Source: Pyrodictium sp. (GTDB lineage: Archaea; Thermoproteota; Thermoprotei_A; Sulfolobales; Pyrodictiaceae). From it: DNA of 60,713 nucleotides. Shown here piece by piece: positions 1 through 60,713 of this stretch (positions are counted from its first letter, which is position 1; the number at the start of each line of letters is the position of its first letter). The DNA lies in NCBI GenBank assembly GCA_015662475.1, contig DQUB01000055.1:1-60713 (forward strand), given 5' to 3'. The translations under genes were made by a program, and so were the position numbers. The notes below the pieces were generated by a model. The model was not told where the DNA came from. It did no database searches and saw only the letters and a program-made list of their open reading frames with translations.

Positions 1-1
1 A

Positions 2-118
2 ACATACACTGGATTCGACTACTATGATCTTGCACGTATTAACGGTCCAAAGGTTGAGTACGATTACTATAATCTCCAAAATATATGGGTGAGGTGGATG
101 GCCAACTTTATGCTATGA
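2..118 (+). CDS. possible 3' end of a CDS entering from upstream (...TYTGFDYYDLARINGPKVEYDYYNLQNIWVRWMANFML*)
   Basis: Frame is open from the window edge to TGA at 116-118. Composition is aromatic-rich and protein-like, but the stretch is too short to assign a family. Confidence 0.25.
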   Translation, partial: TYTGFDYYDLARINGPKVEYDYYNLQNIWVRWMANFML

Positions 119-296
119 GGGCTGGTTTGGAGCGAGATACTATACAACGCCTATTCTAACAATATGCGCGTCTACGTGTACCAGAATACGCAATTGCAGT
201 CAAACACTGTAAGAAACGAATTATAGTTGCATGGTGTAATAAAATAAGTAAACATGTTGAAGGTCTATTGATGAACCACAGATACTACTATCTAAT

Positions 297-644
297 TTAG
301 GAGATGTTTTGAGGTGAAAACGGCCGCTTACCAAGCCATAGGGATAATAGGAATAATATGAGAGCTAGAGCAGTCAATATTATTGCGAGTATGAGGACTA
401 GTATGAGAGTACGTGTACTTGTAGCTACAGCTATTGGTATTGGGCCTATAACTATGACAGCACCTCCTTCTCCTGATGCTTGCTTGCCACTTAAAAGTGC
501 AACATACAAGGTTCCAAAGAACACTATTAAGATCCCTACAACTATTAGCGCAAGTCCTATGAGCCATATCTTAACCATCAAATTGGTTGGCTCTGCATTA
601 ACACCTTCGAGCGCTAACATATGCATATTTATTTTGCCCCTCAA
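297..644 (-). CDS. small membrane protein, DUF131/TIGR00304-like
   Basis: Two hydrophobic segments flank GGAVIVIGPIPIAVATS, which resembles the GGxIxIGPIPI signature of the archaeal DUF131 family. The true start may be an internal Met. Confidence 0.6.
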   Translation of the reverse strand: MRGKINMHMLALEGVNAEPTNLMVKIWLIGLALIVVGILIVFFGTLYVALLSGKQASGEGGAVIVIGPIPIAVATSTRTLILVLILAIILTALALILFLLSLWLGKRPFSPQNIS

Positions 645-704
645 ATACTTGTGTTTGTGGATGGAGTATAATAACCGATACTCAAAGAGTTAGATTTAGC
701 TTCT

Positions 705-1310
705 ATGGGGCTGTCTGCTGTGCCAACATCAACTGTCACAGTTCCATGGGTACCATCACGGGATGAGGTTATCAAAGCTGTACTATCCATTATTAGGCCT
801 AGCAAGAAGGACATAATTTTCGATATTGGATGTGGTGATGGTAGAGTTGCAACAACTCTTGCTAGCACCTATGGTGTTCAAACAATCTGTATAGAGCTTA
901 GAGAAGATCTTGCACGTAAAGCTCAAAAGCTTGCTCAAGAAAAGGGTGTTGAACACCTTCTCGAAATTGTTATTGGCGACATGTACACATTTTCTCTTTC
1001 AAGGGCAACTATAGTGTATATGTATTTATTGACAAGTGCTAATTACCTACTTAGACCAAAGCTTGACAAAGAGTTGCAGCCTGGCAGCATTGTCATTAGC
1101 CTAGATTTTCCAGTGCCTGGATGGCGTCCTCTAAAAGTAGTTGAATTACCCCAATCCTGGCAACGTACACTCTACGTATATGTTAAAGGATATTCGGAAG
1201 TATCAGCAGATATTCCATCAAGCAAGCTAAGAGAGTTAGTGCATGGACGACTTAGAGAGGAGCTGTTAGAGGGTGTTATGGGTGGTTACATCAAGTTAAG
1301 TTCTCTCTAA
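705..1310 (+). CDS. class I SAM-dependent methyltransferase
   Basis: Motif [10 protein letters not shown] followed by a Rossmann-like alternation of strands and helices. Confidence 0.75.
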
Positions 1311-2762
1311 CCGCCATACAGTCTTTCCACCTGGATAATCGTACAATTGTATTCCTAGTCTTCTAAGCTCTGCTCTTATTTCATCTGCAATATCGTATAG
1401 CTTACGCTTTCTTAGCTCACCCCTTACACGTACTATCAAATTCACTAGATCTTCAACCATCTTCTCGTGTTCTAGTTTGACAACACCGTACAGAACGTCA
1501 TCTAGTACGCCAAATACGTAGTTGAAATCTTCAAACACCCTATAGGCTCTTACAGCTGCAACATACATTTCACCAGGCACAATATCTCTGTTTACAATTC
1601 TAACAAGTTCCATTATAGCTGCAAGCGCTTTTGCTGTATTGAAATCGTTGCTCATCGCATTATGGAACTCCATATATGTTTTCTCAACCGTAGTAATCAC
1701 TTTCACTTCTCTATCGGTTAGCTTTGCTGGCGGAGTAACAGACCCTATAATCTTTCTAAGGTCTTCAACAGCCATTCTCAACCTTCTAAGATTTGCTCTT
1801 GCCTGTTCCAGCGCATCTTCGCTATAGTCTAGCTGTGTCCTATAATGGGCGCTCAATAGCCAGAGACGGAGAGTTTCAGCTCCCCATTTCTTTACAGCTT
1901 CTCTTAAAGGTATTATGTTGCCAAGACTTTTACTCATTTTCTCGCCATGTACGGTTAGATACCCTGTATGCAACCAATACTTGACCCAAGGCTTTACACC
2001 AAATAGCGCTTCTGATTGCGCACGTTCATTTTCGTGGTGAGGGAATATCAGGTCTTGGCCACCACCATGTATTTCAAATTGTCTACCAAGATACTTGGAT
2101 GACATAACGCTACACTCTATATGCCAGCCAGGTCTCCCACGACCCCAAGGCGCCTCCCAATACGGTTCTCCAGGTTTCCAAGCCTTCCAAAGCGCAAAAT
2201 CGTATGGTTTCTTCTTCTCTTTCAACACTTCTACTTCCTGTCTCCACTCCTCCGGGTTTTTTAGACCACTTAGACTTCCATAGTCAGGGTACTTGTCAAC
2301 CTCGAAATAGACGCTGCCACTTGGTGCTACGTAGGCATAGCCTTTGTCTATAAGCTCTTGAATAAATTCTATTATTTCGTTTATGTGTTCTGTAACTCTA
2401 GGATGTATATCGACTTTTATCTTGAGCTTCTCAAGCATTTCGAAATAGTCTTTGGTATATATGTCGACAATTTCTCTCCAATCTTTGCCTTCGCTTCGCG
2501 CTCTATTGATTATCTTATCGTCTATGTCTGTTATGTTTTGCACATGTATGACGTTAAAGCCTCTGAGCCTAAAATATCTTTTAATCGCGTCGAAGGCAAC
2601 ATAGGTTCTAGCATGGCCCAAGTGCGTATAATCATACACTGTAGGTCCACAAACGTACATGCGGACAAGTCCAGGCTTAAATGGGGTGAAAGTCTCGAGT
2701 TTGCGGCCCAAAGTGTTAAATACTTTTATGCTCGGTAGCTCTGTCCATGCCAGCGTTTGCAC
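1296..2762 (-). CDS. cysS: cysteinyl-tRNA synthetase
   Basis: Class I HIGH-type motif HLGHARTY and KMSKS motif KMSKSLGN. CysRS-typical [10 protein letters not shown]. Confidence 0.95.
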
Positions 2763-2822
2763 TAGCTAAGTCACCAGATATAGGGTAGAAACTTAGCTGT
2801 AGGTATTATAGGGTAGCTTGAA

Positions 2823-3983
2823 GTGGTTAGTGTGCTCTACCGTGTTACAGGGTCTCTACTTGAAAAAGTGTTGAGGGACAAGGAAAAATTACGAGATAAA
2901 GTAGAGTCGATGATAGATAGAAATGCTGTTAAGAGAGCATTGGAAGATGGACATGCGAGAAGACGGCCTAGACCATGTGGTATGACTATACATACAAGCA
3001 TTGGATGTAAGTTTGGCTGCATCTACTGCTATGTCCCTGATATGGGTTTTCCAATGAAACCTCGACCATACCCTTTAACAGGGTTGGAGCTTGTCTATGC
3101 TCTGCTTAACAACCCCTACTTTCTCCCAGGACCTTACGGTACATTACTTGCCTTTGGCTCTGTTACAGAACCATTCATGGAGGAGGCTGTTGAACGCACT
3201 CTTGACTATCTTGAGAAAACTCGAAAGTTTCTTGGAAATCCAACACAAATATCCACTAAAGCTTCTATAGGTGAAGAACTTCTTGACAAACTTTTACGAG
3301 TTATGGATCCCCAAATAAGCTTTCTAGTAACAGTTATAACGATAAAACATGCTAAAAAACTAGAGCCTAATGCACCAAAACCCGACGATCGATTTGAAAC
3401 TATAAGAAGGCTTTCTAAAGCCTCAGTACATGTCACACTTTTCCTAAGACCCATAATACCGGGGTTAACAGACGCTGAAGTCCCAACACTACTTTCTAAG
3501 GCTAAGGAGAGTGGGGCAAAAGGTGTTGTACCAGGTAGCTTGCGTGTTACACCAGGCATACTTCGCAGGCTAAAATTGGCTGGGCTTGATGTTGAAGAGG
3601 TAAAACGTAGACTACCTCGCCAACCCAGAAACCCCAAAGACCAAGTTACAATTAGAGAACATGATCTAAAACGTCTTGTAGACATTTATGCTAAGAAACT
3701 TGGCCTACGCGTATATCCCTCATCTTGTGCAGCAAATATAGAAGCTCATAACCTTGCCTGCTACTCCTGCAACTGGGGACCATGTGGAGATCCTCGTAAA
3801 CTACCTAGTGTGGAGGAAAACGATGTTAAAGATGCTGTCGAAGTTTTTGGGCTAAGACCCACTAAGCTAGTAGTTAAAGGGAATAAGATCGTTGTCCATG
3901 TTAAAGATGGCGACCAAAGAACCAAAGATGTTGTAAGTGTTATCTTGTCAACTGTCACAAAACGAGATGTTGTTGTAAGATAA
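2823..3983 (+). CDS. radical SAM protein (SplB/photolyase-like family)
   Basis: CxxxCxxC cluster motif CKFGCIYCY near the N-terminus. Length is typical for the family. Confidence 0.8.
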   Translation: MVSVLYRVTGSLLEKVLRDKEKLRDKVESMIDRNAVKRALEDGHARRRPRPCGMTIHTSIGCKFGCIYCYVPDMGFPMKPRPYPLTGLELVYALLNNPYFLPGPYGTLLAFGSVTEPFMEEAVERTLDYLEKTRKFLGNPTQISTKASIGEELLDKLLRVMDPQISFLVTVITIKHAKKLEPNAPKPDDRFETIRRLSKASVHVTLFLRPIIPGLTDAEVPTLLSKAKESGAKGVVPGSLRVTPGILRRLKLAGLDVEEVKRRLPRQPRNPKDQVTIREHDLKRLVDIYAKKLGLRVYPSSCAANIEAHNLACYSCNWGPCGDPRKLPSVEENDVKDAVEVFGLRPTKLVVKGNKIVVHVKDGDQRTKDVVSVILSTVTKRDVVVR

Positions 3984-4083
3984 AAACCATTTTATGTCAA
4001 ACAACACAAATACTCTTCGCCAAAGCTTGGATCTGAGGTAGGATGTGGTGTTGATCCTCCCCCGGTCCGTGAATACATCATCG

Positions 4084-4530
4084 CTATTGCTTAGTCAGCT
4101 TCTGAGCCCCGGTCATCGGCAAATTCTTAGGTTTTAGATTAGAGCGTTTTATAGGTAGCTTTAGATGTTCAGCTACTCGTTCAACGATCCAAGCATATGT
4201 AGCGTCACCCTTACTATATCTCAGCTTTAGCTTACGATAAACTGCACGGTATACCATTCGCCCATCAGAGTCGTAGACTTCTATCCAGCCTTTTACGTGA
4301 CCTCTAAGGTTTCTTACTAGACGTACTTGGACAGCATATTCTCCTTCAGAGAGGTTCACGTATAGTGTCTCAGCAGAACCTCTACTATATGTTGGTTTTG
4401 CAGGTTCACGTCTACTTGGTTTGGGAGTTCTAACATTACCTTTAGAGTCGACTATTAGTGCAATATATCTTACTGCATGCTTACCTCTTCTACTCTTACT
4501 CTTTTCTTCACGAAGTATGACTGTTGTCAT
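4084..4530 (-). CDS. hypothetical basic protein, last gene of a tightly coupled three-gene operon
   Basis: 148-aa ORF whose start overlaps the upstream stop by 4 nt. Lys/Arg-rich N-terminus. No family recognised. Confidence 0.5.
   Translation of the reverse strand: MTTVILREEKSKSRRGKHAVRYIALIVDSKGNVRTPKPSRREPAKPTYSRGSAETLYVNLSEGEYAVQVRLVRNLRGHVKGWIEVYDSDGRMVYRAVYRKLKLRYSKGDATYAWIVERVAEHLKLPIKRSNLKPKNLPMTGAQKLTKQ
4095..4120 (-). repeat. copy 1 of recurring box motif (minus strand: GCCGATGA-N14-AGCTGA)
   Basis: Plus strand reads TCAGCT-12nt-TCATCGGC. It lies inside the last codons of the 148-aa ORF. See copies at 10817-10843 and 45033-45059. Confidence 0.4.
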
Positions 4531-4781
4531 AGTAGCACCTTTGCTTCTACGCCATCACCACAATTAAGCTTTCCAGTCTTCTCTGGGAAGACTATCGTAG
4601 TGAAACGATAGTCCATTCCTGCAGGCATACGCAATTTATAAGGTTCATTTGCTGTTACAACTACATTTTTGACATTTTCACAAACATATTCACTTTCCAG
4701 TTTCGAGTTAACATAGTTTTTCAACACGACTTTGAAACTATCACCTTTTCGAATTATATGCAAGATTGCTAGTTTTCCCAC
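4527..4781 (-). CDS. hypothetical small protein, probably beta-rich
   Basis: 84-aa ORF starting 1 nt after the upstream gene's stop and overlapping the downstream gene by 4 nt. Confidence 0.5.
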   Translation of the reverse strand: MGKLAILHIIRKGDSFKVVLKNYVNSKLESEYVCENVKNVVVTANEPYKLRMPAGMDYRFTTIVFPEKTGKLNCGDGVEAKVLL

Positions 4782-4782
4782 A

Positions 4783-5127
4783 CTACATCTCCCAAGCTTT
4801 CATCTCTACTAGGAGTTTTTCAACCTCGTTACCCAGCTCTACAAGCAGTGCAGCTATGTAAGGATCGCCTAATTCGCTCAAAAGTTTTCGCACTTCAACC
4901 AGCATCAACTTTGTTTCGGCTAGAAGAGGGCGGATGTTGAGGCCCACAAGGGCTATTGTTTCAAGTCTAAGCTTTATACGTTCCAACGCCAATTCGATAT
5001 TCTTGAGGTTTTCACAACCTTCAACTTTTGCAGATCCACACTTTCTTTCAAGTCTTCTAATACGTGCTAATGCTGCACTCAAACTTGCCAACATTTTCGC
5101 TAAGCTACTACGATTAATTGTGGTCAC
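4783..5127 (-). CDS. hypothetical all-helical protein, first gene of the three-gene operon
   Basis: 114-aa ORF with Leu/Glu/Arg-rich heptad-like helices. No family recognised. Confidence 0.5.
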   Translation of the reverse strand: MTTINRSSLAKMLASLSAALARIRRLERKCGSAKVEGCENLKNIELALERIKLRLETIALVGLNIRPLLAETKLMLVEVRKLLSELGDPYIAALLVELGNEVEKLLVEMKAWEM

Positions 5128-5162
5128 TATAACCCCTTAATCTTCTACCCTATCTTCCTCTC

Positions 5163-5429
5163 TTAAGCTTTGGAGCCTTTTCTAATCCTATAAAATCTGA
5201 TTAGGTTTATTGCTGAAAAAGTGAATGCTAAGGAATTGAGAATGGTAAATACAACATCTCGTATCATGATGGCATATATTGTTAGTAGTATGCTACCCGC
5301 AGCATATAATCCGCTCAGGCTTGGAGGTGGTGGTGTACTTCGAAGTGCTAATATCCAACCTAGCACTATTAAGGTCATCCCTGCAACTCCTATGAGTTCG
5401 AAAGCCATACTCGTATACCTCCTTATCAC
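5163..5429 (-). CDS. small integral membrane protein
   Basis: 88 aa with 2-3 hydrophobic spans and a basic C-terminus (RFYRIRKGSKA). Confidence 0.5.
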   Translation of the reverse strand: MIRRYTSMAFELIGVAGMTLIVLGWILALRSTPPPPSLSGLYAAGSILLTIYAIMIRDVVFTILNSLAFTFSAINLIRFYRIRKGSKA

Positions 5430-5483
5430 TACTTGGCGGAAGAAAAGCCATAAAAAATAGAGTTATGATGATGCAGATAGAGG

Positions 5484-5846
5484 GTGTGCTCATTGAGTCT
5501 CGCACGCATAGTGTTTCTAAAGAAGAAGTTGGAGAAGAAATATGGTGCTATCGGCAAGGTTGCTGGTAGATATGTTGAAGCAGGTTACACAGTTAATATT
5601 GGCTTCCAAACAGCTAAAGGGAGTATAGATATTGTTGCAAAGAAAGAAGGTCAGATACTTGCTATAGATGTTATTACGGAATCTGTAAAGGTTGGTACAG
5701 ATGTTATTGAGAAGCTTAAGGAGAAAGCTGCTAGCATAAATGCAAAACCTGTACTAGTCCTCTATGGTTCTGGACCACAACTTCAAAAAGAAGCTCTTAA
5801 GAGAGCAGAAGAGCTCGGTGTAGAGATTAGAAGAGTTAGAAGTTAA
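5484..5846 (+). CDS. small restriction-endonuclease-fold (Mrr-cat/Hjc-like) protein
   Basis: [24 protein letters not shown] resembles a PD-(D/E)xK core. The C-terminal [27 protein letters not shown] resembles the tail of the Mrr catalytic domain. Assignment by eye only. Confidence 0.45.
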
Positions 5847-6796
5847 GGGATTTTAGGCTGTAATAGCCATAGAAGCACCGCTTTTTGTGCATGCAATCTG
5901 TTTTCAGCTTGTAGCCATACAATGCTTTGTGGACCCTCAATTACTTCATCGGTAACCTCTTCTCCTCTACGAGCTGGCAAGCAGTGCATAAATACTACAT
6001 CATGTTTAGCTCTAGCTAGCAAATCTTTTGTCACTGTATAGCCTTGAAGTAATTGACGTTTTTTCTCCGCTATCTCTTCTTCACCCATACTCACCCAAAC
6101 ATCTGTGTACACGACATCAGCCTCTTCAACAGCTTTTTGGGGGTCATCTACAACCTCTATTCTAGCACCACTAGCATTTGCAAACTCATATGCTTTGTCA
6201 AGTACATCTTTGTCTGGAGATAGCTGAGGTGGTGATGCTACAACCATGTTTATTCCAAGCATAGCTGCTGCTATAATTAGACTATGAGCAACATTACTTC
6301 TACCATCGCCTACGAAAACCAGTTTTAAACCTTTGAGCCTGCCTTTAACCTCTAAAATTGTTAGCATATCAGCTATTGCTTGTAGAGGATGCTCTTTATC
6401 ACTAAGCATATTGACTACTGGTACACTCGAATACCGTGCAAGCTCGAGAAGGTTTTCATGGCGATACACTCTAGCTGCTATTAGGTCAACGTATCTTGAA
6501 AGTACTCTAGCTGTATCCTTTATAGGCTCACCACGACCCAACTGTGTTTCCGACCAAGTTAGAACTATCGGGTACATACCAAGCTGGACTGCTGCAAGCT
6601 CCATGCTAACTCTTGTTCTCGTGCTCGGCTTTTCAAATAGGAGAGCTATAGTGTAGCCTTTCAAAACATTGAGTACACGTTCACCACTATAATAACGTCT
6701 TTTGAGATACTGGGCAAGCTCTATTATGCGGTTAAGATCCCATGGTGTTAGATCAGCTATGGAGAGAAGATGCCTTGGCGTTTTAATCACCTTCAA
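5843..6796 (-). CDS. argF: ornithine carbamoyltransferase
   Basis: [26 protein letters not shown] and HCLPA motifs, in the order typical of OTCase. TTG start. Confidence 0.9.
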
Positions 6797-6826
6797 TATT
6801 GTGCTTGTGTGGGGGTATATTAGAGC

Positions 6827-6879
6827 TCAGTTCATGGGAGTTTCAACATCCTTTTTCAGCGACCGCTCCTCTACATCAT
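6827..6879 (-). ncRNA. candidate box C/D sRNA
   Basis: Minus strand reads ATGATGT-13nt-CTGA-aaaagg-ATGTTGA-12nt-CTGA. Both the C and C' boxes carry one mismatch. It lies in the 116-nt gap between two minus-strand genes. Confidence 0.4.
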
Positions 6880-6912
6880 TGCCAATAGATTATTTTTGTG
6901 GAACAGGTTTAT

Positions 6913-7191
6913 TTACGATAGGTCTATTAGGAGAGCACCACATTTCATCTCGACAAGCTTTTCAACAACCTCTATAATATCTTGAGCATGTTCACACGTT
7001 AAGTGTATCCCTATTTGCATGTAAGGAAGACGTTGTTCCACCGATACTTTCCTTTCAATAGCGAGTTTAATCAGGCAGCTTTTTAGCGAAAATACAGCCC
7101 AGGCGGTACTTACAACACTTTTCTGCGATATTTGAGCAAGCTTTTCAGATACTTCTCGAAAACATTGTATCAGTTCTTCTGGTGTACGCAC
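6913..7191 (-). CDS. hypothetical protein
   Basis: 92-aa ORF with protein-like composition, co-directional with argF. Confidence 0.45.
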   Translation of the reverse strand: MRTPEELIQCFREVSEKLAQISQKSVVSTAWAVFSLKSCLIKLAIERKVSVEQRLPYMQIGIHLTCEHAQDIIEVVEKLVEMKCGALLIDLS

Positions 7192-7290
7192 TCTAATACC
7201 CGCTTTTAAAGTGAAACATGCTATCTTCTCCAGCCAACATCACCCTTTTAGCCACAGTATGCCACCTCTCACATTTAGTGGTAGTAGATT

Positions 7291-8103
7291 TTGAACGTAA
7301 AACGATCATTTGTAATACCATTTTACAAGTGTTTGCTTGGTTTAGCTGAGCCAAAACCATGTGCTAGTATTGACGTACACCGCATACTAACGTCCATCGT
7401 AGCAGCTGCAGTCTATGTTGATGATGCTTACAAAATAGGCTACAGTTATGGTTTGGAGGGAACTTTGAAAGGTTACGGTGACTTGATTTTAGAAGCTGCA
7501 AGATCTATAGCTGTTGAAGGTGGCGACATATCGACACTTGTAGGCCTAATAACCTACACTGCAGCATATGGTTTTGCAAAAGCACGTGGTAGAGAAAGCT
7601 TAGAACACGTATTAGATGGTGCAAAGAGGATAGTATCAGCAACCTCTTACACTGATGCAGTGAAACTTTTAGAAGCACTAAAAGTGTTAGGCTACAACGA
7701 AGTACTGTATCTGCTTGAAGAGAAGGGCATCACAAAACATAGAATCGAAGCAGAGTATATGAATGTTGAAGACTTGTTGAGAGAGGCAAGTGGCACAGAA
7801 CTTGCATTCATGAATCCACATACACTTGCGCAGGTTATACGTTTGGCTAAAGAATGTGTTGAGAAGTATAGAGTTAGAAGGCCAGTATGCATATGGCATT
7901 ACATATTACATGCTAACGTTGAAAGTGAACTTAAAGAAAAAGTATGGGATGCATTCCGCATACTTGTAGCTCATAACTGCAATGTTAAAAGAGCGCTAGC
8001 CTACATCTCGGAAGAGTTACGCGAATGCCAACGCCTCAACAAGAACTACACACTACTTGCTAAAGCATTTCTCGTAGCACTCTATGTTATCGAGCTATTC
8101 TAG
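7291..8103 (+). CDS. hypothetical protein
   Basis: 270-aa ORF, TTG start. No motif recognised. Confidence 0.6.
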   Translation: MNVKRSFVIPFYKCLLGLAEPKPCASIDVHRILTSIVAAAVYVDDAYKIGYSYGLEGTLKGYGDLILEAARSIAVEGGDISTLVGLITYTAAYGFAKARGRESLEHVLDGAKRIVSATSYTDAVKLLEALKVLGYNEVLYLLEEKGITKHRIEAEYMNVEDLLREASGTELAFMNPHTLAQVIRLAKECVEKYRVRRPVCIWHYILHANVESELKEKVWDAFRILVAHNCNVKRALAYISEELRECQRLNKNYTLLAKAFLVALYVIELF

Positions 8104-8826
8104 TCTCCCGCTCCACTTAAAACGCATATACTGGTATTTTATGATGCGACGTTTTTCGCCAACATCTTTACACTGCAATGAAGCAACTAATATTCCTACA
8201 AGCATACAGGCGAAAGCGTGTAATGGTGCTAGTACGTGATAAGGATTCCACAACAACTCCATTAACCATACACTTGTATTTCTAAGCTTCACCTCGTCCA
8301 TGTAGAAACCTAGAACTAGCTTTGCAATATAGTTTGCAAGCCATATAAAAGCGACGTGTATTGTTGAGAGAGGCACATTTTTAACCCCATTCCTTGTCAC
8401 CAAGAGTTTCTCCCTCGACATACGTGGAAAGAGCATAAAGACTGCTGTAAGAGTTGATACCGCAAGTGCTTGTTCACCACCTTGTAGTATGCCAGTAAAC
8501 CATAATCTGTACACATCATCAATGCCTTTCACGTTCAACCTTAAAACCAGACTACACATGTGTATCGATTGTACCGCTAAATAGTCTAGTAAAGGTAGGA
8601 AAACAAGCACTATACTACGCACAACATATTCTAGCTGTATAGTTGCCCAAATGAGTGCAAATGAGTCTATAACAAAGCCTATAACATCTTTTGCTGAATA
8701 AAAATTTACGAGGTTTAGAATAGGTGAGTCCAACGTTCGACACATATTTGCTGAGTCTATCACAGCAACTAAAGTTGAAAATATTACAAGTATTAGGTAG
8801 AAGGCTGTAATCATCATGGCCGCCAA
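8095..8826 (-). CDS. polytopic membrane protein, unknown function
   Basis: 243 aa with about 6 hydrophobic spans. Confidence 0.6.
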   Translation of the reverse strand: MAAMMITAFYLILVIFSTLVAVIDSANMCRTLDSPILNLVNFYSAKDVIGFVIDSFALIWATIQLEYVVRSIVLVFLPLLDYLAVQSIHMCSLVLRLNVKGIDDVYRLWFTGILQGGEQALAVSTLTAVFMLFPRMSREKLLVTRNGVKNVPLSTIHVAFIWLANYIAKLVLGFYMDEVKLRNTSVWLMELLWNPYHVLAPLHAFACMLVGILVASLQCKDVGEKRRIIKYQYMRFKWSGRLE

Positions 8827-8909
8827 TAACCACGTTTAGAATCTGGATGCTGCAATAAAATATCTAGTCTTTGTCTAATTTTTAGACTTTGTACTGGTAG
8901 ATTTACGAC

Positions 8910-9827
8910 TTGAAGAAGGTTATGACTTCGAGCCTGAGTGGAATTGGTCTGCTATCAGCGTTAGCCGCACTGATTAAGGTTAAACAGACAATGTTACTGC
9001 TTACATCATCTTATGTGTCATTCCTGTTGGGAGGAGGGTACACTGCACCCTTTTACAAGCATATTCTACTGCTAGTGTTTGGGTTTTTGGCAATAGCTTC
9101 TACAACTGCTATCAACATGTATTTTGATAGAGATATTGATAGTGTAATGGAAAGAACTAGACATAGACCTTTGGTTACAGGAGTTTTCAGGCCAAAGTCA
9201 ACACTCGTTTTTGCTCTAACAACTCTCACTTTAACAACTATTCTTTCAGCTGTTTATATCAACATTCTTTTTGCAACAGCTATAGTGGTGGGCTTCTTCT
9301 TCGATATAATCGCATACACTATACTGTTGAAGCGACGAACTCCCTTTAGCATAATAGCTGGTGCTATTGCCGGTGGTATGCCAAGCTTGGGTGGATGGGC
9401 TGCTGCAACAAACCGTATAGATGCTGCTGGTCTTGCACTCTCAATGCTTGTTGTAGCATGGGTACCCTCCCACATCTGGTTTCTAGCATATTACCGTCGA
9501 AACGACTATGCAAGAGCCAATGTACCTATGCTACCAGTTGTATCAGATCCTACGCTTGTAGGTTTAGGCATAGCATTAGCATCGGTATTCCAAGCATATA
9601 GCATCTTGATACTTGCCTCAGAACATGTTATAGGCTTAATTACAACGTTTTACGGTCTACTCTCTTCTACACACCTGTTCATACTCAGTATGAAAGTTGC
9701 TGAAGAGAGGAACAATACAAGAGCGTTAAAAGCTTTCAAATATGCCAACCTACATCTGAGCATGACTTACGTTTTAATGCTTCTCGAAAAACTTGTAACC
9801 CTTGTATACGCATTCTCCGAGAACTAA
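8910..9827 (+). CDS. ctaB: protoheme IX farnesyltransferase (heme O synthase), UbiA family
   Basis: UbiA-type NMYFDRDIDSVMERTRHRPL motif and about 8-9 TM segments. Confidence 0.85.
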   Translation: MKKVMTSSLSGIGLLSALAALIKVKQTMLLLTSSYVSFLLGGGYTAPFYKHILLLVFGFLAIASTTAINMYFDRDIDSVMERTRHRPLVTGVFRPKSTLVFALTTLTLTTILSAVYINILFATAIVVGFFFDIIAYTILLKRRTPFSIIAGAIAGGMPSLGGWAAATNRIDAAGLALSMLVVAWVPSHIWFLAYYRRNDYARANVPMLPVVSDPTLVGLGIALASVFQAYSILILASEHVIGLITTFYGLLSSTHLFILSMKVAEERNNTRALKAFKYANLHLSMTYVLMLLEKLVTLVYAFSEN

Positions 9828-9908
9828 ATATGCCACTCCCATCTACACTCGTTAGATTGAAGAGTTGCTGTAGTTGCGCTAGAAGGCGCTAAAGCAAGCT
9901 AGCTGTGG

Positions 9909-10157
9909 GTGTGGAGGCGAGGTAGGATGGCCGCTATCGAGATGGCATGTCCTCGCTGTAGAACTAGGTTAGAGTTTAGAATAGAGATAGAACTTGGCAA
10001 TGGAGATATGAGGCGGATAATATACTACTACAAGTGTCCGAGATGCTTGTATAGACTTACCGATGCAACAATAGTTGTTAGGAAAAACAATAGTAATAAG
10101 GGACTTGTTTTGGAACTTATAGAGGCTGTAGGAAGTAGAAGGGTTGTTAGAGAGTGA
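9909..10157 (+). CDS. small zinc-ribbon protein
   Basis: CPRC...CPRC pair. GTG start. Overlaps the next gene by 14 nt. Confidence 0.55.
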   Translation: MWRRGRMAAIEMACPRCRTRLEFRIEIELGNGDMRRIIYYYKCPRCLYRLTDATIVVRKNNSNKGLVLELIEAVGSRRVVRE

Positions 10158-10785
10158 GAAATCATTGCAAAACCCATTACATAATCTCATCTTTTTCTTC
10201 AAAGAGCTTAGACGACTTGCAAGAATAAGCGATGCGCATAGCATAGCTCGTAGACTTTTTGTCACTAATAGTTTTGACGGACTCATATCAACACTTGGTA
10301 TAATTCTTGGCGGATACCTTGGCAACGTAGAAGATCCTGCAACATATATTTACACTGTTGCTGGCGGTATGCTTGCACTTGGAATTTTTAGCGGCATGAT
10401 AGCAACATATCTTTCCGAGAGAGCTGAACGGTTAAGAGAGCTTCATGAAACTGAGAGAGTTATGCTGCACAAACTGGATGACAGCATATATGCAAAGGTT
10501 GCACGCTATGTACCAGTATATGTGGCTTTCTGGAGTGGGATAGGTGCACTCCTACTACCCCTACTAACACTAATACCATTTGCAGTAGCGTTGTATCTTG
10601 GAACAGATTTTCCACTGGAAATAACTATTGCAGCTTCAACTTCAATAGCACTAGTGGAACTATTCCTCATAGGCTGCTACTTGGGGAAAATAAGTGGTGA
10701 AAGTAAGCTATTGAACGGACTTAAATTTGTCGGAATAGGATTAACCGCCGTCATAACATTACTAGCCTTAAAGGTTGTTTTTTAA
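10144..10785 (+). CDS. VIT1/CCC1-family membrane protein (putative Fe/Mn transporter)
   Basis: DGLISTLGIILG motif, central helical linker and C-terminal TM bundle. Confidence 0.8.
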   Translation: MLESEKSLQNPLHNLIFFFKELRRLARISDAHSIARRLFVTNSFDGLISTLGIILGGYLGNVEDPATYIYTVAGGMLALGIFSGMIATYLSERAERLRELHETERVMLHKLDDSIYAKVARYVPVYVAFWSGIGALLLPLLTLIPFAVALYLGTDFPLEITIAASTSIALVELFLIGCYLGKISGESKLLNGLKFVGIGLTAVITLLALKVVF

Positions 10786-10789
10786 GGCC

Positions 10790-10850
10790 TCAGTACAGCG
10801 AAGAGATCATCAACATTCAGCTCCGCCGGAATACTTCATCGGCCACCTCC
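10790..10850 (-). repeat. copy 2 of recurring box motif, embedded in a C/D-like arrangement
   Basis: Minus strand reads GGAGGTGG-CCGATGA-15nt-CTGA-atg-TTGATGA-13nt-CTGA. An ATTTAA TATA-like element lies about 20 nt upstream of CCGATGA. Both flanking genes are on the plus strand. Confidence 0.35.
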
Positions 10851-10875
10851 ACCCCCTCCTTAAATACAGTATCGG

Positions 10876-11601
10876 TTGAATAGCTGTTTCGGGCGTCTGA
10901 TCATGAACAGCCAATTAGATTTAAAATGTATGCAATCTTGCACCTACACCATAAAGCTTCTATCATCAAGACCTTGGTTTAAAAAGCTCATCCATATAGT
11001 ACCACTACTTTATCCACACGACGATGTTCACGGGCTAGGGCATGTCTTACGCGTTTTCTGTCTTGCCACTTGTATCGCTATAGCTGAGGGTGCTGACCTA
11101 GATATTGTGGCAGCTGCAGCATTACTGCACGACATTGGTAGACTTGTTGAAAACCATATGCAGGTACATCATGCGATAATATCTGCAAACATGGCCTCAG
11201 AACTGCTTAGCGCTGTAGGATTTCCAGAGCATAAGATAGACGCTGTTAAAAGAGCTATACTGGCACACAGCTATAGTTTAAAACTGGCCCCTAGAAGCGT
11301 TGAAGAGTGTTGTGTGAGTGATGCTGATAAGTTAGACGCATTAGGCGCTATAGGTGTTTACCGAACTATAGCTACGAATGTACTACGTGGAAACAATCTA
11401 AACAGCATTATAGAGCATTTTGTAGAGAAGCTTTCGAAGCTAGAACAGTTAATGTGCACTAGAACTGGAAAGAAAATTGCTAGACAGAGACAGAAATTCA
11501 TCAACGAGTTCTTCGAGAATCTTAGATCTGAAATTTCCCTAGGAGAAGAAGCCTATAATACTATTAGAGATCTCGTGAAGATCTGGTCAACAAAGCCTTG
11601 A
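10876..11601 (+). CDS. HD-domain phosphohydrolase
   Basis: HGLGHVLRV and LLHDIGR motifs (H...HD). Confidence 0.8.
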   Translation: MNSCFGRLIMNSQLDLKCMQSCTYTIKLLSSRPWFKKLIHIVPLLYPHDDVHGLGHVLRVFCLATCIAIAEGADLDIVAAAALLHDIGRLVENHMQVHHAIISANMASELLSAVGFPEHKIDAVKRAILAHSYSLKLAPRSVEECCVSDADKLDALGAIGVYRTIATNVLRGNNLNSIIEHFVEKLSKLEQLMCTRTGKKIARQRQKFINEFFENLRSEISLGEEAYNTIRDLVKIWSTKP

Positions 11602-12878
11602 AACCCAAGCTACTCGTACTGGTACTAGATGGTGCTGCTGACAGCCCCACCATTGAAAAGACGAGTTTAAGTACCGCTAACACGCCTGGTCTCGACGAAC
11701 TAGCTCAACACGCATATGCAGGTTTCCACTATCCCATAGGTCCGGGCAAAGCACCAGAGAGTGATACAGCAGTGCTATCTCTACTCGGCTATGATCCTGA
11801 AAAATATTATACGGGTAGAGGGCCCCTAGAAGCACTCGGCATAAATGTTCAAATTAGAGAGGGGTATGAGGTAGCATTTAGAGCAAATTTTGCAACAATT
11901 GATGAATCTACACTTGAAATAATTGATAGACGTGTAGGAAGATCTCTAAAGAGTGAAGAAGCACGAGAACTAGCAAAAGCTGTTGATGGGATGAAACTAT
12001 CTGACGATGGCTATGCACGTGTATGGGCAACTATAGGTCATCGAGCAGTTGTCATAATAGGTAGTAGGACACGTAGACTGAGTGGAATGGTGGGTAATAC
12101 TGATCCAGCCTATATCCGTAAAGGTCTCATCTCAGTTGCTGTTCCAAATCCTTCAAAACGAATAGCAAGATGCGTACCTTTAGTAGATGACGAGGCGGCA
12201 AAAGAAACTTGCAAACTTGTTGATGAGTTCACGTTAAAAGCCATAGAGATACTCAAAGACCATCCAATAAACATTGAAAGAGCTCAAAAAGGTTTACCCA
12301 AGGCAAACGCCATACTCTTACGAGACGCTGGAGATCGTATGCCTAGACTACCACACTTCGCCAAAATGCATGGCTTTACCTCCGCTAGCGGTATAGCTGA
12401 AATGCCAGTTGAAATCGGGATACTTAGAGCTGCAAAAATGCACATCTATTTAGTACCACCTCCTACGGGAAACCTGAGAGAAGATCTACCACTACGTCTT
12501 AAAGCAACTATTAGAGCACTATCAGAAAACGATTTCGTATACGTACATTTAAAAGGACCCGATGAACCGGGCCACGACGGCAAATTTGAAGACAAGGTTA
12601 GAGCAATAGAAGAAATAGACAAGTACTTCATACAACCATTGCTAAATGAAATAGACTTAGACAATGTCGCAGTACTGGTTACCTCCGACCATGCTACACC
12701 CTACACTTTAAGAAGCCATAGTGGCGATCCAGTACCATTCATGCTCTCTTGGAAGAAGATAAAGAATAGTATAGGTAAGTTTGATGAGAAGAACTGTATC
12801 CGGCAAGCTAAATGGCGCATAGACTATGCATACAGGTTACTACCAACTATAGTTAGGTTTCTCAAAACACATGCTTGA
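11598..12878 (+). CDS. apgM: cofactor-independent phosphoglycerate mutase, archaeal type
   Basis: N-terminal LVLDGAAD, TPGLDELA, GRGPLEALG and C-terminal TSDHATP motifs. The 4-nt start/stop overlap with the HD gene suggests coupling. Confidence 0.9.
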   Translation: MKPKLLVLVLDGAADSPTIEKTSLSTANTPGLDELAQHAYAGFHYPIGPGKAPESDTAVLSLLGYDPEKYYTGRGPLEALGINVQIREGYEVAFRANFATIDESTLEIIDRRVGRSLKSEEARELAKAVDGMKLSDDGYARVWATIGHRAVVIIGSRTRRLSGMVGNTDPAYIRKGLISVAVPNPSKRIARCVPLVDDEAAKETCKLVDEFTLKAIEILKDHPINIERAQKGLPKANAILLRDAGDRMPRLPHFAKMHGFTSASGIAEMPVEIGILRAAKMHIYLVPPPTGNLREDLPLRLKATIRALSENDFVYVHLKGPDEPGHDGKFEDKVRAIEEIDKYFIQPLLNEIDLDNVAVLVTSDHATPYTLRSHSGDPVPFMLSWKKIKNSIGKFDEKNCIRQAKWRIDYAYRLLPTIVRFLKTHA

Positions 12879-12981
12879 GAATCTACATGTGTGGGAGCTC
12901 AGCAGCGCCCAGCACTTCTCCATCCCGGGGCAAAGCCCGGTACGTTCCGGTCCACCTCAGCATCCAAAACCTCCTCTATTT

Positions 12982-13770
12982 CTAATGCCCTATTTTTACT
13001 TGTACCTCAATAGAGTCTATTTTGTCTAGTTCTGATAAGAGTCTATCTATATTAATGCGTCCACGTTTGTATTGTTCAACTAACATGAAAAATTTATCAT
13101 ATTCACTAGCATTTAATGGTCTTCTCAACCTTATCACAAAACTACAAAGTCTTGATACAACTACTTCTATGATGGCACCACTACATAGCGCATCTAACAT
13201 GTTCTCGAGATCTGTTGGGGATGGCATGCAAACTTCGTTTGGATGTGTATGTCCAAAGAATACGTGCGGGATTTTTGGAAGTATTACATTTCTTTCTCCA
13301 CCTCTACCAACAGCTATATTGCCATCCCATGTTACCACTACAAAGTATTCGTTGTTTTTGAAAGAGAGTTTGTGGAGGATAGGCATAATATTGTTTTCAA
13401 CAACTTCAAGCATTTTAATGCTTATACTATCAGCATGCAAGCAACTGGAACCAATTGGATTGTCAAAACACTTTACAACTATTCGATCCGTAGAAAGCAA
13501 ATGTTTCGTTAGCGTTGATTCTATGTACGCTGTAACTTCTTCTAGCCAACTTTTATCTGGACAGTTTTTAGCGTAGAAGACATAGACCCATTTATTGTTT
13601 TGCTCTTCTGCTTGTAGTAAGCATGTAGATGGGGTATACTCTTCAAGTAAGGTTGCAAGATGAAAAGCTATACCTAGTCTAGCTACTATGACACCTGTAT
13701 TTCCGAATATTTGGTTCAGCTCGGCATCCCACTCCGCACCGCTCGGAACAGTGCCCGGAGCCTTCATCAC
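12982..13770 (-). CDS. JAMM/MPN+ motif protein with an uncharacterised N-terminal domain
   Basis: HTHPNEVCMPSPTD (13210-13251) fits HxHx7Sx2D exactly, with a Glu (EYFVVV) upstream. The N-terminal ~140 aa are not recognised. Confidence 0.7.
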   Translation of the reverse strand: MMKAPGTVPSGAEWDAELNQIFGNTGVIVARLGIAFHLATLLEEYTPSTCLLQAEEQNNKWVYVFYAKNCPDKSWLEEVTAYIESTLTKHLLSTDRIVVKCFDNPIGSSCLHADSISIKMLEVVENNIMPILHKLSFKNNEYFVVVTWDGNIAVGRGGERNVILPKIPHVFFGHTHPNEVCMPSPTDLENMLDALCSGAIIEVVVSRLCSFVIRLRRPLNASEYDKFFMLVEQYKRGRINIDRLLSELDKIDSIEVQVKIGH

Positions 13771-13840
13771 CTACATATGCCATATTATGTTTAGGCGTAA
13801 AAATCTTGTCTAAATTACACTGTAATTGTTAAACTCTTCT

Positions 13841-15298
13841 TCAAATGTTGTAATATAGATATACTTCTATTGGCGATGGATATAGTCTAACTTCATTGCA
13901 CTCTCTCCTTTTGATCTCTATGTAAGTTTCCAGAGTTTCTTTGGGGAATATTGGTTTGAGGAACTCCATGTCCGATTCAAGTTCATCAAGCGCTTCATCA
14001 AGACTACGCGGTAGCTCTCTTATCCCCAATCTACGCCTCTCCTCAACCGTCATAGTATATACGTTTTTGTCCACTGGATCTCCAGGATCTATCTTCTTCT
14101 TAATACCATCAAGGCCTGCAGCAAGTATAGCTGCAAACGCTAGATATGGGTTTGCCGATGGATCTGGAGGTCTAAACTCTATCCTCTTACCCTTAGCATC
14201 GCCTCGATGATATATAGGCACTCTTACTGCTGCACTGCGATTAGCCTTGCTCCAAACAAGGTACACTGGCGCTTCGTAACCCGGTACTAACCTTTTATAA
14301 CTATTTGTTGTTGGTGCAACTAGAGCTGCTAACGCTCTACCGTGTTCTAGTAGCCCACCAATGAAATAGCGACCCAACTGACTTAGTTCTGCATATTCAT
14401 CGTTGGGATCGTAGAACAGGTTTTCCTTACCTTCTCTATCCCAAAGACTAATGTGTGTATGCATTCCATTACCGTTATCACCATAGACAACTTTAGGCAT
14501 GAAGGTTGCCGTCATCCCATGTCTTGCTGCAACATTTCTCGCAACATACTTGAGCGTGATTACGTTATCTGCCGTCTTTTTAAGATCTGCAAATCTAAAA
14601 TCTATCTCCACCTGGCCAAACGCTGCAACTTCATGGTGATGAGCCTCCACTGTGAATCCAAAATAGTCTTCAAGATATTCTGCAATCTCTTCTCTTACAA
14701 CTAGCAGTTTATCTATCGGTGTTGGCGTATGATAGGCCTTTTTTATTCTCTGGAAATCACCAACATTGACTAGCCTGTCAGAACTAGTGCTGTTAACTTC
14801 AAAGCTGTGTATCCTATAGCCTGTCCCGAATACCGGGGTTAAGATGTCTACTTCAATGCCATTTAATATCATGAATTCTACCTCAGGACCAAAGAATGCT
14901 ACATAGCCGTTTTCCGCTGCATACTGCATAGCCCTTTCTGCAATATAGCGTGGATCTTTTGGAAATCTACCTCTCCCCATACTCAGATACACATCAACTA
15001 TCATTCTAGCACGCTTAGGGTTCCAAGGGAGTATTGCTGCTGTTGACGGATCAGGCTTTAACACCAAATCACTCTCATTAATAGCAGTAAAACCTTCAAC
15101 ACTACTACCATCAAGTTGACCCAAACCTTTAGTAAATGCATCCTCGTCCAGCGAGTGGAGAGGAACCGTAGTTGAATGCAAATAGCCTGCTAGATCGACA
15201 AAGTGTAACTCTACCCATCTTACACCCTTTTTCTTCAATTCTTCTACAACTCGAAGACCTTGCTCACCCAACAACTTACACCCTTCTTGATACCCCAT
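13841..15298 (-). CDS. glnA: glutamine synthetase type I
   Basis: GNGMHTHISLW, NSYKRLVPGYEAP and RIEFRPPDPSANPYL motifs. Confidence 0.95.
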   Translation of the reverse strand: MGYQEGCKLLGEQGLRVVEELKKKGVRWVELHFVDLAGYLHSTTVPLHSLDEDAFTKGLGQLDGSSVEGFTAINESDLVLKPDPSTAAILPWNPKRARMIVDVYLSMGRGRFPKDPRYIAERAMQYAAENGYVAFFGPEVEFMILNGIEVDILTPVFGTGYRIHSFEVNSTSSDRLVNVGDFQRIKKAYHTPTPIDKLLVVREEIAEYLEDYFGFTVEAHHHEVAAFGQVEIDFRFADLKKTADNVITLKYVARNVAARHGMTATFMPKVVYGDNGNGMHTHISLWDREGKENLFYDPNDEYAELSQLGRYFIGGLLEHGRALAALVAPTTNSYKRLVPGYEAPVYLVWSKANRSAAVRVPIYHRGDAKGKRIEFRPPDPSANPYLAFAAILAAGLDGIKKKIDPGDPVDKNVYTMTVEERRRLGIRELPRSLDEALDELESDMEFLKPIFPKETLETYIEIKRRECNEVRLYPSPIEVYLYYNI

Positions 15299-15414
15299 TC
15301 GGACAAGTATAGAAACAGTACGCTTTAGAAGACGAACACTAATTCGAATAACTACACTACAGTTGAGCCTAAAACTAGACTCATGAGCTGTAATCGTTGA
15401 GTGGAGATGAGTAG

Positions 15415-16467
15415 ATGCTTGTTAGAGCATTAACACTACACTTGGACGAATACCCTACAACTCCTAAGCAAATATTGAAAACTGTTGAGTCTTCCATAGA
15501 GAAACTTAAGAAGTTGTCCAAGACTATACAGCGCGAAGCCAATTTAGACGTTTGGTCACTACGTATTTCTTTCCCATTGACACCCCAAGATGTTGACAAT
15601 AGCTTTCTTGTGGAGATGGCTCGAAAACTAGCATCATACAAAGAGGCCATGTTCTCATTTATACATGTTAAGAGTGCTGATAGGCTAGACCTGCTAGAGT
15701 TAGTGAAGATCTCAGATAATCTTTATGGTTCTGCTATTATAAGCGATTGGAGTGATCATAGTCTTCAAAAACTACAACAGCTTATCATAAGACTTGGATA
15801 CAATGCATCAAGAGTAGCTGTAGTCACTAACAATATTCTAACACCCTATTTTCCTGTTGGCACTCTAGTAGATGTTGATGAAGAATGTGTAAGTGTAGCT
15901 TACCTGTACCCAGACATTATCGAGGAGAAAGGCTTTGAAGGACTTTCAACACTCATTCAATACGCACAAAAGATTGAAAAAACCGTTAAGATGACGTCTG
16001 CACACTTCTGTGGACACGATCTATCTCTATCACCCTGGAACAACATGAGTGTTGCCAGAGCTCTTACAAGACTATTCGGCTATCAACCTTTTGAATATGG
16101 TTTTGGTCTAACAGTAGACATGTTCAACGAAAAGTTAGCAAAAATGTGTGAGATGGTGACATGTATAGGATTTAACGAAGTTATGCTAGCTGTAGCTGAA
16201 GACAATGAGCTTAAAAAACTTGTTGGAGAAGGGCTTCTTAGACTAGAACACCTTGTACGCCTTGCCTACGCCTCAGTAGCTGGCATAGACATGGTACTAC
16301 TTCCTAAAACCCATGCTAATCTAATACCTCGACTTTACCTCGAAATTATAGCTGCTAGTAGAGTGAAGAAACGCCCTCTTGGATTTAGAGTGATAGTTTC
16401 AAAAGCTAAACCCCGTGAATGGGTTGAATTTGGGATATTTGGTAAAACACCTGTAATAGAGTGTTAG
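15415..16467 (+). CDS. DUF711 (UPF0210)-like protein
   Basis: N-terminal VRALTLHL and C-terminal MLAVAEDNEL...SVAGIDMVLLP resemble DUF711 family blocks. Confidence 0.6.
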   Translation: MLVRALTLHLDEYPTTPKQILKTVESSIEKLKKLSKTIQREANLDVWSLRISFPLTPQDVDNSFLVEMARKLASYKEAMFSFIHVKSADRLDLLELVKISDNLYGSAIISDWSDHSLQKLQQLIIRLGYNASRVAVVTNNILTPYFPVGTLVDVDEECVSVAYLYPDIIEEKGFEGLSTLIQYAQKIEKTVKMTSAHFCGHDLSLSPWNNMSVARALTRLFGYQPFEYGFGLTVDMFNEKLAKMCEMVTCIGFNEVMLAVAEDNELKKLVGEGLLRLEHLVRLAYASVAGIDMVLLPKTHANLIPRLYLEIIAASRVKKRPLGFRVIVSKAKPREWVEFGIFGKTPVIEC

Positions 16468-16471
16468 TCGA

Positions 16472-17443
16472 ATGGATGGTAGTATGGAGACCACTGTGTA
16501 TGGGTGCATAGACAATAACACAATCGTTTTTGAAGTGGATGTTGAAAGCGAAATACCATTATATGTGCCATCTAGTTGCAAGGTGTTAGAGAAAAGAAAC
16601 ACACATTTAAAAGCTAGATGCAGTATTGGTCTTCAAGACCCAACATACATGCCACCAGCCTACTATCTTCTACCACTTCCACGCGATACACCATATCTAA
16701 AACAGCAAACACGAATTGTACTCGATATACCGCCTACATGGCATGCTATTGGGCTAGTTGAACACCATTCAACAGTTATTACAAAGACTAAGCGTGTCTA
16801 TATGGAGGGAGAACAACCACCTCAACTACTACTGTACAGGAAAGAACCATTACCAAAAACGTTGGAATTACATGATCTGCTCTTCGACTACCCCATACTC
16901 CTTTACAAAAGCGAAGAAGATGTGGTAAAGTGTTTGTACCACATTAAACAAAATGCGCTAAACTATGATGATACTGCTAAAGGGTTTAGCTGCAGTCTTG
17001 ATAAACCATGTGAGTTATACTGCAGCGAGTCTGTCTACAAACAGATAGTAAATACGCTAATGTCAGTAGATCTCAGCAATTTTGATCCCTACACAGCTTC
17101 TGCAATAATTCAACGCTTGCTGGGTTGCATACTGTCTACAGAGGCTATTAAAGCTATACGTGATGATCTAGTAGCACAAAAAAGAGCCATTACTAGTATC
17201 CTTGATTTAGTATCGGTTAAGATTGAAGGGGGAACTGCTACAATTAGTCTCTTGTACCCTTTCAAAAGGATTTGTATTCGCTACGACTGCGACAGTGTTG
17301 GAAAAGAAATCTGCTACTTTAAACATAACGTTATCAGTATAGACCTTAACAGTACGTGTAACATATACATAGCCTTTATATGCAGATCATGCTGGCAAGA
17401 ATTGAGACGTTTGCTGACTAGGTTCTCGAACAACAACACGTGA
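16472..17443 (+). CDS. hypothetical protein
   Basis: 323-aa ORF starting 4 nt after the DUF711 gene. Its 3' end overlaps rad50 convergently by 57 nt. Confidence 0.6.
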   Translation: MDGSMETTVYGCIDNNTIVFEVDVESEIPLYVPSSCKVLEKRNTHLKARCSIGLQDPTYMPPAYYLLPLPRDTPYLKQQTRIVLDIPPTWHAIGLVEHHSTVITKTKRVYMEGEQPPQLLLYRKEPLPKTLELHDLLFDYPILLYKSEEDVVKCLYHIKQNALNYDDTAKGFSCSLDKPCELYCSESVYKQIVNTLMSVDLSNFDPYTASAIIQRLLGCILSTEAIKAIRDDLVAQKRAITSILDLVSVKIEGGTATISLLYPFKRICIRYDCDSVGKEICYFKHNVISIDLNSTCNIYIAFICRSCWQELRRLLTRFSNNNT

Positions 17444-20140
17444 TATACCAGACTCTTTAACAACTTCTACAACTGTATCCGCAGCCTCTTCCAACTCACG
17501 ATCATGTGTAACAACTATCATCTGATTAACACCTAGTAACTTTGGACCTTGTCGCAATATTTCAACAAGTTCTCGCCGTCTTTCTTCGTCCAAGTGTACT
17601 GTGGGCTCATCAAGTATCAATACACCCAATTTGCCTCCAAGAGCTCTAGCTATTGCTAGTCTAAAAGCTAGAGCTAACGCTATTCTTTCACCTCCACTAA
17701 GCATTGTCACACTCTTCTTACCATCCCTCGTTAGCAGGTACACATTGTATTCAGAATCTAGCTCGACTCCAAGTGCATCAACTCCAAATCTCATTATAAA
17801 TTGTTGCATTAGCATTTCTATAATCTTCTTTGCCTTTAACCTAATGAGCCTTGGCAAGCCACCTGGTTCTAACACTTTTTGGATACGCTTCAAGTCGCTG
17901 TAAGCTTTATTTATCTTAGCTAACATCTTTCTCTTCTCCTCAACAAGCTTTTCGCAATCTTGCAACTTCTTTTCATCTTCTTCAACCTTTCTTAGACGTT
18001 CTTCAAGCATAGCTTGTTCTTTAATGAGGTCCTCTATCTCTCTTCTAACCTCCTTCACACGTTTATCTACATTCCTAAACTCTTCTTCACTAAACTCTAG
18101 CGATCTAAGTCTATCGACAACCTCTTCTAGTTCAACAACTTTCTGCTCATATTTAGACTTGAGATTTGCAAGACGTTTCTCAAGCTGTTTCTTCTCAACC
18201 ATAAGTCTATCATACTCGCTTATAACCTTCTCAAACTCTTCAAGATTTTCCACAATATAGACTATTTCGTTGAGAGAGTAGCCTGCCAATGCCTCTTCCA
18301 ACATTTGTTCGGTGTGAATTAGCTCCTCTTTCAACTTATTTAGTCTCTCTTCCTCAACTTTGATTTTTGTTGCAAGCTCTTGTAGATGTTCCAACTGCTT
18401 AATACGCTCTTCAACTTTTCCAATCTCGTCTCTTAAGGCATCATACTCTTTTACAGCTGCTAATAGCTCAAGTAGCTTATTTTGAAGTTCTTGTTTTTCT
18501 CGTTCAACAACTCTTAACTTTTCATCCAACGTTCTAATATATGATACCATCTCCTCTACTTTACTCCTAGCTTTAGAAGAGCCTTCTAGAACACTTTTAA
18601 CAAACTCCATGTCCTTCTTAAGTCTCTCCTTCTTCTCAATAAGTTTTGAAAGTTTAGCTTCTAACTCCAACTTCTTTGCCCTAAGTTGTTTTATCAACTT
18701 CATTCTATGTTCAGCATCTAAAGGTCGGCCACAGAGAGGACAACGACCACTAGCTCTTGTCAACAGTTCAAGTTGTTTTGACACTTCGTCTAGTTGCGAT
18801 CTAATTGCACCTACCTCGCTATTCAACCTATCAAAATCTTTCTCTAATTTCTCAAGCACACTCTTACTTTTTGCCTCAAGCTGCTGGAGAGCGGAAAGCA
18901 GACGCTGCGGATCTCTTAAAGCTATGTTCCGTCTATTCAATGCTTGTTCAACAATAGCTACTATACGTGCTATTGCACGTTCTTTTTCCTCTCTAAGTCT
19001 ACTAATTTCTCTATCGAGATCCGTGAGACGTTTTTTAATGGTTTCATATTCTGCTACACGGTTACTTAGACGAGTTAGCTGATCATACAGTAGACGTCGT
19101 CTTCTCATAAGCTCTTCAAGCTCTTTTACTTCTACAACTCTACCTCTATACTTTCGTATGAAGTTGGCAATATTTGCAATTTCTCTTTCAAGCATACTCT
19201 TCTTCTCTAAAAGCACCCTTACCCTTTTTGCTACTTCCACCTTACTCTTAACCTCTTCGATCGAACCATACTTCTCCATGATGGCGTTTATCTGGCTCTC
19301 AATATCTCTAAGCTCGTCTTCAACTTCTCTAATTTCATTCTCCACTTCAGCTAATTCTTTCTCGAGCATTTCTCTTCTATTGCTAAGCGAGATGTATTCT
19401 TCATGAAGAGTTCTTAGATGTTGTAGTTTCTCTTCTAGCTCTGAAAGCAACTGTTTCTTCTCCAACAGCTTTTGCGTAATTTTGGCAAGTTGAGATTGAA
19501 GTTGTGGTTTTACCTCAACTTCTTTTCTGAGCCTTTGCACCTCGTTTTCCAAGTGGCTAATATCGTTTATTATTAGGTTGCGCCTATTTTCAATCTCTTT
19601 TACAAGGTACTTTATCCTCTCATAAGCTTTCTCTATAGCGTTAAGACCCAATAGCGTGTTTAGCATGTCTATACGCTTGTTTTTGTCGTAAAGTATTAGG
19701 TCTATCTCGCCTTGCCTAGCAATCATGGAGAAACGGGCAAGCGATGCATCAATCCCTGTTAACTTTCTAATTTCTAGTTCTACGTTCTTCACACCATATG
19801 CAATAAGTCTTCTACTATTTTGCTCGTCGACCTCATATAGTCTTGCATCTGAAGCTCCTGCACGATTTATGATACGTTCGACAATGTATTTGCGTGAACC
19901 AAGCCTAAAGCATACTCTAATATATGCACGTGGTGCACCTAGTCTGATTAGAGGCTCTTTCTTTCTAGGATCACGACTATGGATTGAGAATAGTGCATAT
20001 GTTATAGCATCTATAATGCTTGTCTTTCCCGCCCCATTAGGTCCGACTATAACCGTAATGCCAGGTTCAAGCTTTAATCTAGTCTCTTTATGACTTAGAA
20101 CGTTCTCCATATAAACTTCCTCTAAGATCAATAAAATCAC
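17387..20140 (-). CDS. rad50: DNA double-strand break repair ATPase Rad50
   Basis: Walker A GPNGAGKTS, long coiled coil with zinc hook CPLCGRPL, signature LSGGERIALALA, Walker B LILDEPTVHLD. Start overlaps the mre11 stop. Confidence 0.95.
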   Translation of the reverse strand: MILLILEEVYMENVLSHKETRLKLEPGITVIVGPNGAGKTSIIDAITYALFSIHSRDPRKKEPLIRLGAPRAYIRVCFRLGSRKYIVERIINRAGASDARLYEVDEQNSRRLIAYGVKNVELEIRKLTGIDASLARFSMIARQGEIDLILYDKNKRIDMLNTLLGLNAIEKAYERIKYLVKEIENRRNLIINDISHLENEVQRLRKEVEVKPQLQSQLAKITQKLLEKKQLLSELEEKLQHLRTLHEEYISLSNRREMLEKELAEVENEIREVEDELRDIESQINAIMEKYGSIEEVKSKVEVAKRVRVLLEKKSMLEREIANIANFIRKYRGRVVEVKELEELMRRRRLLYDQLTRLSNRVAEYETIKKRLTDLDREISRLREEKERAIARIVAIVEQALNRRNIALRDPQRLLSALQQLEAKSKSVLEKLEKDFDRLNSEVGAIRSQLDEVSKQLELLTRASGRCPLCGRPLDAEHRMKLIKQLRAKKLELEAKLSKLIEKKERLKKDMEFVKSVLEGSSKARSKVEEMVSYIRTLDEKLRVVEREKQELQNKLLELLAAVKEYDALRDEIGKVEERIKQLEHLQELATKIKVEEERLNKLKEELIHTEQMLEEALAGYSLNEIVYIVENLEEFEKVISEYDRLMVEKKQLEKRLANLKSKYEQKVVELEEVVDRLRSLEFSEEEFRNVDKRVKEVRREIEDLIKEQAMLEERLRKVEEDEKKLQDCEKLVEEKRKMLAKINKAYSDLKRIQKVLEPGGLPRLIRLKAKKIIEMLMQQFIMRFGVDALGVELDSEYNVYLLTRDGKKSVTMLSGGERIALALAFRLAIARALGGKLGVLILDEPTVHLDEERRRELVEILRQGPKLLGVNQMIVVTHDRELEEAADTVVEVVKESGISRVVVREPSQQTSQFLPA

Positions 20141-21402
20141 CTCAACCTATTTCGTCTTAAAAGCATGTCTAAGGTTCTACTTGCTGAACTACGCTTAGAA
20201 GACACTCTTGCTATTGAAACGGGTGTCCACTCAATATCGATGCCATAGCGTTCTAAAACTATCTTCAAACCTTCACGCAACGCTTCACTTTCACTACCAC
20301 TACTTAAAACTGTTATTAGAGTGTCTGCAAGTTCTGCTAAACTTTTATCTCCCAATAGTTTCTCTAGAAGTTCAAGTCTGTCAAGAGGCTTTGTAACATG
20401 TTCTATACCCTCAACAGCTATTCCAATATCATCAGACTTCTTCTCAACGTAAACTCTATAGTCTAGAACAACACGTCTAAGGAAGCGCTCCAAAATGTTT
20501 AGAATTTTAGACTTGTTATATTCTCCGCCCACAACACGTACATAGACAAAGGGTTTCTTGCTAGTTCTACCTCTAGACACGATATCGGCTACAAAACGCT
20601 TTACCTTCAACTCCATAGAATCCACATCATCTATCACAAGCTCATATTGCGGTCTAACTTTTTGCAGTCTTATCTTCTGCCTATACGATACATTATTTCC
20701 AAGCTCTACCAGTACGACGTAGCGTTCAGGTTGCGCTCTAAACTCGTCTACTCGCATAACCTCTGGAGAGCCTGGATACACAGCAACACTATCGCCAATC
20801 TCAAACTCCTTGTATGTGTGAACATGGCCTAGGGCATAGTATGTATAGCCTTTTGGTATATCACCTAACTCCAACTCATAGTCAAAACACGAGCCTCGGA
20901 CACACTGGTGCAACAATAGGATGCTGGGCATGTTGGTTGGAGGATTTGACAGTTTTTTGAGTATAAGTTTAAGCGCACTACTAGAAGTCTTCTTTCTATT
21001 CCCAATACCAGCTACAAAAACTTCTCCTGACCGCGTTTTAACTGTGTAGGTAAGTCTTTGCTCGCTTATTCCAACAAGTCTAACATAGCCAAGCTCTTCT
21101 AGGAGTACTAAGGGTGGTAGAACACGACGTTTAGGCGTATCATGGTCACCTAATATTGCTATAAATGGGATGCCTTTTTCACGCAACCTTCTAAGATGCC
21201 TTATAGCAGTCAGTATTGCTTGAGGTGGAGGCCTTATAGAGTCGAAGAAGTCTCCTGAATGCACTACAAGATCAACGTGTTCTCTTAGAGCAATATCGAT
21301 AATCTCTTCAAATACATCGTACACATCATTTTCTCTCTCAACAATACCATATTGTCTATAACCTAGATGTGTGTCTGAAGTATGTAGCACGTGTACGCTC
21401 AT
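20137..21402 (-). CDS. mre11: DNA repair nuclease Mre11
   Basis: Phosphoesterase motifs HTSDTHLG, HSGDFFD, GDHD and GHVH. Confidence 0.95.
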   Translation of the reverse strand: MSVHVLHTSDTHLGYRQYGIVERENDVYDVFEEIIDIALREHVDLVVHSGDFFDSIRPPPQAILTAIRHLRRLREKGIPFIAILGDHDTPKRRVLPPLVLLEELGYVRLVGISEQRLTYTVKTRSGEVFVAGIGNRKKTSSSALKLILKKLSNPPTNMPSILLLHQCVRGSCFDYELELGDIPKGYTYYALGHVHTYKEFEIGDSVAVYPGSPEVMRVDEFRAQPERYVVLVELGNNVSYRQKIRLQKVRPQYELVIDDVDSMELKVKRFVADIVSRGRTSKKPFVYVRVVGGEYNKSKILNILERFLRRVVLDYRVYVEKKSDDIGIAVEGIEHVTKPLDRLELLEKLLGDKSLAELADTLITVLSSGSESEALREGLKIVLERYGIDIEWTPVSIARVSSKRSSASRTLDMLLRRNRLR

Positions 21403-21417
21403 AACATCTAACCTCCT

Positions 21418-22902
21418 TTAACGCGTAAACCCCTTTATCACAGCCTCAACCATTTCATCAACCACATCGTACTCCTCGCTTACTGATGACTGCCATTCTC
21501 TAACTATGTCTGGGTCTGCACCACCAAGTCTTCCCTGGAACTTGTCTATCTTAACAAGTGCTGGTACACGTACAAATGGGCCAATTAGTATTGCCTCACC
21601 CACATTTAAACCTGCAAGCTGTTCTGCAAGATCTTCACTCAAAGTCTCGCTTGCTTCTCTAATATACTTTTGATCTGAAGGCTCAACTATCTTTAAGACA
21701 ATCTTGTTGTTCATCTGGCTTAAAATGTCAACGTCTATAGATTTGGGTCTTTGGCTTACAATCGCTAAACCCACGCCAAACTTTCTACCCTCCCTCGCTA
21801 TCCTAGCCATCCAATACTTTGAAAGAGTGGTTCTATCCTTGGGCGCTAGTATGTGTGCTTCCTCTACGAAGATGAGTATTGGAACTGCTAAACCTTCTCC
21901 AAACCTTTTGTATCTTTTACGCTCATAGAGTATACGTCTTAGGAAGTGGCTTACAACAACATCGGCTGCCTCCTCATCAACACGACTCAGATCAACAATA
22001 TTTGCATAACCATACTTAATCCTACTAACAACGTCTACCACATTTTCGTCAAGTATATCTCGATACTTCTCTTGTAGAGACTCGATCTTGTTTAGCACAG
22101 CTGCAACAGCCTTTGGATCCTCTCTACCTTTTAAGCTTTCTACAGCTTTTATCAACCTATCAATGAAGCTACCCTCTCTAGACTCCATAGCTTTAGCATA
22201 TGCTCTACGGAGAACACGCTCTTGGTTATAGAACCTATGCTCTATACCTAGCAAAACCATTAGCTCAGACACAGTCAGTAGCTCTGGATTCAGTTTCGCA
22301 TCAATGACATTCACCTTGCCCCCTATTGTGGAGCCAACATATTCGCCATGAAAATCGAAGATTAAGACAGTACCACCAATCCTAACAATTCTATCTGCCA
22401 ACACTGCTACAGTGTTGCTTTTACCAGCACCCGTTACAGCAAGTATAGCTAGATGTCTCGTTACAAGCTTGTTTACATCAACGTAGACCGGAACTTCAGG
22501 TCGAGAGAGTAGTGTGCCTATACGTATCATACGAGGTTCTTTACCACCAAACACTTTCTCAAGTATATGCTGAGGCGCCCTATATACCGGCGAACCTGGT
22601 GGTGGCGGTATACGTGGAAGCTCAAATCTTGCTATGTCGCCTATAAGCTTAATTTTACCCTCAAAGAAATTGTCGCCAATTCTACCTTTCAAAAGCCTAG
22701 ATATGACCGTAGGATCTTTTACTCCATCCATTACAGAGAAAGCTGTGTTTCTTGCTCCAACCCATTCAATCATACCCAACACTTGCAAACCATTACCATA
22801 ATTGATTACCACATAATCGCCTAGGAGTGGTGGTTTATCCGAAACAAAACGTACTACCGATGGTGTTGACTCGTCTAACACGTATCCTATAGGCTTTGAC
22901 AA
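21418..22902 (-). CDS. herA: HerA-type hexameric DNA helicase/translocase
   Basis: N-terminal barrel region, Walker A TGAGKSNTV, Walker B IFVEEAH. Positioned directly upstream of mre11-rad50. Confidence 0.9.
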   Translation of the reverse strand: MSKPIGYVLDESTPSVVRFVSDKPPLLGDYVVINYGNGLQVLGMIEWVGARNTAFSVMDGVKDPTVISRLLKGRIGDNFFEGKIKLIGDIARFELPRIPPPPGSPVYRAPQHILEKVFGGKEPRMIRIGTLLSRPEVPVYVDVNKLVTRHLAILAVTGAGKSNTVAVLADRIVRIGGTVLIFDFHGEYVGSTIGGKVNVIDAKLNPELLTVSELMVLLGIEHRFYNQERVLRRAYAKAMESREGSFIDRLIKAVESLKGREDPKAVAAVLNKIESLQEKYRDILDENVVDVVSRIKYGYANIVDLSRVDEEAADVVVSHFLRRILYERKRYKRFGEGLAVPILIFVEEAHILAPKDRTTLSKYWMARIAREGRKFGVGLAIVSQRPKSIDVDILSQMNNKIVLKIVEPSDQKYIREASETLSEDLAEQLAGLNVGEAILIGPFVRVPALVKIDKFQGRLGGADPDIVREWQSSVSEEYDVVDEMVEAVIKGFTR

Positions 22903-22948
22903 GCAATCCCCACTCTAGAGTTTAGAACCAAGTAATATCGGATAACTT

Positions 22949-23527
22949 TTAAGGAGAAAGGCATGTCAATCGGCTACTGTTACGCGAATATATTTGATTA
23001 GGTCTAACAACACTTATAGCGACATATTTCTGCGATCCTCCGTAAACGCTAACACTTTTAACTAGGACTATAATTGTTGGATTTGTGAGATCAACGCTAT
23101 ACTTCTTCTCGCAACTAGCAACTATTGCGTTTACAACATCTAACTTATGAAGCTTCTTCTTCACATCTACATCAACTATGCTGCCTTCAACTCTAATTGC
23201 AATCTTATCGCCTTCCAGAACCTTTTCACTTAATATTCTACAAGCTTCTCTAGCGAACATACTGGTTTTTGGCTGACACACAATGTCTACAGGGATTATG
23301 CGTAGCAGAAATGGTTCATTTACAAACTTCTCACAGTTCTTTTCAACAAACTTGAAGGGGTCTTCGTAGAGTCTTAAGAATAGTACATGTTGAGATGAAC
23401 CAAAAATACTGTAACGTGTTAAACTCGAAAGAAATCTTTCAACTCTGCTTCGAGCACCCCATCGAGGCTCAAACACAACTATTAGGTTGAACAGCTGTTT
23501 ACATAGTCTTTGCAAGGTTTGTCTCAC
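22949..23527 (-). CDS. small THUMP-domain protein (Tan1/COG1818-like)
   Basis: Family-like blocks LIVVFEPRWG, RIIPVD, IAIRVEG and VDLTNPTIIVLVKSV...AISVV. Start overlaps the upstream stop by 4 nt. Confidence 0.65.
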   Translation of the reverse strand: MRQTLQRLCKQLFNLIVVFEPRWGARSRVERFLSSLTRYSIFGSSQHVLFLRLYEDPFKFVEKNCEKFVNEPFLLRIIPVDIVCQPKTSMFAREACRILSEKVLEGDKIAIRVEGSIVDVDVKKKLHKLDVVNAIVASCEKKYSVDLTNPTIIVLVKSVSVYGGSQKYVAISVVRPNQIYSRNSSRLTCLSP

Positions 23528-25506
23528 ACCTTGGCTGCTTCTAGTGAAGCCATATACTCATCAAAGCTCTTCACCACTACTGTTCCATAGCCAACTATTA
23601 TGATTTTATCGGGAGACAAGGCTTTGAGCACTTCTAGACGATTTGTCGCTACTACTAACGTTATACCTGCATTGCGACAAAGTTGCGACAATTTTCGAGC
23701 TACACGCTGTGCAGTTTGAGGGTCCAAATGAGCTGCAAACTCGTCTACAACTAGCAGATTTGGTTTTGATGCTATAAGACTTGCAAGTTTTGCTCTCTCC
23801 TTCTGACCTGTAGACAGCTCCGTGATCTTAGCCCTATAGAATATCGCGTCTGAAAGCCCAACAGCATTTAATATCTCAACTGCAGTAGCTGCATCGCCAG
23901 TTTTACGCGAAATATGTTCAAGTATTGTTTCTTCGCCAAATTCAGGCTCATGTTCACCCGGCAACAGGTATTCAACTTTAGCATTCTTAGGAACCTTTAT
24001 AACACCCTCCGAAGGTCTATAATTTTCATCCTCCATCTGCTTTACTGCCCCTATTAGGAGTCTCAATAGCGTTGTTTTGCCTGCACCAGAAGCTCCTACA
24101 ACTGCCACAATTTCTCCAGGCTCTATTCTAAGGTTTACATCACGCAAGACATATCGTTCAACTACACGTCTTTCTGCACCAAAAGCCTTTAACACATCTT
24201 GTAATTCTTTAGACAACTTTGCAACGTCCAAGACATTACGATACTTTTTCGTAACATTCTCAAAGACTATTGGTCCGCTAAGCTTCTCAACCTTGCCAAA
24301 TCGTGGAACGAATAGCTTGCCTCTATGCTGTTTCGCTATAGGATCTTTTCTTAGAAACTCTTCTATCCTCCTCCTCGCCTCTTCAGTTAATGGGTACATT
24401 AGGACGGGTCTACCACTCGCTGTATCCCACATGTAGACAAAGCCTGCTTTTTCAAAGAACGGGTTGTATCTTGCCATTTGCGCTATTGTTTCAACTACAT
24501 GCTTCTTGCGTTTCATTTCAGGTATTCTTCTCTCTGCAATCCACTGTACAGCGAGTTTAACGGCTAAAACGCCAAGTCCATCACCTCTATAGTCGGGGTG
24601 TATCACTACACGAGCTATGCGTGCTGCAGCAGTATTAGCTCTGCGCAGCGCCTCTTCAGCTATTTCCTCACCTACAACAGCTCTTGCAATACGTTTACTG
24701 CCATAAAGTTCTGCTAGTTGTTTATACCTCCTAATTATCTCTAGACGACGTGTATAGGCTAGAGGCCAAAAGGTTGGGTGAAACCAGTCCTTGGGAAACA
24801 CCTTCTCCCTAATCATTTTCTCTATCCTAACAGAGCCATTGACAACGACGCGTCTATGCATGAGAGGAATCGGAGTATCAACTCTTACGTAGCCAACAAC
24901 TCTTGGTTCATGAGGCTCTCTTACAGCTAGTTCGAGGATCAAAAATCTTGAGGATGGTAGACTACCTCTAATTTCCTGCAGTTTTGTTGGAACACCATCC
25001 TCGGGACAGCTAGGCTGAACATTTGACTGGAAGTATTTGCCACATATAGGACACTTCCAAATAGCTACTATCTCTTCTCTGCTAGCGTAGTGGTATTGTT
25101 CTAACGCAACTATCTCTTGGTAATCCTCCTCGAATACTGCTTCTCGAGCAACCACAACGTACTCGTAGATTGGCTTGCCTCGAACAGGATCGCTTCTAAC
25201 TAGACGCACCTCTTTCCTCCAAGGAGGCCAAACTTGGATTCGTTCACCTTCCCATACCCTCCAAAGCAAGAACGAATCTCTTTCAGCAATGTTCACGCCA
25301 TCAACGTGGTCGGGTTCACGGAGCAGTTTCAGTATAAGTTTTTCACCAGGTGCAAGCCAACGAGCTATACTAGCTGGCATAAGAAGGCATAAACGTGCAG
25401 ACTCATAGCGAACTAGAAGACAGCCTTGCCATCTAACGCCTACACGCGGTACAACAACCTTCTCCACTAGAACCTCAACCTCTTTCAACACTGGTATACT
25501 CTGCAC
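23524..25506 (-). CDS. ABC-type ATPase fused to a GNAT acetyltransferase domain (COG2401-like)
   Basis: Zinc-ribbon-like CPICG...CPEDG. GNAT motif IHPDYRGDGLG. ABC Walker A GASGAGKTT, signature LSTGQKERAKLA, Walker B LLVVDEFAAHLD. No transporter partners nearby. Confidence 0.85.
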   Translation of the reverse strand: MQSIPVLKEVEVLVEKVVVPRVGVRWQGCLLVRYESARLCLLMPASIARWLAPGEKLILKLLREPDHVDGVNIAERDSFLLWRVWEGERIQVWPPWRKEVRLVRSDPVRGKPIYEYVVVAREAVFEEDYQEIVALEQYHYASREEIVAIWKCPICGKYFQSNVQPSCPEDGVPTKLQEIRGSLPSSRFLILELAVREPHEPRVVGYVRVDTPIPLMHRRVVVNGSVRIEKMIREKVFPKDWFHPTFWPLAYTRRLEIIRRYKQLAELYGSKRIARAVVGEEIAEEALRRANTAAARIARVVIHPDYRGDGLGVLAVKLAVQWIAERRIPEMKRKKHVVETIAQMARYNPFFEKAGFVYMWDTASGRPVLMYPLTEEARRRIEEFLRKDPIAKQHRGKLFVPRFGKVEKLSGPIVFENVTKKYRNVLDVAKLSKELQDVLKAFGAERRVVERYVLRDVNLRIEPGEIVAVVGASGAGKTTLLRLLIGAVKQMEDENYRPSEGVIKVPKNAKVEYLLPGEHEPEFGEETILEHISRKTGDAATAVEILNAVGLSDAIFYRAKITELSTGQKERAKLASLIASKPNLLVVDEFAAHLDPQTAQRVARKLSQLCRNAGITLVVATNRLEVLKALSPDKIIIVGYGTVVVKSFDEYMASLEAAKV

Positions 25507-26066
25507 AGCTTCTCAGCCCCACCACCCTCCTTACAAACTCTGTAAAGCTTCTTCAATCTTTCAACACCACCTATATCCTCAATAATTTTTGCAACACTTG
25601 ATGGCACCAACTCCTTCCATCTCTCGTCTCCAGCAACAATCATTAACCGTATCTTCTCCCCCGCAAACACCTCTCTACGGAACAACGGTGGGTTTATGAC
25701 ATTCACCCCTATATCACGTGCAACAGACTCCACAATAGGATTACGAGTTGCTATTGCGTGGATAGGGGGAGACAGCATGAGTATGTAGTGTAGCGAGGCA
25801 ATATTCACTTCTAGTGTTGGCGCGGTAATTGTAATGATCTTTGATAGGTCTATGCCTTTTTCGCGCAAAGCTTCTCTAATCATCATGATTCGCTCGCCAG
25901 CTGTAAAAGGGTTCCTCCATGTATGGCTCTCACTAGCCATTCCAATAACAACTACAACTTCGTCAAAGCGCTCTAGCAACCACTCTATAACCGCTAAATG
26001 CCCTTTGTGGAATGGTTGAAAACGACCTATAAAGAGAACCCTACTCAAAGCCATTCTGGGACCCAT
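25485..26066 (-). CDS. nadM: nicotinamide-nucleotide adenylyltransferase, archaeal type
   Basis: FIGRFQPFHKGHL nucleotidyltransferase motif. About 190 aa. Confidence 0.9.
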   Translation of the reverse strand: MGPRMALSRVLFIGRFQPFHKGHLAVIEWLLERFDEVVVVIGMASESHTWRNPFTAGERIMMIREALREKGIDLSKIITITAPTLEVNIASLHYILMLSPPIHAIATRNPIVESVARDIGVNVINPPLFRREVFAGEKIRLMIVAGDERWKELVPSSVAKIIEDIGGVERLKKLYRVCKEGGGAEKLCRVYQC

Positions 26067-27218
26067 GTGAGCAAGACAAGGATATGCTTCGTAGTAAACC
26101 CTATTGCTGGTATGGGAGGACCCTTAGCCCTAAAAGGTACTGATGGTAGAGCTAGATGGGAAGCAATAAGACGAGGTGCCAAACCTGTTTCTCCTGAGCG
26201 TGCAAAGAGGTTTCTTGATAGGCTGGAAAAACTTGGAGTACTAGAGTCAATAGAGTTTTACACCGCCACAGGGTCTATGGGCGAGGAACTGCTAAGAGAA
26301 TACAGTGTAGACTATAGGATTGTCAACGTTGTTGCTAACCCAACTGTTGCTGCAGACACTATTGAGACTGTCATAAGGTGTTGTAGGCAAGGCGTCGATC
26401 TAATAGTCTTTTGCGGAGGTGATGGAACTGCTAGAGATGTAGCCTTGGCTTTGGCTAGCGAGGATCGTAAAGATGTGCCGCTTTTGGGGATTCCATCTGG
26501 CGTGAAAATGTACAGCAGCATCTTCGCTGTAAATCCTGAAGCAGCTGCACAAGCCGTTGCAGAATTTGTTCAGTCTGGAAAAACCACGTGTTGTTGTGAA
26601 GGAGAAGTTGTAGATGTAGATGAAGAAGCGTTTCGGAAAAACATATTGAATGTGAAAATGTTTGCATTAACACAAACTCTCTGCTCGAGATATCTGGTTG
26701 GGATATCGAAACAACCTACGCCAGAAACTCCCGATGAAGAGGAGAATCGAAGAGCTATAGCCAACCACGTACTCGAATACTACGTGAAACCATGCACCCT
26801 CATAATACTCGGACCTGGAACTACCACAAAAGCTATTGCAGATGCGCTTGGCGTAGAGAAAACACTTCTTGGAGTAGATGTCATTCACAACGGGAAACTT
26901 GTAGCAAAAGATGTTGATGGACCTACACTAGAAAAGATTGTCGAGGAGCACTTGAAACGAGGAGGACATGTACTGATCATAGTATCTCCTATAGGTGGGC
27001 AAGGCTTTATATTCGGACGCGGAAACCAACAAATAACACCACGTGTACTCAAACTTGTTGGACGTAACAATATTTTGGTTGTTGCAACACGCTCTAAAAT
27101 CTCTAAACTTAAAAAACTACGTATTGATACTGGCGACCCAGAACTCGACGAAACACTCAAAGGCTATATCAGGGTAGTTGTAGACTACGACGAGGAAGTA
27201 ATTATGAAGGTTGAATGA
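26067..27218 (+). CDS. ATP-NAD kinase-like protein (COG3199 family)
   Basis: NPIAGMGG and GGDGTARDV motifs. The ORF is open from 25998, but that part overlaps nadM. GTG at 26067 or ATG at 26109 is the more likely start. Confidence 0.8.
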   Translation: MSKTRICFVVNPIAGMGGPLALKGTDGRARWEAIRRGAKPVSPERAKRFLDRLEKLGVLESIEFYTATGSMGEELLREYSVDYRIVNVVANPTVAADTIETVIRCCRQGVDLIVFCGGDGTARDVALALASEDRKDVPLLGIPSGVKMYSSIFAVNPEAAAQAVAEFVQSGKTTCCCEGEVVDVDEEAFRKNILNVKMFALTQTLCSRYLVGISKQPTPETPDEEENRRAIANHVLEYYVKPCTLIILGPGTTTKAIADALGVEKTLLGVDVIHNGKLVAKDVDGPTLEKIVEEHLKRGGHVLIIVSPIGGQGFIFGRGNQQITPRVLKLVGRNNILVVATRSKISKLKKLRIDTGDPELDETLKGYIRVVVDYDEEVIMKVE

Positions 27219-27832
27219 GGGCAAAAAGCATGCTACCTCACACACTCCTCAGACCACTACAAATTGTGGAACCACTAGCTCTTCTAATAGCCGCCATTGC
27301 AGCAGCCATAGCGCTAGGCGGTCCTCAGGTCGTATTAGCCCTATACTACGACGCTTTAAGCTATCACTCCGGCATAATCCTAGGCGCTATTTCTGGAATG
27401 ATCCTCCACGAACTAGCACATAAGTACTGTGCAATTAGAGAAGGTTGCCGTGCATCATATGTTTTAACACCCTTCGGTCTAACCATAACATTGTTATCAG
27501 GTTTCATCCCATTTATAGCAATAATAAGTCCAGGTTATGTAGCTATAATGTGCTATCCAACCTCATGGCTTCCCCGTGAACCACGAGAAGACCTTATAGC
27601 TGCAAGCGGTGTTGCCGTAAACCTCATACTATCGTTTATAGCTAGATTGGCACAATCAATAACACCTTTCAGCTTTCACTCCTTCCTGACAGGATTTGCA
27701 CATATAAATGCTTGGATGGCATTCTTCAACCTCCTACCCATACCGCCATTTGATGGTTATCGTATGATAAACAGGATGGCTAGTCTATGGCTAGTAATGT
27801 TCGTAGTGTCTATCCTCATGACATATTACTAG
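27215..27832 (+). CDS. site-2 protease family (M50) membrane metalloprotease
   Basis: HELAHK zinc motif in a TM segment plus NLLPIPPFDG. 4-nt overlap with the upstream gene. Confidence 0.8.
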   Translation: MRAKSMLPHTLLRPLQIVEPLALLIAAIAAAIALGGPQVVLALYYDALSYHSGIILGAISGMILHELAHKYCAIREGCRASYVLTPFGLTITLLSGFIPFIAIISPGYVAIMCYPTSWLPREPREDLIAASGVAVNLILSFIARLAQSITPFSFHSFLTGFAHINAWMAFFNLLPIPPFDGYRMINRMASLWLVMFVVSILMTYY

Positions 27833-27880
27833 CCCCAATTCCACTAATGTTTAACATGTTTTAAACTATGTGTAGGGAGA

Positions 27881-28630
27881 GTGCCAGAAAAAGAAGTTGC
27901 GTGGAATTTAACAGAGCAAAAAGAACGTTATAGAAGAGAACAGGGGCCACGAAGTCCTCTAGTAGAAGCCATCGCCGTCCTCCTTCTTGCACGGCCTATG
28001 AGAGCAGCTGAAATAGCACAAACACTAGGCTATCCAACACGCTACATCAGCAGCTATCTTAGCTATTGGAAAGCTAGAGGTTATTTCGAAAATGTGAGTG
28101 GTTATTGGCAACTTACTGCGAAAGGCGAGGAGTTTGCGAGACAGGTTATAGAAAAGAGGCTCAACGGTAGAGTATCACAATTTGCAGCGCTTGCACGCCA
28201 GATAATAGAAGATGTGTGGGGTGAACAGATTAAACAGACAAGAAACCGCAAAAGAGTGGGCAAGCCAGCCGAGCAATCATCTCAATTCTTGCCGTTTATT
28301 GCTGCTGATAAAGGTAAAAGCGGCAATAAACGAAAAACGGCTATCCATCCTATCCACTGTCTAGCAAGTATTATAGATGTTGACGAGCTTTCTGATGAAG
28401 AGCTTGAAATATTAGAAATAATGATCAACCATTATGTGAAGTGGGGCTCCACATACATGTATATAGACCAACTACAACAAAAGTTGGATGCTGACCCAGC
28501 ATGGCTACTTAAAGTATTGAAAAGTTTACAGTCAAAAGGCATCATATACATCTACAACGATCGCCGTTTAGGCACAAGAATAGGTTTTTCAAAAAGACTT
28601 AGGGATCAAATCACAACATGTAAACCCTAA
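27881..28630 (+). CDS. hypothetical protein with N- and C-terminal winged-helix-like segments
   Basis: MRAAEIAQTLGYPTRYISSYLSYWKARGYFE and LLKVLKSLQSKGIIYIY resemble wHTH recognition regions. GTG start. Confidence 0.6.
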   Translation: MPEKEVAWNLTEQKERYRREQGPRSPLVEAIAVLLLARPMRAAEIAQTLGYPTRYISSYLSYWKARGYFENVSGYWQLTAKGEEFARQVIEKRLNGRVSQFAALARQIIEDVWGEQIKQTRNRKRVGKPAEQSSQFLPFIAADKGKSGNKRKTAIHPIHCLASIIDVDELSDEELEILEIMINHYVKWGSTYMYIDQLQQKLDADPAWLLKVLKSLQSKGIIYIYNDRRLGTRIGFSKRLRDQITTCKP

Positions 28631-28941
28631 CAAGACTACTACCTACCTCCATAACCCTCCAATTAGTAATACAGAACCCGGCATACCAGCCTCTTCTTGA
28701 GTGCAACTTTAAAGAGAATGCCATTGGTGTACACCAAATATCGCTTCTCTAACCCTAATCCTCTCATCAATCCAAATATAGTTTAGCCAAACAATATAGA
28801 GATACAACAAAAATGTGTAAATCAAAATAGCAAATGTTTAAACTTCCAATAAAATGTCATTGTTGAGGCACAATATTGCTCTGTAAAAAGGAGAGCAGTG
28901 GGATGAGATAACACCTGCCTGTGGTAGTAGTGGTAGTGGTT

Positions 28942-29157
28942 TTAGAGGCCAAAAGCTCTTCTTCTGTTACGTAGCTTTACATCCCAATAGAGTTTTTTGA
29001 TTTCATGTGTTAGTTTTGTTTCAATTTTTGTACCGTTTTTTAAAAGTATAATTACCGTATTTGATTTTATGATCATGTCAAGTATGTTATTTATATCAAG
29101 AGGTGGCTGCAATGTAGTATCTATGGAATGCTGAGAAGATACATGGTCTGCTCGCAT
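28942..29157 (-). CDS. hypothetical small protein
   Basis: 71-aa ORF in an otherwise non-coding ~690-nt gap. GGAGGTGG Shine-Dalgarno-like sequence sits about 12 nt upstream of the ATG. Confidence 0.4.
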   Translation of the reverse strand: MRADHVSSQHSIDTTLQPPLDINNILDMIIKSNTVIILLKNGTKIETKLTHEIKKLYWDVKLRNRRRAFGL

Positions 29158-29230
29158 AATGTGTCTTGGCCACCTCCGCTAGAATATTTGGTAGGGGTTT
29201 GGGATGTTTAAAAAGTTAGTGTATGTGGGG

Positions 29231-29295
29231 ATGAAGATGTTTATGGGGACTGAAACTTTGACTGTTTTGATATGATGATTGGGGACCTCGCCTGA
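29231..29295 (+). ncRNA. candidate box C/D sRNA
   Basis: ATGAAGA-12nt-CTGA-18nt-ATGATGA-13nt-CTGA with a GGG/CCC terminal stem. The C box is degenerate and the internal loop is long. Confidence 0.35.
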
Positions 29296-29323
29296 CCCAA
29301 AACACCATTTTCATGGATTGTCA

Positions 29324-30046
29324 TTAGATTATCTTTGTCATTTTGGACTTAATTATCTCCTCAGCTTTCTCTTTCGGTATCTTTACATAGTCTAATCCAT
29401 TTATAATTTGAATAAGCTTCCCAACGTCTTTTGATAGTTCATCGACTGGTGTATTCACTAGCTTTGTTGATTCATATGCTTCAGTTCCAGGTATTAGCAG
29501 GACATGTAATTTGGTTTGATTGTCTTCGGGTGTTAGTATAGTGAGACCTAGATTCTCGCCTTTATCGTCCTTGAGCAATATCAAAACTTCGTTATCCGAA
29601 GTCCTGCCCAACGGTATTGCTTCTGCAACTTTAGCTGGTGCTGCATGGGTTTCTGGTTTTGCGCCTGTCCATTCTGCTTCTTCTCCAGTTACAGGCTTTT
29701 CTAGCACTTCTCTCGCCTTTTCTATGGTTTCTTTCACAGCTTTTTCGACTTCCTCGTCGGGTACCCTTTTGAACACCTCTATTTTTAATGTGTCAAGCTT
29801 CCAAACTATATCGCCGTTAACAACATCATATTCTATTCGTATTCTCACGACATCGCCTTTGTCTATCTTTAACTTGTTCACCAGTATGTCGAAAAGTAGT
29901 CTATTGAGTTCGCCTGCTTTTTGCGCCACTAGCTGGTTTGTTAATTCACCCGCCTTTATCTTGTCGCGAAGTTGGGCAAAGAGTACGCGTCTAAGTTTGT
30001 CAGCGTATGCGCCGGCTATTACGAGACCTGTTGAGAGTTGGGGCAT
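29324..30046 (-). CDS. DUF2258-like conserved archaeal protein
   Basis: N-terminal LSTGLVIAGAYADKLRRVLFAQL...DKGDVVRIRIEYDV matches my recollection of the DUF2258 family. Confidence 0.6.
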   Translation of the reverse strand: MPQLSTGLVIAGAYADKLRRVLFAQLRDKIKAGELTNQLVAQKAGELNRLLFDILVNKLKIDKGDVVRIRIEYDVVNGDIVWKLDTLKIEVFKRVPDEEVEKAVKETIEKAREVLEKPVTGEEAEWTGAKPETHAAPAKVAEAIPLGRTSDNEVLILLKDDKGENLGLTILTPEDNQTKLHVLLIPGTEAYESTKLVNTPVDELSKDVGKLIQIINGLDYVKIPKEKAEEIIKSKMTKII

Positions 30047-30105
30047 GCCAATTCTCCATACTAAGTTTTTGTTGTGCTAGTATTTCGGTTTATTGGTTTG
30101 TTGCA

Positions 30106-31449
30106 CTAGCCTGTCCTAAAGTAGTGATCCAGCTTCCTCTGGGCATAAAGATTGTTGAAAACTTTTGATGTTTTGATTATTGTGTTTAAAAGTCTATCAT
30201 CTCTTATTTTTGCACTTAACACTTTAACAACTTCCTTTACATCATTTGACTTAAGTATAGGTTGTGAGAGAGCATGAGCAGTTGTTAGGCGGATATGCCA
30301 ATTACCTACTGGTGCATAGTAGTCTGGGGTTATTTCACGTATTATGAGTACAGTGGCTTGTCGTCTCCTCTTTGCAAGATGTTCTATAACAGATAAACGT
30401 GCAGCCATAAACCCTCCATCAATCTCTGTAAATCGATTAGGTCTATCTTCCCTGACCCAGTGTAGTATGGGTTGCTTTGTATTCTGCGTCCACACTGTAA
30501 AGGGGTGCCATATTTCAACCATCTCAAGCCTGTAAGGACCTGGGAAAAGTATTATGGTGAATCTATTCCCAAGATATGATGCATTGTAAACTTCGATGTA
30601 ATCAACAACCTTGTCCTCAGACTTAACATTTTCAAGCAATTTAGCTGCTATTGCACTATCGACTGCAGTTATAGCCCACCTTGTTGGGACTAAGCGTCTG
30701 TTTCGCTTTACACCAAGCAGACCAAGAGAAAAAGCTCGTACAATTGTGTAGAAATCGACCTTCTCCTTGTAAAGTAGCCATACAGCCTCAGAAGCCTTTA
30801 CATCATCCCATACCAGCTTCTCTAGCACTCGAGGAGGCTTAGGATTTGAGACTATCCTTACACTTGATGCTGGTGCGCTAGGCCCGTGTGGAGCTAGTAT
30901 ACCGTCGAAAGACAGTTGTGGTATTGGAGGTTTCTGTAGTTTAACCTCACTATCTGTCGGCTTAACCGATATAGCAGCTATGCTTAGCTCCTTCTCATAC
31001 AGTTTCCAAGGATCTTTAATATGGAATTTAAGAATGCTTGAAACAAGATATGATCGAAGTTCGATTATTTTTCTAAGACTATATCGTTGAGCCCACCAAA
31101 GTAATGGATAGTCATATGTTTTTGCATCTTCACCATAAACTTGTGGAGGAACGTTGAAGAGTATAGGTACCTTTGGATATCCTTGTTCGCCGACAACAAG
31201 GCTTGGAGGTGTAGAACCTTGCAATTCTAAAGGTCTAGGACCAAGCTTTGTTACACTTGAAACTTGTGCACGAAACCTGTCGAGAATTGGACAAGAGGTA
31301 AGACCACAGAGCTTCTTATAGCCTTTGCATCTAACACATAGAGAAGCAGGTATTCTCTTTGGCACAGTATAGCTCCCCACAATCCAGAGTTTTAGTAGAG
31401 GCGATATCGCAGTACACCAACTACGCCTCCAAAAGTCTTCTTTATCCAT
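30106..31449 (-). CDS. Nre-family (DUF650/DUF651) putative DNA repair protein
   Basis: N-terminal CVRCKGYKKLCGLTSCPILDRF cysteine cluster typical of archaeal Nre. The ORF start overlaps aRF1 by 58 nt, so GTG at 31380 is an alternative start. Confidence 0.7.
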   Translation of the reverse strand: MDKEDFWRRSWCTAISPLLKLWIVGSYTVPKRIPASLCVRCKGYKKLCGLTSCPILDRFRAQVSSVTKLGPRPLELQGSTPPSLVVGEQGYPKVPILFNVPPQVYGEDAKTYDYPLLWWAQRYSLRKIIELRSYLVSSILKFHIKDPWKLYEKELSIAAISVKPTDSEVKLQKPPIPQLSFDGILAPHGPSAPASSVRIVSNPKPPRVLEKLVWDDVKASEAVWLLYKEKVDFYTIVRAFSLGLLGVKRNRRLVPTRWAITAVDSAIAAKLLENVKSEDKVVDYIEVYNASYLGNRFTIILFPGPYRLEMVEIWHPFTVWTQNTKQPILHWVREDRPNRFTEIDGGFMAARLSVIEHLAKRRRQATVLIIREITPDYYAPVGNWHIRLTTAHALSQPILKSNDVKEVVKVLSAKIRDDRLLNTIIKTSKVFNNLYAQRKLDHYFRTG

Positions 31450-32510
31450 TCTGCTTCTGGTAGACTATCTGAAAGGTAGATCACTTTTGTTCCATACTTT
31501 TTCGCCTCCTCCGAAATCTTCTCAGCTTCTTCATGCTCTTCGTCTATTATGACAAACTTTAGTGCGCCCATCATCAGCGCATTCTTCACCTCTTTAAGCC
31601 CGTATACTGCTAGTCCATCATCTTTTGCCAGGTGCATCTTAAACTCTTCTATAGCCTTCAAAAGCTCCAAATACTTTTGCTTAGTTAGTACATCTTCGGC
31701 TCGGAGAACCAACTCTCTAAGCCCTGCAATACCCTGATAGGAGACATCGAAAAGCTTTGACACTATCTTTTGCCTTATCCTGTAGTCGAGGAAACCGCTA
31801 TTGAGAAAGTCTTTCTTGGCGTAGCCCGGTCCACCAATTATTATGGCCTTCAAGATCCCCTTCTCTATAAGCGGTAGAAAGTGTTTTGACATAGCCTCAG
31901 CAACTTGTTTGTAGAAAGCTCGCACAAACTGCTCTATCTGTCTATCAAATCTACGCTGGCTCTGACCACCCTTATGGTGTTTTCCAGGCACATACCCTTC
32001 AATCTCCTCGAGTACCTGTATTCTTGAACCTTTCAAAAGCCCTATTGTAGCTTCATCTCTCTCTATTATCACTAGACCGTAAGCTTCTTCGGCTTCAAGC
32101 ATTTCCTCTAAAAACTCTGTATGGAACCATTTGTCGGTTCTATAGTAGAACACGGGTACAGGTTCTGGAGGCGAGAACATAAGACATATAAAGTCTTTCG
32201 TTTGCACGTTCTCGCCGCAAAATACGACAAGCCCGTTTTTGGGCACTTTGGGGATCGATGAGAGTCTCTCCATAGCAGATGCTAGAGCACGTTGGACAGC
32301 TTCTCTAGTCCTCTTCAACTTAATGTTATCCGTTATAGAGTACTCTTGCCTAAGAAGATTCATTACATCGCTTATAGGTCTACCAGGTGGTATGTAGAGG
32401 CTTAACAGTATTGTTGCTGGAGCTTTCCATTTTTTAAGCTCTTTAATTATTTGCTTCAATGTTCTCTTGTCAACTGTTAGCTTTTTCTCAAGTTCTTGTT
32501 CGCTAACCAT
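31392..32510 (-). CDS. prf1: peptide chain release factor aRF1
   Basis: GGQ motif (HKGGQSQRRF). NIKS-region DNIKLKRTRE. Three-domain length. Confidence 0.95.
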   Translation of the reverse strand: MVSEQELEKKLTVDKRTLKQIIKELKKWKAPATILLSLYIPPGRPISDVMNLLRQEYSITDNIKLKRTREAVQRALASAMERLSSIPKVPKNGLVVFCGENVQTKDFICLMFSPPEPVPVFYYRTDKWFHTEFLEEMLEAEEAYGLVIIERDEATIGLLKGSRIQVLEEIEGYVPGKHHKGGQSQRRFDRQIEQFVRAFYKQVAEAMSKHFLPLIEKGILKAIIIGGPGYAKKDFLNSGFLDYRIRQKIVSKLFDVSYQGIAGLRELVLRAEDVLTKQKYLELLKAIEEFKMHLAKDDGLAVYGLKEVKNALMMGALKFVIIDEEHEEAEKISEEAKKYGTKVIYLSDSLPEAEWIKKTFGGVVGVLRYRLY

Positions 32511-32652
32511 ACCCTAATCCCCCTACAGCCTTACTGAATCAAGCCTTAATAACTGGAACCCCCACTGTCAAGGTCAGCTAATCACTCTAAAACAACTGCC
32601 ATAATTTTAGTAATACGGTGGGTTAAAGCAGAACAGCCTGTGTAGAGTTACC

Positions 32653-32964
32653 ATGTTTTGCGGGCTAAAGATGGATACTGTGCTTAACATGTTGTTTGTT
32701 AGAGGGATAGGACCCTACAGTAGTGAGGCTAGGGAGAAGATAAGAAGTGTGTTGGAGAGGCTTAGAGAATTGGGAATTAAAGCATCTTTAACAGAAATTG
32801 AATTGCCAGTACTAGATGATGAAGGACTTACACCCGAACTTATAGTCGATGGCGAACTACTATCGCTCTTCACTTGTACGGAAACATTGTTGGAAGCAAT
32901 AGTTTACAAAGCTTATGCAAGTGTTATGAGTAGAAACTCACTCGCTAATATAGCTTCTACCTAG
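32653..32964 (+). CDS. hypothetical protein
   Basis: 103-aa ORF. No motif recognised. Confidence 0.4.
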   Translation: MFCGLKMDTVLNMLFVRGIGPYSSEAREKIRSVLERLRELGIKASLTEIELPVLDDEGLTPELIVDGELLSLFTCTETLLEAIVYKAYASVMSRNSLANIAST

Positions 32965-33363
32965 CTTGTAGAAGGGACAACCTTTCCAAAGTTTTTCACA
33001 ATTTTTAACTTCACTACGTGTTAGAAGTCTTTCAAGCACATTACAGTATGCGAGATAATTGCCAGCATACTCATACACTTTGAAGTATGGACATGCAGAA
33101 GAAGGTTTAGAGTGTAATAGGTGTATTGGTGGATAGGGTTTGAGCTGTTGAGCTATGGCAGGTGTTGGTTGAGTGAACTTTGTTAAACCACTCTTCTCTT
33201 TCTCCTCTTGCTTCTCTACATCGACAAAATATCGACATGATCTATAATCTTCCTGACCTCCTAGGCAACGTTCAGGACTAACAACAAGAGTACTAGGCTC
33301 TCTAAGTTTAGGCGAAGTACACATGCCATTTTTATACCATGGACAAGGCAAGGAACCACCCAT
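32938..33363 (-). CDS. Cys-rich protein with two Cys4 modules
   Basis: CPWY..C..C..CRYF and CPYF..C..C..CPFY modules. Related to the single module at 36919-37233. Confidence 0.6.
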   Translation of the reverse strand: MGGSLPCPWYKNGMCTSPKLREPSTLVVSPERCLGGQEDYRSCRYFVDVEKQEEKEKSGLTKFTQPTPAIAQQLKPYPPIHLLHSKPSSACPYFKVYEYAGNYLAYCNVLERLLTRSEVKNCEKLWKGCPFYKLGRSYISE

Positions 33364-33427
33364 AACAAGTTAGCTGGATTGGGCAAAAAGAAGGCAAAAA
33401 TGAGTTAGTGGTTTAAAACCTGGACTT

Positions 33428-34084
33428 TTAGCCACAAACAAGTTTTCTAATTTCTTCGACAATCTTGGTCTTTTCTTCGAGCTCATGAATTCTCTTTCTA
33501 AGCTCTTCATTCTCTTTCTCAAGTTCGTCTATTGTTGACTTGAGCTCTGACAACTTGTTCTCAAGCTCTTCTGGTTTAACACAGCTTTCTAGCTGTTGTT
33601 TTAACCTTCTATTCTCCTCTTCTAACTGTTTTACTTTCTCCTCCAACTGTTTCAACTTCTCATACTCTTCTCTCGTAACATGAACTCCGCCAAATGGTGC
33701 TACTATACGCAGCTTGCCTCTTGCAAGAAGCTCGTAGGTTTCACGGACAAGTTTGCCAGCCTTAGTCTTACCGGACAGGTGAGCTCTCACCGTGGTTTCA
33801 CTTCTACCAAGCTCATCAGCTATTTGCGAGACTGTGTAGCCAGCCTTTTCTCTAGCAATTGCAGCAGCTGCAACCGCTAGGCTGTCAACCCATGTTGCTT
33901 TCTCTAGCGGATCTTTAATCAATTCCAATACTTCTGGTCTATACAATGTTCCTATAATTAGTGCCATTTCAAGCTGCTGTACTTCCCGCTTCGATGTTGG
34001 CCTTAAAGGTATGTTTGACAAGTCGATCTCTATTTGTTCTATTTGTGGCGTTGCCTTTTGCTGTTCACTCATCTCTAACACCAC
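33428..34084 (-). CDS. HTH protein with a C-terminal coiled coil
   Basis: YTVSQIADELGRSETTVRAHL helix-turn-helix, then about 70 aa of heptad-like KQLEEKVKQLEEENRRLKQQLE. Confidence 0.65.
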   Translation of the reverse strand: MVLEMSEQQKATPQIEQIEIDLSNIPLRPTSKREVQQLEMALIIGTLYRPEVLELIKDPLEKATWVDSLAVAAAAIAREKAGYTVSQIADELGRSETTVRAHLSGKTKAGKLVRETYELLARGKLRIVAPFGGVHVTREEYEKLKQLEEKVKQLEEENRRLKQQLESCVKPEELENKLSELKSTIDELEKENEELRKRIHELEEKTKIVEEIRKLVCG

Positions 34085-34134
34085 ACACTATATATTGTTT
34101 TGGGTATAAAAGTGTTGTCTAAAACTTTCTTCCT

Positions 34135-34497
34135 TCAAGATATAAGACAACATTTTGGATTAGAACAACATGGGTCTAAGCCTGCCTTACAGCGTGACTT
34201 AACCCATTCGCGGACAAATTTGTTGAAACGTTCATCGAACGTTATTAGAGTTGCTACAATATAGTAGTTGGCATGGCAATATCCTTCGGATTTCAACATG
34301 CGTGTTATGGGAGACAACAACGACTTTATAAGTACGAGCCATAAATACCAATCAGGAGCTCTTAACAGCTCTTCCAAACTATTGATGCCGTACTCTGAAA
34401 ATGTGCTTTCCACATGACTCATAACTTTAGCACTAACATTAGGTGGTACTTTAGCAGCTCTTAATGCAGTCTGTAATGCTTCAACAAGTTTCTTCAT
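34135..34497 (-). CDS. hypothetical protein with a Cys-rich CaaX-like C-terminus
   Basis: 120-aa ORF ending ...DPCCSNPKCCLIS*. Confidence 0.55.
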   Translation of the reverse strand: MKKLVEALQTALRAAKVPPNVSAKVMSHVESTFSEYGINSLEELLRAPDWYLWLVLIKSLLSPITRMLKSEGYCHANYYIVATLITFDERFNKFVREWVKSRCKAGLDPCCSNPKCCLIS

Positions 34498-34560
34498 AAG
34501 AGTCCCAAGCTATACTATTGGTTGGGGAGGAGGGTAGATTAAACAACTCGCTTTGAAGAT

Positions 34561-34612
34561 GTGATGACTAAAGGCCTCTACTGATAAGAGTGATGACGCT
34601 TTAGGCCGCTGA
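34561..34612 (+). ncRNA. box C/D sRNA (2'-O-methylation guide)
   Basis: GTGATGA-13nt-CTGA-taaga-GTGATGA-12nt-CTGA, all four boxes canonical. TATA-like ATTAAA lies about 20 nt upstream. D guide CGCTTTAGGCCG is complementary to the conserved archaeal 16S GGCCUAAAGCG. Confidence 0.85.
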
Positions 34613-34623
34613 ATCAAATCGTG

Positions 34624-35007
34624 TTACTCGCTTGATGATAGTAACCGCCACACCTCGTAAAAGTAGCATTTTATTTCACTAGGGACCTTTACACGGCCGT
34701 AAACAAGTCTTTCAAGGATTTTCCTCAGTTCATGCTTAACAGAAACGATGTCAGCATAACTAACATCAGGTCTGCATAACATACTTTCAAACTTCAACGA
34801 TTTTTGCAACAAGAAAGTAAGTTCATCTATAAGATTTTTTATTGCGAGATTCTCAGACTGAAAACTGTAGACGTCGAGATTAGCAGATTCTTGTAACATT
34901 CGTTGCCTCTCACGAAGTTTAAGAATAGTGGACTCTATGGTTTCAGCAACAGCCTTTAGTTTTGGACAAACATACGCTAATAATGACATTTCATTACCCG
35001 TGATCAT
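34624..35007 (-). CDS. hypothetical helical protein
   Basis: 127-aa ORF. No motif recognised. Confidence 0.55.
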   Translation of the reverse strand: MITGNEMSLLAYVCPKLKAVAETIESTILKLRERQRMLQESANLDVYSFQSENLAIKNLIDELTFLLQKSLKFESMLCRPDVSYADIVSVKHELRKILERLVYGRVKVPSEIKCYFYEVWRLLSSSE

Positions 35008-35189
35008 AGCTAAAACTCCAACTATAAGAGCTATACATGGGTTTACCCTCTAACCCTCACGACACGATAATATCAATAGAAGATAATAATGCTTGAAGCC
35101 ATATTCTATTCCTACAATCTGGTCAGGGTTTATAAGGGTGGAGGCGTCTGACTAGCTTGGCGAGATAGACAGAGGAGGTTGAGCGGTCT

Positions 35190-35507
35190 ATGTCTCGTTC
35201 AGACTTTAACGAGAGATCCTTTTCCAATCAACGTGAAAACGTCTACGTATACAACGAGAATATAGTACTTCAAAAATTGTATGAAGATGACGAGTTAGTG
35301 GTTGTTGTTGCTCCTAACGAAGATCAGCTAAGAGATATCATAATCAAACTCCTTCGCGAAAAACCATTAACAGTAAAAGAGTTACATTCGATCCTCTCAG
35401 GCTTAGCAAGTGAAGATAAAATACGTCATGCTTTGAACCAGTTAATGGAGGAAGGTCTTGTATATTCTGACAAAGAAGGACGTTACTTCTTAGTAGCCTC
35501 CTACTAA
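35190..35507 (+). CDS. small winged-helix protein
   Basis: LTVKELHSILSGLASEDKIRHALNQLMEEGLVYSDKEGRYFL resembles a wHTH. Confidence 0.6.
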   Translation: MSRSDFNERSFSNQRENVYVYNENIVLQKLYEDDELVVVVAPNEDQLRDIIIKLLREKPLTVKELHSILSGLASEDKIRHALNQLMEEGLVYSDKEGRYFLVASY

Positions 35508-35841
35508 TTGTTTTGCAACAGCTAATTTTACACAGTTAACCTTAGTTTAAGAGTTTAGATCTTTAAACAGTTGAAACAATCTTTTTCTAAAACAGTTATG
35601 CTGATTATCAAAGCTTTTAAGATGGAAAGTGAATATGCCTCTCCCATGTTTTACCCTCCCACCCTATAACGTTGTTAACTAGCCTTTGAAGCAGCTTTGA
35701 TGTGCATGGGTTTTGGTGGAAAGCTTTAGAATATCTGTCAAAGTCTGATTTCATAGACTTTCTCCAGATGTGGTGGTAGAGTGTATTCTACGTGATAAGA
35801 TCCTTAAACCTTGGTTGTGATCGTACACGGTAGTATAGGGA

Positions 35842-36864
35842 ATGCTTAAATTGATGCGAATAAAATTGCCTAGCAAGCGTGTTGCTAGGGATATTGCTGG
35901 AAAAGTCTACGATGTCGTGGTAGTTGGAGGAGGGCCAGCCGGTTTAACTGCAGCACTTTATGCTGCACGCTATATGTTGAGCGTTGTAGTTATTACTGAA
36001 AGGATTGGCGGGCAAATGGCTGAAGCAGGCTGGATTGAGAATTATCCTGGCATTCCACGTATTGTTGGTCCTGAACTAGCTAAGCGGTTTGAGGAGCATG
36101 TTAAAAGATATAATGTGCCAATAATACTGGACACAGTTGTTGATGTTTTGCGTGATGGTGAATTATTTGTTGTGAAACTGACATCAGGTGTTGAGCTTAA
36201 GGGACGCACAATAATACTTGCTATGGGTGTTAGGAAACGCAGACTTGGAGTTCCAGGCGAACTAGAATTTTTAGGGCGTGGAGTAAGCTATTGTGCTCCA
36301 TGCGATGCTCCACTCTTCCGCGGTAAGCGAGTTGCTGTAGTGGGAGGAGGTGATTCAGCTGCTAGCGCTGCTCTCCTCCTAGCAGAATATGCTGATAAAG
36401 TCTACATAGTCCATAGACGTGATCAATTACGCGTTCAGCCACTGTACAGAAAATTGTTAGATGAAAATCCACGCATAGAAGTGTTGTACAACAGGGTTGT
36501 AAAGAGGATTTGTGGAGATAAAGTTGTTAGAAAGCTTGTCCTGGAAAACACCGTGAATGGGCAAATAGAAGAATTAAATGTTGATGGTGTGTTTATCGAG
36601 ATAGGTGCTGAACCGCCTACAGACTTTGCCAAAAAGCTGGGGTTGGAAGTTGACGACAAAGGATATATAAAGGTTAGAGATGATATGTCGACGAACATTC
36701 CAGGTGTTTTTGCAGCAGGTGACTGTACCAATGCATTTGGCGGTGTAAAACAAATTATTGTTGCAGCTGCTATGGGGGCTATTGCAGCAACATCTGCTTA
36801 CAAATACCTACTTGGAAAGAAGGAGGGAGGTAGAGGCATGCAACAACTGGATTATGGAAAATAA
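35842..36864 (+). CDS. trxB: thioredoxin reductase
   Basis: FAD motif VVVGGGPAGLTAA, redox CAPCD, NADPH motif VVGGGDSA, GVFAAGD. Confidence 0.9.
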   Translation: MLKLMRIKLPSKRVARDIAGKVYDVVVVGGGPAGLTAALYAARYMLSVVVITERIGGQMAEAGWIENYPGIPRIVGPELAKRFEEHVKRYNVPIILDTVVDVLRDGELFVVKLTSGVELKGRTIILAMGVRKRRLGVPGELEFLGRGVSYCAPCDAPLFRGKRVAVVGGGDSAASAALLLAEYADKVYIVHRRDQLRVQPLYRKLLDENPRIEVLYNRVVKRICGDKVVRKLVLENTVNGQIEELNVDGVFIEIGAEPPTDFAKKLGLEVDDKGYIKVRDDMSTNIPGVFAAGDCTNAFGGVKQIIVAAAMGAIAATSAYKYLLGKKEGGRGMQQLDYGK

Positions 36865-36918
36865 AAATTTGAGTAAGGCTTACACAACACCCCTCTGCAC
36901 TACTCATACTTTAAGATG

Positions 36919-37233
36919 TTAGACTGCTAATGTTAAGTCTAGGAAGTCCATGGGTAGAGGTTTACCTTTAGATTTAAGCTCATCATATTTCTGGGAAAGC
37001 CATTCGATGAAGACAGGACAACCATCAAACTTGCCATCACGTTCACAACGTTCACCAAGTTTAAGGAAACATTTGCCAGTACGTTTATCATAGTATGGGC
37101 ACATCTTGTGATACTGTTTAGCACTTCTCATCATTCTCTGGACCCATCGCTTTTTAGGATCTTTTTTCTCCTTCTCCTCTATCTGACCTAGAGCCTTCTT
37201 GAACTCCTCTTCTGAAACCCTTATTGTAGGCAT
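36919..37233 (-). CDS. Cys-rich protein with a single Cys4 module
   Basis: CPYYDKRTGKCFLKLGERCERDGKFDGCPVF. I place the start at ATG 37233 because GAGGTGA sits 5 nt upstream. The ORF is open to 37278. Confidence 0.6.
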   Translation of the reverse strand: MPTIRVSEEEFKKALGQIEEKEKKDPKKRWVQRMMRSAKQYHKMCPYYDKRTGKCFLKLGERCERDGKFDGCPVFIEWLSQKYDELKSKGKPLPMDFLDLTLAV

Positions 37234-37353
37234 ATTATTCACCTCGCAGACAAATATGTTCTGTGTTTTCTGGTACAATACCTGGACTCTAGACTAGGGT
37301 TAGGGAATTTTTATCGGTTAACCTTAACAAGCTAATAGGGTTGTGAAGAGTTT

Positions 37354-38169
37354 ATGGTTGAGTCAAGGTCTAGGACTAGTGCTAATGTAGTTAAAGTTAG
37401 CAAAGACCTTGTTTTCAAACATTTGGAGAAGAACAGTTTTCTAAAGAAAGCATACGAGGAGTTGATTAATGATGCTGAAGTTAAAGCTCTTCTTCACATG
37501 AGCAATGTAATGGCTGTAAAAAGATTAAAGTACAATGATCATGGCCCTGTTCATGCTAACATAGTTGCAGGTGTAGCACTTGAGCTGCTCGAGAGACTAC
37601 TTCAGCACGATGTTGTGCCAAATTCTATAAAAGATGGTGTGGTTGACAACTTAGACTATGTTAGACTCATAGTCCTCTATGGTGCGCTATTGCACGATAT
37701 AGGAAACGCTGTCCATAGAGATATGCATGAGAGAATTGGCGCTCTTCTCGCAAAAGACATATTGGATAGGATCCTCTCTAGACTCATAAAAGACCGTAGT
37801 CTAGCCTACCTGATAAGACAGGAAATACTACATGCAATATATGCCACAGCATATGATGTGAGATGTCTAAGTGTTGAGGCTGGAATAGTGAAGATAGCAG
37901 ATGGGCTTGATATGGCTGAGGGGAGAGCTAGGATACCATACAAGCTCGGCAAAATGGATATACATGCTCTATCTGCACTAAGCATCAAGTCTGTAGAGAT
38001 TGGTGAAGGTGTTAAGAGACCCATAGCTATTAGAGTATTCATGAATGATAGTAGTGGCGTATTTCAAGTAGAGTATGTGTTCCTGCCAAAACTTCGGACA
38101 AGCGGTCTTGAACACTACTTTGAAGTCTATATAGCAACGCCTCTAGGAGAGCACAGACTCTATCCCTAG
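37354..38169 (+). CDS. HD-domain phosphohydrolase
   Basis: HGPVHANIV and LLHDIGNAVHR motifs. Confidence 0.8.
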   Translation: MVESRSRTSANVVKVSKDLVFKHLEKNSFLKKAYEELINDAEVKALLHMSNVMAVKRLKYNDHGPVHANIVAGVALELLERLLQHDVVPNSIKDGVVDNLDYVRLIVLYGALLHDIGNAVHRDMHERIGALLAKDILDRILSRLIKDRSLAYLIRQEILHAIYATAYDVRCLSVEAGIVKIADGLDMAEGRARIPYKLGKMDIHALSALSIKSVEIGEGVKRPIAIRVFMNDSSGVFQVEYVFLPKLRTSGLEHYFEVYIATPLGEHRLYP

Positions 38170-38175
38170 GTACGT

Positions 38176-39522
38176 TCAACAAGAGAATTTCATAAACTTC
38201 CAGCCTCGCAATCCTAGGATAACGCCGTTCTTTCTTAAAGCGTCAAGTTCTCTAGCTAGCTTCTCCTGTCTAAACCAATAGCCATGTACTTTCCCTGTAC
38301 CTAAATGTTTTCCTAAAAGCTTCAATACAAGTGGATGTATTTTGCCAGGAGGTGCATTCTCGAACGGTGTTCCTGGTAGAGGTAGGAATGTGTGAGCGTG
38401 TATACGCGCTCCTATAGAGATTAGTTTTTCGATCAACTTTACAGTTTCAAGTATGTCGTCAACATCTTCGCCTGGCAATCCAAATATGAAGTCTATATCA
38501 GGTGTAAAGCCATACTTTACAACTAGTTGGGCTGCGTTTACAATGTCATCTACAGTATGGGTACGATGGATGTAGCGTAGAAGCTTCTCACTTCCAGTTT
38601 GTGCGCCAATGATAATATTCTTGTTGGCAATTTTACCTTTAACAATCTTCAGTATTTCTTCGACTACGTATTCGGGTCTAACTTCGCTGGGGAACGAGCC
38701 TAGAAAGAATCTTCCACCATACTGTCTTGTGAGCCTGTATAGTCCTTCAACAAGCTCTTGTAGAGCTTCAATGTTTGGTTTACCAGGCCTACTTTCACCA
38801 TAAGCGAAGCTGTTAGGTGAAATAAACCTAATATCGCGTAAGCCATGTTCCAACATTATCTTGGTATAGTGCAATATTACATCAACTCTACGGTGTCTCT
38901 CGCAAGTGCCGTGCATGAACCATGTTTCACAGTACCTACATAGCCATGGACATCCACGGGTAATCTCGATAGGCGAGAAGAGCCTACGCCAATAGGGGAA
39001 GGGTGGATAAGCATTGAGGTCTACGAACTGTCTTCGTCTCCCGGTAAAACAAACATTGTTGTCAAGCTTAACAGCTAAACCTCTAACATCTAAAATAGAT
39101 TCGAGACTCCACTCTTGTTTGAGGATGTTGATAACTTCATTCAAACTATCCTCTGCTTCACCGATAAAAGCTACATCAAATCCTAGCCTAGCAATAGTGC
39201 CATAGGGGTCTCCGCTTGGGTGAGGACCGCCAGCAATAAGCAGCAGTTTTCCTCTTGAAGATCTTCTCAAAAATTGTAGTTTTTCGAAAAATTTTCTCTT
39301 GAGTAGCTCTGGTAGCATTGTTGTCATCAAGGTCATGCCGAGCAATACGCGATAATCCTTCTCTACAAGGTTTTGGACTAATTGTATGATTCTAGCTACA
39401 TCGTCAAGCTTTTCTATGAACAGACGTACGTCACTATTTCTATGTTCAACTGCTGCAGCCACAGCGCGTATGCTGTACCGAGTATCCTTAGACTCTAATA
39501 ACACTAGTGCTAGTTTTCCCAT
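38176..39522 (-). CDS. radical SAM protein with N-terminal B12-binding-like domain
   Basis: CPWLCRYC (CxxxCxxC) preceded by a Rossmann-like N-domain. Confidence 0.85.
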   Translation of the reverse strand: MGKLALVLLESKDTRYSIRAVAAAVEHRNSDVRLFIEKLDDVARIIQLVQNLVEKDYRVLLGMTLMTTMLPELLKRKFFEKLQFLRRSSRGKLLLIAGGPHPSGDPYGTIARLGFDVAFIGEAEDSLNEVINILKQEWSLESILDVRGLAVKLDNNVCFTGRRRQFVDLNAYPPFPYWRRLFSPIEITRGCPWLCRYCETWFMHGTCERHRRVDVILHYTKIMLEHGLRDIRFISPNSFAYGESRPGKPNIEALQELVEGLYRLTRQYGGRFFLGSFPSEVRPEYVVEEILKIVKGKIANKNIIIGAQTGSEKLLRYIHRTHTVDDIVNAAQLVVKYGFTPDIDFIFGLPGEDVDDILETVKLIEKLISIGARIHAHTFLPLPGTPFENAPPGKIHPLVLKLLGKHLGTGKVHGYWFRQEKLARELDALRKNGVILGLRGWKFMKFSC

Positions 39523-39534
39523 GGAGATGCTGCC

Positions 39535-40593
39535 GTGGTACTACTTATGCAAGGTAAACAGCTAATAATTGTTGGTGCTGGCGTAGCTGGCACTATTGCA
39601 GCTCTTCTTACGAGGAGAAGACTAGGTGATGCTAGCGGAAAAATTGTGGTTTATGAGGCAAGTAAAAGGTATAGAAAACCTTGTGGCGAAGCAGTGCCAT
39701 CATGGATATTGAAAGTTGTTGAAGAACATGGCATATCTCTACCTAAGATACTCTATAGATTGCGGGTGCACGTCTTCGATGTAGCTGGGGTTTGCAAGCG
39801 AACTATCGAAGATGTTGAATGGGTAATAATAGACAAGAAATCGTGGATAGAAGAGTTGAGGAGAAGGATAGAAGATGTTATCGTTTATCAAGCAGTAAGT
39901 GTGGAAAGTGTAGCTAACAACACAAATAATATTGTTTTTGATGCTAGAGGGCCTTTCGTTGGAGATAAGGCATTATGGGTATGGCAATCCTATGCCGAGT
40001 GCAGCCATAGCGATAGTGCTATGCTGCGCGTCACGGTCAACCCTTTTGGGCTTGTATGGGTTTTTCCACGGGGTAAGTCTATTTGCAATATTGGAGGAGG
40101 ATTTGTAAATGTTAAGGAGCTGCATAAGCTTAGAGAAGTAGCTGTGAACGAAGTGAGAAGGATTATAGATGTAAAAACGTTTGTCTCTGAAAACTATTCT
40201 ATAATACGTGTTCCTCCATCGAACATAAGCGTATTCCGTAGTCCAAACATCGTAAGATTGGGTGAAGCAGCTGGACTAATTATGTCACTTGGCGGGGAAG
40301 GTATAAGAGCTGCACTATTGAGTGCAATAGCTGCTGCGTCAGCCACTAGTTTAGAGAATGAGACAATATGCTTTAACAAGCTGGTATATGTTTGGAAAAT
40401 CAAAAACTTGATACTTCAATCATGGTTGCAGAAGAAACTATTTGAAGTTATTAAATGGTTGACTGCAGAGAAAATATGCGAGCTCCTAAAAGCTGCTAAT
40501 GAGGATGTTCTGCGTATGTGGTTTGAAGGGCGCTTAGGATTATGGGAGGTCTTATTTGGTGTTCCGAAGATAGTGTTTATAGCCTTTAGCTAA
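39535..40593 (+). CDS. FAD-dependent oxidoreductase, geranylgeranyl reductase family
   Basis: IIVGAGVAGTIAA dinucleotide motif and PCGEAV motif. Confidence 0.75.
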   Translation: MVLLMQGKQLIIVGAGVAGTIAALLTRRRLGDASGKIVVYEASKRYRKPCGEAVPSWILKVVEEHGISLPKILYRLRVHVFDVAGVCKRTIEDVEWVIIDKKSWIEELRRRIEDVIVYQAVSVESVANNTNNIVFDARGPFVGDKALWVWQSYAECSHSDSAMLRVTVNPFGLVWVFPRGKSICNIGGGFVNVKELHKLREVAVNEVRRIIDVKTFVSENYSIIRVPPSNISVFRSPNIVRLGEAAGLIMSLGGEGIRAALLSAIAAASATSLENETICFNKLVYVWKIKNLILQSWLQKKLFEVIKWLTAEKICELLKAANEDVLRMWFEGRLGLWEVLFGVPKIVFIAFS

Positions 40594-41236
40594 GTTGCTT
40601 CTTTACAAAGTTTATGGTCGTCTTTACAACATCGTATATTGTGCCAGCGGATTCTGCAGTTAGTTTCCCACTCAATTTGTACTCCAAGACAAACAACTTT
40701 TTGTTCTTATCATAGACGACCTTTCCTTCAAAGTAGGGTTGATATGTCAGTTCTATCGCGTTATCCTTCTTCTTGACAGTTACTCCCACCTCTTCTAAAG
40801 CTTTAAGCACGTTGAGAGCAGCATCTATTCGTTCTTCCTCCTTAGTTGTTTTACCTCTTAGCTCCTCTATTCGTTCTTCGATAGCCTTTACAACTTCAGG
40901 GTATTCCTTATAAGCATTTTTGGCTGCCTCAAGTATTTCAATCAAAATGTTCATCGCATCAGCACCTTTAACAATACTTATAACTTCGTCAAAGTCCCTG
41001 CTACGTAGATAGTCTGCAAGTTTTGTTATATCGCCTCCATAGCTGCTAAACTTGTACTTGTCTTCAGCCCTACCAATACTCTTTCTAACATCGTCAATGA
41101 TCTGGCGGGGAAGTCTAACCGAGTATTTTGCTAGTATAGGGTTAACAATCTGCCTAAGGAAGTCTAGAGGTTTCCTTCCTTTAGACTGTGATGTTGAAAT
41201 AGCTATTGCCATGAGATGTTCGCCCTCCTCTATCAC
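40586..41236 (-). CDS. hypothetical protein
   Basis: 216-aa ORF with GTG start. ATG at 41212 is an alternative. Confidence 0.6.
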   Translation of the reverse strand: MIEEGEHLMAIAISTSQSKGRKPLDFLRQIVNPILAKYSVRLPRQIIDDVRKSIGRAEDKYKFSSYGGDITKLADYLRSRDFDEVISIVKGADAMNILIEILEAAKNAYKEYPEVVKAIEERIEELRGKTTKEEERIDAALNVLKALEEVGVTVKKKDNAIELTYQPYFEGKVVYDKNKKLFVLEYKLSGKLTAESAGTIYDVVKTTINFVKKQLS

Positions 41237-41295
41237 TCTCGAAGGTATAAGGATAAGGTTATCCTTTATACGTTTGGTTGGTAGGGGGATAGTAG

Positions 41296-41595
41296 GTGGA
41301 TATTTTCAAGTTCGAATCAACTATAGTACACGAGAATGTTGTTTATGTGGAGCTTGCTAGAGGAGAAGGTGTTAATGGTGGTGATGCATTAGTAGTTGGT
41401 GTGCAGATTTTCAAACCGCCTCCTCACATGCAGGGGCATGGTTTTAGAGATTTTGGTGTGCGTATAAACAAGTATAGGTTTTCAATGCATGTGGAATCTC
41501 TCAACATAGTTGGTACAAGTGAGGTTGTTGAATCGAAGCTTGGTAGCAAGATACGCTATTCGTTTCCAAGGCGGTTAAAGCGCTCATTAAGATAA
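41296..41595 (+). CDS. hypothetical small protein (weak)
   Basis: 99-aa ORF with GTG start in a 480-nt gap. No supporting motif. Confidence 0.3.
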   Translation: MDIFKFESTIVHENVVYVELARGEGVNGGDALVVGVQIFKPPPHMQGHGFRDFGVRINKYRFSMHVESLNIVGTSEVVESKLGSKIRYSFPRRLKRSLR

Positions 41596-41718
41596 GATAT
41601 AGTCTAAATGGTATCTCGATAACTGTGCTTGTTAAGTAGACTTTGACGGATTTCGTAATATGTACAAAGCAGTTAAGCATGTGAGTATTTTTGACAGTAT
41701 AAGCTGGTGTGAAAAGCC

Positions 41719-42222
41719 TTGGAGTCAGCCAAGTCAAAATTAATATTCAAGGTGGTGCAAATACCAGTACCTGAAGGTACGAGTATAATTATTGGTCAAG
41801 CACACTTTATCAAGGCGGTAGAGGACCTATATGAAGTACTTGTAAGCTCTGTTCCAGGTATAAAGTTTGGACTTGCTTTCTGTGAGGCAAGTGGGAAACG
41901 GCTAGTAAGGCATGAGGGTAATGATGAAGAGCTTAAAAAGCTTGCAATTGAAACGGCGTTGAAGATAGGTGCTGGGCATAGCTTTGTGATATACTTACGT
42001 GATGCATGGCCTATGAACGTCCTTAACGCAATTAAACAAGTTCAAGAAGTTATAACAATATATGCTGCAACATCCAATCCACTACAAGTAATTGTTGCCG
42101 AGACAGAGCAAGGTAGAGCGATAGTAGGCGTAGTTGATGGTTTCACACCCATAGGTGTTGAAGGCGATGAAGATATTGCTGAAAGAAGGTTGTTTTTGAG
42201 GAAGATAGGCTATAAGAAGTGA
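41719..42222 (+). CDS. adenosine-specific kinase family protein (PF04008-like)
   Basis: [54 protein letters not shown] and [15 protein letters not shown] blocks. Confidence 0.8.
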
Positions 42223-42296
42223 GAGGGGCTCACGCCCGGCTGAATCCTCATACCCAGTATCGGCCCCGCCCTAGGGATTTCTTCATAGCCCCTACT

Positions 42297-43484
42297 CTAA
42301 GAGTTTAGCAACACTCTATTAGCTTCTTCTATCCGCCTAAACGCTTCTTTGATAACATTTGTATGAACGGCTAGACTGAGTCTGAGAGCTTGTTTTCCAT
42401 AGGCTTTTGAGAATATGGTACCAGGTGTTAAAGCTATGTGGGCCTTTCTGAGTAGATAATCAGCATATTCGTTTGAATTGTCGACTTTATCTAAAACCTC
42501 TCTTGAAAGTGTTATGAAGGCAAACATTCCACCTTCAAGTCGAACTGGTTTTAAGCCGAGTGTTTGTCTTGAAAGTTCTTCGACCAAGTTTTTCCGCTCG
42601 TGAAATATTGTGAGTATCATTCTGCGAACATCATCGTATATTTCAACAGCTTTAATTGCAGCTATCTGTACGAAACTTGTTGGCGAGGTATATATGTTTG
42701 CAGCTAGCGACTTAAGTAGTGATACAAGTTTAGAGTTAGCGATGAGGTAGCCGAGTCTCCAACCTGTCATTGCAAATGTTTTTGAGAAAGAGTTTACGTA
42801 GATGCCAACGTCCTCCCAACCACTTACATGTAGAATGCTAATGTGCTTCCCGTCAAACACATAGTCGGCGTAAACCTCATCACTAACAACTAGCACATTG
42901 TATTTCTTTGCCCTGTCAATAATTTCTTCAAATTCACTTAACCTGATCTTTAGTGCTGCAGGATTGTGAGGTGTGTTAACTATTGCAAGACATGTTTGCT
43001 CGTCTATCTTTTCAACGAAGTCGCCAACATCAAGTTTAAAACCGCCATCTGATGTTACAGCCAACTTTGAAAGTCTTATTTGAAGACCAAACATCCTAGC
43101 TAAATTAACATACTGGTAGTAGTATGGGTCTGTAGTAACTATATTTCGGCATTTTCTAGATAGTGTGGCGAGTAGAAATGCGAGGAATATAGCCGCTTTA
43201 GCACCAGGTGTGACTAGAACTTGTGAGGCATCTACTGTCACACCGAGACGTTTTTCTTCAAGTTGTACAATAGCTTTACGAAGCTCCTCATAACCTTGTG
43301 CTGGTGCGTATCCTGTATAACCTTTTTTCAGTGCATCGTTAAGTGCATCGATGATAGGTTGTGGTGTTTTGAAGTCTGGCTCGCCAAGCGTTAAATCGAT
43401 GAAATCTCTATAGATCTTCTTATACTGTTTCACTTTGGCTGCATATGTAACTGTTGATTCTAGTTTTAAGTCTGGCACTACCAT
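42297..43484 (-). CDS. class I/II pyridoxal-phosphate aminotransferase (aspartate aminotransferase-like)
   Basis: NPHNP, SDEVY and SFSKTFAMTGWRLGY (PLP lysine) motifs. The start is trimmed to ATG 43484 because the longer ORF overlaps the divergent gene. Confidence 0.9.
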   Translation of the reverse strand: MVVPDLKLESTVTYAAKVKQYKKIYRDFIDLTLGEPDFKTPQPIIDALNDALKKGYTGYAPAQGYEELRKAIVQLEEKRLGVTVDASQVLVTPGAKAAIFLAFLLATLSRKCRNIVTTDPYYYQYVNLARMFGLQIRLSKLAVTSDGGFKLDVGDFVEKIDEQTCLAIVNTPHNPAALKIRLSEFEEIIDRAKKYNVLVVSDEVYADYVFDGKHISILHVSGWEDVGIYVNSFSKTFAMTGWRLGYLIANSKLVSLLKSLAANIYTSPTSFVQIAAIKAVEIYDDVRRMILTIFHERKNLVEELSRQTLGLKPVRLEGGMFAFITLSREVLDKVDNSNEYADYLLRKAHIALTPGTIFSKAYGKQALRLSLAVHTNVIKEAFRRIEEANRVLLNS

Positions 43485-43536
43485 TGGCTCTACCGTGCAC
43501 TCTAAAAATATTTGAGAACTTTGGTTTTTAAAATAT

Positions 43537-44067
43537 GTGGGTATGAGTACAATGAAAGCGGTATTAGTGCTATATAAAGCACGTACTTTAAGGCTTCCAG
43601 GTATCGAGATAGACGTTCTTGAAAAGATCAGTGAAAAAGACATCAATAGTATCAGTGTAGACCAAATCGATAAAGCCTATGATAGGTTGATGGAGGTTGC
43701 AGAACGTGTGCTTGCAGAGGTTCGTGGTAAGAAAACCTACTATGTTGCAGAAGTAAGACTGTATAATGACAAGGGAGAAGAAATAGCTGTGTATAGCGAG
43801 GCAATGGGCTCCAAATCTGAAGCAATTAGACTGTTTCCAGCTCCAGCAAGGCTTAAGAGAATTGGTGTAGTGAAAAAGCAAGTTGTAAAGCAGAGTAAGT
43901 TTAGCCATGCACTTGTCAACTGGATAACGATGAAGGAGGATGTTTACGTGTATGAAGGCACTGTAAAAATGGATGAAAGTATCGAGTTTTTGATTCTAGA
44001 GACTGAGAAGGGCACAACGATAATATACAGACAACCAGTACAAATCACAATTGTGAGAAGTGGTTGA
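43537..44067 (+). CDS. hypothetical protein
   Basis: 176-aa ORF divergent from the aminotransferase gene. Confidence 0.55.
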   Translation: MGMSTMKAVLVLYKARTLRLPGIEIDVLEKISEKDINSISVDQIDKAYDRLMEVAERVLAEVRGKKTYYVAEVRLYNDKGEEIAVYSEAMGSKSEAIRLFPAPARLKRIGVVKKQVVKQSKFSHALVNWITMKEDVYVYEGTVKMDESIEFLILETEKGTTIIYRQPVQITIVRSG

Positions 44068-44091
44068 GTGTATGTTGGCTATTCGAAGGTG

Positions 44092-44148
44092 GTGATGAAA
44101 GACTCCAATAACGAAATAGTCTTGATGTGTGGGCTCCACCCCTTCTGA
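44092..44148 (+). ncRNA. box C/D sRNA with two guides against one 16S rRNA region
   Basis: GTGATGA-12nt-ACGA-aatagtc-TTGATGT-16nt-CTGA. The 16-nt spacer pairs with archaeal 16S AAGGGGUGGAGCCUGC (two G-U pairs). The 12-nt spacer pairs 9 nt with AUUGGAGUC, about 10 nt downstream in the same rRNA region. Confidence 0.85.
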
Positions 44149-44156
44149 ACCGCATA

Positions 44157-44486
44157 TTAACTGTTAAGCTTGTTTTTCATCACCCAAACACGATGTTCAA
44201 GCTCTGAAAGCACTAGCTCTTCTATCTGGCGCGCATGGACTCTTTTTAGATGTAAGTAGAGACCCTTTCTAGTGAATGGTCCACGACCGCATAAGCCGCA
44301 TCGAATAACACCTTCATCTTCTTCAACAATGGTTTTAGTGAGTTCGTCAATAAGACTGGTTAAGATGGCAGCTATGCTTTCAGATGCCACATACTCTCTA
44401 ACGTCGTATTTAAGTCCTGCAGCAGCTCTTGCAACAAGCTCTACTATACGTGGTAACATATTTGAAAATGGGCGATGTTGGTTCAA
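44157..44486 (-). CDS. small protein with a classical C2H2 zinc finger
   Basis: CGLCGRGPFTRKGLYLHLKRVH = Cx2Cx12Hx4H (44235-44300). Start overlaps the upstream gene by 4 nt. Confidence 0.6.
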   Translation of the reverse strand: MNQHRPFSNMLPRIVELVARAAAGLKYDVREYVASESIAAILTSLIDELTKTIVEEDEGVIRCGLCGRGPFTRKGLYLHLKRVHARQIEELVLSELEHRVWVMKNKLNS

Positions 44487-44974
44487 GATGCAGTAACCTC
44501 CGGAGGAGGCGTTGTTAGTAGCAATGCAGCTAAGTATGCTTTCTCGGTACAGGAGAGATCATTTGGCTCCTCCTCTACTAGCAGTGCTAGAGACGTGTCA
44601 AGACTGTACTCTACGACATTTGTACATGTTTCACCCTTTGCAGCTGCTATGATGCTGTATACTATTGTTTTAGCAATCTCTTCACCAAACTCATTAACTA
44701 TGGTTGGAAGCCATCGTTTCTGCCTATATAGATACTTGAAGATCTTTTCAGAGTACTTATAGTTTACTGCTTTAAGAAACATTGCTGCTTTCTCTTCGAA
44801 CAAAGCTCTTGCTTCCACAGAGTCAATGCCAAGTGCATCTAGAAGACCATATATTGATGCAGCATAGACAAGCTCTTCTACCACCATTTCTAGCTCTGCA
44901 TCTACTTGTGCATCAAGTGTAGGTGAGGGGTGTGAAACCCATGTACCTTCTACAGTGTGTGTAGTAGCCAACAT
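44483..44974 (-). CDS. hypothetical helical protein
   Basis: 163-aa ORF coupled to the C2H2 gene. Confidence 0.6.
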   Translation of the reverse strand: MLATTHTVEGTWVSHPSPTLDAQVDAELEMVVEELVYAASIYGLLDALGIDSVEARALFEEKAAMFLKAVNYKYSEKIFKYLYRQKRWLPTIVNEFGEEIAKTIVYSIIAAAKGETCTNVVEYSLDTSLALLVEEEPNDLSCTEKAYLAALLLTTPPPEVTAS

Positions 44975-45032
44975 TTACCCCCATCTTCGACTGACTAGCC
45001 TCTGACTTGTACGCACGCACCCCCGATAATAC

Positions 45033-45086
45033 TCAGCTGGACTAGGACCTTTCATCGGCAACCTCATTCCCGGATACACTCATCAT
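45033..45086 (-). repeat. copy 3 of recurring box motif, embedded in a C/D-like arrangement
   Basis: Minus strand reads ATGATGA-12nt-ATGA-ggttg-CCGATGA-15nt-CTGA. The GAGGTTGCCGATG core is shared with copy 2. Confidence 0.35.
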
Positions 45087-45173
45087 CTCCTACAACCCCT
45101 CAAGTAAGTCTAGTCTTACGGGACGGAATTACATATATCAACCCAGCTATAGTAGCATAGTAAGACTTGGGGT

Positions 45174-45536
45174 ATGCGGGTAGCCTTGAGACACACTTAT
45201 AGTGGTGCTGGAGTACAGCTTCTGCTCGATGATGTTGGTGAATCCACTAGGTATACCGGCACTGTATTTATCCTATTCTACTCAAAACGCTGTCCAATGT
45301 GTAGAGATGTTGTAAGTTGGTGGCATAGGCTAGTTCGCAACTATAAGGGTCAAGCTGTATTTCTAGCTCTACCCTACAACAAGGATACAAGGAGATTGTT
45401 TGATGGATTTGCAATAAGTTATGTGCCTGCTCTCATTGTTATAAAAGATGGTGTTATTGTGAAGCGTATTGAACCTGTAAGATCGAGAAAAGACTTAGAG
45501 ATGGCTATAATCGAAAATCTAATATTAGTACCTTAA
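45174..45536 (+). CDS. thioredoxin-fold protein
   Basis: CPMC redox motif in an FYSKRCPMCRDV context. About 120 aa. Confidence 0.7.
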   Translation: MRVALRHTYSGAGVQLLLDDVGESTRYTGTVFILFYSKRCPMCRDVVSWWHRLVRNYKGQAVFLALPYNKDTRRLFDGFAISYVPALIVIKDGVIVKRIEPVRSRKDLEMAIIENLILVP

Positions 45537-45560
45537 GGCAAACCTGTTGGAAGATTAGAT

Positions 45561-46307
45561 ATGACACTTCCCTTCTGTATCCGATGCGGCAAACCGGTTT
45601 CTAGAGCTGGACATCTCGTTAAAGGACTTTGTATAGACTGTTTTCTTGAAATACATGTTAGGCCGAAAATCCCTAGAAAACTTGAATTTGAGTACTGCAA
45701 ATCTTGTGGTAGTATACGTATTGGGTATCAGTGGGTTCCTGGAGGAGATATTGGAGAAGCTATTTTGAAGTTTGTTAGGGAATGGTTCAAGTTGCATCCT
45801 ATATGTAGTGGTATTGATGGAGTAAAAAGTTGTGAGGTTGTAGATGTTAAGCCTGTAACAGTGCCTTCGTGGAGAACCGTTGTCGATTTTGTAGTCGAAT
45901 TTCTTATTGAAGGTGTAGAAGAGCCTGTCAAGCATAGCTATAATGTCGAAGTGTACGCAAGACCAACTCTATGTGAACAGTGCAAAACTATTAGAGGCGG
46001 TGACTATAATGTGCTTGTGCAAATACGTGGAAAAATTGATGAGGAACTAGCTCGTATTGTCGATAGAATTGTGGAAGAAAATGAGCAGATAGCATCAAAC
46101 CTTGTTGACATTGTTGAAGATAAAAATGGTATTGATGTATTTCTTCTTGACCGTGGAGCTGCATCTAAGCTCATTTCCGAAATAACGAAATACTATGAAG
46201 CTAGTATTCGTAAAACTCGCGAGCTTGTTGGTGTAACATCTAGTGGGGTCACTCGATACCGAATGGTGTATTCTTTGCGCATTAGAGGTCCACGTAGGAA
46301 ACGATGA
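45561..46307 (+). CDS. NMD3-family protein (archaeal)
   Basis: Four CxxC pairs (CIRCG, CIDCF, CKSCG, CEQC) in the NMD3 N-terminal arrangement. Confidence 0.75.
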   Translation: MTLPFCIRCGKPVSRAGHLVKGLCIDCFLEIHVRPKIPRKLEFEYCKSCGSIRIGYQWVPGGDIGEAILKFVREWFKLHPICSGIDGVKSCEVVDVKPVTVPSWRTVVDFVVEFLIEGVEEPVKHSYNVEVYARPTLCEQCKTIRGGDYNVLVQIRGKIDEELARIVDRIVEENEQIASNLVDIVEDKNGIDVFLLDRGAASKLISEITKYYEASIRKTRELVGVTSSGVTRYRMVYSLRIRGPRRKR

Positions 46308-46396
46308 GGTATACCTGCAAAATAAAGTGGTTACCCCATATAACCCCGTGACAAGGGGGCTAGTGGCCAGAAGGAGGAGAGTGTAGGGTTCGAGCC

Positions 46397-46837
46397 TTGA
46401 CGAAACACAAATCAACAAGAGTAGAGGTGGACGATTACATAGTTGGAAAACACGTATTTGCTAATCTATATGGTGTTGATAGTAAACTATTATGGGACGA
46501 GGAAAGACTAGTAGAGATAGTTAAAAATGCTTCGAAAGAAGGTGGAATGACACTTGTAGAAGTTAAAAGCTGGAAATTCACAGGATATCATGGAGGTGTC
46601 TCAGTACTAGCACTTGTTGTCGAGAGTCACATAGCAATTCATACATGGCCAGACTACGGTTATGCTACAGTTGATGTTTACACTTGTGGAGCCCATAGTG
46701 ATCCTTGGAAGGCATTCAACTATATTGTTGAGAAGCTAAAGCCAAAATACTACATTGTAGGATATGCTGATAGAAGCAGTATATATATTAGAAAGGGTGG
46801 AGGGCGAGCCTCGGACGCCGTGGCATCCACATCCTAG
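46397..46837 (+). CDS. pyruvoyl-dependent S-adenosylmethionine decarboxylase family proenzyme (AdoMetDC or crenarchaeal arginine decarboxylase paralogue)
   Basis: GKHVFANLYG and VVESHIAIHTWPDYGYATVDVYTCG, with an E-S self-cleavage site. TTG start. Confidence 0.85.
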   Translation: MTKHKSTRVEVDDYIVGKHVFANLYGVDSKLLWDEERLVEIVKNASKEGGMTLVEVKSWKFTGYHGGVSVLALVVESHIAIHTWPDYGYATVDVYTCGAHSDPWKAFNYIVEKLKPKYYIVGYADRSSIYIRKGGGRASDAVASTS

Positions 46838-46904
46838 GTTTCGGCTTAAACACGGTTCCTCATGGGCACTAGACACACTATAGGTTGTTTGAACGCGCTC
46901 TGCT

Positions 46905-47126
46905 TTAGAGATTTACTCGTTTAGAAAATTCGAATACTGTGAGTGAGACTACGCGCCCATTCTTAATTCTGACAACTATGTTATCCTCTGTGAGAAACTC
47001 TTCATCAGCATCTTCTACGTCTAAGCCAAAGTTTATGTATAGGATGTCATTTTGTTTATCATATTCAAACCATATGCGGTCTATGCTAGCTAGCTTGTAT
47101 TCTTTTACCTCCTTTTCTCCCGACAT
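46905..47126 (-). CDS. DUF2283-family small protein
   Basis: YDKQNDILYINF...VVRIKNGRVVSLTV pattern typical of DUF2283. Confidence 0.65.
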   Translation of the reverse strand: MSGEKEVKEYKLASIDRIWFEYDKQNDILYINFGLDVEDADEEFLTEDNIVVRIKNGRVVSLTVFEFSKRVNL

Positions 47127-47186
47127 ACCCTCCTACCCATGACAAATAATGCGAAAAGGACAATTAGTAGTATATATGCTGTTATT

Positions 47187-48116
47187 TCAGGTGGACTTTC
47201 CAACTTTTTCGCTCATGGCTTTTAAAAGATCGCGTGTAGTAATTATCATTTTCTCTTCTCCATCTGTTCGACTAGTCAGCACTACAGCACGTTCTGGGAG
47301 CAGTGTAACAAGTTCTGCGATAGTGCCAAGTTCTATGTCTGCTGGTAGTATTGTAGCTGGTCTTGTATACTTCTCTAGTTTCTCTAGTAGTGTTCCTTCT
47401 AATGGTCTTCGTACTATGGCTAGTAGCAAGTTATTGATATCAATTATATCTGTTGAGCGACTTCTTTCCAGTAGTACATGTCTTATTCTTTCTTCAACCA
47501 TGATGGCAAGTGCGTCAAGTAGGGTTGGTTTATCGTCTATAGAGAGTGTTAGAGGGTCTGCTGTGGCATACCTTTTTGCAGGTCTTATATCGCCGATGAG
47601 GTGTATGGCAAGCATGGTCTCCTCGTAGCAATTGATAAGTTTTCCTGTGTTATCGACTACTGGTAGTAAACCGATTCTATTCAAATACATTAGTTTAGCT
47701 GCTTCCGCTATGCTTACAAACCTTGTAAGTGCTATGGCAGGTTTTCTAGCAATTCTACCCACAGGTATTGAAAGCCACTTTCTCAGAACCCTTTCCTCCA
47801 AAAAACCTTCATTCTCATGTATTTCGAGAAGTTTTGCAGCGATATCGCGTGGTGATAATACGCCATGTACGGTTAAATTTTTGTCAACAACTACTAGGTG
47901 GTAAACTGCTTCTAAAGCGAGAAGTCTAATAGCTTTGCCTAGAGTAGCACTAACGTCTATATGTGGACAGAATATCGTCGACCCCTCCTTAATAGTGTAG
48001 AGAATGAGTACTAAATACTTGTGCAAAGCTGAGAAGAGAGGGGGTATGAGCGTGAACATAGATGTAGAAAAAGTTGTTAGAAAACATGTTCGGGAAGGTG
48101 AAGGGTTTGTTGACAT
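47187..48116 (-). CDS. CBS-domain protein (two CBS pairs)
   Basis: Repeated CBS-like segments (HLVVVDKNLTVHGVLSPRDI, LLPVVDNTGKL and others). The start is uncertain: candidates are 48116, ATG 48059 and TTG 48026. Confidence 0.7.
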   Translation of the reverse strand: MSTNPSPSRTCFLTTFSTSMFTLIPPLFSALHKYLVLILYTIKEGSTIFCPHIDVSATLGKAIRLLALEAVYHLVVVDKNLTVHGVLSPRDIAAKLLEIHENEGFLEERVLRKWLSIPVGRIARKPAIALTRFVSIAEAAKLMYLNRIGLLPVVDNTGKLINCYEETMLAIHLIGDIRPAKRYATADPLTLSIDDKPTLLDALAIMVEERIRHVLLERSRSTDIIDINNLLLAIVRRPLEGTLLEKLEKYTRPATILPADIELGTIAELVTLLPERAVVLTSRTDGEEKMIITTRDLLKAMSEKVGKST

Positions 48117-48381
48117 AGAAGTTTATGTGAAGTTTGAGTCTAGTGAAACAAAACTTGTTGTAGAAGGTGACGACCTAGTATTCTATACAGATGAGCCACC
48201 GTTACAAGGTAGAGCTAATGCATCACTTATACAGTATCTCTCGAAAGTTCTACGTTTACCCCCCTCTAAAATCGACATAGTGTATGGTGTGAGAGAAAAG
48301 CTAAAGAGAGTTAGAATATATGACGTTGATTTTGAACAAGTAGTTGAGAAGCTGGTAGCGGTTCTAAAGGGAGGTACGTAG
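48046..48381 (+). CDS. DUF167 (YggU/UPF0235) family protein
   Basis: PLQGRANASLIQYLSKVL...IDIVYGVREKLKRVRI matches the DUF167 pattern. The ORF is open from 48004, but ATG 48046 avoids overlap. Confidence 0.75.
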   Translation: MSVNIDVEKVVRKHVREGEGFVDIEVYVKFESSETKLVVEGDDLVFYTDEPPLQGRANASLIQYLSKVLRLPPSKIDIVYGVREKLKRVRIYDVDFEQVVEKLVAVLKGGT

Positions 48382-48387
48382 CAAGCC

Positions 48388-50361
48388 TTGCACACAGAGA
48401 AGGTGTATGATGTTTCTCCTCCCAAGCTCATAGGCAGAACTGTACATGCAGTTCTAACCTCCTATAACATCGATGTTGATCCTCTGGTAGTGGAGCGTAG
48501 TGTGTCAGAGATACCGAGAAGTTATGGTGGCGACTATGGTATCCCTATAATGAGGTTTCTTAGACAAGTCAAGGATAGTCAGGAAAAGAACAAGATTGTC
48601 AACGAGATAATCGAAAGATTGAAGAGTGAGCCAACAGTTAGAAATGCAGTGTTTGTGCGAGGCTACATAAATGTTGACTTAGACGTAAGCAGTCTTGCTA
48701 AAATAGTGTTTGAAGCTGTAAGGCATGATGGGAAAGAGTATGGCTATGTCAAAACTAGTCGCCCACAACGAATAGTGGTTGAGCATACTAGTGCAAATCC
48801 AGTACATCCACTCCATATAGGCCATGCTAGGAACATGAGTTTAGGAGATACGCTAGCAAAACTATTGAGAGCTAGAGGACACAAAGTCCAAACAAGATAC
48901 TATATCAACGATGCTGGTCGTCAAATGGCAGTCCTGGTATATGGTATAAAGATGCTTGGTAGCTACTCTCCTCCTAAGAATGTAAAGATAGACCATTGGC
49001 TAGGTCTTGTATACGCTATAACGCACACATTGGTTGACGTCTTGACGCTTAAAAAAGAAGTTGAAAGGTTGCGTGAGAAGGGAGGAGAAGAGTATCGGGA
49101 GAAACTATCAGAGCTAGATAAGCTAATGGCTGTCCTCGCAAGACTTCGAGAACGTGATCCAGCACTCTTTGATAAGCTGGCACAAGCCATATCGTCTGAT
49201 CCAAATCCCGAAGAGAGTATAGCTGAGATAATGAGGAAGTACGAGTTTAGAACAGATGAAGAGATAGTTAAGCTCACAAGAAGGATTGTAGAGGATTGTT
49301 TGAAGGGGTTCAAAGAGACAATGAGGAGAATGGGAGTTGATGTAGAGGTTTGGGATTGGGAAAGCGATTTAATATGGTCAAGCATGGTTGCAAAAATACT
49401 TGAGGAAGCGAGAAAATCACCCTACTTCACAATACATAAAGGCGCACCAGCTCTAAATCTAGCTAGTCTACAGGAAGACCCTGAAATAGCGGAAAAATTG
49501 GAACTACCTAAATCGTTCAAAATACCTTCACTAATACTCGCTAGAAGCGATGGCACAACTCTCTACACAACTCGAGACATAGCTTATACGATAAAGAAGT
49601 TCCGAGAGTTTAAAGCTGACAAGGTAATCAATGTGATAGCTGCAGAACAAAGACTAGAACAGTTGCAAGTAAGACTAGCACTTATAGCTCTAGGCTACAA
49701 ACACGAAGGCTTCAACCTCATACACTATGCCTACGAAATGGTGTCAATTCCGGGCATGAGTATGAGTGGGCGTAGGGGAGAATACATAACGTTAGACGAA
49801 CTCATAGAAGCAGCGATAAAGAGAGCAAGAGAGGAGGTAGATAAGAGACAGCCAGATCTACCAGAAGATGAGAGGCAAAAGATAGCAGAAGCAGTAGGGA
49901 TAGGCGCTGTAAGATATAGCCTAGTCTCAGTAGCAGCACAGAAACCATTGACGTTTAACCTAGAAGAAGCATTAAACTTTGAAAGAAATAGTGCACCATA
50001 CATACAATATACATATGCAAGAGCTCACAACATACTTGCTAAGTATGGCAAGCCTATACCATGGGACCAGATAGACTATAGTGCTGCAGAAGAAAACGAG
50101 CTGAGAAGAACATTAGTGATACAAGCATCGATGTTCCCATACATCTTCGCAAAAGCGGCAGATGAGCTAAAACCAGAGCTATTAGTAGCATACATAAACA
50201 GGCTAGCCGATGTATTCAACAAATGGTATCCACAAGACCATGTAATAAGAGAACCTGATGAGGGGAAAAGAGCGTTCAAATTAGCGCTAACTAAGACTGT
50301 GGAAACAATACTTGAGAACACGATGAGAATACTAGGAATACCTGTACTAGAACGCCTATAA
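48388..50361 (+). CDS. argS: arginyl-tRNA synthetase
   Basis: HTSANPVHPLHIGHARN (HIGH), MSGRRGEY region and a C-terminal anticodon-binding domain. TTG start. Confidence 0.95.
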   Translation: MHTEKVYDVSPPKLIGRTVHAVLTSYNIDVDPLVVERSVSEIPRSYGGDYGIPIMRFLRQVKDSQEKNKIVNEIIERLKSEPTVRNAVFVRGYINVDLDVSSLAKIVFEAVRHDGKEYGYVKTSRPQRIVVEHTSANPVHPLHIGHARNMSLGDTLAKLLRARGHKVQTRYYINDAGRQMAVLVYGIKMLGSYSPPKNVKIDHWLGLVYAITHTLVDVLTLKKEVERLREKGGEEYREKLSELDKLMAVLARLRERDPALFDKLAQAISSDPNPEESIAEIMRKYEFRTDEEIVKLTRRIVEDCLKGFKETMRRMGVDVEVWDWESDLIWSSMVAKILEEARKSPYFTIHKGAPALNLASLQEDPEIAEKLELPKSFKIPSLILARSDGTTLYTTRDIAYTIKKFREFKADKVINVIAAEQRLEQLQVRLALIALGYKHEGFNLIHYAYEMVSIPGMSMSGRRGEYITLDELIEAAIKRAREEVDKRQPDLPEDERQKIAEAVGIGAVRYSLVSVAAQKPLTFNLEEALNFERNSAPYIQYTYARAHNILAKYGKPIPWDQIDYSAAEENELRRTLVIQASMFPYIFAKAADELKPELLVAYINRLADVFNKWYPQDHVIREPDEGKRAFKLALTKTVETILENTMRILGIPVLERL

Positions 50362-50391
50362 ACAACCACTACAAAACATCGTTGGGGAGAA

Positions 50392-50469
<78 letters not shown>

Positions 50470-50496
50470 CGCCACCGCTCTTAAACCACTACATCT

Positions 50497-51159
50497 TCAA
50501 GATTCTTTTATGAGTCTGCCATCTTCTAGAATAAATGTATGGTCTATTGAAAGGCCTTTCAACACAACATCGTTGTGTGTTGTTATGACAAAACCTGTAC
50601 CACGCGATCTAAATAATTCTAGCAGTTCTACGAGCTTTTTCCTCTTCTGTCTATCAAGATGTGCAAATGGCTCATCTAGAAAAGCTATTTTTGGCTCTAA
50701 CACGAGTGCTCGCATTATCGAGACTAGCTGTGCTTCGCCTGCTGAAAGACTTTTCGAATCTCTATTAGCAAGATATGTTATTCCTAGCTCGTTAAGCATC
50801 CTTTCTGCTCTCCATACGGCTTCATCAGCTTTTATGCCTCGGATTATGAGTCCGTAGGCGATGTTATAGATTACTGATCCTCGTAGAAGAATTGGCCTCT
50901 CGTGCACATAGACAACTTTTCGTCTGAGCAAGAGCCTTCTACTCTTATCCAGTTCCCAAAAATTCTCGCCATTGACTAGAACTTTGCCTTTGCATGGTTT
51001 GTAGAGAAGTGCTGCTACTTTAAGTAAAGTCGTTTTACCACTTCCATTTGCCCCCATAACTATGTACGTTTCTTGTGGCTTAAAGGATATGGATATGTTC
51101 TTTAGGACCCACCCCCCTCTATTCGAATATCTAAACCAAACATCTATTAGCTCTATCAT
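50497..51159 (-). CDS. tupC: ABC transporter ATP-binding protein (tungstate uptake, TupC-like)
   Basis: Walker A GANGSGKTT, signature LSAGEAQ, Walker B AFLDEPFAHLD. Overlaps the permease gene by 4 nt. Confidence 0.8.
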   Translation of the reverse strand: MIELIDVWFRYSNRGGWVLKNISISFKPQETYIVMGANGSGKTTLLKVAALLYKPCKGKVLVNGENFWELDKSRRLLLRRKVVYVHERPILLRGSVIYNIAYGLIIRGIKADEAVWRAERMLNELGITYLANRDSKSLSAGEAQLVSIMRALVLEPKIAFLDEPFAHLDRQKRKKLVELLELFRSRGTGFVITTHNDVVLKGLSIDHTFILEDGRLIKES

Positions 51160-51797
51160 TGTAAAGTCAACCTCTTCAACAACCTCAAAACAATTGAAAT
51201 TGTGATTGTAATGACTACTAGCACTGTTCCTAGAGCAATGGCCTTTTCAAACTCTCCTTTAGAAACTTCAAGCGCTATTGCAGTGGTTAGAACCCTAGTG
51301 TAGCCTCGTATGTTTCCACCTACAATCAATGCTATACCAAGCTCGCCTATAGCTCTTGAAAAACCCATGATAATTGAAGCCAGTATTCCTGGAAGAGATT
51401 CTCTCAATGTTAAAAGCATGGCTTGTCTCTCGCTTGCACCCAACGTCAATGCTAACTCGCCGTAAGTATCTACAACATTTCTCAACACTCTATAACTGGT
51501 TGATATTATGAGTGGTGTTATGAGTATAGCTTCACCAACTACTATTGCTTGTGGGGTATAGAGCATGTGGAGGAATCCGAGAGGACCAGAACTGCTAAGC
51601 AGGAGGTATAAGAGTAAACCTATGAGCACTGTAGGGATACCAACAACAGCCTCCACCACGGATATTACGAGTTCAGACCTACACCGTGTTGCTAGAATAT
51701 AGGCTATAGGTATGCTCCAGCTAGATGCAAGAAGTGTAGCAGATCCAGAGACCGTTATCGATCTAATAGTTATCTCTACCACTTCACTATCTACCAT
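51156..51797 (-). CDS. tupB: ABC transporter permease (TupB-like)
   Basis: About 5-6 TM segments and an EAA-like loop LGASERQAMLLTLRESLPGI. Confidence 0.8.
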   Translation of the reverse strand: MVDSEVVEITIRSITVSGSATLLASSWSIPIAYILATRCRSELVISVVEAVVGIPTVLIGLLLYLLLSSSGPLGFLHMLYTPQAIVVGEAILITPLIISTSYRVLRNVVDTYGELALTLGASERQAMLLTLRESLPGILASIIMGFSRAIGELGIALIVGGNIRGYTRVLTTAIALEVSKGEFEKAIALGTVLVVITITISIVLRLLKRLTLQ

Positions 51798-51802
51798 TTA
51801 GT

Positions 51803-52702
51803 CTATCCCCTCGAAAGCTTTAACCACACCTTGTAGAGGTAAGACTCTTTGCTCTTGGCTGGATAGAAGAGGGGTTGACCATATTTGTCAATGCCGTATT
51901 GGCCTATAAGCTCTTGGTTGTTGTATATGAAATCGGCAAATAGTTCAGCATATCTACGCTCTTCGCCAGTACACGACTTTACTATGTAGATGCTATAGAT
52001 GTTTATGAGTTCTGTATCGTTTGAGTATAAGATTTCGAGATTTGGTAGTCTACCATCCCTCTTCAGCTTAAGATACGTTCCTATATCGCTAAGAGTGTAG
52101 GCTTTAAGCTCATTAGCTATAATCAAGGTTTGGGCCATGCCTGCACCGCTTTCCCTATACCAGGGTTTGCCTCGCGGATCTAGGCCAGCAAGACTCCATA
52201 TCGACATTTCCCTAACATGTGTTCCAGAATAATCTCCACGACTAACAAACATCGCTTTTCCCTGCTCTCCTGCAGCATAGATCTTCATGAAAACCTCAAC
52301 AACATTACCTGAACCTCTCACTCTTGCAGGATCATCTTGAGGTCCCACTACTACAAAGAAGTTGTAAGCTATAATCCTATGCTGCTCTAGAACCCCCTTT
52401 TCAACATATTCTCTTTCAAGGCTTGGAGCGTGGACAAATACCATGCACGCATCTCCTTTAGCAGCTCTTTTCAGTGCTTCACCACTACCAACAGCTATAA
52501 AGTCAATCCTTACATTCACATTTGGGTATTGTCTGTAGAATTGCTCGGCTAAATAGTCTAGCAAACCAGTTGCATACAAGCTTGTAGTTGTTGCTACACG
52601 AACTCTAACAAGCTTATCAGATTGCATGTATAAAAATACGTTCACAGCAACTATAATAGCAGCAACAGCGACGAGAGCAATTAAATATTTGGATCTTTTC
52701 AC
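51803..52702 (-). CDS. tupA: tungstate-binding protein (TupA-like), N-terminal membrane anchor
   Basis: VATTTSLYATGLLDYL contains the TTTS anion-binding signature of TupA. GTG start. Confidence 0.8.
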   Translation of the reverse strand: MKRSKYLIALVAVAAIIVAVNVFLYMQSDKLVRVRVATTTSLYATGLLDYLAEQFYRQYPNVNVRIDFIAVGSGEALKRAAKGDACMVFVHAPSLEREYVEKGVLEQHRIIAYNFFVVVGPQDDPARVRGSGNVVEVFMKIYAAGEQGKAMFVSRGDYSGTHVREMSIWSLAGLDPRGKPWYRESGAGMAQTLIIANELKAYTLSDIGTYLKLKRDGRLPNLEILYSNDTELINIYSIYIVKSCTGEERRYAELFADFIYNNQELIGQYGIDKYGQPLFYPAKSKESYLYKVWLKLSRG

Positions 52703-52769
52703 CTTCCTACACCTCAGACTAAGTCTGTGCCCAAAACTAGTTAGCTATGCATCCGACAACTATTTATCT

Positions 52770-52797
52770 GTTATCCGAAGTCGGATAACGGATAAAC
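52770..52797. promoter_or_regulatory. candidate operator in the tupA / modE-like divergent promoter
   Basis: Perfect inverted repeat GTTATCCG-aagt-CGGATAAC followed directly by a third half-site GGATAAAC. TATTTATC lies just upstream. Confidence 0.35.
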
Positions 52798-52861
52798 TCG
52801 CCCATAGGCAGTTTGAAGGATTCTAGAGGGTATCGAAATTTTAACCTTAGCTCCTCATATA

Positions 52862-53944
52862 ATGGTTAATGGTGTAAGATTGTGGAAACAAGGTTTGCGT
52901 TTTAGAGAGAAGTTGGAGATGGTGATAGGAAACCAAGTTGTCCTAGATGATAGAATAGCGTTGTTATTGAAGCTTATCGATAGAAAAGGTTCTCTGTTGC
53001 GTGCTGCTAAAGCTGTTGGCATGTCATATTCTAGAGCTTGGGAAGCAGTAGCCCGTATTGAAAGATTGTTGGGTGTGAAGATTGTAGAAAGCCAGCGTGG
53101 TGGTAGTAGAGGTGGAGGTAGTAGGTTGACGGAGGAAGGTAGGAAGCTTGTAGAGTTGTTTGAGAAAGAGTATAGGCGTAGGTTTAAACGTCAACTTGAA
53201 GATCTTGGAATGGAGGCAAACGTTGTTGAAGATCTGATCTATGCTGGCAGCCACGACATACTCTTAGAAAGAGTGTTTGGCTTGCTTTCCGAAAAGGGTG
53301 TTAAGGTTGAGGTAAACTGGATAGGTTCTATGCGTGGTCTAGCTGCTGTATTGTTAGAGGAAGTAGACGTTGCCGGCATACACATCTATGATCCTTTCGA
53401 AGACCACTATAATCTCCCAATACTTGAGAGAATGGGTGCATCATCAAGCTTAGCTATAATCTGCGGCTATAAGAGGCTTATAGGTGTAGCAAGTAGGGCA
53501 AAGATGTCACTGGAAGAAGCTCTTGAAGGTTTGGTTGAAGGGAGATTCACACTAGCAAACCGACTATGGGGGTCAGGAACAAGAATGTTGTTGGAAACTC
53601 TTCTCATGCAGTGGGCTAGAAAGAGAAGAGTCGATCTACGAGAGTTACGCAACCAAATAAAGGGGTATGTGAAAGAAGTAGAAACACATCTTGAAGCAGC
53701 AAGTCTTGTTGCAAGCGGAAAAGCTGATCTTTGCATAACAATAGAACCTGTAGCCAAACTCTACAACCTACACTTTACACCTGTAAAATGGGAGTATTTC
53801 GACTTTGTAATACCCAAGAGGAAATTGGAGAAGAAACCTGTAAGACTATTCATAGATGTGTTGAAAAGCAATTGGTTTAAAGAACTTGTAGAGGGTGCAG
53901 AGGGTTACGAGCCTAGAGAATGCCTCGGATCCATACTAAACTAA
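52862..53944 (+). CDS. ModE-type HTH regulator fused to a periplasmic-binding-protein-like domain
   Basis: GSLLRAAKAVGMSYSRAWEAVARIERLLGVKIVESQRGGSRGGGSRLTEEG is a ModE N-terminal signature. The C-terminal ~230 aa are PBP-like rather than Mop/TOBE. Confidence 0.8.
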   Translation: MVNGVRLWKQGLRFREKLEMVIGNQVVLDDRIALLLKLIDRKGSLLRAAKAVGMSYSRAWEAVARIERLLGVKIVESQRGGSRGGGSRLTEEGRKLVELFEKEYRRRFKRQLEDLGMEANVVEDLIYAGSHDILLERVFGLLSEKGVKVEVNWIGSMRGLAAVLLEEVDVAGIHIYDPFEDHYNLPILERMGASSSLAIICGYKRLIGVASRAKMSLEEALEGLVEGRFTLANRLWGSGTRMLLETLLMQWARKRRVDLRELRNQIKGYVKEVETHLEAASLVASGKADLCITIEPVAKLYNLHFTPVKWEYFDFVIPKRKLEKKPVRLFIDVLKSNWFKELVEGAEGYEPRECLGSILN

Positions 53945-54003
53945 ATTTGATAGAGTCTTGGAAAAATAGACGTTGATTTTGATGGTTAGGGAATGTAATT
54001 CTG

Positions 54004-54081
<78 letters not shown>

Positions 54082-54086
54082 ACCCA

Positions 54087-54791
54087 TCACTTCTTCCATG
54101 CACGATAGGCTGCCTCAACCATCTCTCTAATCTTCTCTTCTGGGTTTTTAGCCTTCATTATTGCAGAGGCTACTAGTACTCCTGCTGCACCTAGTTTTAT
54201 TGCTACTTCTACATCTTCACCTTGGCTTATACCTGCTCCAGCCAATACTGGGATGTCAGGGTTTACTCGGTGCACGGTTTTGATAGTATTTACGATTATT
54301 TCTGGTCTAGCTTTAGAGACAGGAATACCTGTGCCTATGAGCTCTGGTGGTTCTATTGCAATGTATGTTGGTGATATAACGGCTATGGCAGCTGCAACGG
54401 AGGGTGTGTCTGCACATACAAGTGTTTCCATGCCCAATGTCATTGCTTTCTGGACTAGCCAATCTATATCGCTCACTTTCAAACGATGCTCGCTATGGTT
54501 TAGAAGTGTGCCTTTAGCTCCAGCAGCCTTGATAGCCTCTAAGGGTATGTATCCGGTATGAGCGCCTGGTTCTACAGGATCAGCATGCTGTGCATAGACT
54601 TTAACGTTTTCGACAACTTCCGATACTCGTACAAGCTCTGTAGCAGGTACAGCAAGAATTATTGATACAGCTTCACCATACTCTCCAGCAATCTTGTCAG
54701 CAGCCAAAGCAATAGCTAAGCCTTTGTCGGCAAAAGCTGTTGGATAAACTTTATAGTTTATGGCGAGTATGGGAGCTGTTTCTGAACTCAT
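54087..54791 (-). CDS. tpiA: triosephosphate isomerase, archaeal short type
   Basis: INYKVY, LLNHSEHR, IAIEPPELIGTG and GAGI motifs. About 230 aa. Confidence 0.9.
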   Translation of the reverse strand: MSSETAPILAINYKVYPTAFADKGLAIALAADKIAGEYGEAVSIILAVPATELVRVSEVVENVKVYAQHADPVEPGAHTGYIPLEAIKAAGAKGTLLNHSEHRLKVSDIDWLVQKAMTLGMETLVCADTPSVAAAIAVISPTYIAIEPPELIGTGIPVSKARPEIIVNTIKTVHRVNPDIPVLAGAGISQGEDVEVAIKLGAAGVLVASAIMKAKNPEEKIREMVEAAYRAWKK

Positions 54792-54868
54792 GACTCTACG
54801 CCATGAGGTAATTAGGGTAGGATTTTGGGAACCTTTTAGAGTTTAAAGAAAATGGGTGTTGATTTAGG

Positions 54869-56029
54869 CTATTCGCTGTGAGAACTAGGCTTCTTCACAT
54901 GTACCTTGTATCTCCTTTCCTCCTTCACAAACCTATTTTGCAGCTTCTCTAGCACTTGTGGTAGTGTTGTATACTCCATCTCTTCTGGGCCTAGACGATG
55001 TGGCATGAATGGCCCGTGTCTTCTAATGTAGTCTGCTACTTGTTGAGCTAATCTTCTTGTCTCGTCAAAGGCTGGATCGTCGAATAGGTCTACTGGGCCT
55101 ATCAATCTACCCTTTGACACTTGGAAGCCTAGAGCTACTATCCTAGGTGGTCCGTCGAAACGTGTACACTTGGCATCTCGAAGTCCGACGGGCATTAGTG
55201 GGCCGAAGTGGCTACCTCTCATCCATCCAGCAACTAGATGTGGAAATGCAAAGGGTTCTAGTATTTCGCCGATAGCTGGAAAGCCTGATTGTGCTCTGAC
55301 AATTGCTACTGGATCATCTTTGCCCACATATCTGCCAGCGATCAGATTCAACCTCTCAACACTTACTACAGCTGCTATTTCGTTGTCTGACTTCCTATAA
55401 ACCCTCCTTATGATGTAGCGTCCTTGTGTGCCGATTAGTGCTAGTATATCGTACATTTCTTCCGGCGCGTTTAAAACAACGTAGCGTCCTTCATACACAT
55501 CATATATCTCGAATTTGAATCCATCATGTAGTCTTGGGTCAATCACCAAACCTGCAGTGTTGAATGGATCTGCAAATATTCTGAAGAGTGGTAGGTTGAA
55601 TGCACCTGGCTCTGTCTTGTCAGCCATGAATATGACTATTGGCTCGCTTGGCCTTTCAACAATCTCCATTTCTGCAACGCCGGGACCAAGACCTCGGACG
55701 TTGCCGGAAAACGCTTCAGCTAATAGGTCTTGGCCAGCTGCATACAGACCAAGCTCTCTAGCAACTTCGGCAGCTTTCTTGAAAGCTTCCCAAGCAAGTT
55801 CGTGAATCTCTGGACTATCAACACCTTTTCTATGCGTCATTATCAACTCTAAATCGTCGCCTACATGTGTCACGTAAAAGTCTATGATTAGACCTTTTCT
55901 TTTTGCTTCGGCTAGTATTTTTGCTGCTGCAGCCATTGTGTCTGGGTGAACCTTGTGGTGGCCAGCAATACTGCCAATATCGGCTTTAATTACGCTGATA
56001 GTCGTCTTTTCTTTCTCTTTCTCTGACAC
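54869..56029 (-). CDS. fbp: fructose-1,6-bisphosphate aldolase/phosphatase (class V FBPase)
   Basis: ISVIKADIGSIAGH, VTHVGDD, MADKTEPGAFN and GWMRGSHFGPLMPV blocks characteristic of the archaeal enzyme. Confidence 0.95.
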   Translation of the reverse strand: MSEKEKEKTTISVIKADIGSIAGHHKVHPDTMAAAAKILAEAKRKGLIIDFYVTHVGDDLELIMTHRKGVDSPEIHELAWEAFKKAAEVARELGLYAAGQDLLAEAFSGNVRGLGPGVAEMEIVERPSEPIVIFMADKTEPGAFNLPLFRIFADPFNTAGLVIDPRLHDGFKFEIYDVYEGRYVVLNAPEEMYDILALIGTQGRYIIRRVYRKSDNEIAAVVSVERLNLIAGRYVGKDDPVAIVRAQSGFPAIGEILEPFAFPHLVAGWMRGSHFGPLMPVGLRDAKCTRFDGPPRIVALGFQVSKGRLIGPVDLFDDPAFDETRRLAQQVADYIRRHGPFMPHRLGPEEMEYTTLPQVLEKLQNRFVKEERRYKVHVKKPSSHSE

Positions 56030-56093
56030 GTTCTTACACCGGTAGAGTATGGTTAGGTTGGTTGAGAGTAGAAGAATTCTACGCTTTTCGCAA

Positions 56094-57911
56094 TTACTCA
56101 GCCTCTTTTTCGGAGGGTCTAGGAATGTAGTAGTATTGGCCTATCCTCTTCTGCAATCTGTCCAAATAGCTATCCTCCTTATTTATGCGCGGTCTTCCAG
56201 TCTCTGGATCCTTTCTTATAGTCACGCCAAGTTCTTTAAGGAACAAGTTCATAGCATCTTTAAGATTCATAGGCTTGCTCGCATAGCCCTCGAAACCAGG
56301 TTTACCTCTAAACACCATTATTCTACTAGCTAGATAGTCTTGAACTGCAATATCATGTTCAACAACAAGTGCTGCAACACCACGTGTTTCGGTAAGTCTT
56401 TTAATCGTTTTTGCAACAGCTAATCTCTCCTCCACATCAAGGTAGGCAGAAGGCTCGTCAAGAAGATATACATGAGCTTCTTTTGCTAATGTGTAAGCTA
56501 TGGCTACTTTTTGCAGCTCGCCGCCACTAAGCTCGTCAATTCTACGATCTAGTAATTTGTCGAGTCTTAGTCTCTTGACGAGTTCTACGTAGAGCCAACT
56601 TCCAGGTGTTAAGACGCTAGGATTGGCTTCGCGAAGCACATTTTCAACGGTCTTTTCCTCCCCAAAGAGCTCTGGTGACACATACTGTGGCTTATAGCTC
56701 ACCTTTAGATTCGGCAAGGGTTTCTCTACATCTCCTCTTTCTGGCTTCAATTCGCCAGCTAGTACACGTACAAATGTTGTTTTCCCTATACCATTGGGGC
56801 CTAAAATGCCTAGTACTTCGCCTTCGTATAGTTCGCCAGCTTCTACTTCAAGTTTGAAAGCGCCAAGTTTTACACTTAACTTTGACCAGCTAAGATACCT
56901 TTTACCGGTTACAGGCGTTGTGTCTGTGAGGGTCAACTGGTATCTTATTGGCTCGCTTCTTATCCTCATGTTCTCTGCAGGCAGGTAGCCGTTTAAGAAG
57001 TTGTTTATGCCTACTCTAACACCATATGGTTTAGAGGCAATACCATATGTGCCAGGCTCACCAAACATTATCACGACATAGTCTGAGAGGTAGTCGAGCA
57101 TAGCTATATCATGTTCAACAACTACTACGTAGCGGTTCTTGGGTATAAAGGAGCGAATAGCTCTTGCAACTCTCACTCTCTCACGAACATCTAGATAGCT
57201 TCCAGGCTCGTCGAAAAGGTATATGGTTGCATCTTTCGAAATAACAGCTGCAACAAGGAATTTTTGGAGTTCACCACCACTAAGCTTCCTAACATCTCTA
57301 TCCCAGAGAGCATTTAGTCCTAAAAACTTGGCAACATCTTTAACAACTCCACGCTCATCAGCAATCTCTAAGAGTTTGCCAACAGGACCTTTAATCTTGC
57401 GTGGTACTAGGTCTACATATTGTATCTTATGTGCAGCTCTAATTTTTCCATCAGCAAGCTTTTTGAAGTAGGTTTGAATTTCGCTACCTCTAAACCTCCT
57501 TATAATCTCGTCCCAAGAAGGCTCACGTTCAAGCCCAAGGTTTGGCTTCATTTCGCCAGCGAGAATCCTTATCGCTGTCGTTTTACCAGTACCATTCTTG
57601 CCTATTATACCAAGTATGCTACCCTCTCTAGGTATTGGAAGCCCATAAAGTTTAAAGCCGTTTGGACCATATCGGTGAACAAGACTCTTTTCCAGTTCAT
57701 CAGGCAAATTGACTATCGAAATTGCCTTGAAGGGGCACTTCTTGACGCAAATACCACAACCAGTACACACCTCTTCATAGATTCTAGCTTTACCTCCAAC
57801 AATTTCAACAGCTTTGTTGCCAGTACGGTTTACGGGGCAAAACCTCGTACACTCTAGATTACACTTACTAGGCCTACAAAGCTCTCTATCAACAACTGCA
57901 ATACGCACCAT
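56094..57911 (-). CDS. ABCE1 / RNase L inhibitor homologue (ribosome recycling ATPase)
   Basis: N-terminal 2x[4Fe-4S] cysteines (CRPSKCNLECTRFCP, CTGCGICVKKCP) followed by two ABC nucleotide-binding domains. Confidence 0.95.
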   Translation of the reverse strand: MVRIAVVDRELCRPSKCNLECTRFCPVNRTGNKAVEIVGGKARIYEEVCTGCGICVKKCPFKAISIVNLPDELEKSLVHRYGPNGFKLYGLPIPREGSILGIIGKNGTGKTTAIRILAGEMKPNLGLEREPSWDEIIRRFRGSEIQTYFKKLADGKIRAAHKIQYVDLVPRKIKGPVGKLLEIADERGVVKDVAKFLGLNALWDRDVRKLSGGELQKFLVAAVISKDATIYLFDEPGSYLDVRERVRVARAIRSFIPKNRYVVVVEHDIAMLDYLSDYVVIMFGEPGTYGIASKPYGVRVGINNFLNGYLPAENMRIRSEPIRYQLTLTDTTPVTGKRYLSWSKLSVKLGAFKLEVEAGELYEGEVLGILGPNGIGKTTFVRVLAGELKPERGDVEKPLPNLKVSYKPQYVSPELFGEEKTVENVLREANPSVLTPGSWLYVELVKRLRLDKLLDRRIDELSGGELQKVAIAYTLAKEAHVYLLDEPSAYLDVEERLAVAKTIKRLTETRGVAALVVEHDIAVQDYLASRIMVFRGKPGFEGYASKPMNLKDAMNLFLKELGVTIRKDPETGRPRINKEDSYLDRLQKRIGQYYYIPRPSEKEAE

Positions 57912-58046
57912 ACTTTTCCCAAGCCTTTATGCTTCAAACTGGTAAGCGAGATAAATAGGGATATGACTAACGAGAATCTTGAGTATGAGGAGTGGTGACG
58001 GCACTGACACAAAAACTGTGATGAGGGACTAAGGTCGGCCGACCTA

Positions 58047-58151
58047 CTACCACTCCTCTTCCAACTCTTCAAATTCCTCTTCTTCCTCTTCCCACCACTC
58101 TTCTTCCTCCTCTTCCTCTTCCCACCATTCCTCCTCTTCTACAAAAGCCAC
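58047..58151 (-). CDS. candidate micro-ORF: 34-aa Glu/Trp peptide (M)AFVEEEEWWEEEEEEEEWWEEEEEEFEELEEEW
   Basis: GTG start with GGAGGTG (58159-58165) exactly 7 nt upstream. An in-frame stop lies 5 codons upstream. It sits between the 182-aa ORF and ABCE1 on the same strand and is below the ORF-track length cut-off. Confidence 0.35.
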   Translation of the reverse strand: MAFVEEEEWWEEEEEEEEWWEEEEEEFEELEEEW

Positions 58152-58217
58152 ACTAGCACACCTCCTCTAATCTCTAGCCTACCCTTGAGGTATTGTCTCT
58201 GGGGTGAAAAGTGTACC

Positions 58218-58766
58218 CTACAACCTACCAATACCAGCAAATGTAGCTGAACGAGTTAGAGCGTATCGTTCGAGTGATTGGCAGGATGAAGTTACTGCAT
58301 CGCTAAGTTCTACTCCAAACTCTTTCATAGCATCAATGTAGTTTTTCGCTTGTAGGCAAAGTGTTTTACTAGTCTTGCACTCAATATTTGTAGGTGGTTT
58401 GTCTCTGAAGACGGCTATTTGGATAGTATTGTAACTCTTTTCGGCTACTTCGGCAAGCTTGTTTATCTGGTGTATGCCGAAAAGAACGGCTAAAAAGCGG
58501 TATAATGGATTTTTTATCCGTTTTAGACGCCTATTAGTCTCTCCAAACAGTGTTGTTAGAAGAGCAGCTAGTGCCATATGGCGGATTGAAGCTCCAACCA
58601 TTGGCGCTTCGATGTTAAAGAGTGCATTTTCAAATGTAATGCTCCTATCGCAGCTTAATATCAATACAAAATACGTTTTATCTAGTAGCTCTAATTTGTA
58701 GTGCTTCATGCCTGATTCTAAGCATTCTACGCACTCGCTCAACAGTCTCACCACCAAGTTGAGCAA
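58218..58766 (-). CDS. hypothetical protein
   Basis: 182-aa ORF. The start is probably the internal ATG at 58709 (MKHYK...), because the longer form overlaps the upstream gene by 89 nt. Confidence 0.5.
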   Translation of the reverse strand: MLNLVVRLLSECVECLESGMKHYKLELLDKTYFVLILSCDRSITFENALFNIEAPMVGASIRHMALAALLTTLFGETNRRLKRIKNPLYRFLAVLFGIHQINKLAEVAEKSYNTIQIAVFRDKPPTNIECKTSKTLCLQAKNYIDAMKEFGVELSDAVTSSCQSLERYALTRSATFAGIGRL

Positions 58767-59286
58767 CTTCCTCTATGTCCATACCCTTAGCAGATGTGAG
58801 CTCCTCGTAGGTTTCAGCTTTATCCCATGGGAATATTATCCAAGCATCAGTTTCCCAAGCATAGAAATCTGGTCTTATTATCGACCAAGGTTTAACGTAG
58901 ATGGTTGCTGTCTTAACCTGCTTAGGACCATATAGGCTGAGGAAGTCTTGAGCTACATTCAAAGTTTTTCCTGTATCTGCAACATCGTCTACAATTAACA
59001 CATTTTTGTCTCTTATGTCTACAACAAGCGGTTGTGTTACAACAGGCTTTTCTCCTGTCTCCCCAACACCTCTATAGAATTTTATTTCGAGAGCACCAAC
59101 ATTCGAAACACCAAGATAGTCTGAGAGAAGTCTAGCAGGAACCCAACCTCCACGCAATATGCCAACTATTACATCGACACGATAGCCACTTTTCACAATC
59201 TTTTCTGCTATGTTAAGACAGCCTTCCTCGATATCACGCCAGCTAACTGCAAGGAATTTAGTGGGCTTTGGACGTTGTGCACTCAA
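58678..59286 (-). CDS. purine phosphoribosyltransferase (hypoxanthine/guanine/xanthine PRT family)
   Basis: PRPP-binding motif VLIVDDVADTGKT. TTG start 2 nt after the upstream stop. Confidence 0.85.
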   Translation of the reverse strand: MSAQRPKPTKFLAVSWRDIEEGCLNIAEKIVKSGYRVDVIVGILRGGWVPARLLSDYLGVSNVGALEIKFYRGVGETGEKPVVTQPLVVDIRDKNVLIVDDVADTGKTLNVAQDFLSLYGPKQVKTATIYVKPWSIIRPDFYAWETDAWIIFPWDKAETYEELTSAKGMDIEEVAQLGGETVERVRRMLRIRHEALQIRATR

Positions 59287-59288
59287 AA

Positions 59289-59591
59289 CTAGCCCCCATG
59301 GAAGACCTGAATTATATCAACTTTGAGTTTATCCCCTAGCAACTCGTCTTTAGAATACACTCTATAGTCTCGACCATTTATGAAGATCAGGATTCCTGGT
59401 TTGGGTTTTGCGTTGTGGAAAATATGTGTAAGCCTACCAGCTAAGTGTAAGAGTAGCTTTTCTACAGTTAGTCTCTCCTCTACACTAAATACTAGCTTTG
59501 ATGTTTTAAGCTTAGCTGCTAGAGATCCTACAATTTCGACTTCAATAATCGTGTTACACTTATCCTGTTGAAATTGCTTGTTGATACTCAC
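59289..59591 (-). CDS. MoaD/ThiS/Urm1-type ubiquitin-like beta-grasp protein ending in Gly-Gly
   Basis: 100 aa. Family-like ILIFINGRDY...DKLKVDIIQVFHGG* with a terminal diglycine. Confidence 0.7.
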   Translation of the reverse strand: MSINKQFQQDKCNTIIEVEIVGSLAAKLKTSKLVFSVEERLTVEKLLLHLAGRLTHIFHNAKPKPGILIFINGRDYRVYSKDELLGDKLKVDIIQVFHGG

Positions 59592-59829
59592 CAGCCTCCC
59601 TTCTCTTAGCCTCTTCGATCAATAGTTCAAGCTCGCCAGTACGTTTGTACAGTTTTACCAAACGTGTTACGTAACCTGCTATCTGGTTTCTCAGCTTTTT
59701 AGACTCTACCTCCAATAACATGCTAACAACACGCTTGTTGTGCTCAAAGTCTTCTGTGAAGAGGTCTGGGTACATTTCTAGAAGTTTTCTTGCAGTTCTC
59801 TTAACAAGACCAGGTCTTACTTTGCCCAT
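59560..59829 (-). CDS. rps17e: 30S ribosomal protein S17e
   Basis: MGKVRPGLVKRTARKLLEMYPDLFTEDFEHNKRVV is the S17e N-terminal signature. The start is trimmed to ATG 59829. Confidence 0.9.
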   Translation of the reverse strand: MGKVRPGLVKRTARKLLEMYPDLFTEDFEHNKRVVSMLLEVESKKLRNQIAGYVTRLVKLYKRTGELELLIEEAKRREAGEYQQAISTG

Positions 59830-59965
59830 TACTAGCTCCCACGTAGCGTAGTTTGATACAGTAACCTCTTTTAAAAGGTGTGGTGTTCTTCTCCAAGGAG
59901 ACCGAAACATTTTTATAGAAGTAGCACCTACCGTGCCCACGGAGATACATGGGGGGTGTGAGTGA

Positions 59966-60713
59966 ATGAGTAAGCCTGCTACAGCCACTATAGAACCTAC
60001 GGGAGTACCAGTACTGATATTGAAGGAAGGTACTCAAAGAACGTACGGTAAAGAGGCTCTAAGAGCTAATATAATGGTTGTACGCGCGATTGCAGAAACC
60101 CTACGTACAACTTATGGTCCTAAAGGTATGGACAAAATGCTTGTTGACAGTCTTGGCGACATAACAATCACAAATGATGGTGCAACAATACTTGACAAAA
60201 TGGATGTACAGCATCCAACAGCTAAGCTAGTAGTACAGATTGCTAAAGGTCAAGATGAAGAGGTTGGTGATGGTACAAAAACATCTGTGATATTTGCAGG
60301 CGAGCTTCTAAAGCAAGCTGAAGAGCTTCTTGCAAAGGATATCCACCCAACAATAATTGTAAGTGGTTTTAAGAAAGCTGCAGAGCTTGCAATTAAGAAG
60401 CTTCACGAAATAGCAGAGCCGATAGACATTAACGATGAGGAGACGCTAAAGAAGATTGCAAGGACAAGCTTGACAAGCAAAGCTGTACACGGTGCTAGAG
60501 ACTATCTAGCAGAACTAGCAGTCAAAGCTGTAAAACAGATTGCGGAAAAGAGAGGTGACAGGTGGTATATCGACCTAGACACATACAGATTGTCAAGAAG
60601 CATGGAGGCAGCCTTAAAGATACAAAGTTGATCTACGGTATTGTCATCGACAAAGAGGTTGTTCATCCTGCAATGCCTAGAAGGATTGAGAATGCCTATA
60701 TCGTGTTGCTCGA
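59966..60713 (+). CDS. ths: thermosome (group II chaperonin) subunit, 5' part, with an apparent frame break at about 60581 (possible pseudogene or sequence error)
   Basis: [38 protein letters not shown] and [11 protein letters not shown] motifs. The annotated frame stops at 60631. Homology continues in the -1 frame ([43 protein letters not shown]) to the window end. Confidence 0.9.

Follow-up and report, generated by a model that had tools for sequence, protein, structure and literature searches.

A motif recurring three times in a Pyrodictium sp. contig very probably marks parts of three different C/D box sRNA genes

In archaeal C/D box sRNAs, box C (RUGAUGA-like) close to the 5' end and box D (CUGA-like) close to the 3' end together fold into a kink-turn, closed by a terminal helix, and the internal boxes C' and D' form a second one. 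L7Ae binds these kink-turns, after which Nop5 and fibrillarin assemble. The guide, the 11–13 nt that separate a C-type from a D-type box, pairs with a target RNA; fibrillarin then adds a 2'-O-methyl group to the nucleotide opposite guide base 5, counted upstream from box D or D'. Genes of this kind are well known and common in archaeal genomes, and the three loci described here are ordinary, new members.

The closest described RNAs come from RNA-seq catalogues. One is Additional file 1 of Dennis et al. (2015; PMC4644070), a table of sRNAs with a sequencing-coverage column, in which the entries IHOsR25, IHOsR208 and Sacs-R131 carry the same guides as the loci that we call copies 2, 1 and 3, respectively. 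For Ignicoccus hospitalis, these entries give 23S C1523/G1548 as the predicted targets of sR25 and list 23S U2128/C2161 for sR208 (PMC4644070). According to its entry in Table S1 of Lui et al. (2018; PMC6009581), Pyrobaculum sR01 carries the guide pair of copy 2 in swapped order.

The DNA analysed here (the window) is a 60,713-nt stretch of a Pyrodictium sp. contig in which an earlier note had picked out the motif TCAGCT-N12/13-TCATCGGC. Exact matches are present at 4095–4120 (N12; copy 1), 10817–10843 (N13; copy 2) and 45033–45059 (N13; copy 3), just where that note had put them, and there are no others in the whole window; copies 2 and 3 do continue with (C/A)ACCTC and are flanked by extra TGATGA/CTGA boxes. 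The motif copies very probably belong to three distinct C/D box sRNA genes of archaeal type that are not homologous to one another and all lie on the minus strand: copy 1 at 4056–4120 and copy 2 at 10786–10844, in both of which the motif consists of box C, the D' guide and box D', and copy 3 at 45033–45090, in which it consists of box C', the D guide and box D. Each locus holds all four boxes (C, D', C' and D), those for D' and C' being degenerate in copy 3, and the guide spacers are 11 and 13 nt long in copy 1, 12 and 13 nt in copy 2 and 12 and 12 nt in copy 3. The terminal helix has 4 bp in copy 2 and only 2 bp in copy 1; none is evident in copy 3. The three RNAs are predicted to direct ribose methylation, of rRNA in the case of copies 1 and 2 and of glycine tRNA in the case of copy 3.

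The genome encodes fibrillarin, Nop5 and L7Ae (PF01269, E = 5.6e-107; PF01798, E = 1.1e-56; PF01248, E = 8.8e-33), with PF01798 at 31–528 and PF01269 at 693–1370 of contig C188. Our genome-wide sRNA catalogue contains 45 candidates with at least one rRNA-antisense guide, as against 7, 8 and 15 in three shuffled genomes, and 18 in which both guides are rRNA-antisense, as against 0, 0 and 0. Among the 39 candidates that score at least 3, 59 of the 78 guides are 12 nt long. A search of the assembly for rRNA genes found none; the rRNA targets given below are those in the rRNA operons of five relatives, genomes of the same family. Guides of this class have antisense stretches of at least 8–9 nt to rRNA or tRNA that end next to box D or D', and both guides of copy 2 and the D guides of copies 1 and 3 form such stretches with 11–12 pairs.

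Analysis of the recurrence bore out the estimate that it lies well above chance. One hundred dinucleotide-preserving shuffles of the window gave no match, compared with three in the real sequence, and the looser pattern GCCGATGA-N11-16-AGCTGA has four matches in the entire assembly (1.48 Mb), where about 0.07 would be expected in random sequence by our own arithmetic and the reversed control gave none. The fourth match lies on contig C190 and is not an independent one, because the whole 5.1 kb of C190 are collinear with positions 2143–7345 of the window at ∼80% identity. That the motif recurs purely by chance in non-functional sequence would agree with the lack of enrichment of GCCGATGA by itself (42 occurrences in the genome, ∼45 expected), but the empty shuffles speak against this, as do the full second half, the conserved orthologs and the targets found at each locus, and we put its probability at next to nil. 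Nine of the 14 fixed bases account for the excess over chance: GAUGA and CUGA are the cores of C/D boxes, kept apart by a fixed guide length.

The suggestion of the earlier note that the minus strand carries C- and D-type boxes was right in kind, but the C-type box is not cCGAUGA and the loci are not copies of a single element but halves of three unrelated sRNAs. The box AUGAnnn begins 3 nt later, which restores the canonical guide length of about 12 nt: the guide in the motif half has 11 nt in copy 1 and 12 nt in each of the other two. The apparent spacing of 14–15 nt arose from reading the box 3 nt upstream of its true start. A parse that takes CCGAUGA as box C and gives 15-nt spacers was ruled out by the AUGAnnn register in the catalogue and in the orthologs.

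Copy 2 is a 59-nt gene (10786–10844, minus strand) that reads GGCC-G-AUGAAGU-12 nt-CUGA-AUG-UUGAUGA-13 nt-CUGA-GGCC and scores 6 out of 7 in the genome catalogue. Its first element, the 'GCCG' of the earlier note, comprises the 5' strand of the terminal helix, GGCC (10841–10844), which pairs with GGCC at 10786–10789, and the first kink-turn loop base, G10840; orthologs carry compensatory versions of the helix in the same place (GCC/GGC, GGGG/CCCC and GGGGUG/CACCCC). Box C, AUGAAGU (10833–10839), is AUGAAGU or AUGAAGG in all five orthologous loci and always stands 12 nt ahead of D'. The D' guide, AUUCCGGCGGAG (10821–10832), the final two bases of which are the 'AG' of the earlier note, forms 11 of 11 Watson–Crick pairs with 23S CUCCGCCGGAA, flush with box D', in 5/5 same-family rRNAs. 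Box D', CUGA (10817–10820), is CUGA or CCGA in the orthologs, and box C', UUGAUGA (10807–10813), is replaced there by GUGAUGA, GUGAGGA, AUGAGGA or AUGAUGA. The D guide, UCUCUUCGCUGUA (10794–10806), is antisense to 23S ACAGCGAAGAGG, with 12 pairs (one of them G-U) starting 1 nt from box D, CUGA (10790–10793), which is followed by the 3' strand of the helix (GGCC, 10786–10789). In all five rRNAs the D target lies 24 nt upstream of the D' target. Copy 2 would be a dual guide that addresses both strands of one 23S rRNA hairpin, with predicted methylation of G1457 and G1482 (numbering of the relative L009).

A pattern search for copy 2 gave matches in 27 of 151 genomes, of which 22 are places on the antisense strand of the 23S gene and five, the window included, are sRNAs. 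The orthologs in the four other genomes of the order keep the box AUGAAG(U/G). Judging from their published entries, I. hospitalis sR25 and Pyrobaculum sR01 share with copy 2 the antisense elements UCCGGCGGAG and CUCUUCGCUG against the two strands of one 23S hairpin; the order of the guides is the same in sR25 and is swapped between D' and D in sR01, and the box variants, linker and terminal helix of both are unlike those of copy 2. The 13-nt spacer of the copy 2 D guide shifts the predicted methylated base by one, to a G, whereas the printed sequence of sR25 would, in our own reading, point to the neighbouring C. At its 3' end copy 2 adjoins the stop codon of a convergent VIT1-family ORF (ending at 10785). 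As a promoter, the A/T-rich element ATTTAA upstream is a doubtful candidate, its spacing being too short for a helix-bearing 5' end: it ends only 15 nt from the terminal helix, and the usual archaeal TATA distance is longer. It may serve the divergent HD-domain gene instead. One metatranscriptome, from a library in which DNA may be present, contains a 211-nt contig that fits 10769–10847 with six differences and has unlike flanks, and hence comes from a relative.

Copy 1 (4056–4120, minus strand, ∼65 nt) reads GCC-G-AUGACCG-11 nt-CUGA-13-nt linker-AUGAUGU-13 nt-GGGA-GG. As already recognized in the earlier note, the motif lies within the last codons of a protein gene. This is a 148-aa ORF (4084–4530), whose final 12 codons and stop codon (4084–4086) are overlapped by the 5' half of the sRNA gene. 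The similarity to C190 picks up again exactly at 4055. Because the 5' half sits inside the end of this conserved gene, the RNA is probably cut out of the transcript of the gene. The basic 148-aa protein is family-specific and present in 26/26 genomes; a search for related loci with this protein gave no match, and Pfam and NCBIfam contain no family for it or for the 163-, 84- and 114-aa ORFs. GCCG (4117–4120), a helix strand plus a loop base, precedes box C, AUGACCG (4110–4116), and AUGACC(G/U) was picked in 29 of 44 related loci. At one locus, L073, AUGACC(G/U) is present by eye, though the script chose another box. The D' guide, GGGCUCAGAAG (4099–4109), and box D', CUGA (4095–4098), are both within coding sequence. 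The best matches of this guide to rRNA have 8–9 nt, and convincing targets were likewise not found for the D' guides of its relatives; the guide is variable among them and differs at two positions in C190.

In the second half of copy 1, box C', AUGAUGU (4075–4081), precedes the D guide, AUUCACGGACCGG (4062–4074), which is antisense to 23S rRNA, and in 53 of 53 places in 52 of the 151 genomes of the order UGAnnn stands at a fixed distance ahead of the guide; the guide itself is present in the same number of genomes, the reversed control in two. Its part UUCACGGACCG forms 11 of 11 pairs with 23S CGGUCCGUGAA in 5/5 same-family rRNAs, with U2050 as the predicted site (numbering of L009). Box D is the variant GGGA (4058–4061). 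Among the 44 copy 1-type loci, GA is found at D positions 3–4 in every one, and D positions 1–2 covary with positions 6–5 of box C (CC/GG, UC/GA, AC/GU and GG/CC); both positions are paired in 32 loci, compared with 20.9 on average and at most 28 in 2000 shuffles. The terminal helix, 2 bp in copy 1, reaches at least 3 bp in 35 of the 44. The copy 1 RNA would be closed by an unusual AUGACC/GGGA kink-turn. As listed, I. hospitalis sR208 has the same D guide part and a long D'–C' linker. Its boxes are non-consensus, too, but with AUGAAC as box C and UUGA as box D, unlike the AUGACC/GGGA of copy 1 and most related loci, and copy 1 further differs from it in having a D' guide that lies in coding sequence and has no target and in being linked to the family-specific 148-aa gene.

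Copy 3 (45033–45090, minus strand, 58 nt) reads GGAG-AUGAUGA-12 nt-AUGA-GGUUGCCG-AUGAAAG-12 nt-CUGA. Box C, AUGAUGA (45080–45086), has by eye an RUGAUGA-type counterpart upstream in most of the 20 related loci. It is followed by the D' guide, GUGUAUCCGGGA (45068–45079), with a degenerate box D', AUGA (45064–45067). The matches of this guide are weak: 6–8 pairs to the T arm of tRNA-Gly (with one G-U in the 8) and 10–11 pairs, two of them G-U, near position 67 of 16S rRNA. Then come the linker GGUUGCCG (45056–45063), which contains the 'GCCG' of the earlier note, box C', AUGAAAG (45049–45055), the D guide, GUCCUAGUCCAG (45037–45048), whose final two bases are the 'AG', and box D, CUGA (45033–45036). 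A parse in which GCCGAUGA serves as box C, C' is degenerate and box D is CAGA-GGC was rejected, since both the related loci and the alignment to Rfam sR28 place box C at the upstream RUGAUGA.

The D guide of copy 3 forms 11 of 11 pairs with CUGGACUAGGA, a stretch of the D-loop and D-stem of tRNA-Gly(UCC) from the same genome. Apart from the antisense strand of the sRNA gene itself, nothing else in the assembly matches the guide exactly. Methylation is predicted at the A that follows the conserved GG (A20 in our own numbering). With up to one mismatch, the guide is found in 35 of the 151 genomes and in six of the 13 families of the order, the control in two genomes. Four relatives have a changed guide, the change being internal in two of them (G124 and G099), and in both it is matched by a complementary change in all three tRNA-Gly genes. 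The Sulfolobus acidocaldarius entry sR131 has the same D guide and box D, AUCCUAGUCCAG-CUGA, and an unrelated 5' half (PMC4644070). That table, which predicts rRNA targets only, gives it as 'NP/NP', whereas we assign the guide, with the support of this covariation, to the tRNA-Gly D-loop. In the literature we found no paper naming such a target for a copy 3-type guide; one may still have been published.

The loci could also be read as starts of tiny ORFs, with GAGGUG as a Shine–Dalgarno sequence in front of AUG, namely MKYSGGAEC in copy 2 and, in copy 3, an upstream ORF of 26 aa that would be translationally coupled to the 163-aa gene. These frames exist as the earlier note described them, the copy 3 frame (44975–45055) has its stop directly before the ATG of the 163-aa ORF, and the position of ATTTAA would allow a transcript to start near the copy 2 AUG. 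Yet the AUG belongs to the RUGA box core, and the frames vary in start and length across 21 loci with the copy 3 guide (our own and 20 others), opening with ATG in 13 and GTG in eight and running for 9–60 codons. Conservation there is confined to PSPA(E/D), the residues that the guide and box D encode. The view of the earlier note that conservation acts at the RNA and not at the protein level is correct. In copy 2 loci, the interbox linkers vary by non-multiples of 3, and the conservation of the 'peptide' is fully accounted for by its antisense match to 23S rRNA. We regard this reading as most improbable, and the comparison of the copy 3-type frames does not support it.

The five remaining fixed bases of the motif, GCC and AG, do not stand out given the sRNA background and the post hoc choice of the motif. 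They might instead be taken as the mark of a single dedicated element that recurs at the RNA level, such as an L7Ae-binding kink-turn that sits in mRNA leaders or tails and controls translation or stability, with GCCGAUGA-N-AGCUGA as the functional unit. L7Ae-mediated translational regulation has been proposed for archaea (PMC5539422). Copy 3 precedes the ATG of the 163-aa ORF by 58 nt, in sense orientation, and copy 1 lies within the end of a coding sequence. GCCG and AG occur in one and five, respectively, of the 78 catalogued half-units, and three independent, exact GCCG...AG copies nominally exceed a simple prediction from the sRNA background. We attribute this nominal excess to the motif having been picked post hoc: by our own reading the genome has about seven independent sRNA half-units with GCCGAUGA, and the probability that some dinucleotide is common to three of them is ∼0.14 (own arithmetic). 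Moreover, GCC contributes a terminal-helix strand to copies 1 and 2 but belongs to the linker of copy 3; GCCG is missing from three of the four copy 2 orthologs and from 20/20 loci related to copy 3, which have GGGA, GCUA, GCUG, GCGG or others in its place; and AG forms the last two bases of guides that pair with a different target in each of the three RNAs. A dedicated element is therefore very unlikely, and the sharing of GCC and AG by parts of three separate C/D box sRNAs is best read as coincidence.

We tentatively entertain, as two points that may go beyond the published catalogues consulted, that the copy 3 family guides methylation of the tRNA-Gly D-loop and that the copy 1 family has a non-consensus kink-turn and a functional link to the 148-aa gene. 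The copy 3 family, including S. acidocaldarius sR131, could direct ribose methylation of the D-loop nucleotide that follows G18-G19 in all tRNA-Gly isoacceptors, with co-evolution of guide and tRNA. In the copy 1 family, the AUGACC/GGGA kink-turn could have Watson–Crick pairs in place of the usual U-U and G-C positions, and within an archaeal family the sRNA has stayed joined to the 3' end of the 148-aa gene, which may point to a functional connection. The assignment to the tRNA-Gly D-loop and the covarying kink-turn add, on a small scale and in testable form, to what is known of archaeal methylation guides.

The main value of these results lies in annotation, as standard Rfam thresholds miss all three genes. 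A scan of the window at the gathering threshold returned two tRNAs only, and no sRNA family reached it at the three loci. Below threshold, snoPyro_CD (RF00095) aligns with the full length of copy 2 (33.5 bits, gathering 45, E = 7e-4) and sR28 (RF01136) with the full length of copy 3 at 45031–45090 (30.3 bits, gathering 39, E = 1e-4), in both cases with all four boxes in register; copy 1 had no Rfam match at E ≤ 10. Both models were presumably built from Pyrococcus-type sRNAs with other guides. The genes have gone unannotated because the lineage uses variant boxes (RUGAAGA, RUGAGGA, AUGACC/GGGA and CCGA), and knowing these variants makes sense of 'conserved non-coding' signals, of spurious tiny ORFs and of nucleotides conserved at the ends of genes in metagenome bins of Thermoprotei. 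At least three more sRNA genes in the window are unannotated under standard Rfam thresholds, and the genome contains about 40 further sRNA candidates.

The motif TCAGCT-N-TCATCGGC occurs on the plus strand of the window exactly three times, at 4095-4120, 10817-10843 and 45033-45059 (copies 1, 2 and 3), and in none of 100 dinucleotide-preserving shuffles of the window. As the earlier note had described, copies 2 and 3 run on into (C/A)ACCTC and lie beside further TGATGA/CTGA boxes, and copy 1 falls within the final codons of an ORF. The whole-genome search proposed there, run on the assembly (1.48 Mb in 218 contigs, 82% complete), gave four matches; its reversed control gave none. The fourth match is on contig C190, which aligns collinearly over its full 5.1 kb to 2143-7345 of the window with ∼ 80% nucleotide identity; the match there is thus another version of copy 1 rather than an independent occurrence. 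The contig reflects either segmental duplication or the binning of sequence from a related population into this assembly. Its sole stretch that could not be aligned is the intergenic part immediately 3' of the copy 1 sRNA.

Judging from sequence, copies 1-3 are predicted to belong to three ordinary genes for C/D box sRNAs that would guide methylation; the genes add new members to guide families that catalogues of other Thermoprotei already list, and standard Rfam thresholds miss them. As one of two readings, the earlier note had proposed a C-type box, cCGAUGA, lying 14-15 nt from CUGA; this reading was correct as to the C/D kind but not as to the register, as the true box in this lineage, AUGAnnn, starts 3 nt later. 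In this register, which is confirmed by the orthologs, copy 1 reads AUGACCG, 11 nt and CUGA, copy 2 AUGAAGU, 12 nt and CUGA, and copy 3 AUGAAAG, 12 nt and CUGA; the G preceding AUGA is the first base of the kink-turn loop.

Archaeal genes in the window include NMD3, and its phosphoglycerate mutase has its nearest relatives (identity of at most 59%) in Thermoprotei/Desulfurococcales metagenome bins. Fibrillarin, Nop5 and L7Ae are all encoded in the genome. Because no rRNA genes were found in the assembly, 16S-23S operons from five genomes of the same family served as the rRNA target set. When the genome was scanned for paired box-guide-box halves of which one or both guides are antisense to these rRNAs, 45 candidates were returned, compared with 7, 8 and 15 in three shuffled genomes; both guides matched rRNA in 18 candidates, compared with 0 in each shuffled genome. 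Among the 78 half-units from the 39 candidates with a score of at least 3, the C-type boxes were RUGAUGA, RUGAAGA, RUGAGGA or RUGAUGU, the D-type boxes were CUGA (48), CCGA (17) and a few others, and the guide was exactly 12 nt long in 59.

The copy 2 sRNA (10786-10844, minus strand) reads GGCC-G-AUGAAGU-AUUCCGGCGGAG-CUGA-AUG-UUGAUGA-UCUCUUCGCUGUA-CUGA-GGCC. Its D' guide pairs at 11/11 positions with 23S CUCCGCCGGAA, flush against box D', and its D guide at 12 positions (one G-U) with 23S ACAGCGAAGAGG, 24 nt upstream of the D' target. Both matches are present in all five same-family rRNAs, where the targets form opposite strands of a single hairpin. The two-guide pattern was found in 27 of the 151 genomes of the order, 22 of these places being the antisense of the 23S gene and five, including the window, sRNAs. 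The matches to the rRNA gene's antisense strand arise because the sRNA is in essence an antisense copy of the 23S hairpin (∼ 1454-1488 in the relative L009), with the hairpin loop exchanged for D'-linker-C'. The five sRNAs have AUGAAGU or AUGAAGG as box C and a linker of between 3 and 12 nt, and their terminal helices show compensatory changes (GCC/GGC, GGGG/CCCC and GGGGUG/CACCCC). The Rfam model snoPyro_CD gives a full-length alignment whose 33.5 bits fall short of the gathering score (45). According to Additional file 1 of PMC4644070, sR25 of Ignicoccus hospitalis has an identical guide pair with predicted targets 23S C1523 and G1548; the Pyrobaculum sR01 family has the same pair, but with the two guides swapped (Table S1 of PMC6009581). 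An ATTTAA that ends 15 nt before the helix, a possible promoter element of copy 2, could instead serve the divergent HD-domain gene. One metatranscriptome, searched as contigs only, contains a contig over 10769-10847 whose flanks are unlike those of the window, so that it comes from a relative and is weighed neither for nor against expression of copy 2.

The copy 1 sRNA (4056-4120, minus strand) reads GCC-G-AUGACCG-GGGCUCAGAAG-CUGA-(13-nt linker)-AUGAUGU-AUUCACGGACCGG-GGGA-GG. Its D guide pairs at 11/11 positions with 23S CGGUCCGUGAA in 5/5 same-family rRNAs, and the pattern UGA-N4-UUCACGGACCG was found in 52 of 151 genomes (a single occurrence in each of 51 relatives, two in the assembly itself), its reversed control matching in two. 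In 44 loci of this type the guide is mostly followed by GGGA, not CUGA. Positions 3-4 of box D are GA in all 44, positions 1-2 covary with box C positions 6-5 (CC/GG, UC/GA, AC/GU and GG/CC), with both paired in 32 loci (mean 20.9 and maximum 28 in 2000 shuffles), and the terminal helix has 3 bp or more in 35. By this comparison, GGGA would therefore be a genuine box D within a variant kink-turn. sR208 of I. hospitalis, with an identical guide, is listed with targets 23S U2128 and C2161 (PMC4644070, Additional file 1). The 5' half of the copy 1 sRNA overlaps the final 12 codons and the stop codon of an ORF for a basic 148-aa protein (4084-4530, minus strand). A search for an rRNA target of the D' guide, which lies in this coding sequence, found none, in agreement with what Lui et al. 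(2018; PMC6009581) report on sense overlaps at gene 3' ends. The protein matched no family in Pfam or NCBIfam and was found in 26/26 genomes of the family, with identities of 47-66% in 24 genomes, 43% in a truncated match and 87% for the second copy on C190. In all nine family genomes that also carry the guide, the sRNA follows immediately 3' of the protein gene, in the same orientation.

In the copy 3 sRNA (45033-45090, minus strand), GGAG-AUGAUGA-GUGUAUCCGGGA-AUGA-GGUUGCCG-AUGAAAG-GUCCUAGUCCAG-CUGA, the motif corresponds to the C'/D half instead of the C/D' half. The full-length alignment of Rfam sR28 to 45031-45090 scores 30.3 bits, short of the gathering score (39). With at most one mismatch, the guide and its boxes were found in 35/151 genomes (control, 2), and most of 20 related loci have, by eye, a RUGAUGA-type box C upstream. 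No rRNA match of the D guide exceeds 8-9 nt; it pairs at 11/11 positions with the D-loop and D-stem sequence CUGGACUAGGA of tRNA-Gly(UCC) in the assembly, where this is its only exact match besides the antisense of its own gene. A search with the D' guide gave no clear target. Four relatives with altered D guides were compared: in G124 a U to A change is matched by A to U, and in G099 a G to A change by C to U, in all three tRNA-Gly genes, whereas in G039 and G106 only the base adjoining box D is altered, without compensation. sR131 of Sulfolobus acidocaldarius shares this D guide and has no predicted target in Additional file 1 of PMC4644070, a table that considered rRNA only. The two tiny ORFs named in the earlier note are present, but its alternative, that the motif loci are starts of small protein-coding ORFs, fails: in 21 loci with the copy 3 guide the frame opened at box C' is 9-60 codons long and conserves only the guide-encoded PSPA(E/D).

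The bases shared around the boxes have different roles. In copies 1 and 2, GCC forms the 5' side of the terminal helix by pairing with GGC or GG 3' of box D; in copy 3 it belongs to the D'-C' linker, and GCCG before box C' was seen in 0/20 related loci. AG makes up the last two bases of three different guides. There is no overall enrichment of GCCGATGA in the genome (42 observed, ∼ 45 expected). By our reading, ∼ 8 of the 42 contexts are sRNA boxes, including GGCC-G-AUGA...GA-GGCC on contigs C43 and C168, a form also frequent in the published Methanopyrus list (PMC4644070, Additional file 1). The chance that three of ∼ 7 independent half-units share some dinucleotide before box D is, by our arithmetic, ∼ 0.14. 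Accordingly, we read the extra five bases (GCC and AG) as a coincidence made more striking by the post-hoc selection of the motif. That the motif is a dedicated shared element is not supported, since its flanks are not conserved among orthologs of copies 2 and 3.

Two further C/D box sRNAs are on the plus strand. The one at 29227-29298 (GGGG-AUGAAGA-12 nt-CUGA-18-nt linker-AUGAUGA-13 nt-CUGA-CCC) has an 11-nt stretch within its D guide antisense to 23S near position 2168, a TTTAAAAA element ∼ 13 nt upstream and a similar gene on contig C127. The other, at 34559-34614, has canonical boxes (GUGAUGA-13 nt-CUGA-UAAGA-GUGAUGA-12 nt-CUGA) and a D guide antisense to 16S near position 524. A probable sRNA at 44089-44150 on the same strand (GGUGAUGA-12 nt-ACGA...UGAUGU...CUGA-ACC) has a 13-nt stretch antisense to 16S near position 902, a second spacer that appears longer than 12 nt and a weak match to Rfam sR30 at 44068-44117 (E 0.92). 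The window also carries tRNA-Arg genes with anticodons CCG (50392-50469, plus strand) and TCG (54004-54081, minus strand).

Follow-up and report, generated by a model that had tools for sequence, protein, structure and literature searches.

The locus and its genes

The window, i.e. the whole stretch of 60,713 nucleotides that was analysed, carries on its minus strand an ABC-ATPase/GNAT fusion gene and, immediately downstream, a small THUMP gene. Both open reading frames of the preliminary description, of 660 and 192 amino acids, are present on this strand. The features discussed below are the following:

25485..26066, minus strand: NMN adenylyltransferase-like gene, upstream, overlapping the fusion open reading frame by 22 nt (Pfam CTP_transf_like, E 1e-16)
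23524..25506, minus strand: ABC-ATPase/GNAT fusion gene, 660 aa (open reading frame and Pfam domains)
25192..25482, minus strand: N-terminal all-beta domain, residues about 9-105, nine strands (AF2 model)
24391..25173, minus strand: GNAT domain, residues about 112-372, harbouring the zinc ribbon; beta-3 and beta-4 are separated by a beta-hairpin/helical insertion (Pfam, AF2, Foldseek)
25087..25092, minus strand: His139-Tyr140, C-terminal end of GNAT helix alpha-1; may correspond to the catalytic His-Tyr of NAT10/TmcA (conserved in 121/121)
24994..25065, minus strand: zinc ribbon, residues about 148-171, after GNAT helix alpha-1 (C152, C155, C167 and D170)
24571..24621, minus strand: acetyl-CoA binding motif A, RIARVVIHPDYRGDGLG, residues 296-312 (R299, G310 and G312 invariant in 121 family members)
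23557..24210, minus strand: single ABC nucleotide-binding domain, residues about 433-650 (Pfam ABC_tran)
24070-24096, minus strand: Walker A GASGAGKTT, residues 471-479
23803-23817, minus strand: signature LSTGQ, residues 564-568
23740-23757, minus strand: Walker B LLVVDE, residues 584-589
23638-23646, minus strand: H-loop T-N-R, residues 621-623
23516..23530, minus strand: gene junction, with the fusion stop TGA at 23524-23526, an 8-nt spacer to TTG and a GGTG Shine-Dalgarno-like motif at 23527-23530
22949..23515, minus strand: small stand-alone NFLD+THUMP gene, 188 aa from a conserved TTG, the probable start (192 aa from GTG 23527; open reading frame, AF2, Foldseek)
17387..22902, minus strand: herA, mre11 and rad50 genes, downstream, after a gap of 46 nt behind the THUMP gene (open reading frames; Pfam DUF87/HerA_C for herA)

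The fusion protein belongs to a catalogued family

The fusion protein has four parts. An all-beta domain forms the N-terminus and is followed by a GNAT domain with an inserted zinc ribbon, from which a helical linker leads to one complete ABC nucleotide-binding domain. The family itself was known before: in JGI and NCBI, such proteins go by the name 'ABC-type ATPase with predicted acetyltransferase domain', a family that we take to be COG2401, and named orthologues are found in T. kodakarensis (BAD84625.1/WP_011249391.1), A. pernix (BAA81284.2) and P. fumarii (AEM39412.1). Some sources label members of the family 'ABC transporter'. Among the candidates scored, 1794 proteins match the fusion at E<=1e-5, many of them likely to be generic ABC ATPases, and the best 120 of these 1794 matches are full-length relatives with 60-91% identity. 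Relatives are encoded in at least 250 species genomes; the best 80 loci, from 250 genomes with a relative, all come from thermophilic archaeal lineages, i.e. Desulfurococcales, Pyrodictiaceae, Acidilobaceae, Thermoproteales, Thermofilaceae, Methanomethylicota, Nitrososphaeria/Wolframiiraptor and Thermococcus. Family members share 56-72% identity over more than 94% of their length, and this includes the comparison of Thermococcus with Pyrodictiaceae. The literature that we searched holds no published function for any member, and the family appears to be uncharacterised, as had been suspected from the start.

The N-terminal all-beta domain finds nothing in Pfam even at an E value of 10, and Foldseek returns for it weak matches alone, to OB/beta-grasp superantigen-like proteins. 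The GNAT assignment, which had been proposed from the acetyl-CoA motif, is borne out by profile and fold: Acetyltransf_1 scores 21.5 bits (cut-off 20.7) and Acetyltransf_7 23.6 bits, which is under its cut-off of 27. The AF2 model has the strand and helix order of the superfamily and is matched by Foldseek to many GNATs with a probability of 1.00, and motif A follows the pattern R/Q-x-x-G-x-G/A. The preliminary description had also reported a zinc-ribbon-like N-terminal region. The ribbon is real: C152, C155 and C167 are each present in 121/121 family members, and position 170 is H, D or C. It does not form a separate region, however, since its strands (148-151 and 158-160) sit within the GNAT domain of the AF2 model, after helix alpha-1 and hence in the alpha-1/alpha-2 region on the acceptor side.

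The downstream gene encodes a small THUMP protein

In the AF2 model of the 192-aa protein (pLDDT 81.8), a ferredoxin-like domain is followed by the alpha/beta fold of a THUMP domain; the two account for the whole length, and a catalytic domain is absent. The Pfam THUMP profile gives a sub-threshold 17.2 bits with the window protein (cut-off 20.6) and 23.5 bits, above the cut-off, with its orthologue in locus L001; 8 of the 23 members of the small-THUMP family match it, and all relatives are 160-193 aa long. All 19 Foldseek matches of the model at E<=1e-3 are NFLD+THUMP modules, with 162-213 aligned columns, among them ThiI, PH1313, Trm11, CDAT8, Trm14, RlmL and TrmN. When the family profile was compared with all PDB sequences, the sole THUMP protein matched was human THUMPD1 (2dir, E 0.018). 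The assignment as a THUMP protein with a Tan1-like architecture is thus confirmed. Archaeal Tan1 orthologues with NFLD and THUMP domains have been described (PMC9957541).

The junction of the two genes was originally read as a 4-nt overlap of stop and start codons. This overlap depends on the GTG start of the longest open reading frame (GTG 23527). Contig L083 of Pyrodictium sp., which is syntenic, has GTG AGA TAA in this frame, i.e. an in-frame stop, so translation there must begin at the TTG that corresponds to codon 5 in the window. Judging from the sequence, the THUMP gene of the window probably starts at this TTG as well, at 23515 and 8 nt past the fusion stop; the GGTG motif lies about 12 nt upstream of it. 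With the TTG start, the genes would remain tightly packed and no longer overlap. The two genes are almost certainly co-transcribed.

The two genes are neighbours in one clade

The fusion and THUMP genes are directly adjacent, with a spacer of at most 8 nt, in the window, in L083/L084 and in L001. In L083, L001 and L042, too, herA directly follows the THUMP gene; mre11 belongs to the cluster, and rad50 is present in L083 and L042. In L042, herA is located between the two genes, which after this rearrangement still form part of one gene cluster. In the four linked loci, the THUMP gene adjoins herA in every case and the fusion gene in only three. The NMN adenylyltransferase-like gene was found beside the fusion also in L083/L084 but not in the other loci.

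Beyond this clade, the pairing disappears. In the 77 loci that contain a complete fusion gene, the THUMP family profile detected a THUMP gene within 5 kb in two cases (2/77, L001 and L042), and adjacency is absent from the other 75. Among the 69 of them whose downstream sequence extends over at least 650 nt, a THUMP gene directly follows the fusion in a single one (L001). Conversely, none of the six THUMP loci outside the clade has a fusion gene within 4-5 kb of the THUMP orthologue, and the THUMP genes elsewhere adjoin PhoU_div, PGM/PMM or Sua5. The neighbours differ even in other Pyrodictiaceae fusion loci (67-72% identity), and the fusion gene has no conserved neighbour: the commonest families (creatininase-like, flavin reductase, Maf, AGOG, radical SAM) occur in at most 14 of the 77 loci each. 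The two proteins also evolve at different rates. The fusion has 91% identity to its counterpart in the nearest relative, as against 72% for the THUMP protein, and identities across Thermoproteota are about 60-70% for the former and about 25-30% for the latter. The THUMP protein thus diverges about three times faster, and since the identities differ so widely, an obligate co-evolving pair is not indicated. Taken as a module, as in the preliminary description, the pair does not hold up in this tabulation: adjacency across the lineages that have both families, by which a conserved two-gene module would be recognised, was not observed.

We therefore regard fusion and THUMP genes, which are neighbours only in one small group of thermophilic archaea, as probably two separate housekeeping genes rather than a dedicated RNA-acetylating pair. 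With moderate confidence, we favour the view that these are two genuine genes with separate functions that share an operon only in a small Pyrodictiaceae-related clade. The THUMP gene would then encode a stand-alone NFLD-THUMP adaptor of the Tan1/THUMPD1 type in its Thermoproteota form; its product would bind tRNA acceptor ends and would most likely assist either the canonical Nat10 or a different tRNA enzyme whose gene lies elsewhere. No Nat10 gene is present in the window or beside any of the THUMP orthologues examined. A functional link restricted to the clade is conceivable in view of the direct adjacency in the window, L083/L084 and L001 and of the shared cluster in L042.

What does the GNAT domain acetylate?

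The GNAT region has some resemblance to the RNA cytidine acetyltransferases. The top seven GNAT-fold matches in Foldseek are NAT10/Kre33, the best GNAT sequence matches in the PDB are to NAT10 motif A, and motif A of the fusion aligns both with the corresponding NAT10 segment (residues 622-666) and with TmcA residues 456-552. Moreover, the fusion has an invariant His-Tyr pair that may correspond to the His-Tyr upstream of motif A in the human (H537/Y538) and Chaetomium (H548/Y549) enzymes; a catalytic role has been reported for the His-Tyr of NAT10 (PMC13433802). These NAT10-like properties of the GNAT domain, the Foldseek ranks and the invariant His-Tyr, are a weak lead. H139-Y140 aligns with the HY of TmcA/NAT10 only once residues 142-170, i.e. 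the zinc ribbon, are removed, and the HY sub-region alone gives P=0.042 with a splice that was chosen after the fact. PF13718 (GNAT_acetyltr_2) scores 14.4 bits, or 12-16 bits with the ribbon spliced out, and does not reach its cut-off of 24.6. Finally, RimI and SpeG, the controls in hhalign, reach scores as good as that of TmcA. The signal specific to NAT10 falls short of significance.

The same searches bear on the idea that the fusion is an ATP-regulated protein acetyltransferase that modifies lysines or N-termini of a conserved protein or ribonucleoprotein, and that the THUMP gene is unrelated to it. Both Acetyltransf_1 and Acetyltransf_7 outscore the RNA-type PF13718, the protein N-acetyltransferase RimI (hhalign E 4.7e-5) is equal to or better than TmcA, and in Foldseek many protein and small-molecule GNATs come within one log unit of NAT10. 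Still, we consider this idea unlikely: To our knowledge, no protein acetyltransferase uses an ABC domain, no gene for a possible target is linked to the fusion, and the beta-domain and zinc ribbon fit nucleic acid binding as well as protein binding.

A dedicated ATP-driven tRNA acetyltransferase, in which the THUMP protein grips the acceptor end and the ABC domain replaces the helicase module of TmcA/NAT10, seems quite improbable to us. The co-oriented, closely spaced genes in the clade, the NAT10/Kre33 matches, the alignable HY and a THUMP protein of the Tan1/THUMPD1 type all agree with such an enzyme; they are set against the 75 of 77 fusion loci and six of six outside THUMP loci without adjacency, the herA gene between the two genes in L042, the closer association of the THUMP gene with herA, and the about threefold faster divergence of the THUMP protein, as well as the insignificance of the NAT10-specific signal. 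In addition, genetics in T. kodakarensis speaks indirectly against the proposed ac4C-type RNA acetyltransferase: ac4C is lost when TK0754/Nat10 alone is disrupted (PMC6393311; bioRxiv 10.1101/2024.10.25.620255), and TkNat10 works without an adaptor in vitro (bioRxiv 10.1101/2024.10.25.620255). Since this organism has the fusion orthologue BAD84625.1 and the disruption of TK0754 nevertheless removes all ac4C, the fusion family is probably not an independent ac4C writer there.

It is similarly doubtful, though tempting to speculate, that the family constitutes a second, ABC-driven class of nucleic-acid acetyltransferases. Its GNAT domain would have diverged from that of NAT10/TmcA, keeping the His-Tyr and gaining the zinc ribbon, and would set a mark other than bulk ac4C (for example an orphan mark like ac6A, a rare site, or a mark on aminoacyl-tRNA or a ribonucleoprotein), with the co-transcribed THUMP adaptor recruited in the Pyrodictiaceae clade.

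Irrespective of the partner, the extreme sequence conservation, the beta-domain and the zinc ribbon suggest that the fusion acts on a conserved macromolecule, which could be a protein, an RNA or a ribonucleoprotein, and that it does not make bulk ac4C. The Foldseek ranks of NAT10/Kre33, the NAT10 motif A matches and the alignable HY make an RNA substrate plausible, and with it a THUMP partner possible.

The ABC domain as a possible clamp or switch

The single ABC domain (ABC_tran, residues 454-590, E 7e-20) is complete and has the motifs of PF00005 (Walker A, Q-loop, LSGGQ-type signature, Walker B, D-loop and H-loop) in the canonical order, in agreement with the initial reading, which had also recognised the TN in place of the usual H-loop. 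The Walker A lysine, the LSTGQ signature and the Walker B D/E are invariant across 121 family members, whereas two positions are variant: at the H-loop, 113 of the 121 proteins have Asn and the other 8 have His, and the Q-loop position is Glu. A PDB profile search with this domain matched both soluble and transporter domains. In NCBIfam, the fusion has generic ABC matches alone, under every equivalog cut-off (PhnC, 98.9 versus 266 bits).

That the fusion serves as ATPase subunit to an ABC transporter with a distant permease gene, which couples transport to the acetylation of small molecules such as polyamines or antibiotics, might be suggested by the equally transporter-like and soluble-like character of the domain (PhnC, ECF, CydD, MetN and OpuCA-type matches), by polyamine and agmatine acetyltransferases among the Foldseek matches and by the 'ABC transporter' annotations, but is highly improbable: as noted before, no permease or binding-protein gene adjoins the fusion in the window (open reading frames and Pfam), where its flanks are the NMN adenylyltransferase-like gene and, beyond the THUMP gene, herA, Pfam found none among the recurrent neighbour families of related loci, all transporter equivalogs are far under their cut-offs, and Glu occupies the position of the Q-loop Gln, which contacts the coupling helices of the permease, and Asn that of the H-loop His.

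Returning to the fusion as a separate enzyme, the ABC domain offers an idea of how it could work. Single-domain ABC ATPases homodimerise. We infer that the fusion would do so head-to-tail around two ATP molecules, with the Walker A of one subunit against the LSTGQ of the other, and that one substrate would thereby be approached by two GNAT/N-domain modules. The acetyl group would then come from acetyl-CoA held by motif A (RIARVVIHPDYRGDGLG). The Asn in the H-loop and the Glu in the Q-loop are predicted to slow hydrolysis; with slow hydrolysis, ATP would act as a clamp or switch rather than as the fuel of a motor.

Significance and comparison with known systems

If the fusion did acetylate RNA by means of its ABC domain, with the THUMP protein as adaptor, the pair would be a second, independently assembled route to ATP-coupled RNA acetylation and could account for orphan acetyl marks in archaeal RNA. 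Our data point to a more ordinary reading, in which members of two catalogued gene families lie side by side in a single clade. The lasting interest lies in the fusion protein, which has kept about 56% identity between Thermococcus and Pyrodictiaceae with its ATPase and GNAT motifs intact. Its role is directly testable, since the genetically tractable T. kodakarensis has an orthologue.

Compared to the catalogued members of its family, the fusion of the window is collinear over the full length, with the same order of N-terminal domain, GNAT domain with zinc ribbon and ABC domain, and nothing substantive differs. Like TmcA, NAT10 and Kre33, it unites an ATPase with a GNAT domain in a single chain; its motif A (RIARVVIHPDYRGDGLG) resembles that of NAT10 (RVVRIAVHPDYQGMGYG), the helical insertion between beta-3 and beta-4 is shared with NAT10/TmcA, and the His-Tyr that ends alpha-1 may be so as well. 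However, the ATPase of the fusion is an ABC domain located C-terminally of the GNAT domain, whereas that of TmcA/NAT10/Kre33 is a RecD-like helicase on its N-terminal side; Pfam detects neither this helicase (PF05127) nor TmcA_N/DUF1726 nor the tRNA_bind_3 tail in the fusion, and all of them in E. coli TmcA as the positive control. Residues 106-183 of the fusion, i.e. alpha-1 and the zinc ribbon, match P. furiosus PF0385 (PDB 2k5c, E 1.3e-3), a zinc-ribbon protein of 95 aa that is itself uncharacterised and stands alone, whereas the ribbon of the fusion is part of a larger protein. The THUMP protein resembles Tan1/THUMPD1, the adaptor of Kre33/NAT10, in being a stand-alone NFLD+THUMP protein of about 190 aa without a catalytic domain, but by structure ThiI, PH1313 and Trm11 outrank the THUMPD1 domain, and with a profile match at E 0.018 it is at most a putative orthologue of THUMPD1. 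Finally, ABC-F proteins (ExpZ, PoxtA, EttA) are among the best PDB matches of the nucleotide-binding domain, and methyl-coenzyme M reductase component A2 is matched in NCBIfam. As in these soluble clamps and switches (ABC-F proteins such as EttA, ABCE1 and component A2), the ABC domain of the fusion has no apparent membrane partner; they have two tandem nucleotide-binding domains and no GNAT domain, whereas the fusion has a single one next to its GNAT domain and would have to homodimerise.

Gene order at the fusion locus

Two gene families, both already catalogued, meet at this locus, and they have an operon in common in a single clade. According to ORF calls and Pfam, the minus strand of the window carries a run of six genes separated by very short gaps, from an NMN adenylyltransferase-like gene to rad50:

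25485-26066, minus strand: NMN adenylyltransferase-like gene, 193 aa
23524-25506, minus strand: ABC ATPase/GNAT fusion gene, 660 aa
22949-23527, minus strand: THUMP-like gene, 192 aa (GTG start)
21418-22902, minus strand: herA, 494 aa
20137-21402, minus strand: mre11, 421 aa
17387-20140, minus strand: rad50, 917 aa

The THUMP gene is directly followed by herA-mre11-rad50 (region 16472-22902 of the window; compare the syntenic contig L083 and the fusion loci L001 and L042). No NurA-type gene follows rad50 in the window, and the convergent 323-aa ORF at 16472-17443 on the plus strand has no Pfam match. At the opposite end, the NMN adenylyltransferase-like gene and a NAD kinase-like gene are divergently oriented (25485-27218), and their 5' ends overlap at 25998-26066 if the longest ORFs are considered. 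Since the two genes abut without overlap in L083, their start codons in the window have probably been called too early. Elsewhere the window encodes:

56094-57911: ABCE1/RLI, a two-domain soluble ABC ATPase with Fe-S domains
48388-50361: arginyl-tRNA synthetase
13841-15298: glutamine synthetase
1296-2762: cysteinyl-tRNA synthetase

Among the window ORFs of at least 450 aa, none was recognised as a Nat10/TmcA-type gene.

The preliminary description had the stop codon of the fusion gene overlapping the start codon of the THUMP gene by 4 nt, and this overlap hinges on the GTG at 23527. The corresponding frame is GTG AGA TAA in a syntenic contig of a Pyrodictium sp., and due to the in-frame TAA that follows the GTG, the TTG corresponding to codon 5 of the window gene must be the start there. 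TTG is also the only start that is compatible with all five close homologues (the protein P0122 is N-terminally truncated). Judged from the sequence, the window is likely to have an 8-nt spacer between the two genes, with a GGTG motif some 12 nt before the TTG. What stands is the tight packing of the fusion and THUMP genes, which are probably co-transcribed, rather than the overlap itself.

Conservation of the gene pair

It had been proposed that the fusion and the THUMP protein form a dedicated RNA-acetylating module. The pairing is indeed found beyond the window: two contigs of one Pyrodictium sp. have exactly the same gene order, and in the four linked loci herA is always directly downstream of the THUMP gene, which the fusion gene adjoins in three of them. 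The adjacency is not conserved more widely. Iterative HMM searches, with a narrow and then a broad 23-sequence profile, covered every ORF of 70 aa or more in the 80 fusion loci. Of the 77 loci whose fusion gene is complete, two (L001 and L042) yielded the THUMP gene with the family profile; as both profiles find these two loci only, hidden divergent THUMP neighbours are unlikely. The gene order is radical SAM, fusion, THUMP, herA, mre11 in L001 and radical SAM, THUMP, herA, fusion, mre11, rad50 in L042. Thus, in L042 the repair operon hosts the fusion gene between herA and mre11. The radical SAM gene (384-398 aa) immediately precedes the fusion gene in L001 (3803-4957) and the THUMP gene in L042 (1496-2692), with a gap of about 10-13 nt in both; at this position the window has the NMN adenylyltransferase-like gene.

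In further loci of Pyrodictiaceae and Desulfurococcales, whose fusions are just as similar, the downstream gene encodes a flavin reductase-like protein, a Maf-like protein, a 407-aa protein without assigned function or, as a further variant, a putative methyltransferase (an ORF called without a Pfam check), and a creatininase-like gene is often located upstream. All-against-all BLAST clustering revealed that even the commonest neighbour family occurs in at most 14 of the 77 fusion loci. In the Thermococcus locus L077 (1514-4929), the fusion gene follows the thiamine biosynthesis genes for ThiC, Thi4 and ThiD-ThiN, one more lineage-specific setting with no obvious link to RNA. Conversely, THUMP orthologues in six other contexts adjoin PhoU_div, phosphoglucomutase or Sua5 genes, and neither a fusion nor a Nat10 gene is near the orthologue in any of the six. 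In the Nitrososphaerales locus L090 (3372-4525), the THUMP orthologue overlaps the end of a Sua5/YciO/YrdC gene (tRNA t6A pathway) by 4 nt, and in L082, L089 and L091 a phosphoglucomutase/phosphomannomutase gene is directly downstream. Compared to the closest relative, the fusion of the window is 91% and the THUMP protein 72% identical. This pattern fits synteny inherited in one clade, not a selected two-gene machine; we consider a dedicated module to be quite improbable.

Work on T. kodakarensis bears on the activity assumed for such a module. A transposon insertion in TK0754, the Nat10/TmcA gene, abolishes tRNA ac4C, and the authors regard TK0754 as the unique ac4C enzyme (PMC6393311). RNA of the knockout has been described as entirely ac4C-deficient, and recombinant TkNat10 is adaptor-independent (bioRxiv 10.1101/2024.10.25.620255). 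Since T. kodakarensis encodes the fusion, yet disruption of TK0754 removes ac4C, the fusion family is no independent ac4C maker in this organism. Two further ideas were weighed: ac6A, which has been described in M. kandleri and, with less certainty, in the mesophile M. maripaludis, remains speculation as the product of the fusion, as its distribution is no obvious fit to that of the fusion; and a role in defence was rejected, as PADLOC gave generic ABC-domain matches only and nothing for the THUMP protein.

The fusion protein

The fusion family is very large and strongly conserved. Full-length identity is 60-91% for the best 120 relatives, and a scan with one genome per species found a relative in 250 genomes. 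The best 80 of these loci belong to Desulfurococcales, Pyrodictiaceae, Acidilobaceae, Thermoproteales, Thermofilaceae, Methanomethylicota, Nitrososphaeria/Wolframiiraptor and Thermococcus, with the Thermococcus member still being 56% identical to the window fusion. Thermococcus sp. AM4 also encodes the fusion. The family, which we take to be COG2401, is already catalogued, since it is named 'ABC-type ATPase with predicted acetyltransferase domain' at JGI and the T. kodakarensis orthologue BAD84625.1 (locus tag presumably TK0436, judging from accession order) is named 'ABC-type transporter, ATPase component, fused to acetyltransferase domain'. In agreement with the earlier view that the family is uncharacterised, a literature search by family names and identifiers yielded no paper on any member.

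The earlier assignment of ABC, GNAT and zinc-ribbon parts was confirmed. Pfam places ABC_tran at residues 454-590 (E 7e-20) and scores Acetyltransf_1 at 21.5 bits (cut-off 20.7), and NCBIfam returned generic ABC matches only, all far under the equivalog cut-offs. An AF2 model of residues 1-432 (pLDDT 81.3) predicts the following elements:

9-105: nine-stranded beta domain
112-122: GNAT beta-1
126-139: GNAT alpha-1
148-179: zinc ribbon region
187-193 and 203-210: GNAT beta-2 and beta-3
218-289: hairpin and two long helices
from 294: motif A (beta-4 294-302, alpha-3 311-326)
375-394: linker helices

The N-terminal domain matches no Pfam family, even at E 10. Neither the ABC catalytic residues nor motif A vary across 121 family members, whose zinc ligands are three Cys plus His, Asp or Cys. 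The H-loop (window 23638-23646) has Asn in 113 members and the canonical His in eight, and 119 members have Glu rather than Gln at the Q-loop position. Alpha-1 with the zinc ribbon (residues 106-183, window 24958-25191) resembles P. furiosus PF0385 (PDB 2k5c, E 1.3e-3), a stand-alone 95-aa protein itself without assigned function, whereas the fusion has the similar segment inside its GNAT domain.

Is the GNAT domain specifically related to that of NAT10/TmcA? Foldseek with the N-terminal model gave NAT10/Kre33 as top matches (9j3c, 9aym, 5jpq, 9b0e, 9b0i, 7mq8, 6rxt; E 5e-5 to 3e-4), followed by generic GNATs (E 2e-4 to 1e-3), and the best GNAT sequence matches in the PDB were to NAT10 motif A (E 0.11). 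An essential His-Tyr pair precedes motif A in NAT10 and TmcA (PMC13433802), and in E. coli TmcA this pair lies within an 11-residue stretch; in the fusion family, H139-Y140 is invariant at the end of alpha-1. In hhalign, the E value against a three-sequence TmcA/NAT10/Kre33 profile is 7e-6. Upon removal of the zinc ribbon, hhalign pairs LEQYHYA, spliced to GVPTKLQEIRGSLPSSRFL, with a 26-residue stretch of TmcA/NAT10; for the His-Tyr sub-region alone P=0.042, with the splice chosen after the alignment had been seen. As proof this was rejected: in single-sequence controls RimI (E 4.7e-5) and SpeG (E 8e-5) at least equal TmcA (E 2.3e-3), and PF13718, with its cut-off of 24.6 bits, reaches 12-16 bits and is not rescued by splicing out the ribbon, either alone or together with the second insertion. 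A NAT10-like GNAT is therefore a lead, not a result. We suggest that the fusion is a homodimerising, ATP-switched GNAT acetyltransferase acting on a conserved macromolecule. As it is conserved in thermophiles and testable in T. kodakarensis, this uncharacterised protein is a target worth studying.

The THUMP protein

The 192-aa protein scores 17.2 bits for Pfam THUMP, below the cut-off of 20.6, which its L001 orthologue clears. Since its sequence has no match in the PDB, a fold search was needed. The AF2 model, built from six close homologues (pLDDT 81.8, pTM 0.79), comprises a ferredoxin-like domain (beta-alpha-beta-beta-alpha-beta) and, C-terminal to it, an alpha/beta domain. All 19 Foldseek matches at E <= 1e-3 are modules of an N-terminal ferredoxin-like domain (NFLD) and THUMP from tRNA-modifying enzymes (ThiI, PH1313, Trm11, CDAT8, Trm14, RlmL, TrmN), aligned over essentially the whole protein, in line with the original designation as a THUMP protein. 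An exhaustive profile search found just 22 representatives of 93-193 aa, all but one of 160-193 aa; a wider search adds members from Desulfurococcus, Zestosphaera, Sulfolobales and Nitrososphaerales, named 'THUMP domain-containing protein' at NCBI. Among PDB sequences, the THUMP domain of human THUMPD1 is the sole THUMP match of the family profile (E 0.018). The modelled fold, the family lengths, the THUMPD1 match and the Pfam score of the L001 orthologue lead to the assignment as a stand-alone NFLD-THUMP protein. It probably serves as a tRNA-end-binding adaptor of Nat10 or of another tRNA enzyme. Archaeal Tan1 orthologues with the NFLD+THUMP build are already known (PMC9957541), and the predicted stand-alone NFLD-THUMP architecture is the one that the 192-aa protein has in common with Tan1 and THUMPD1.
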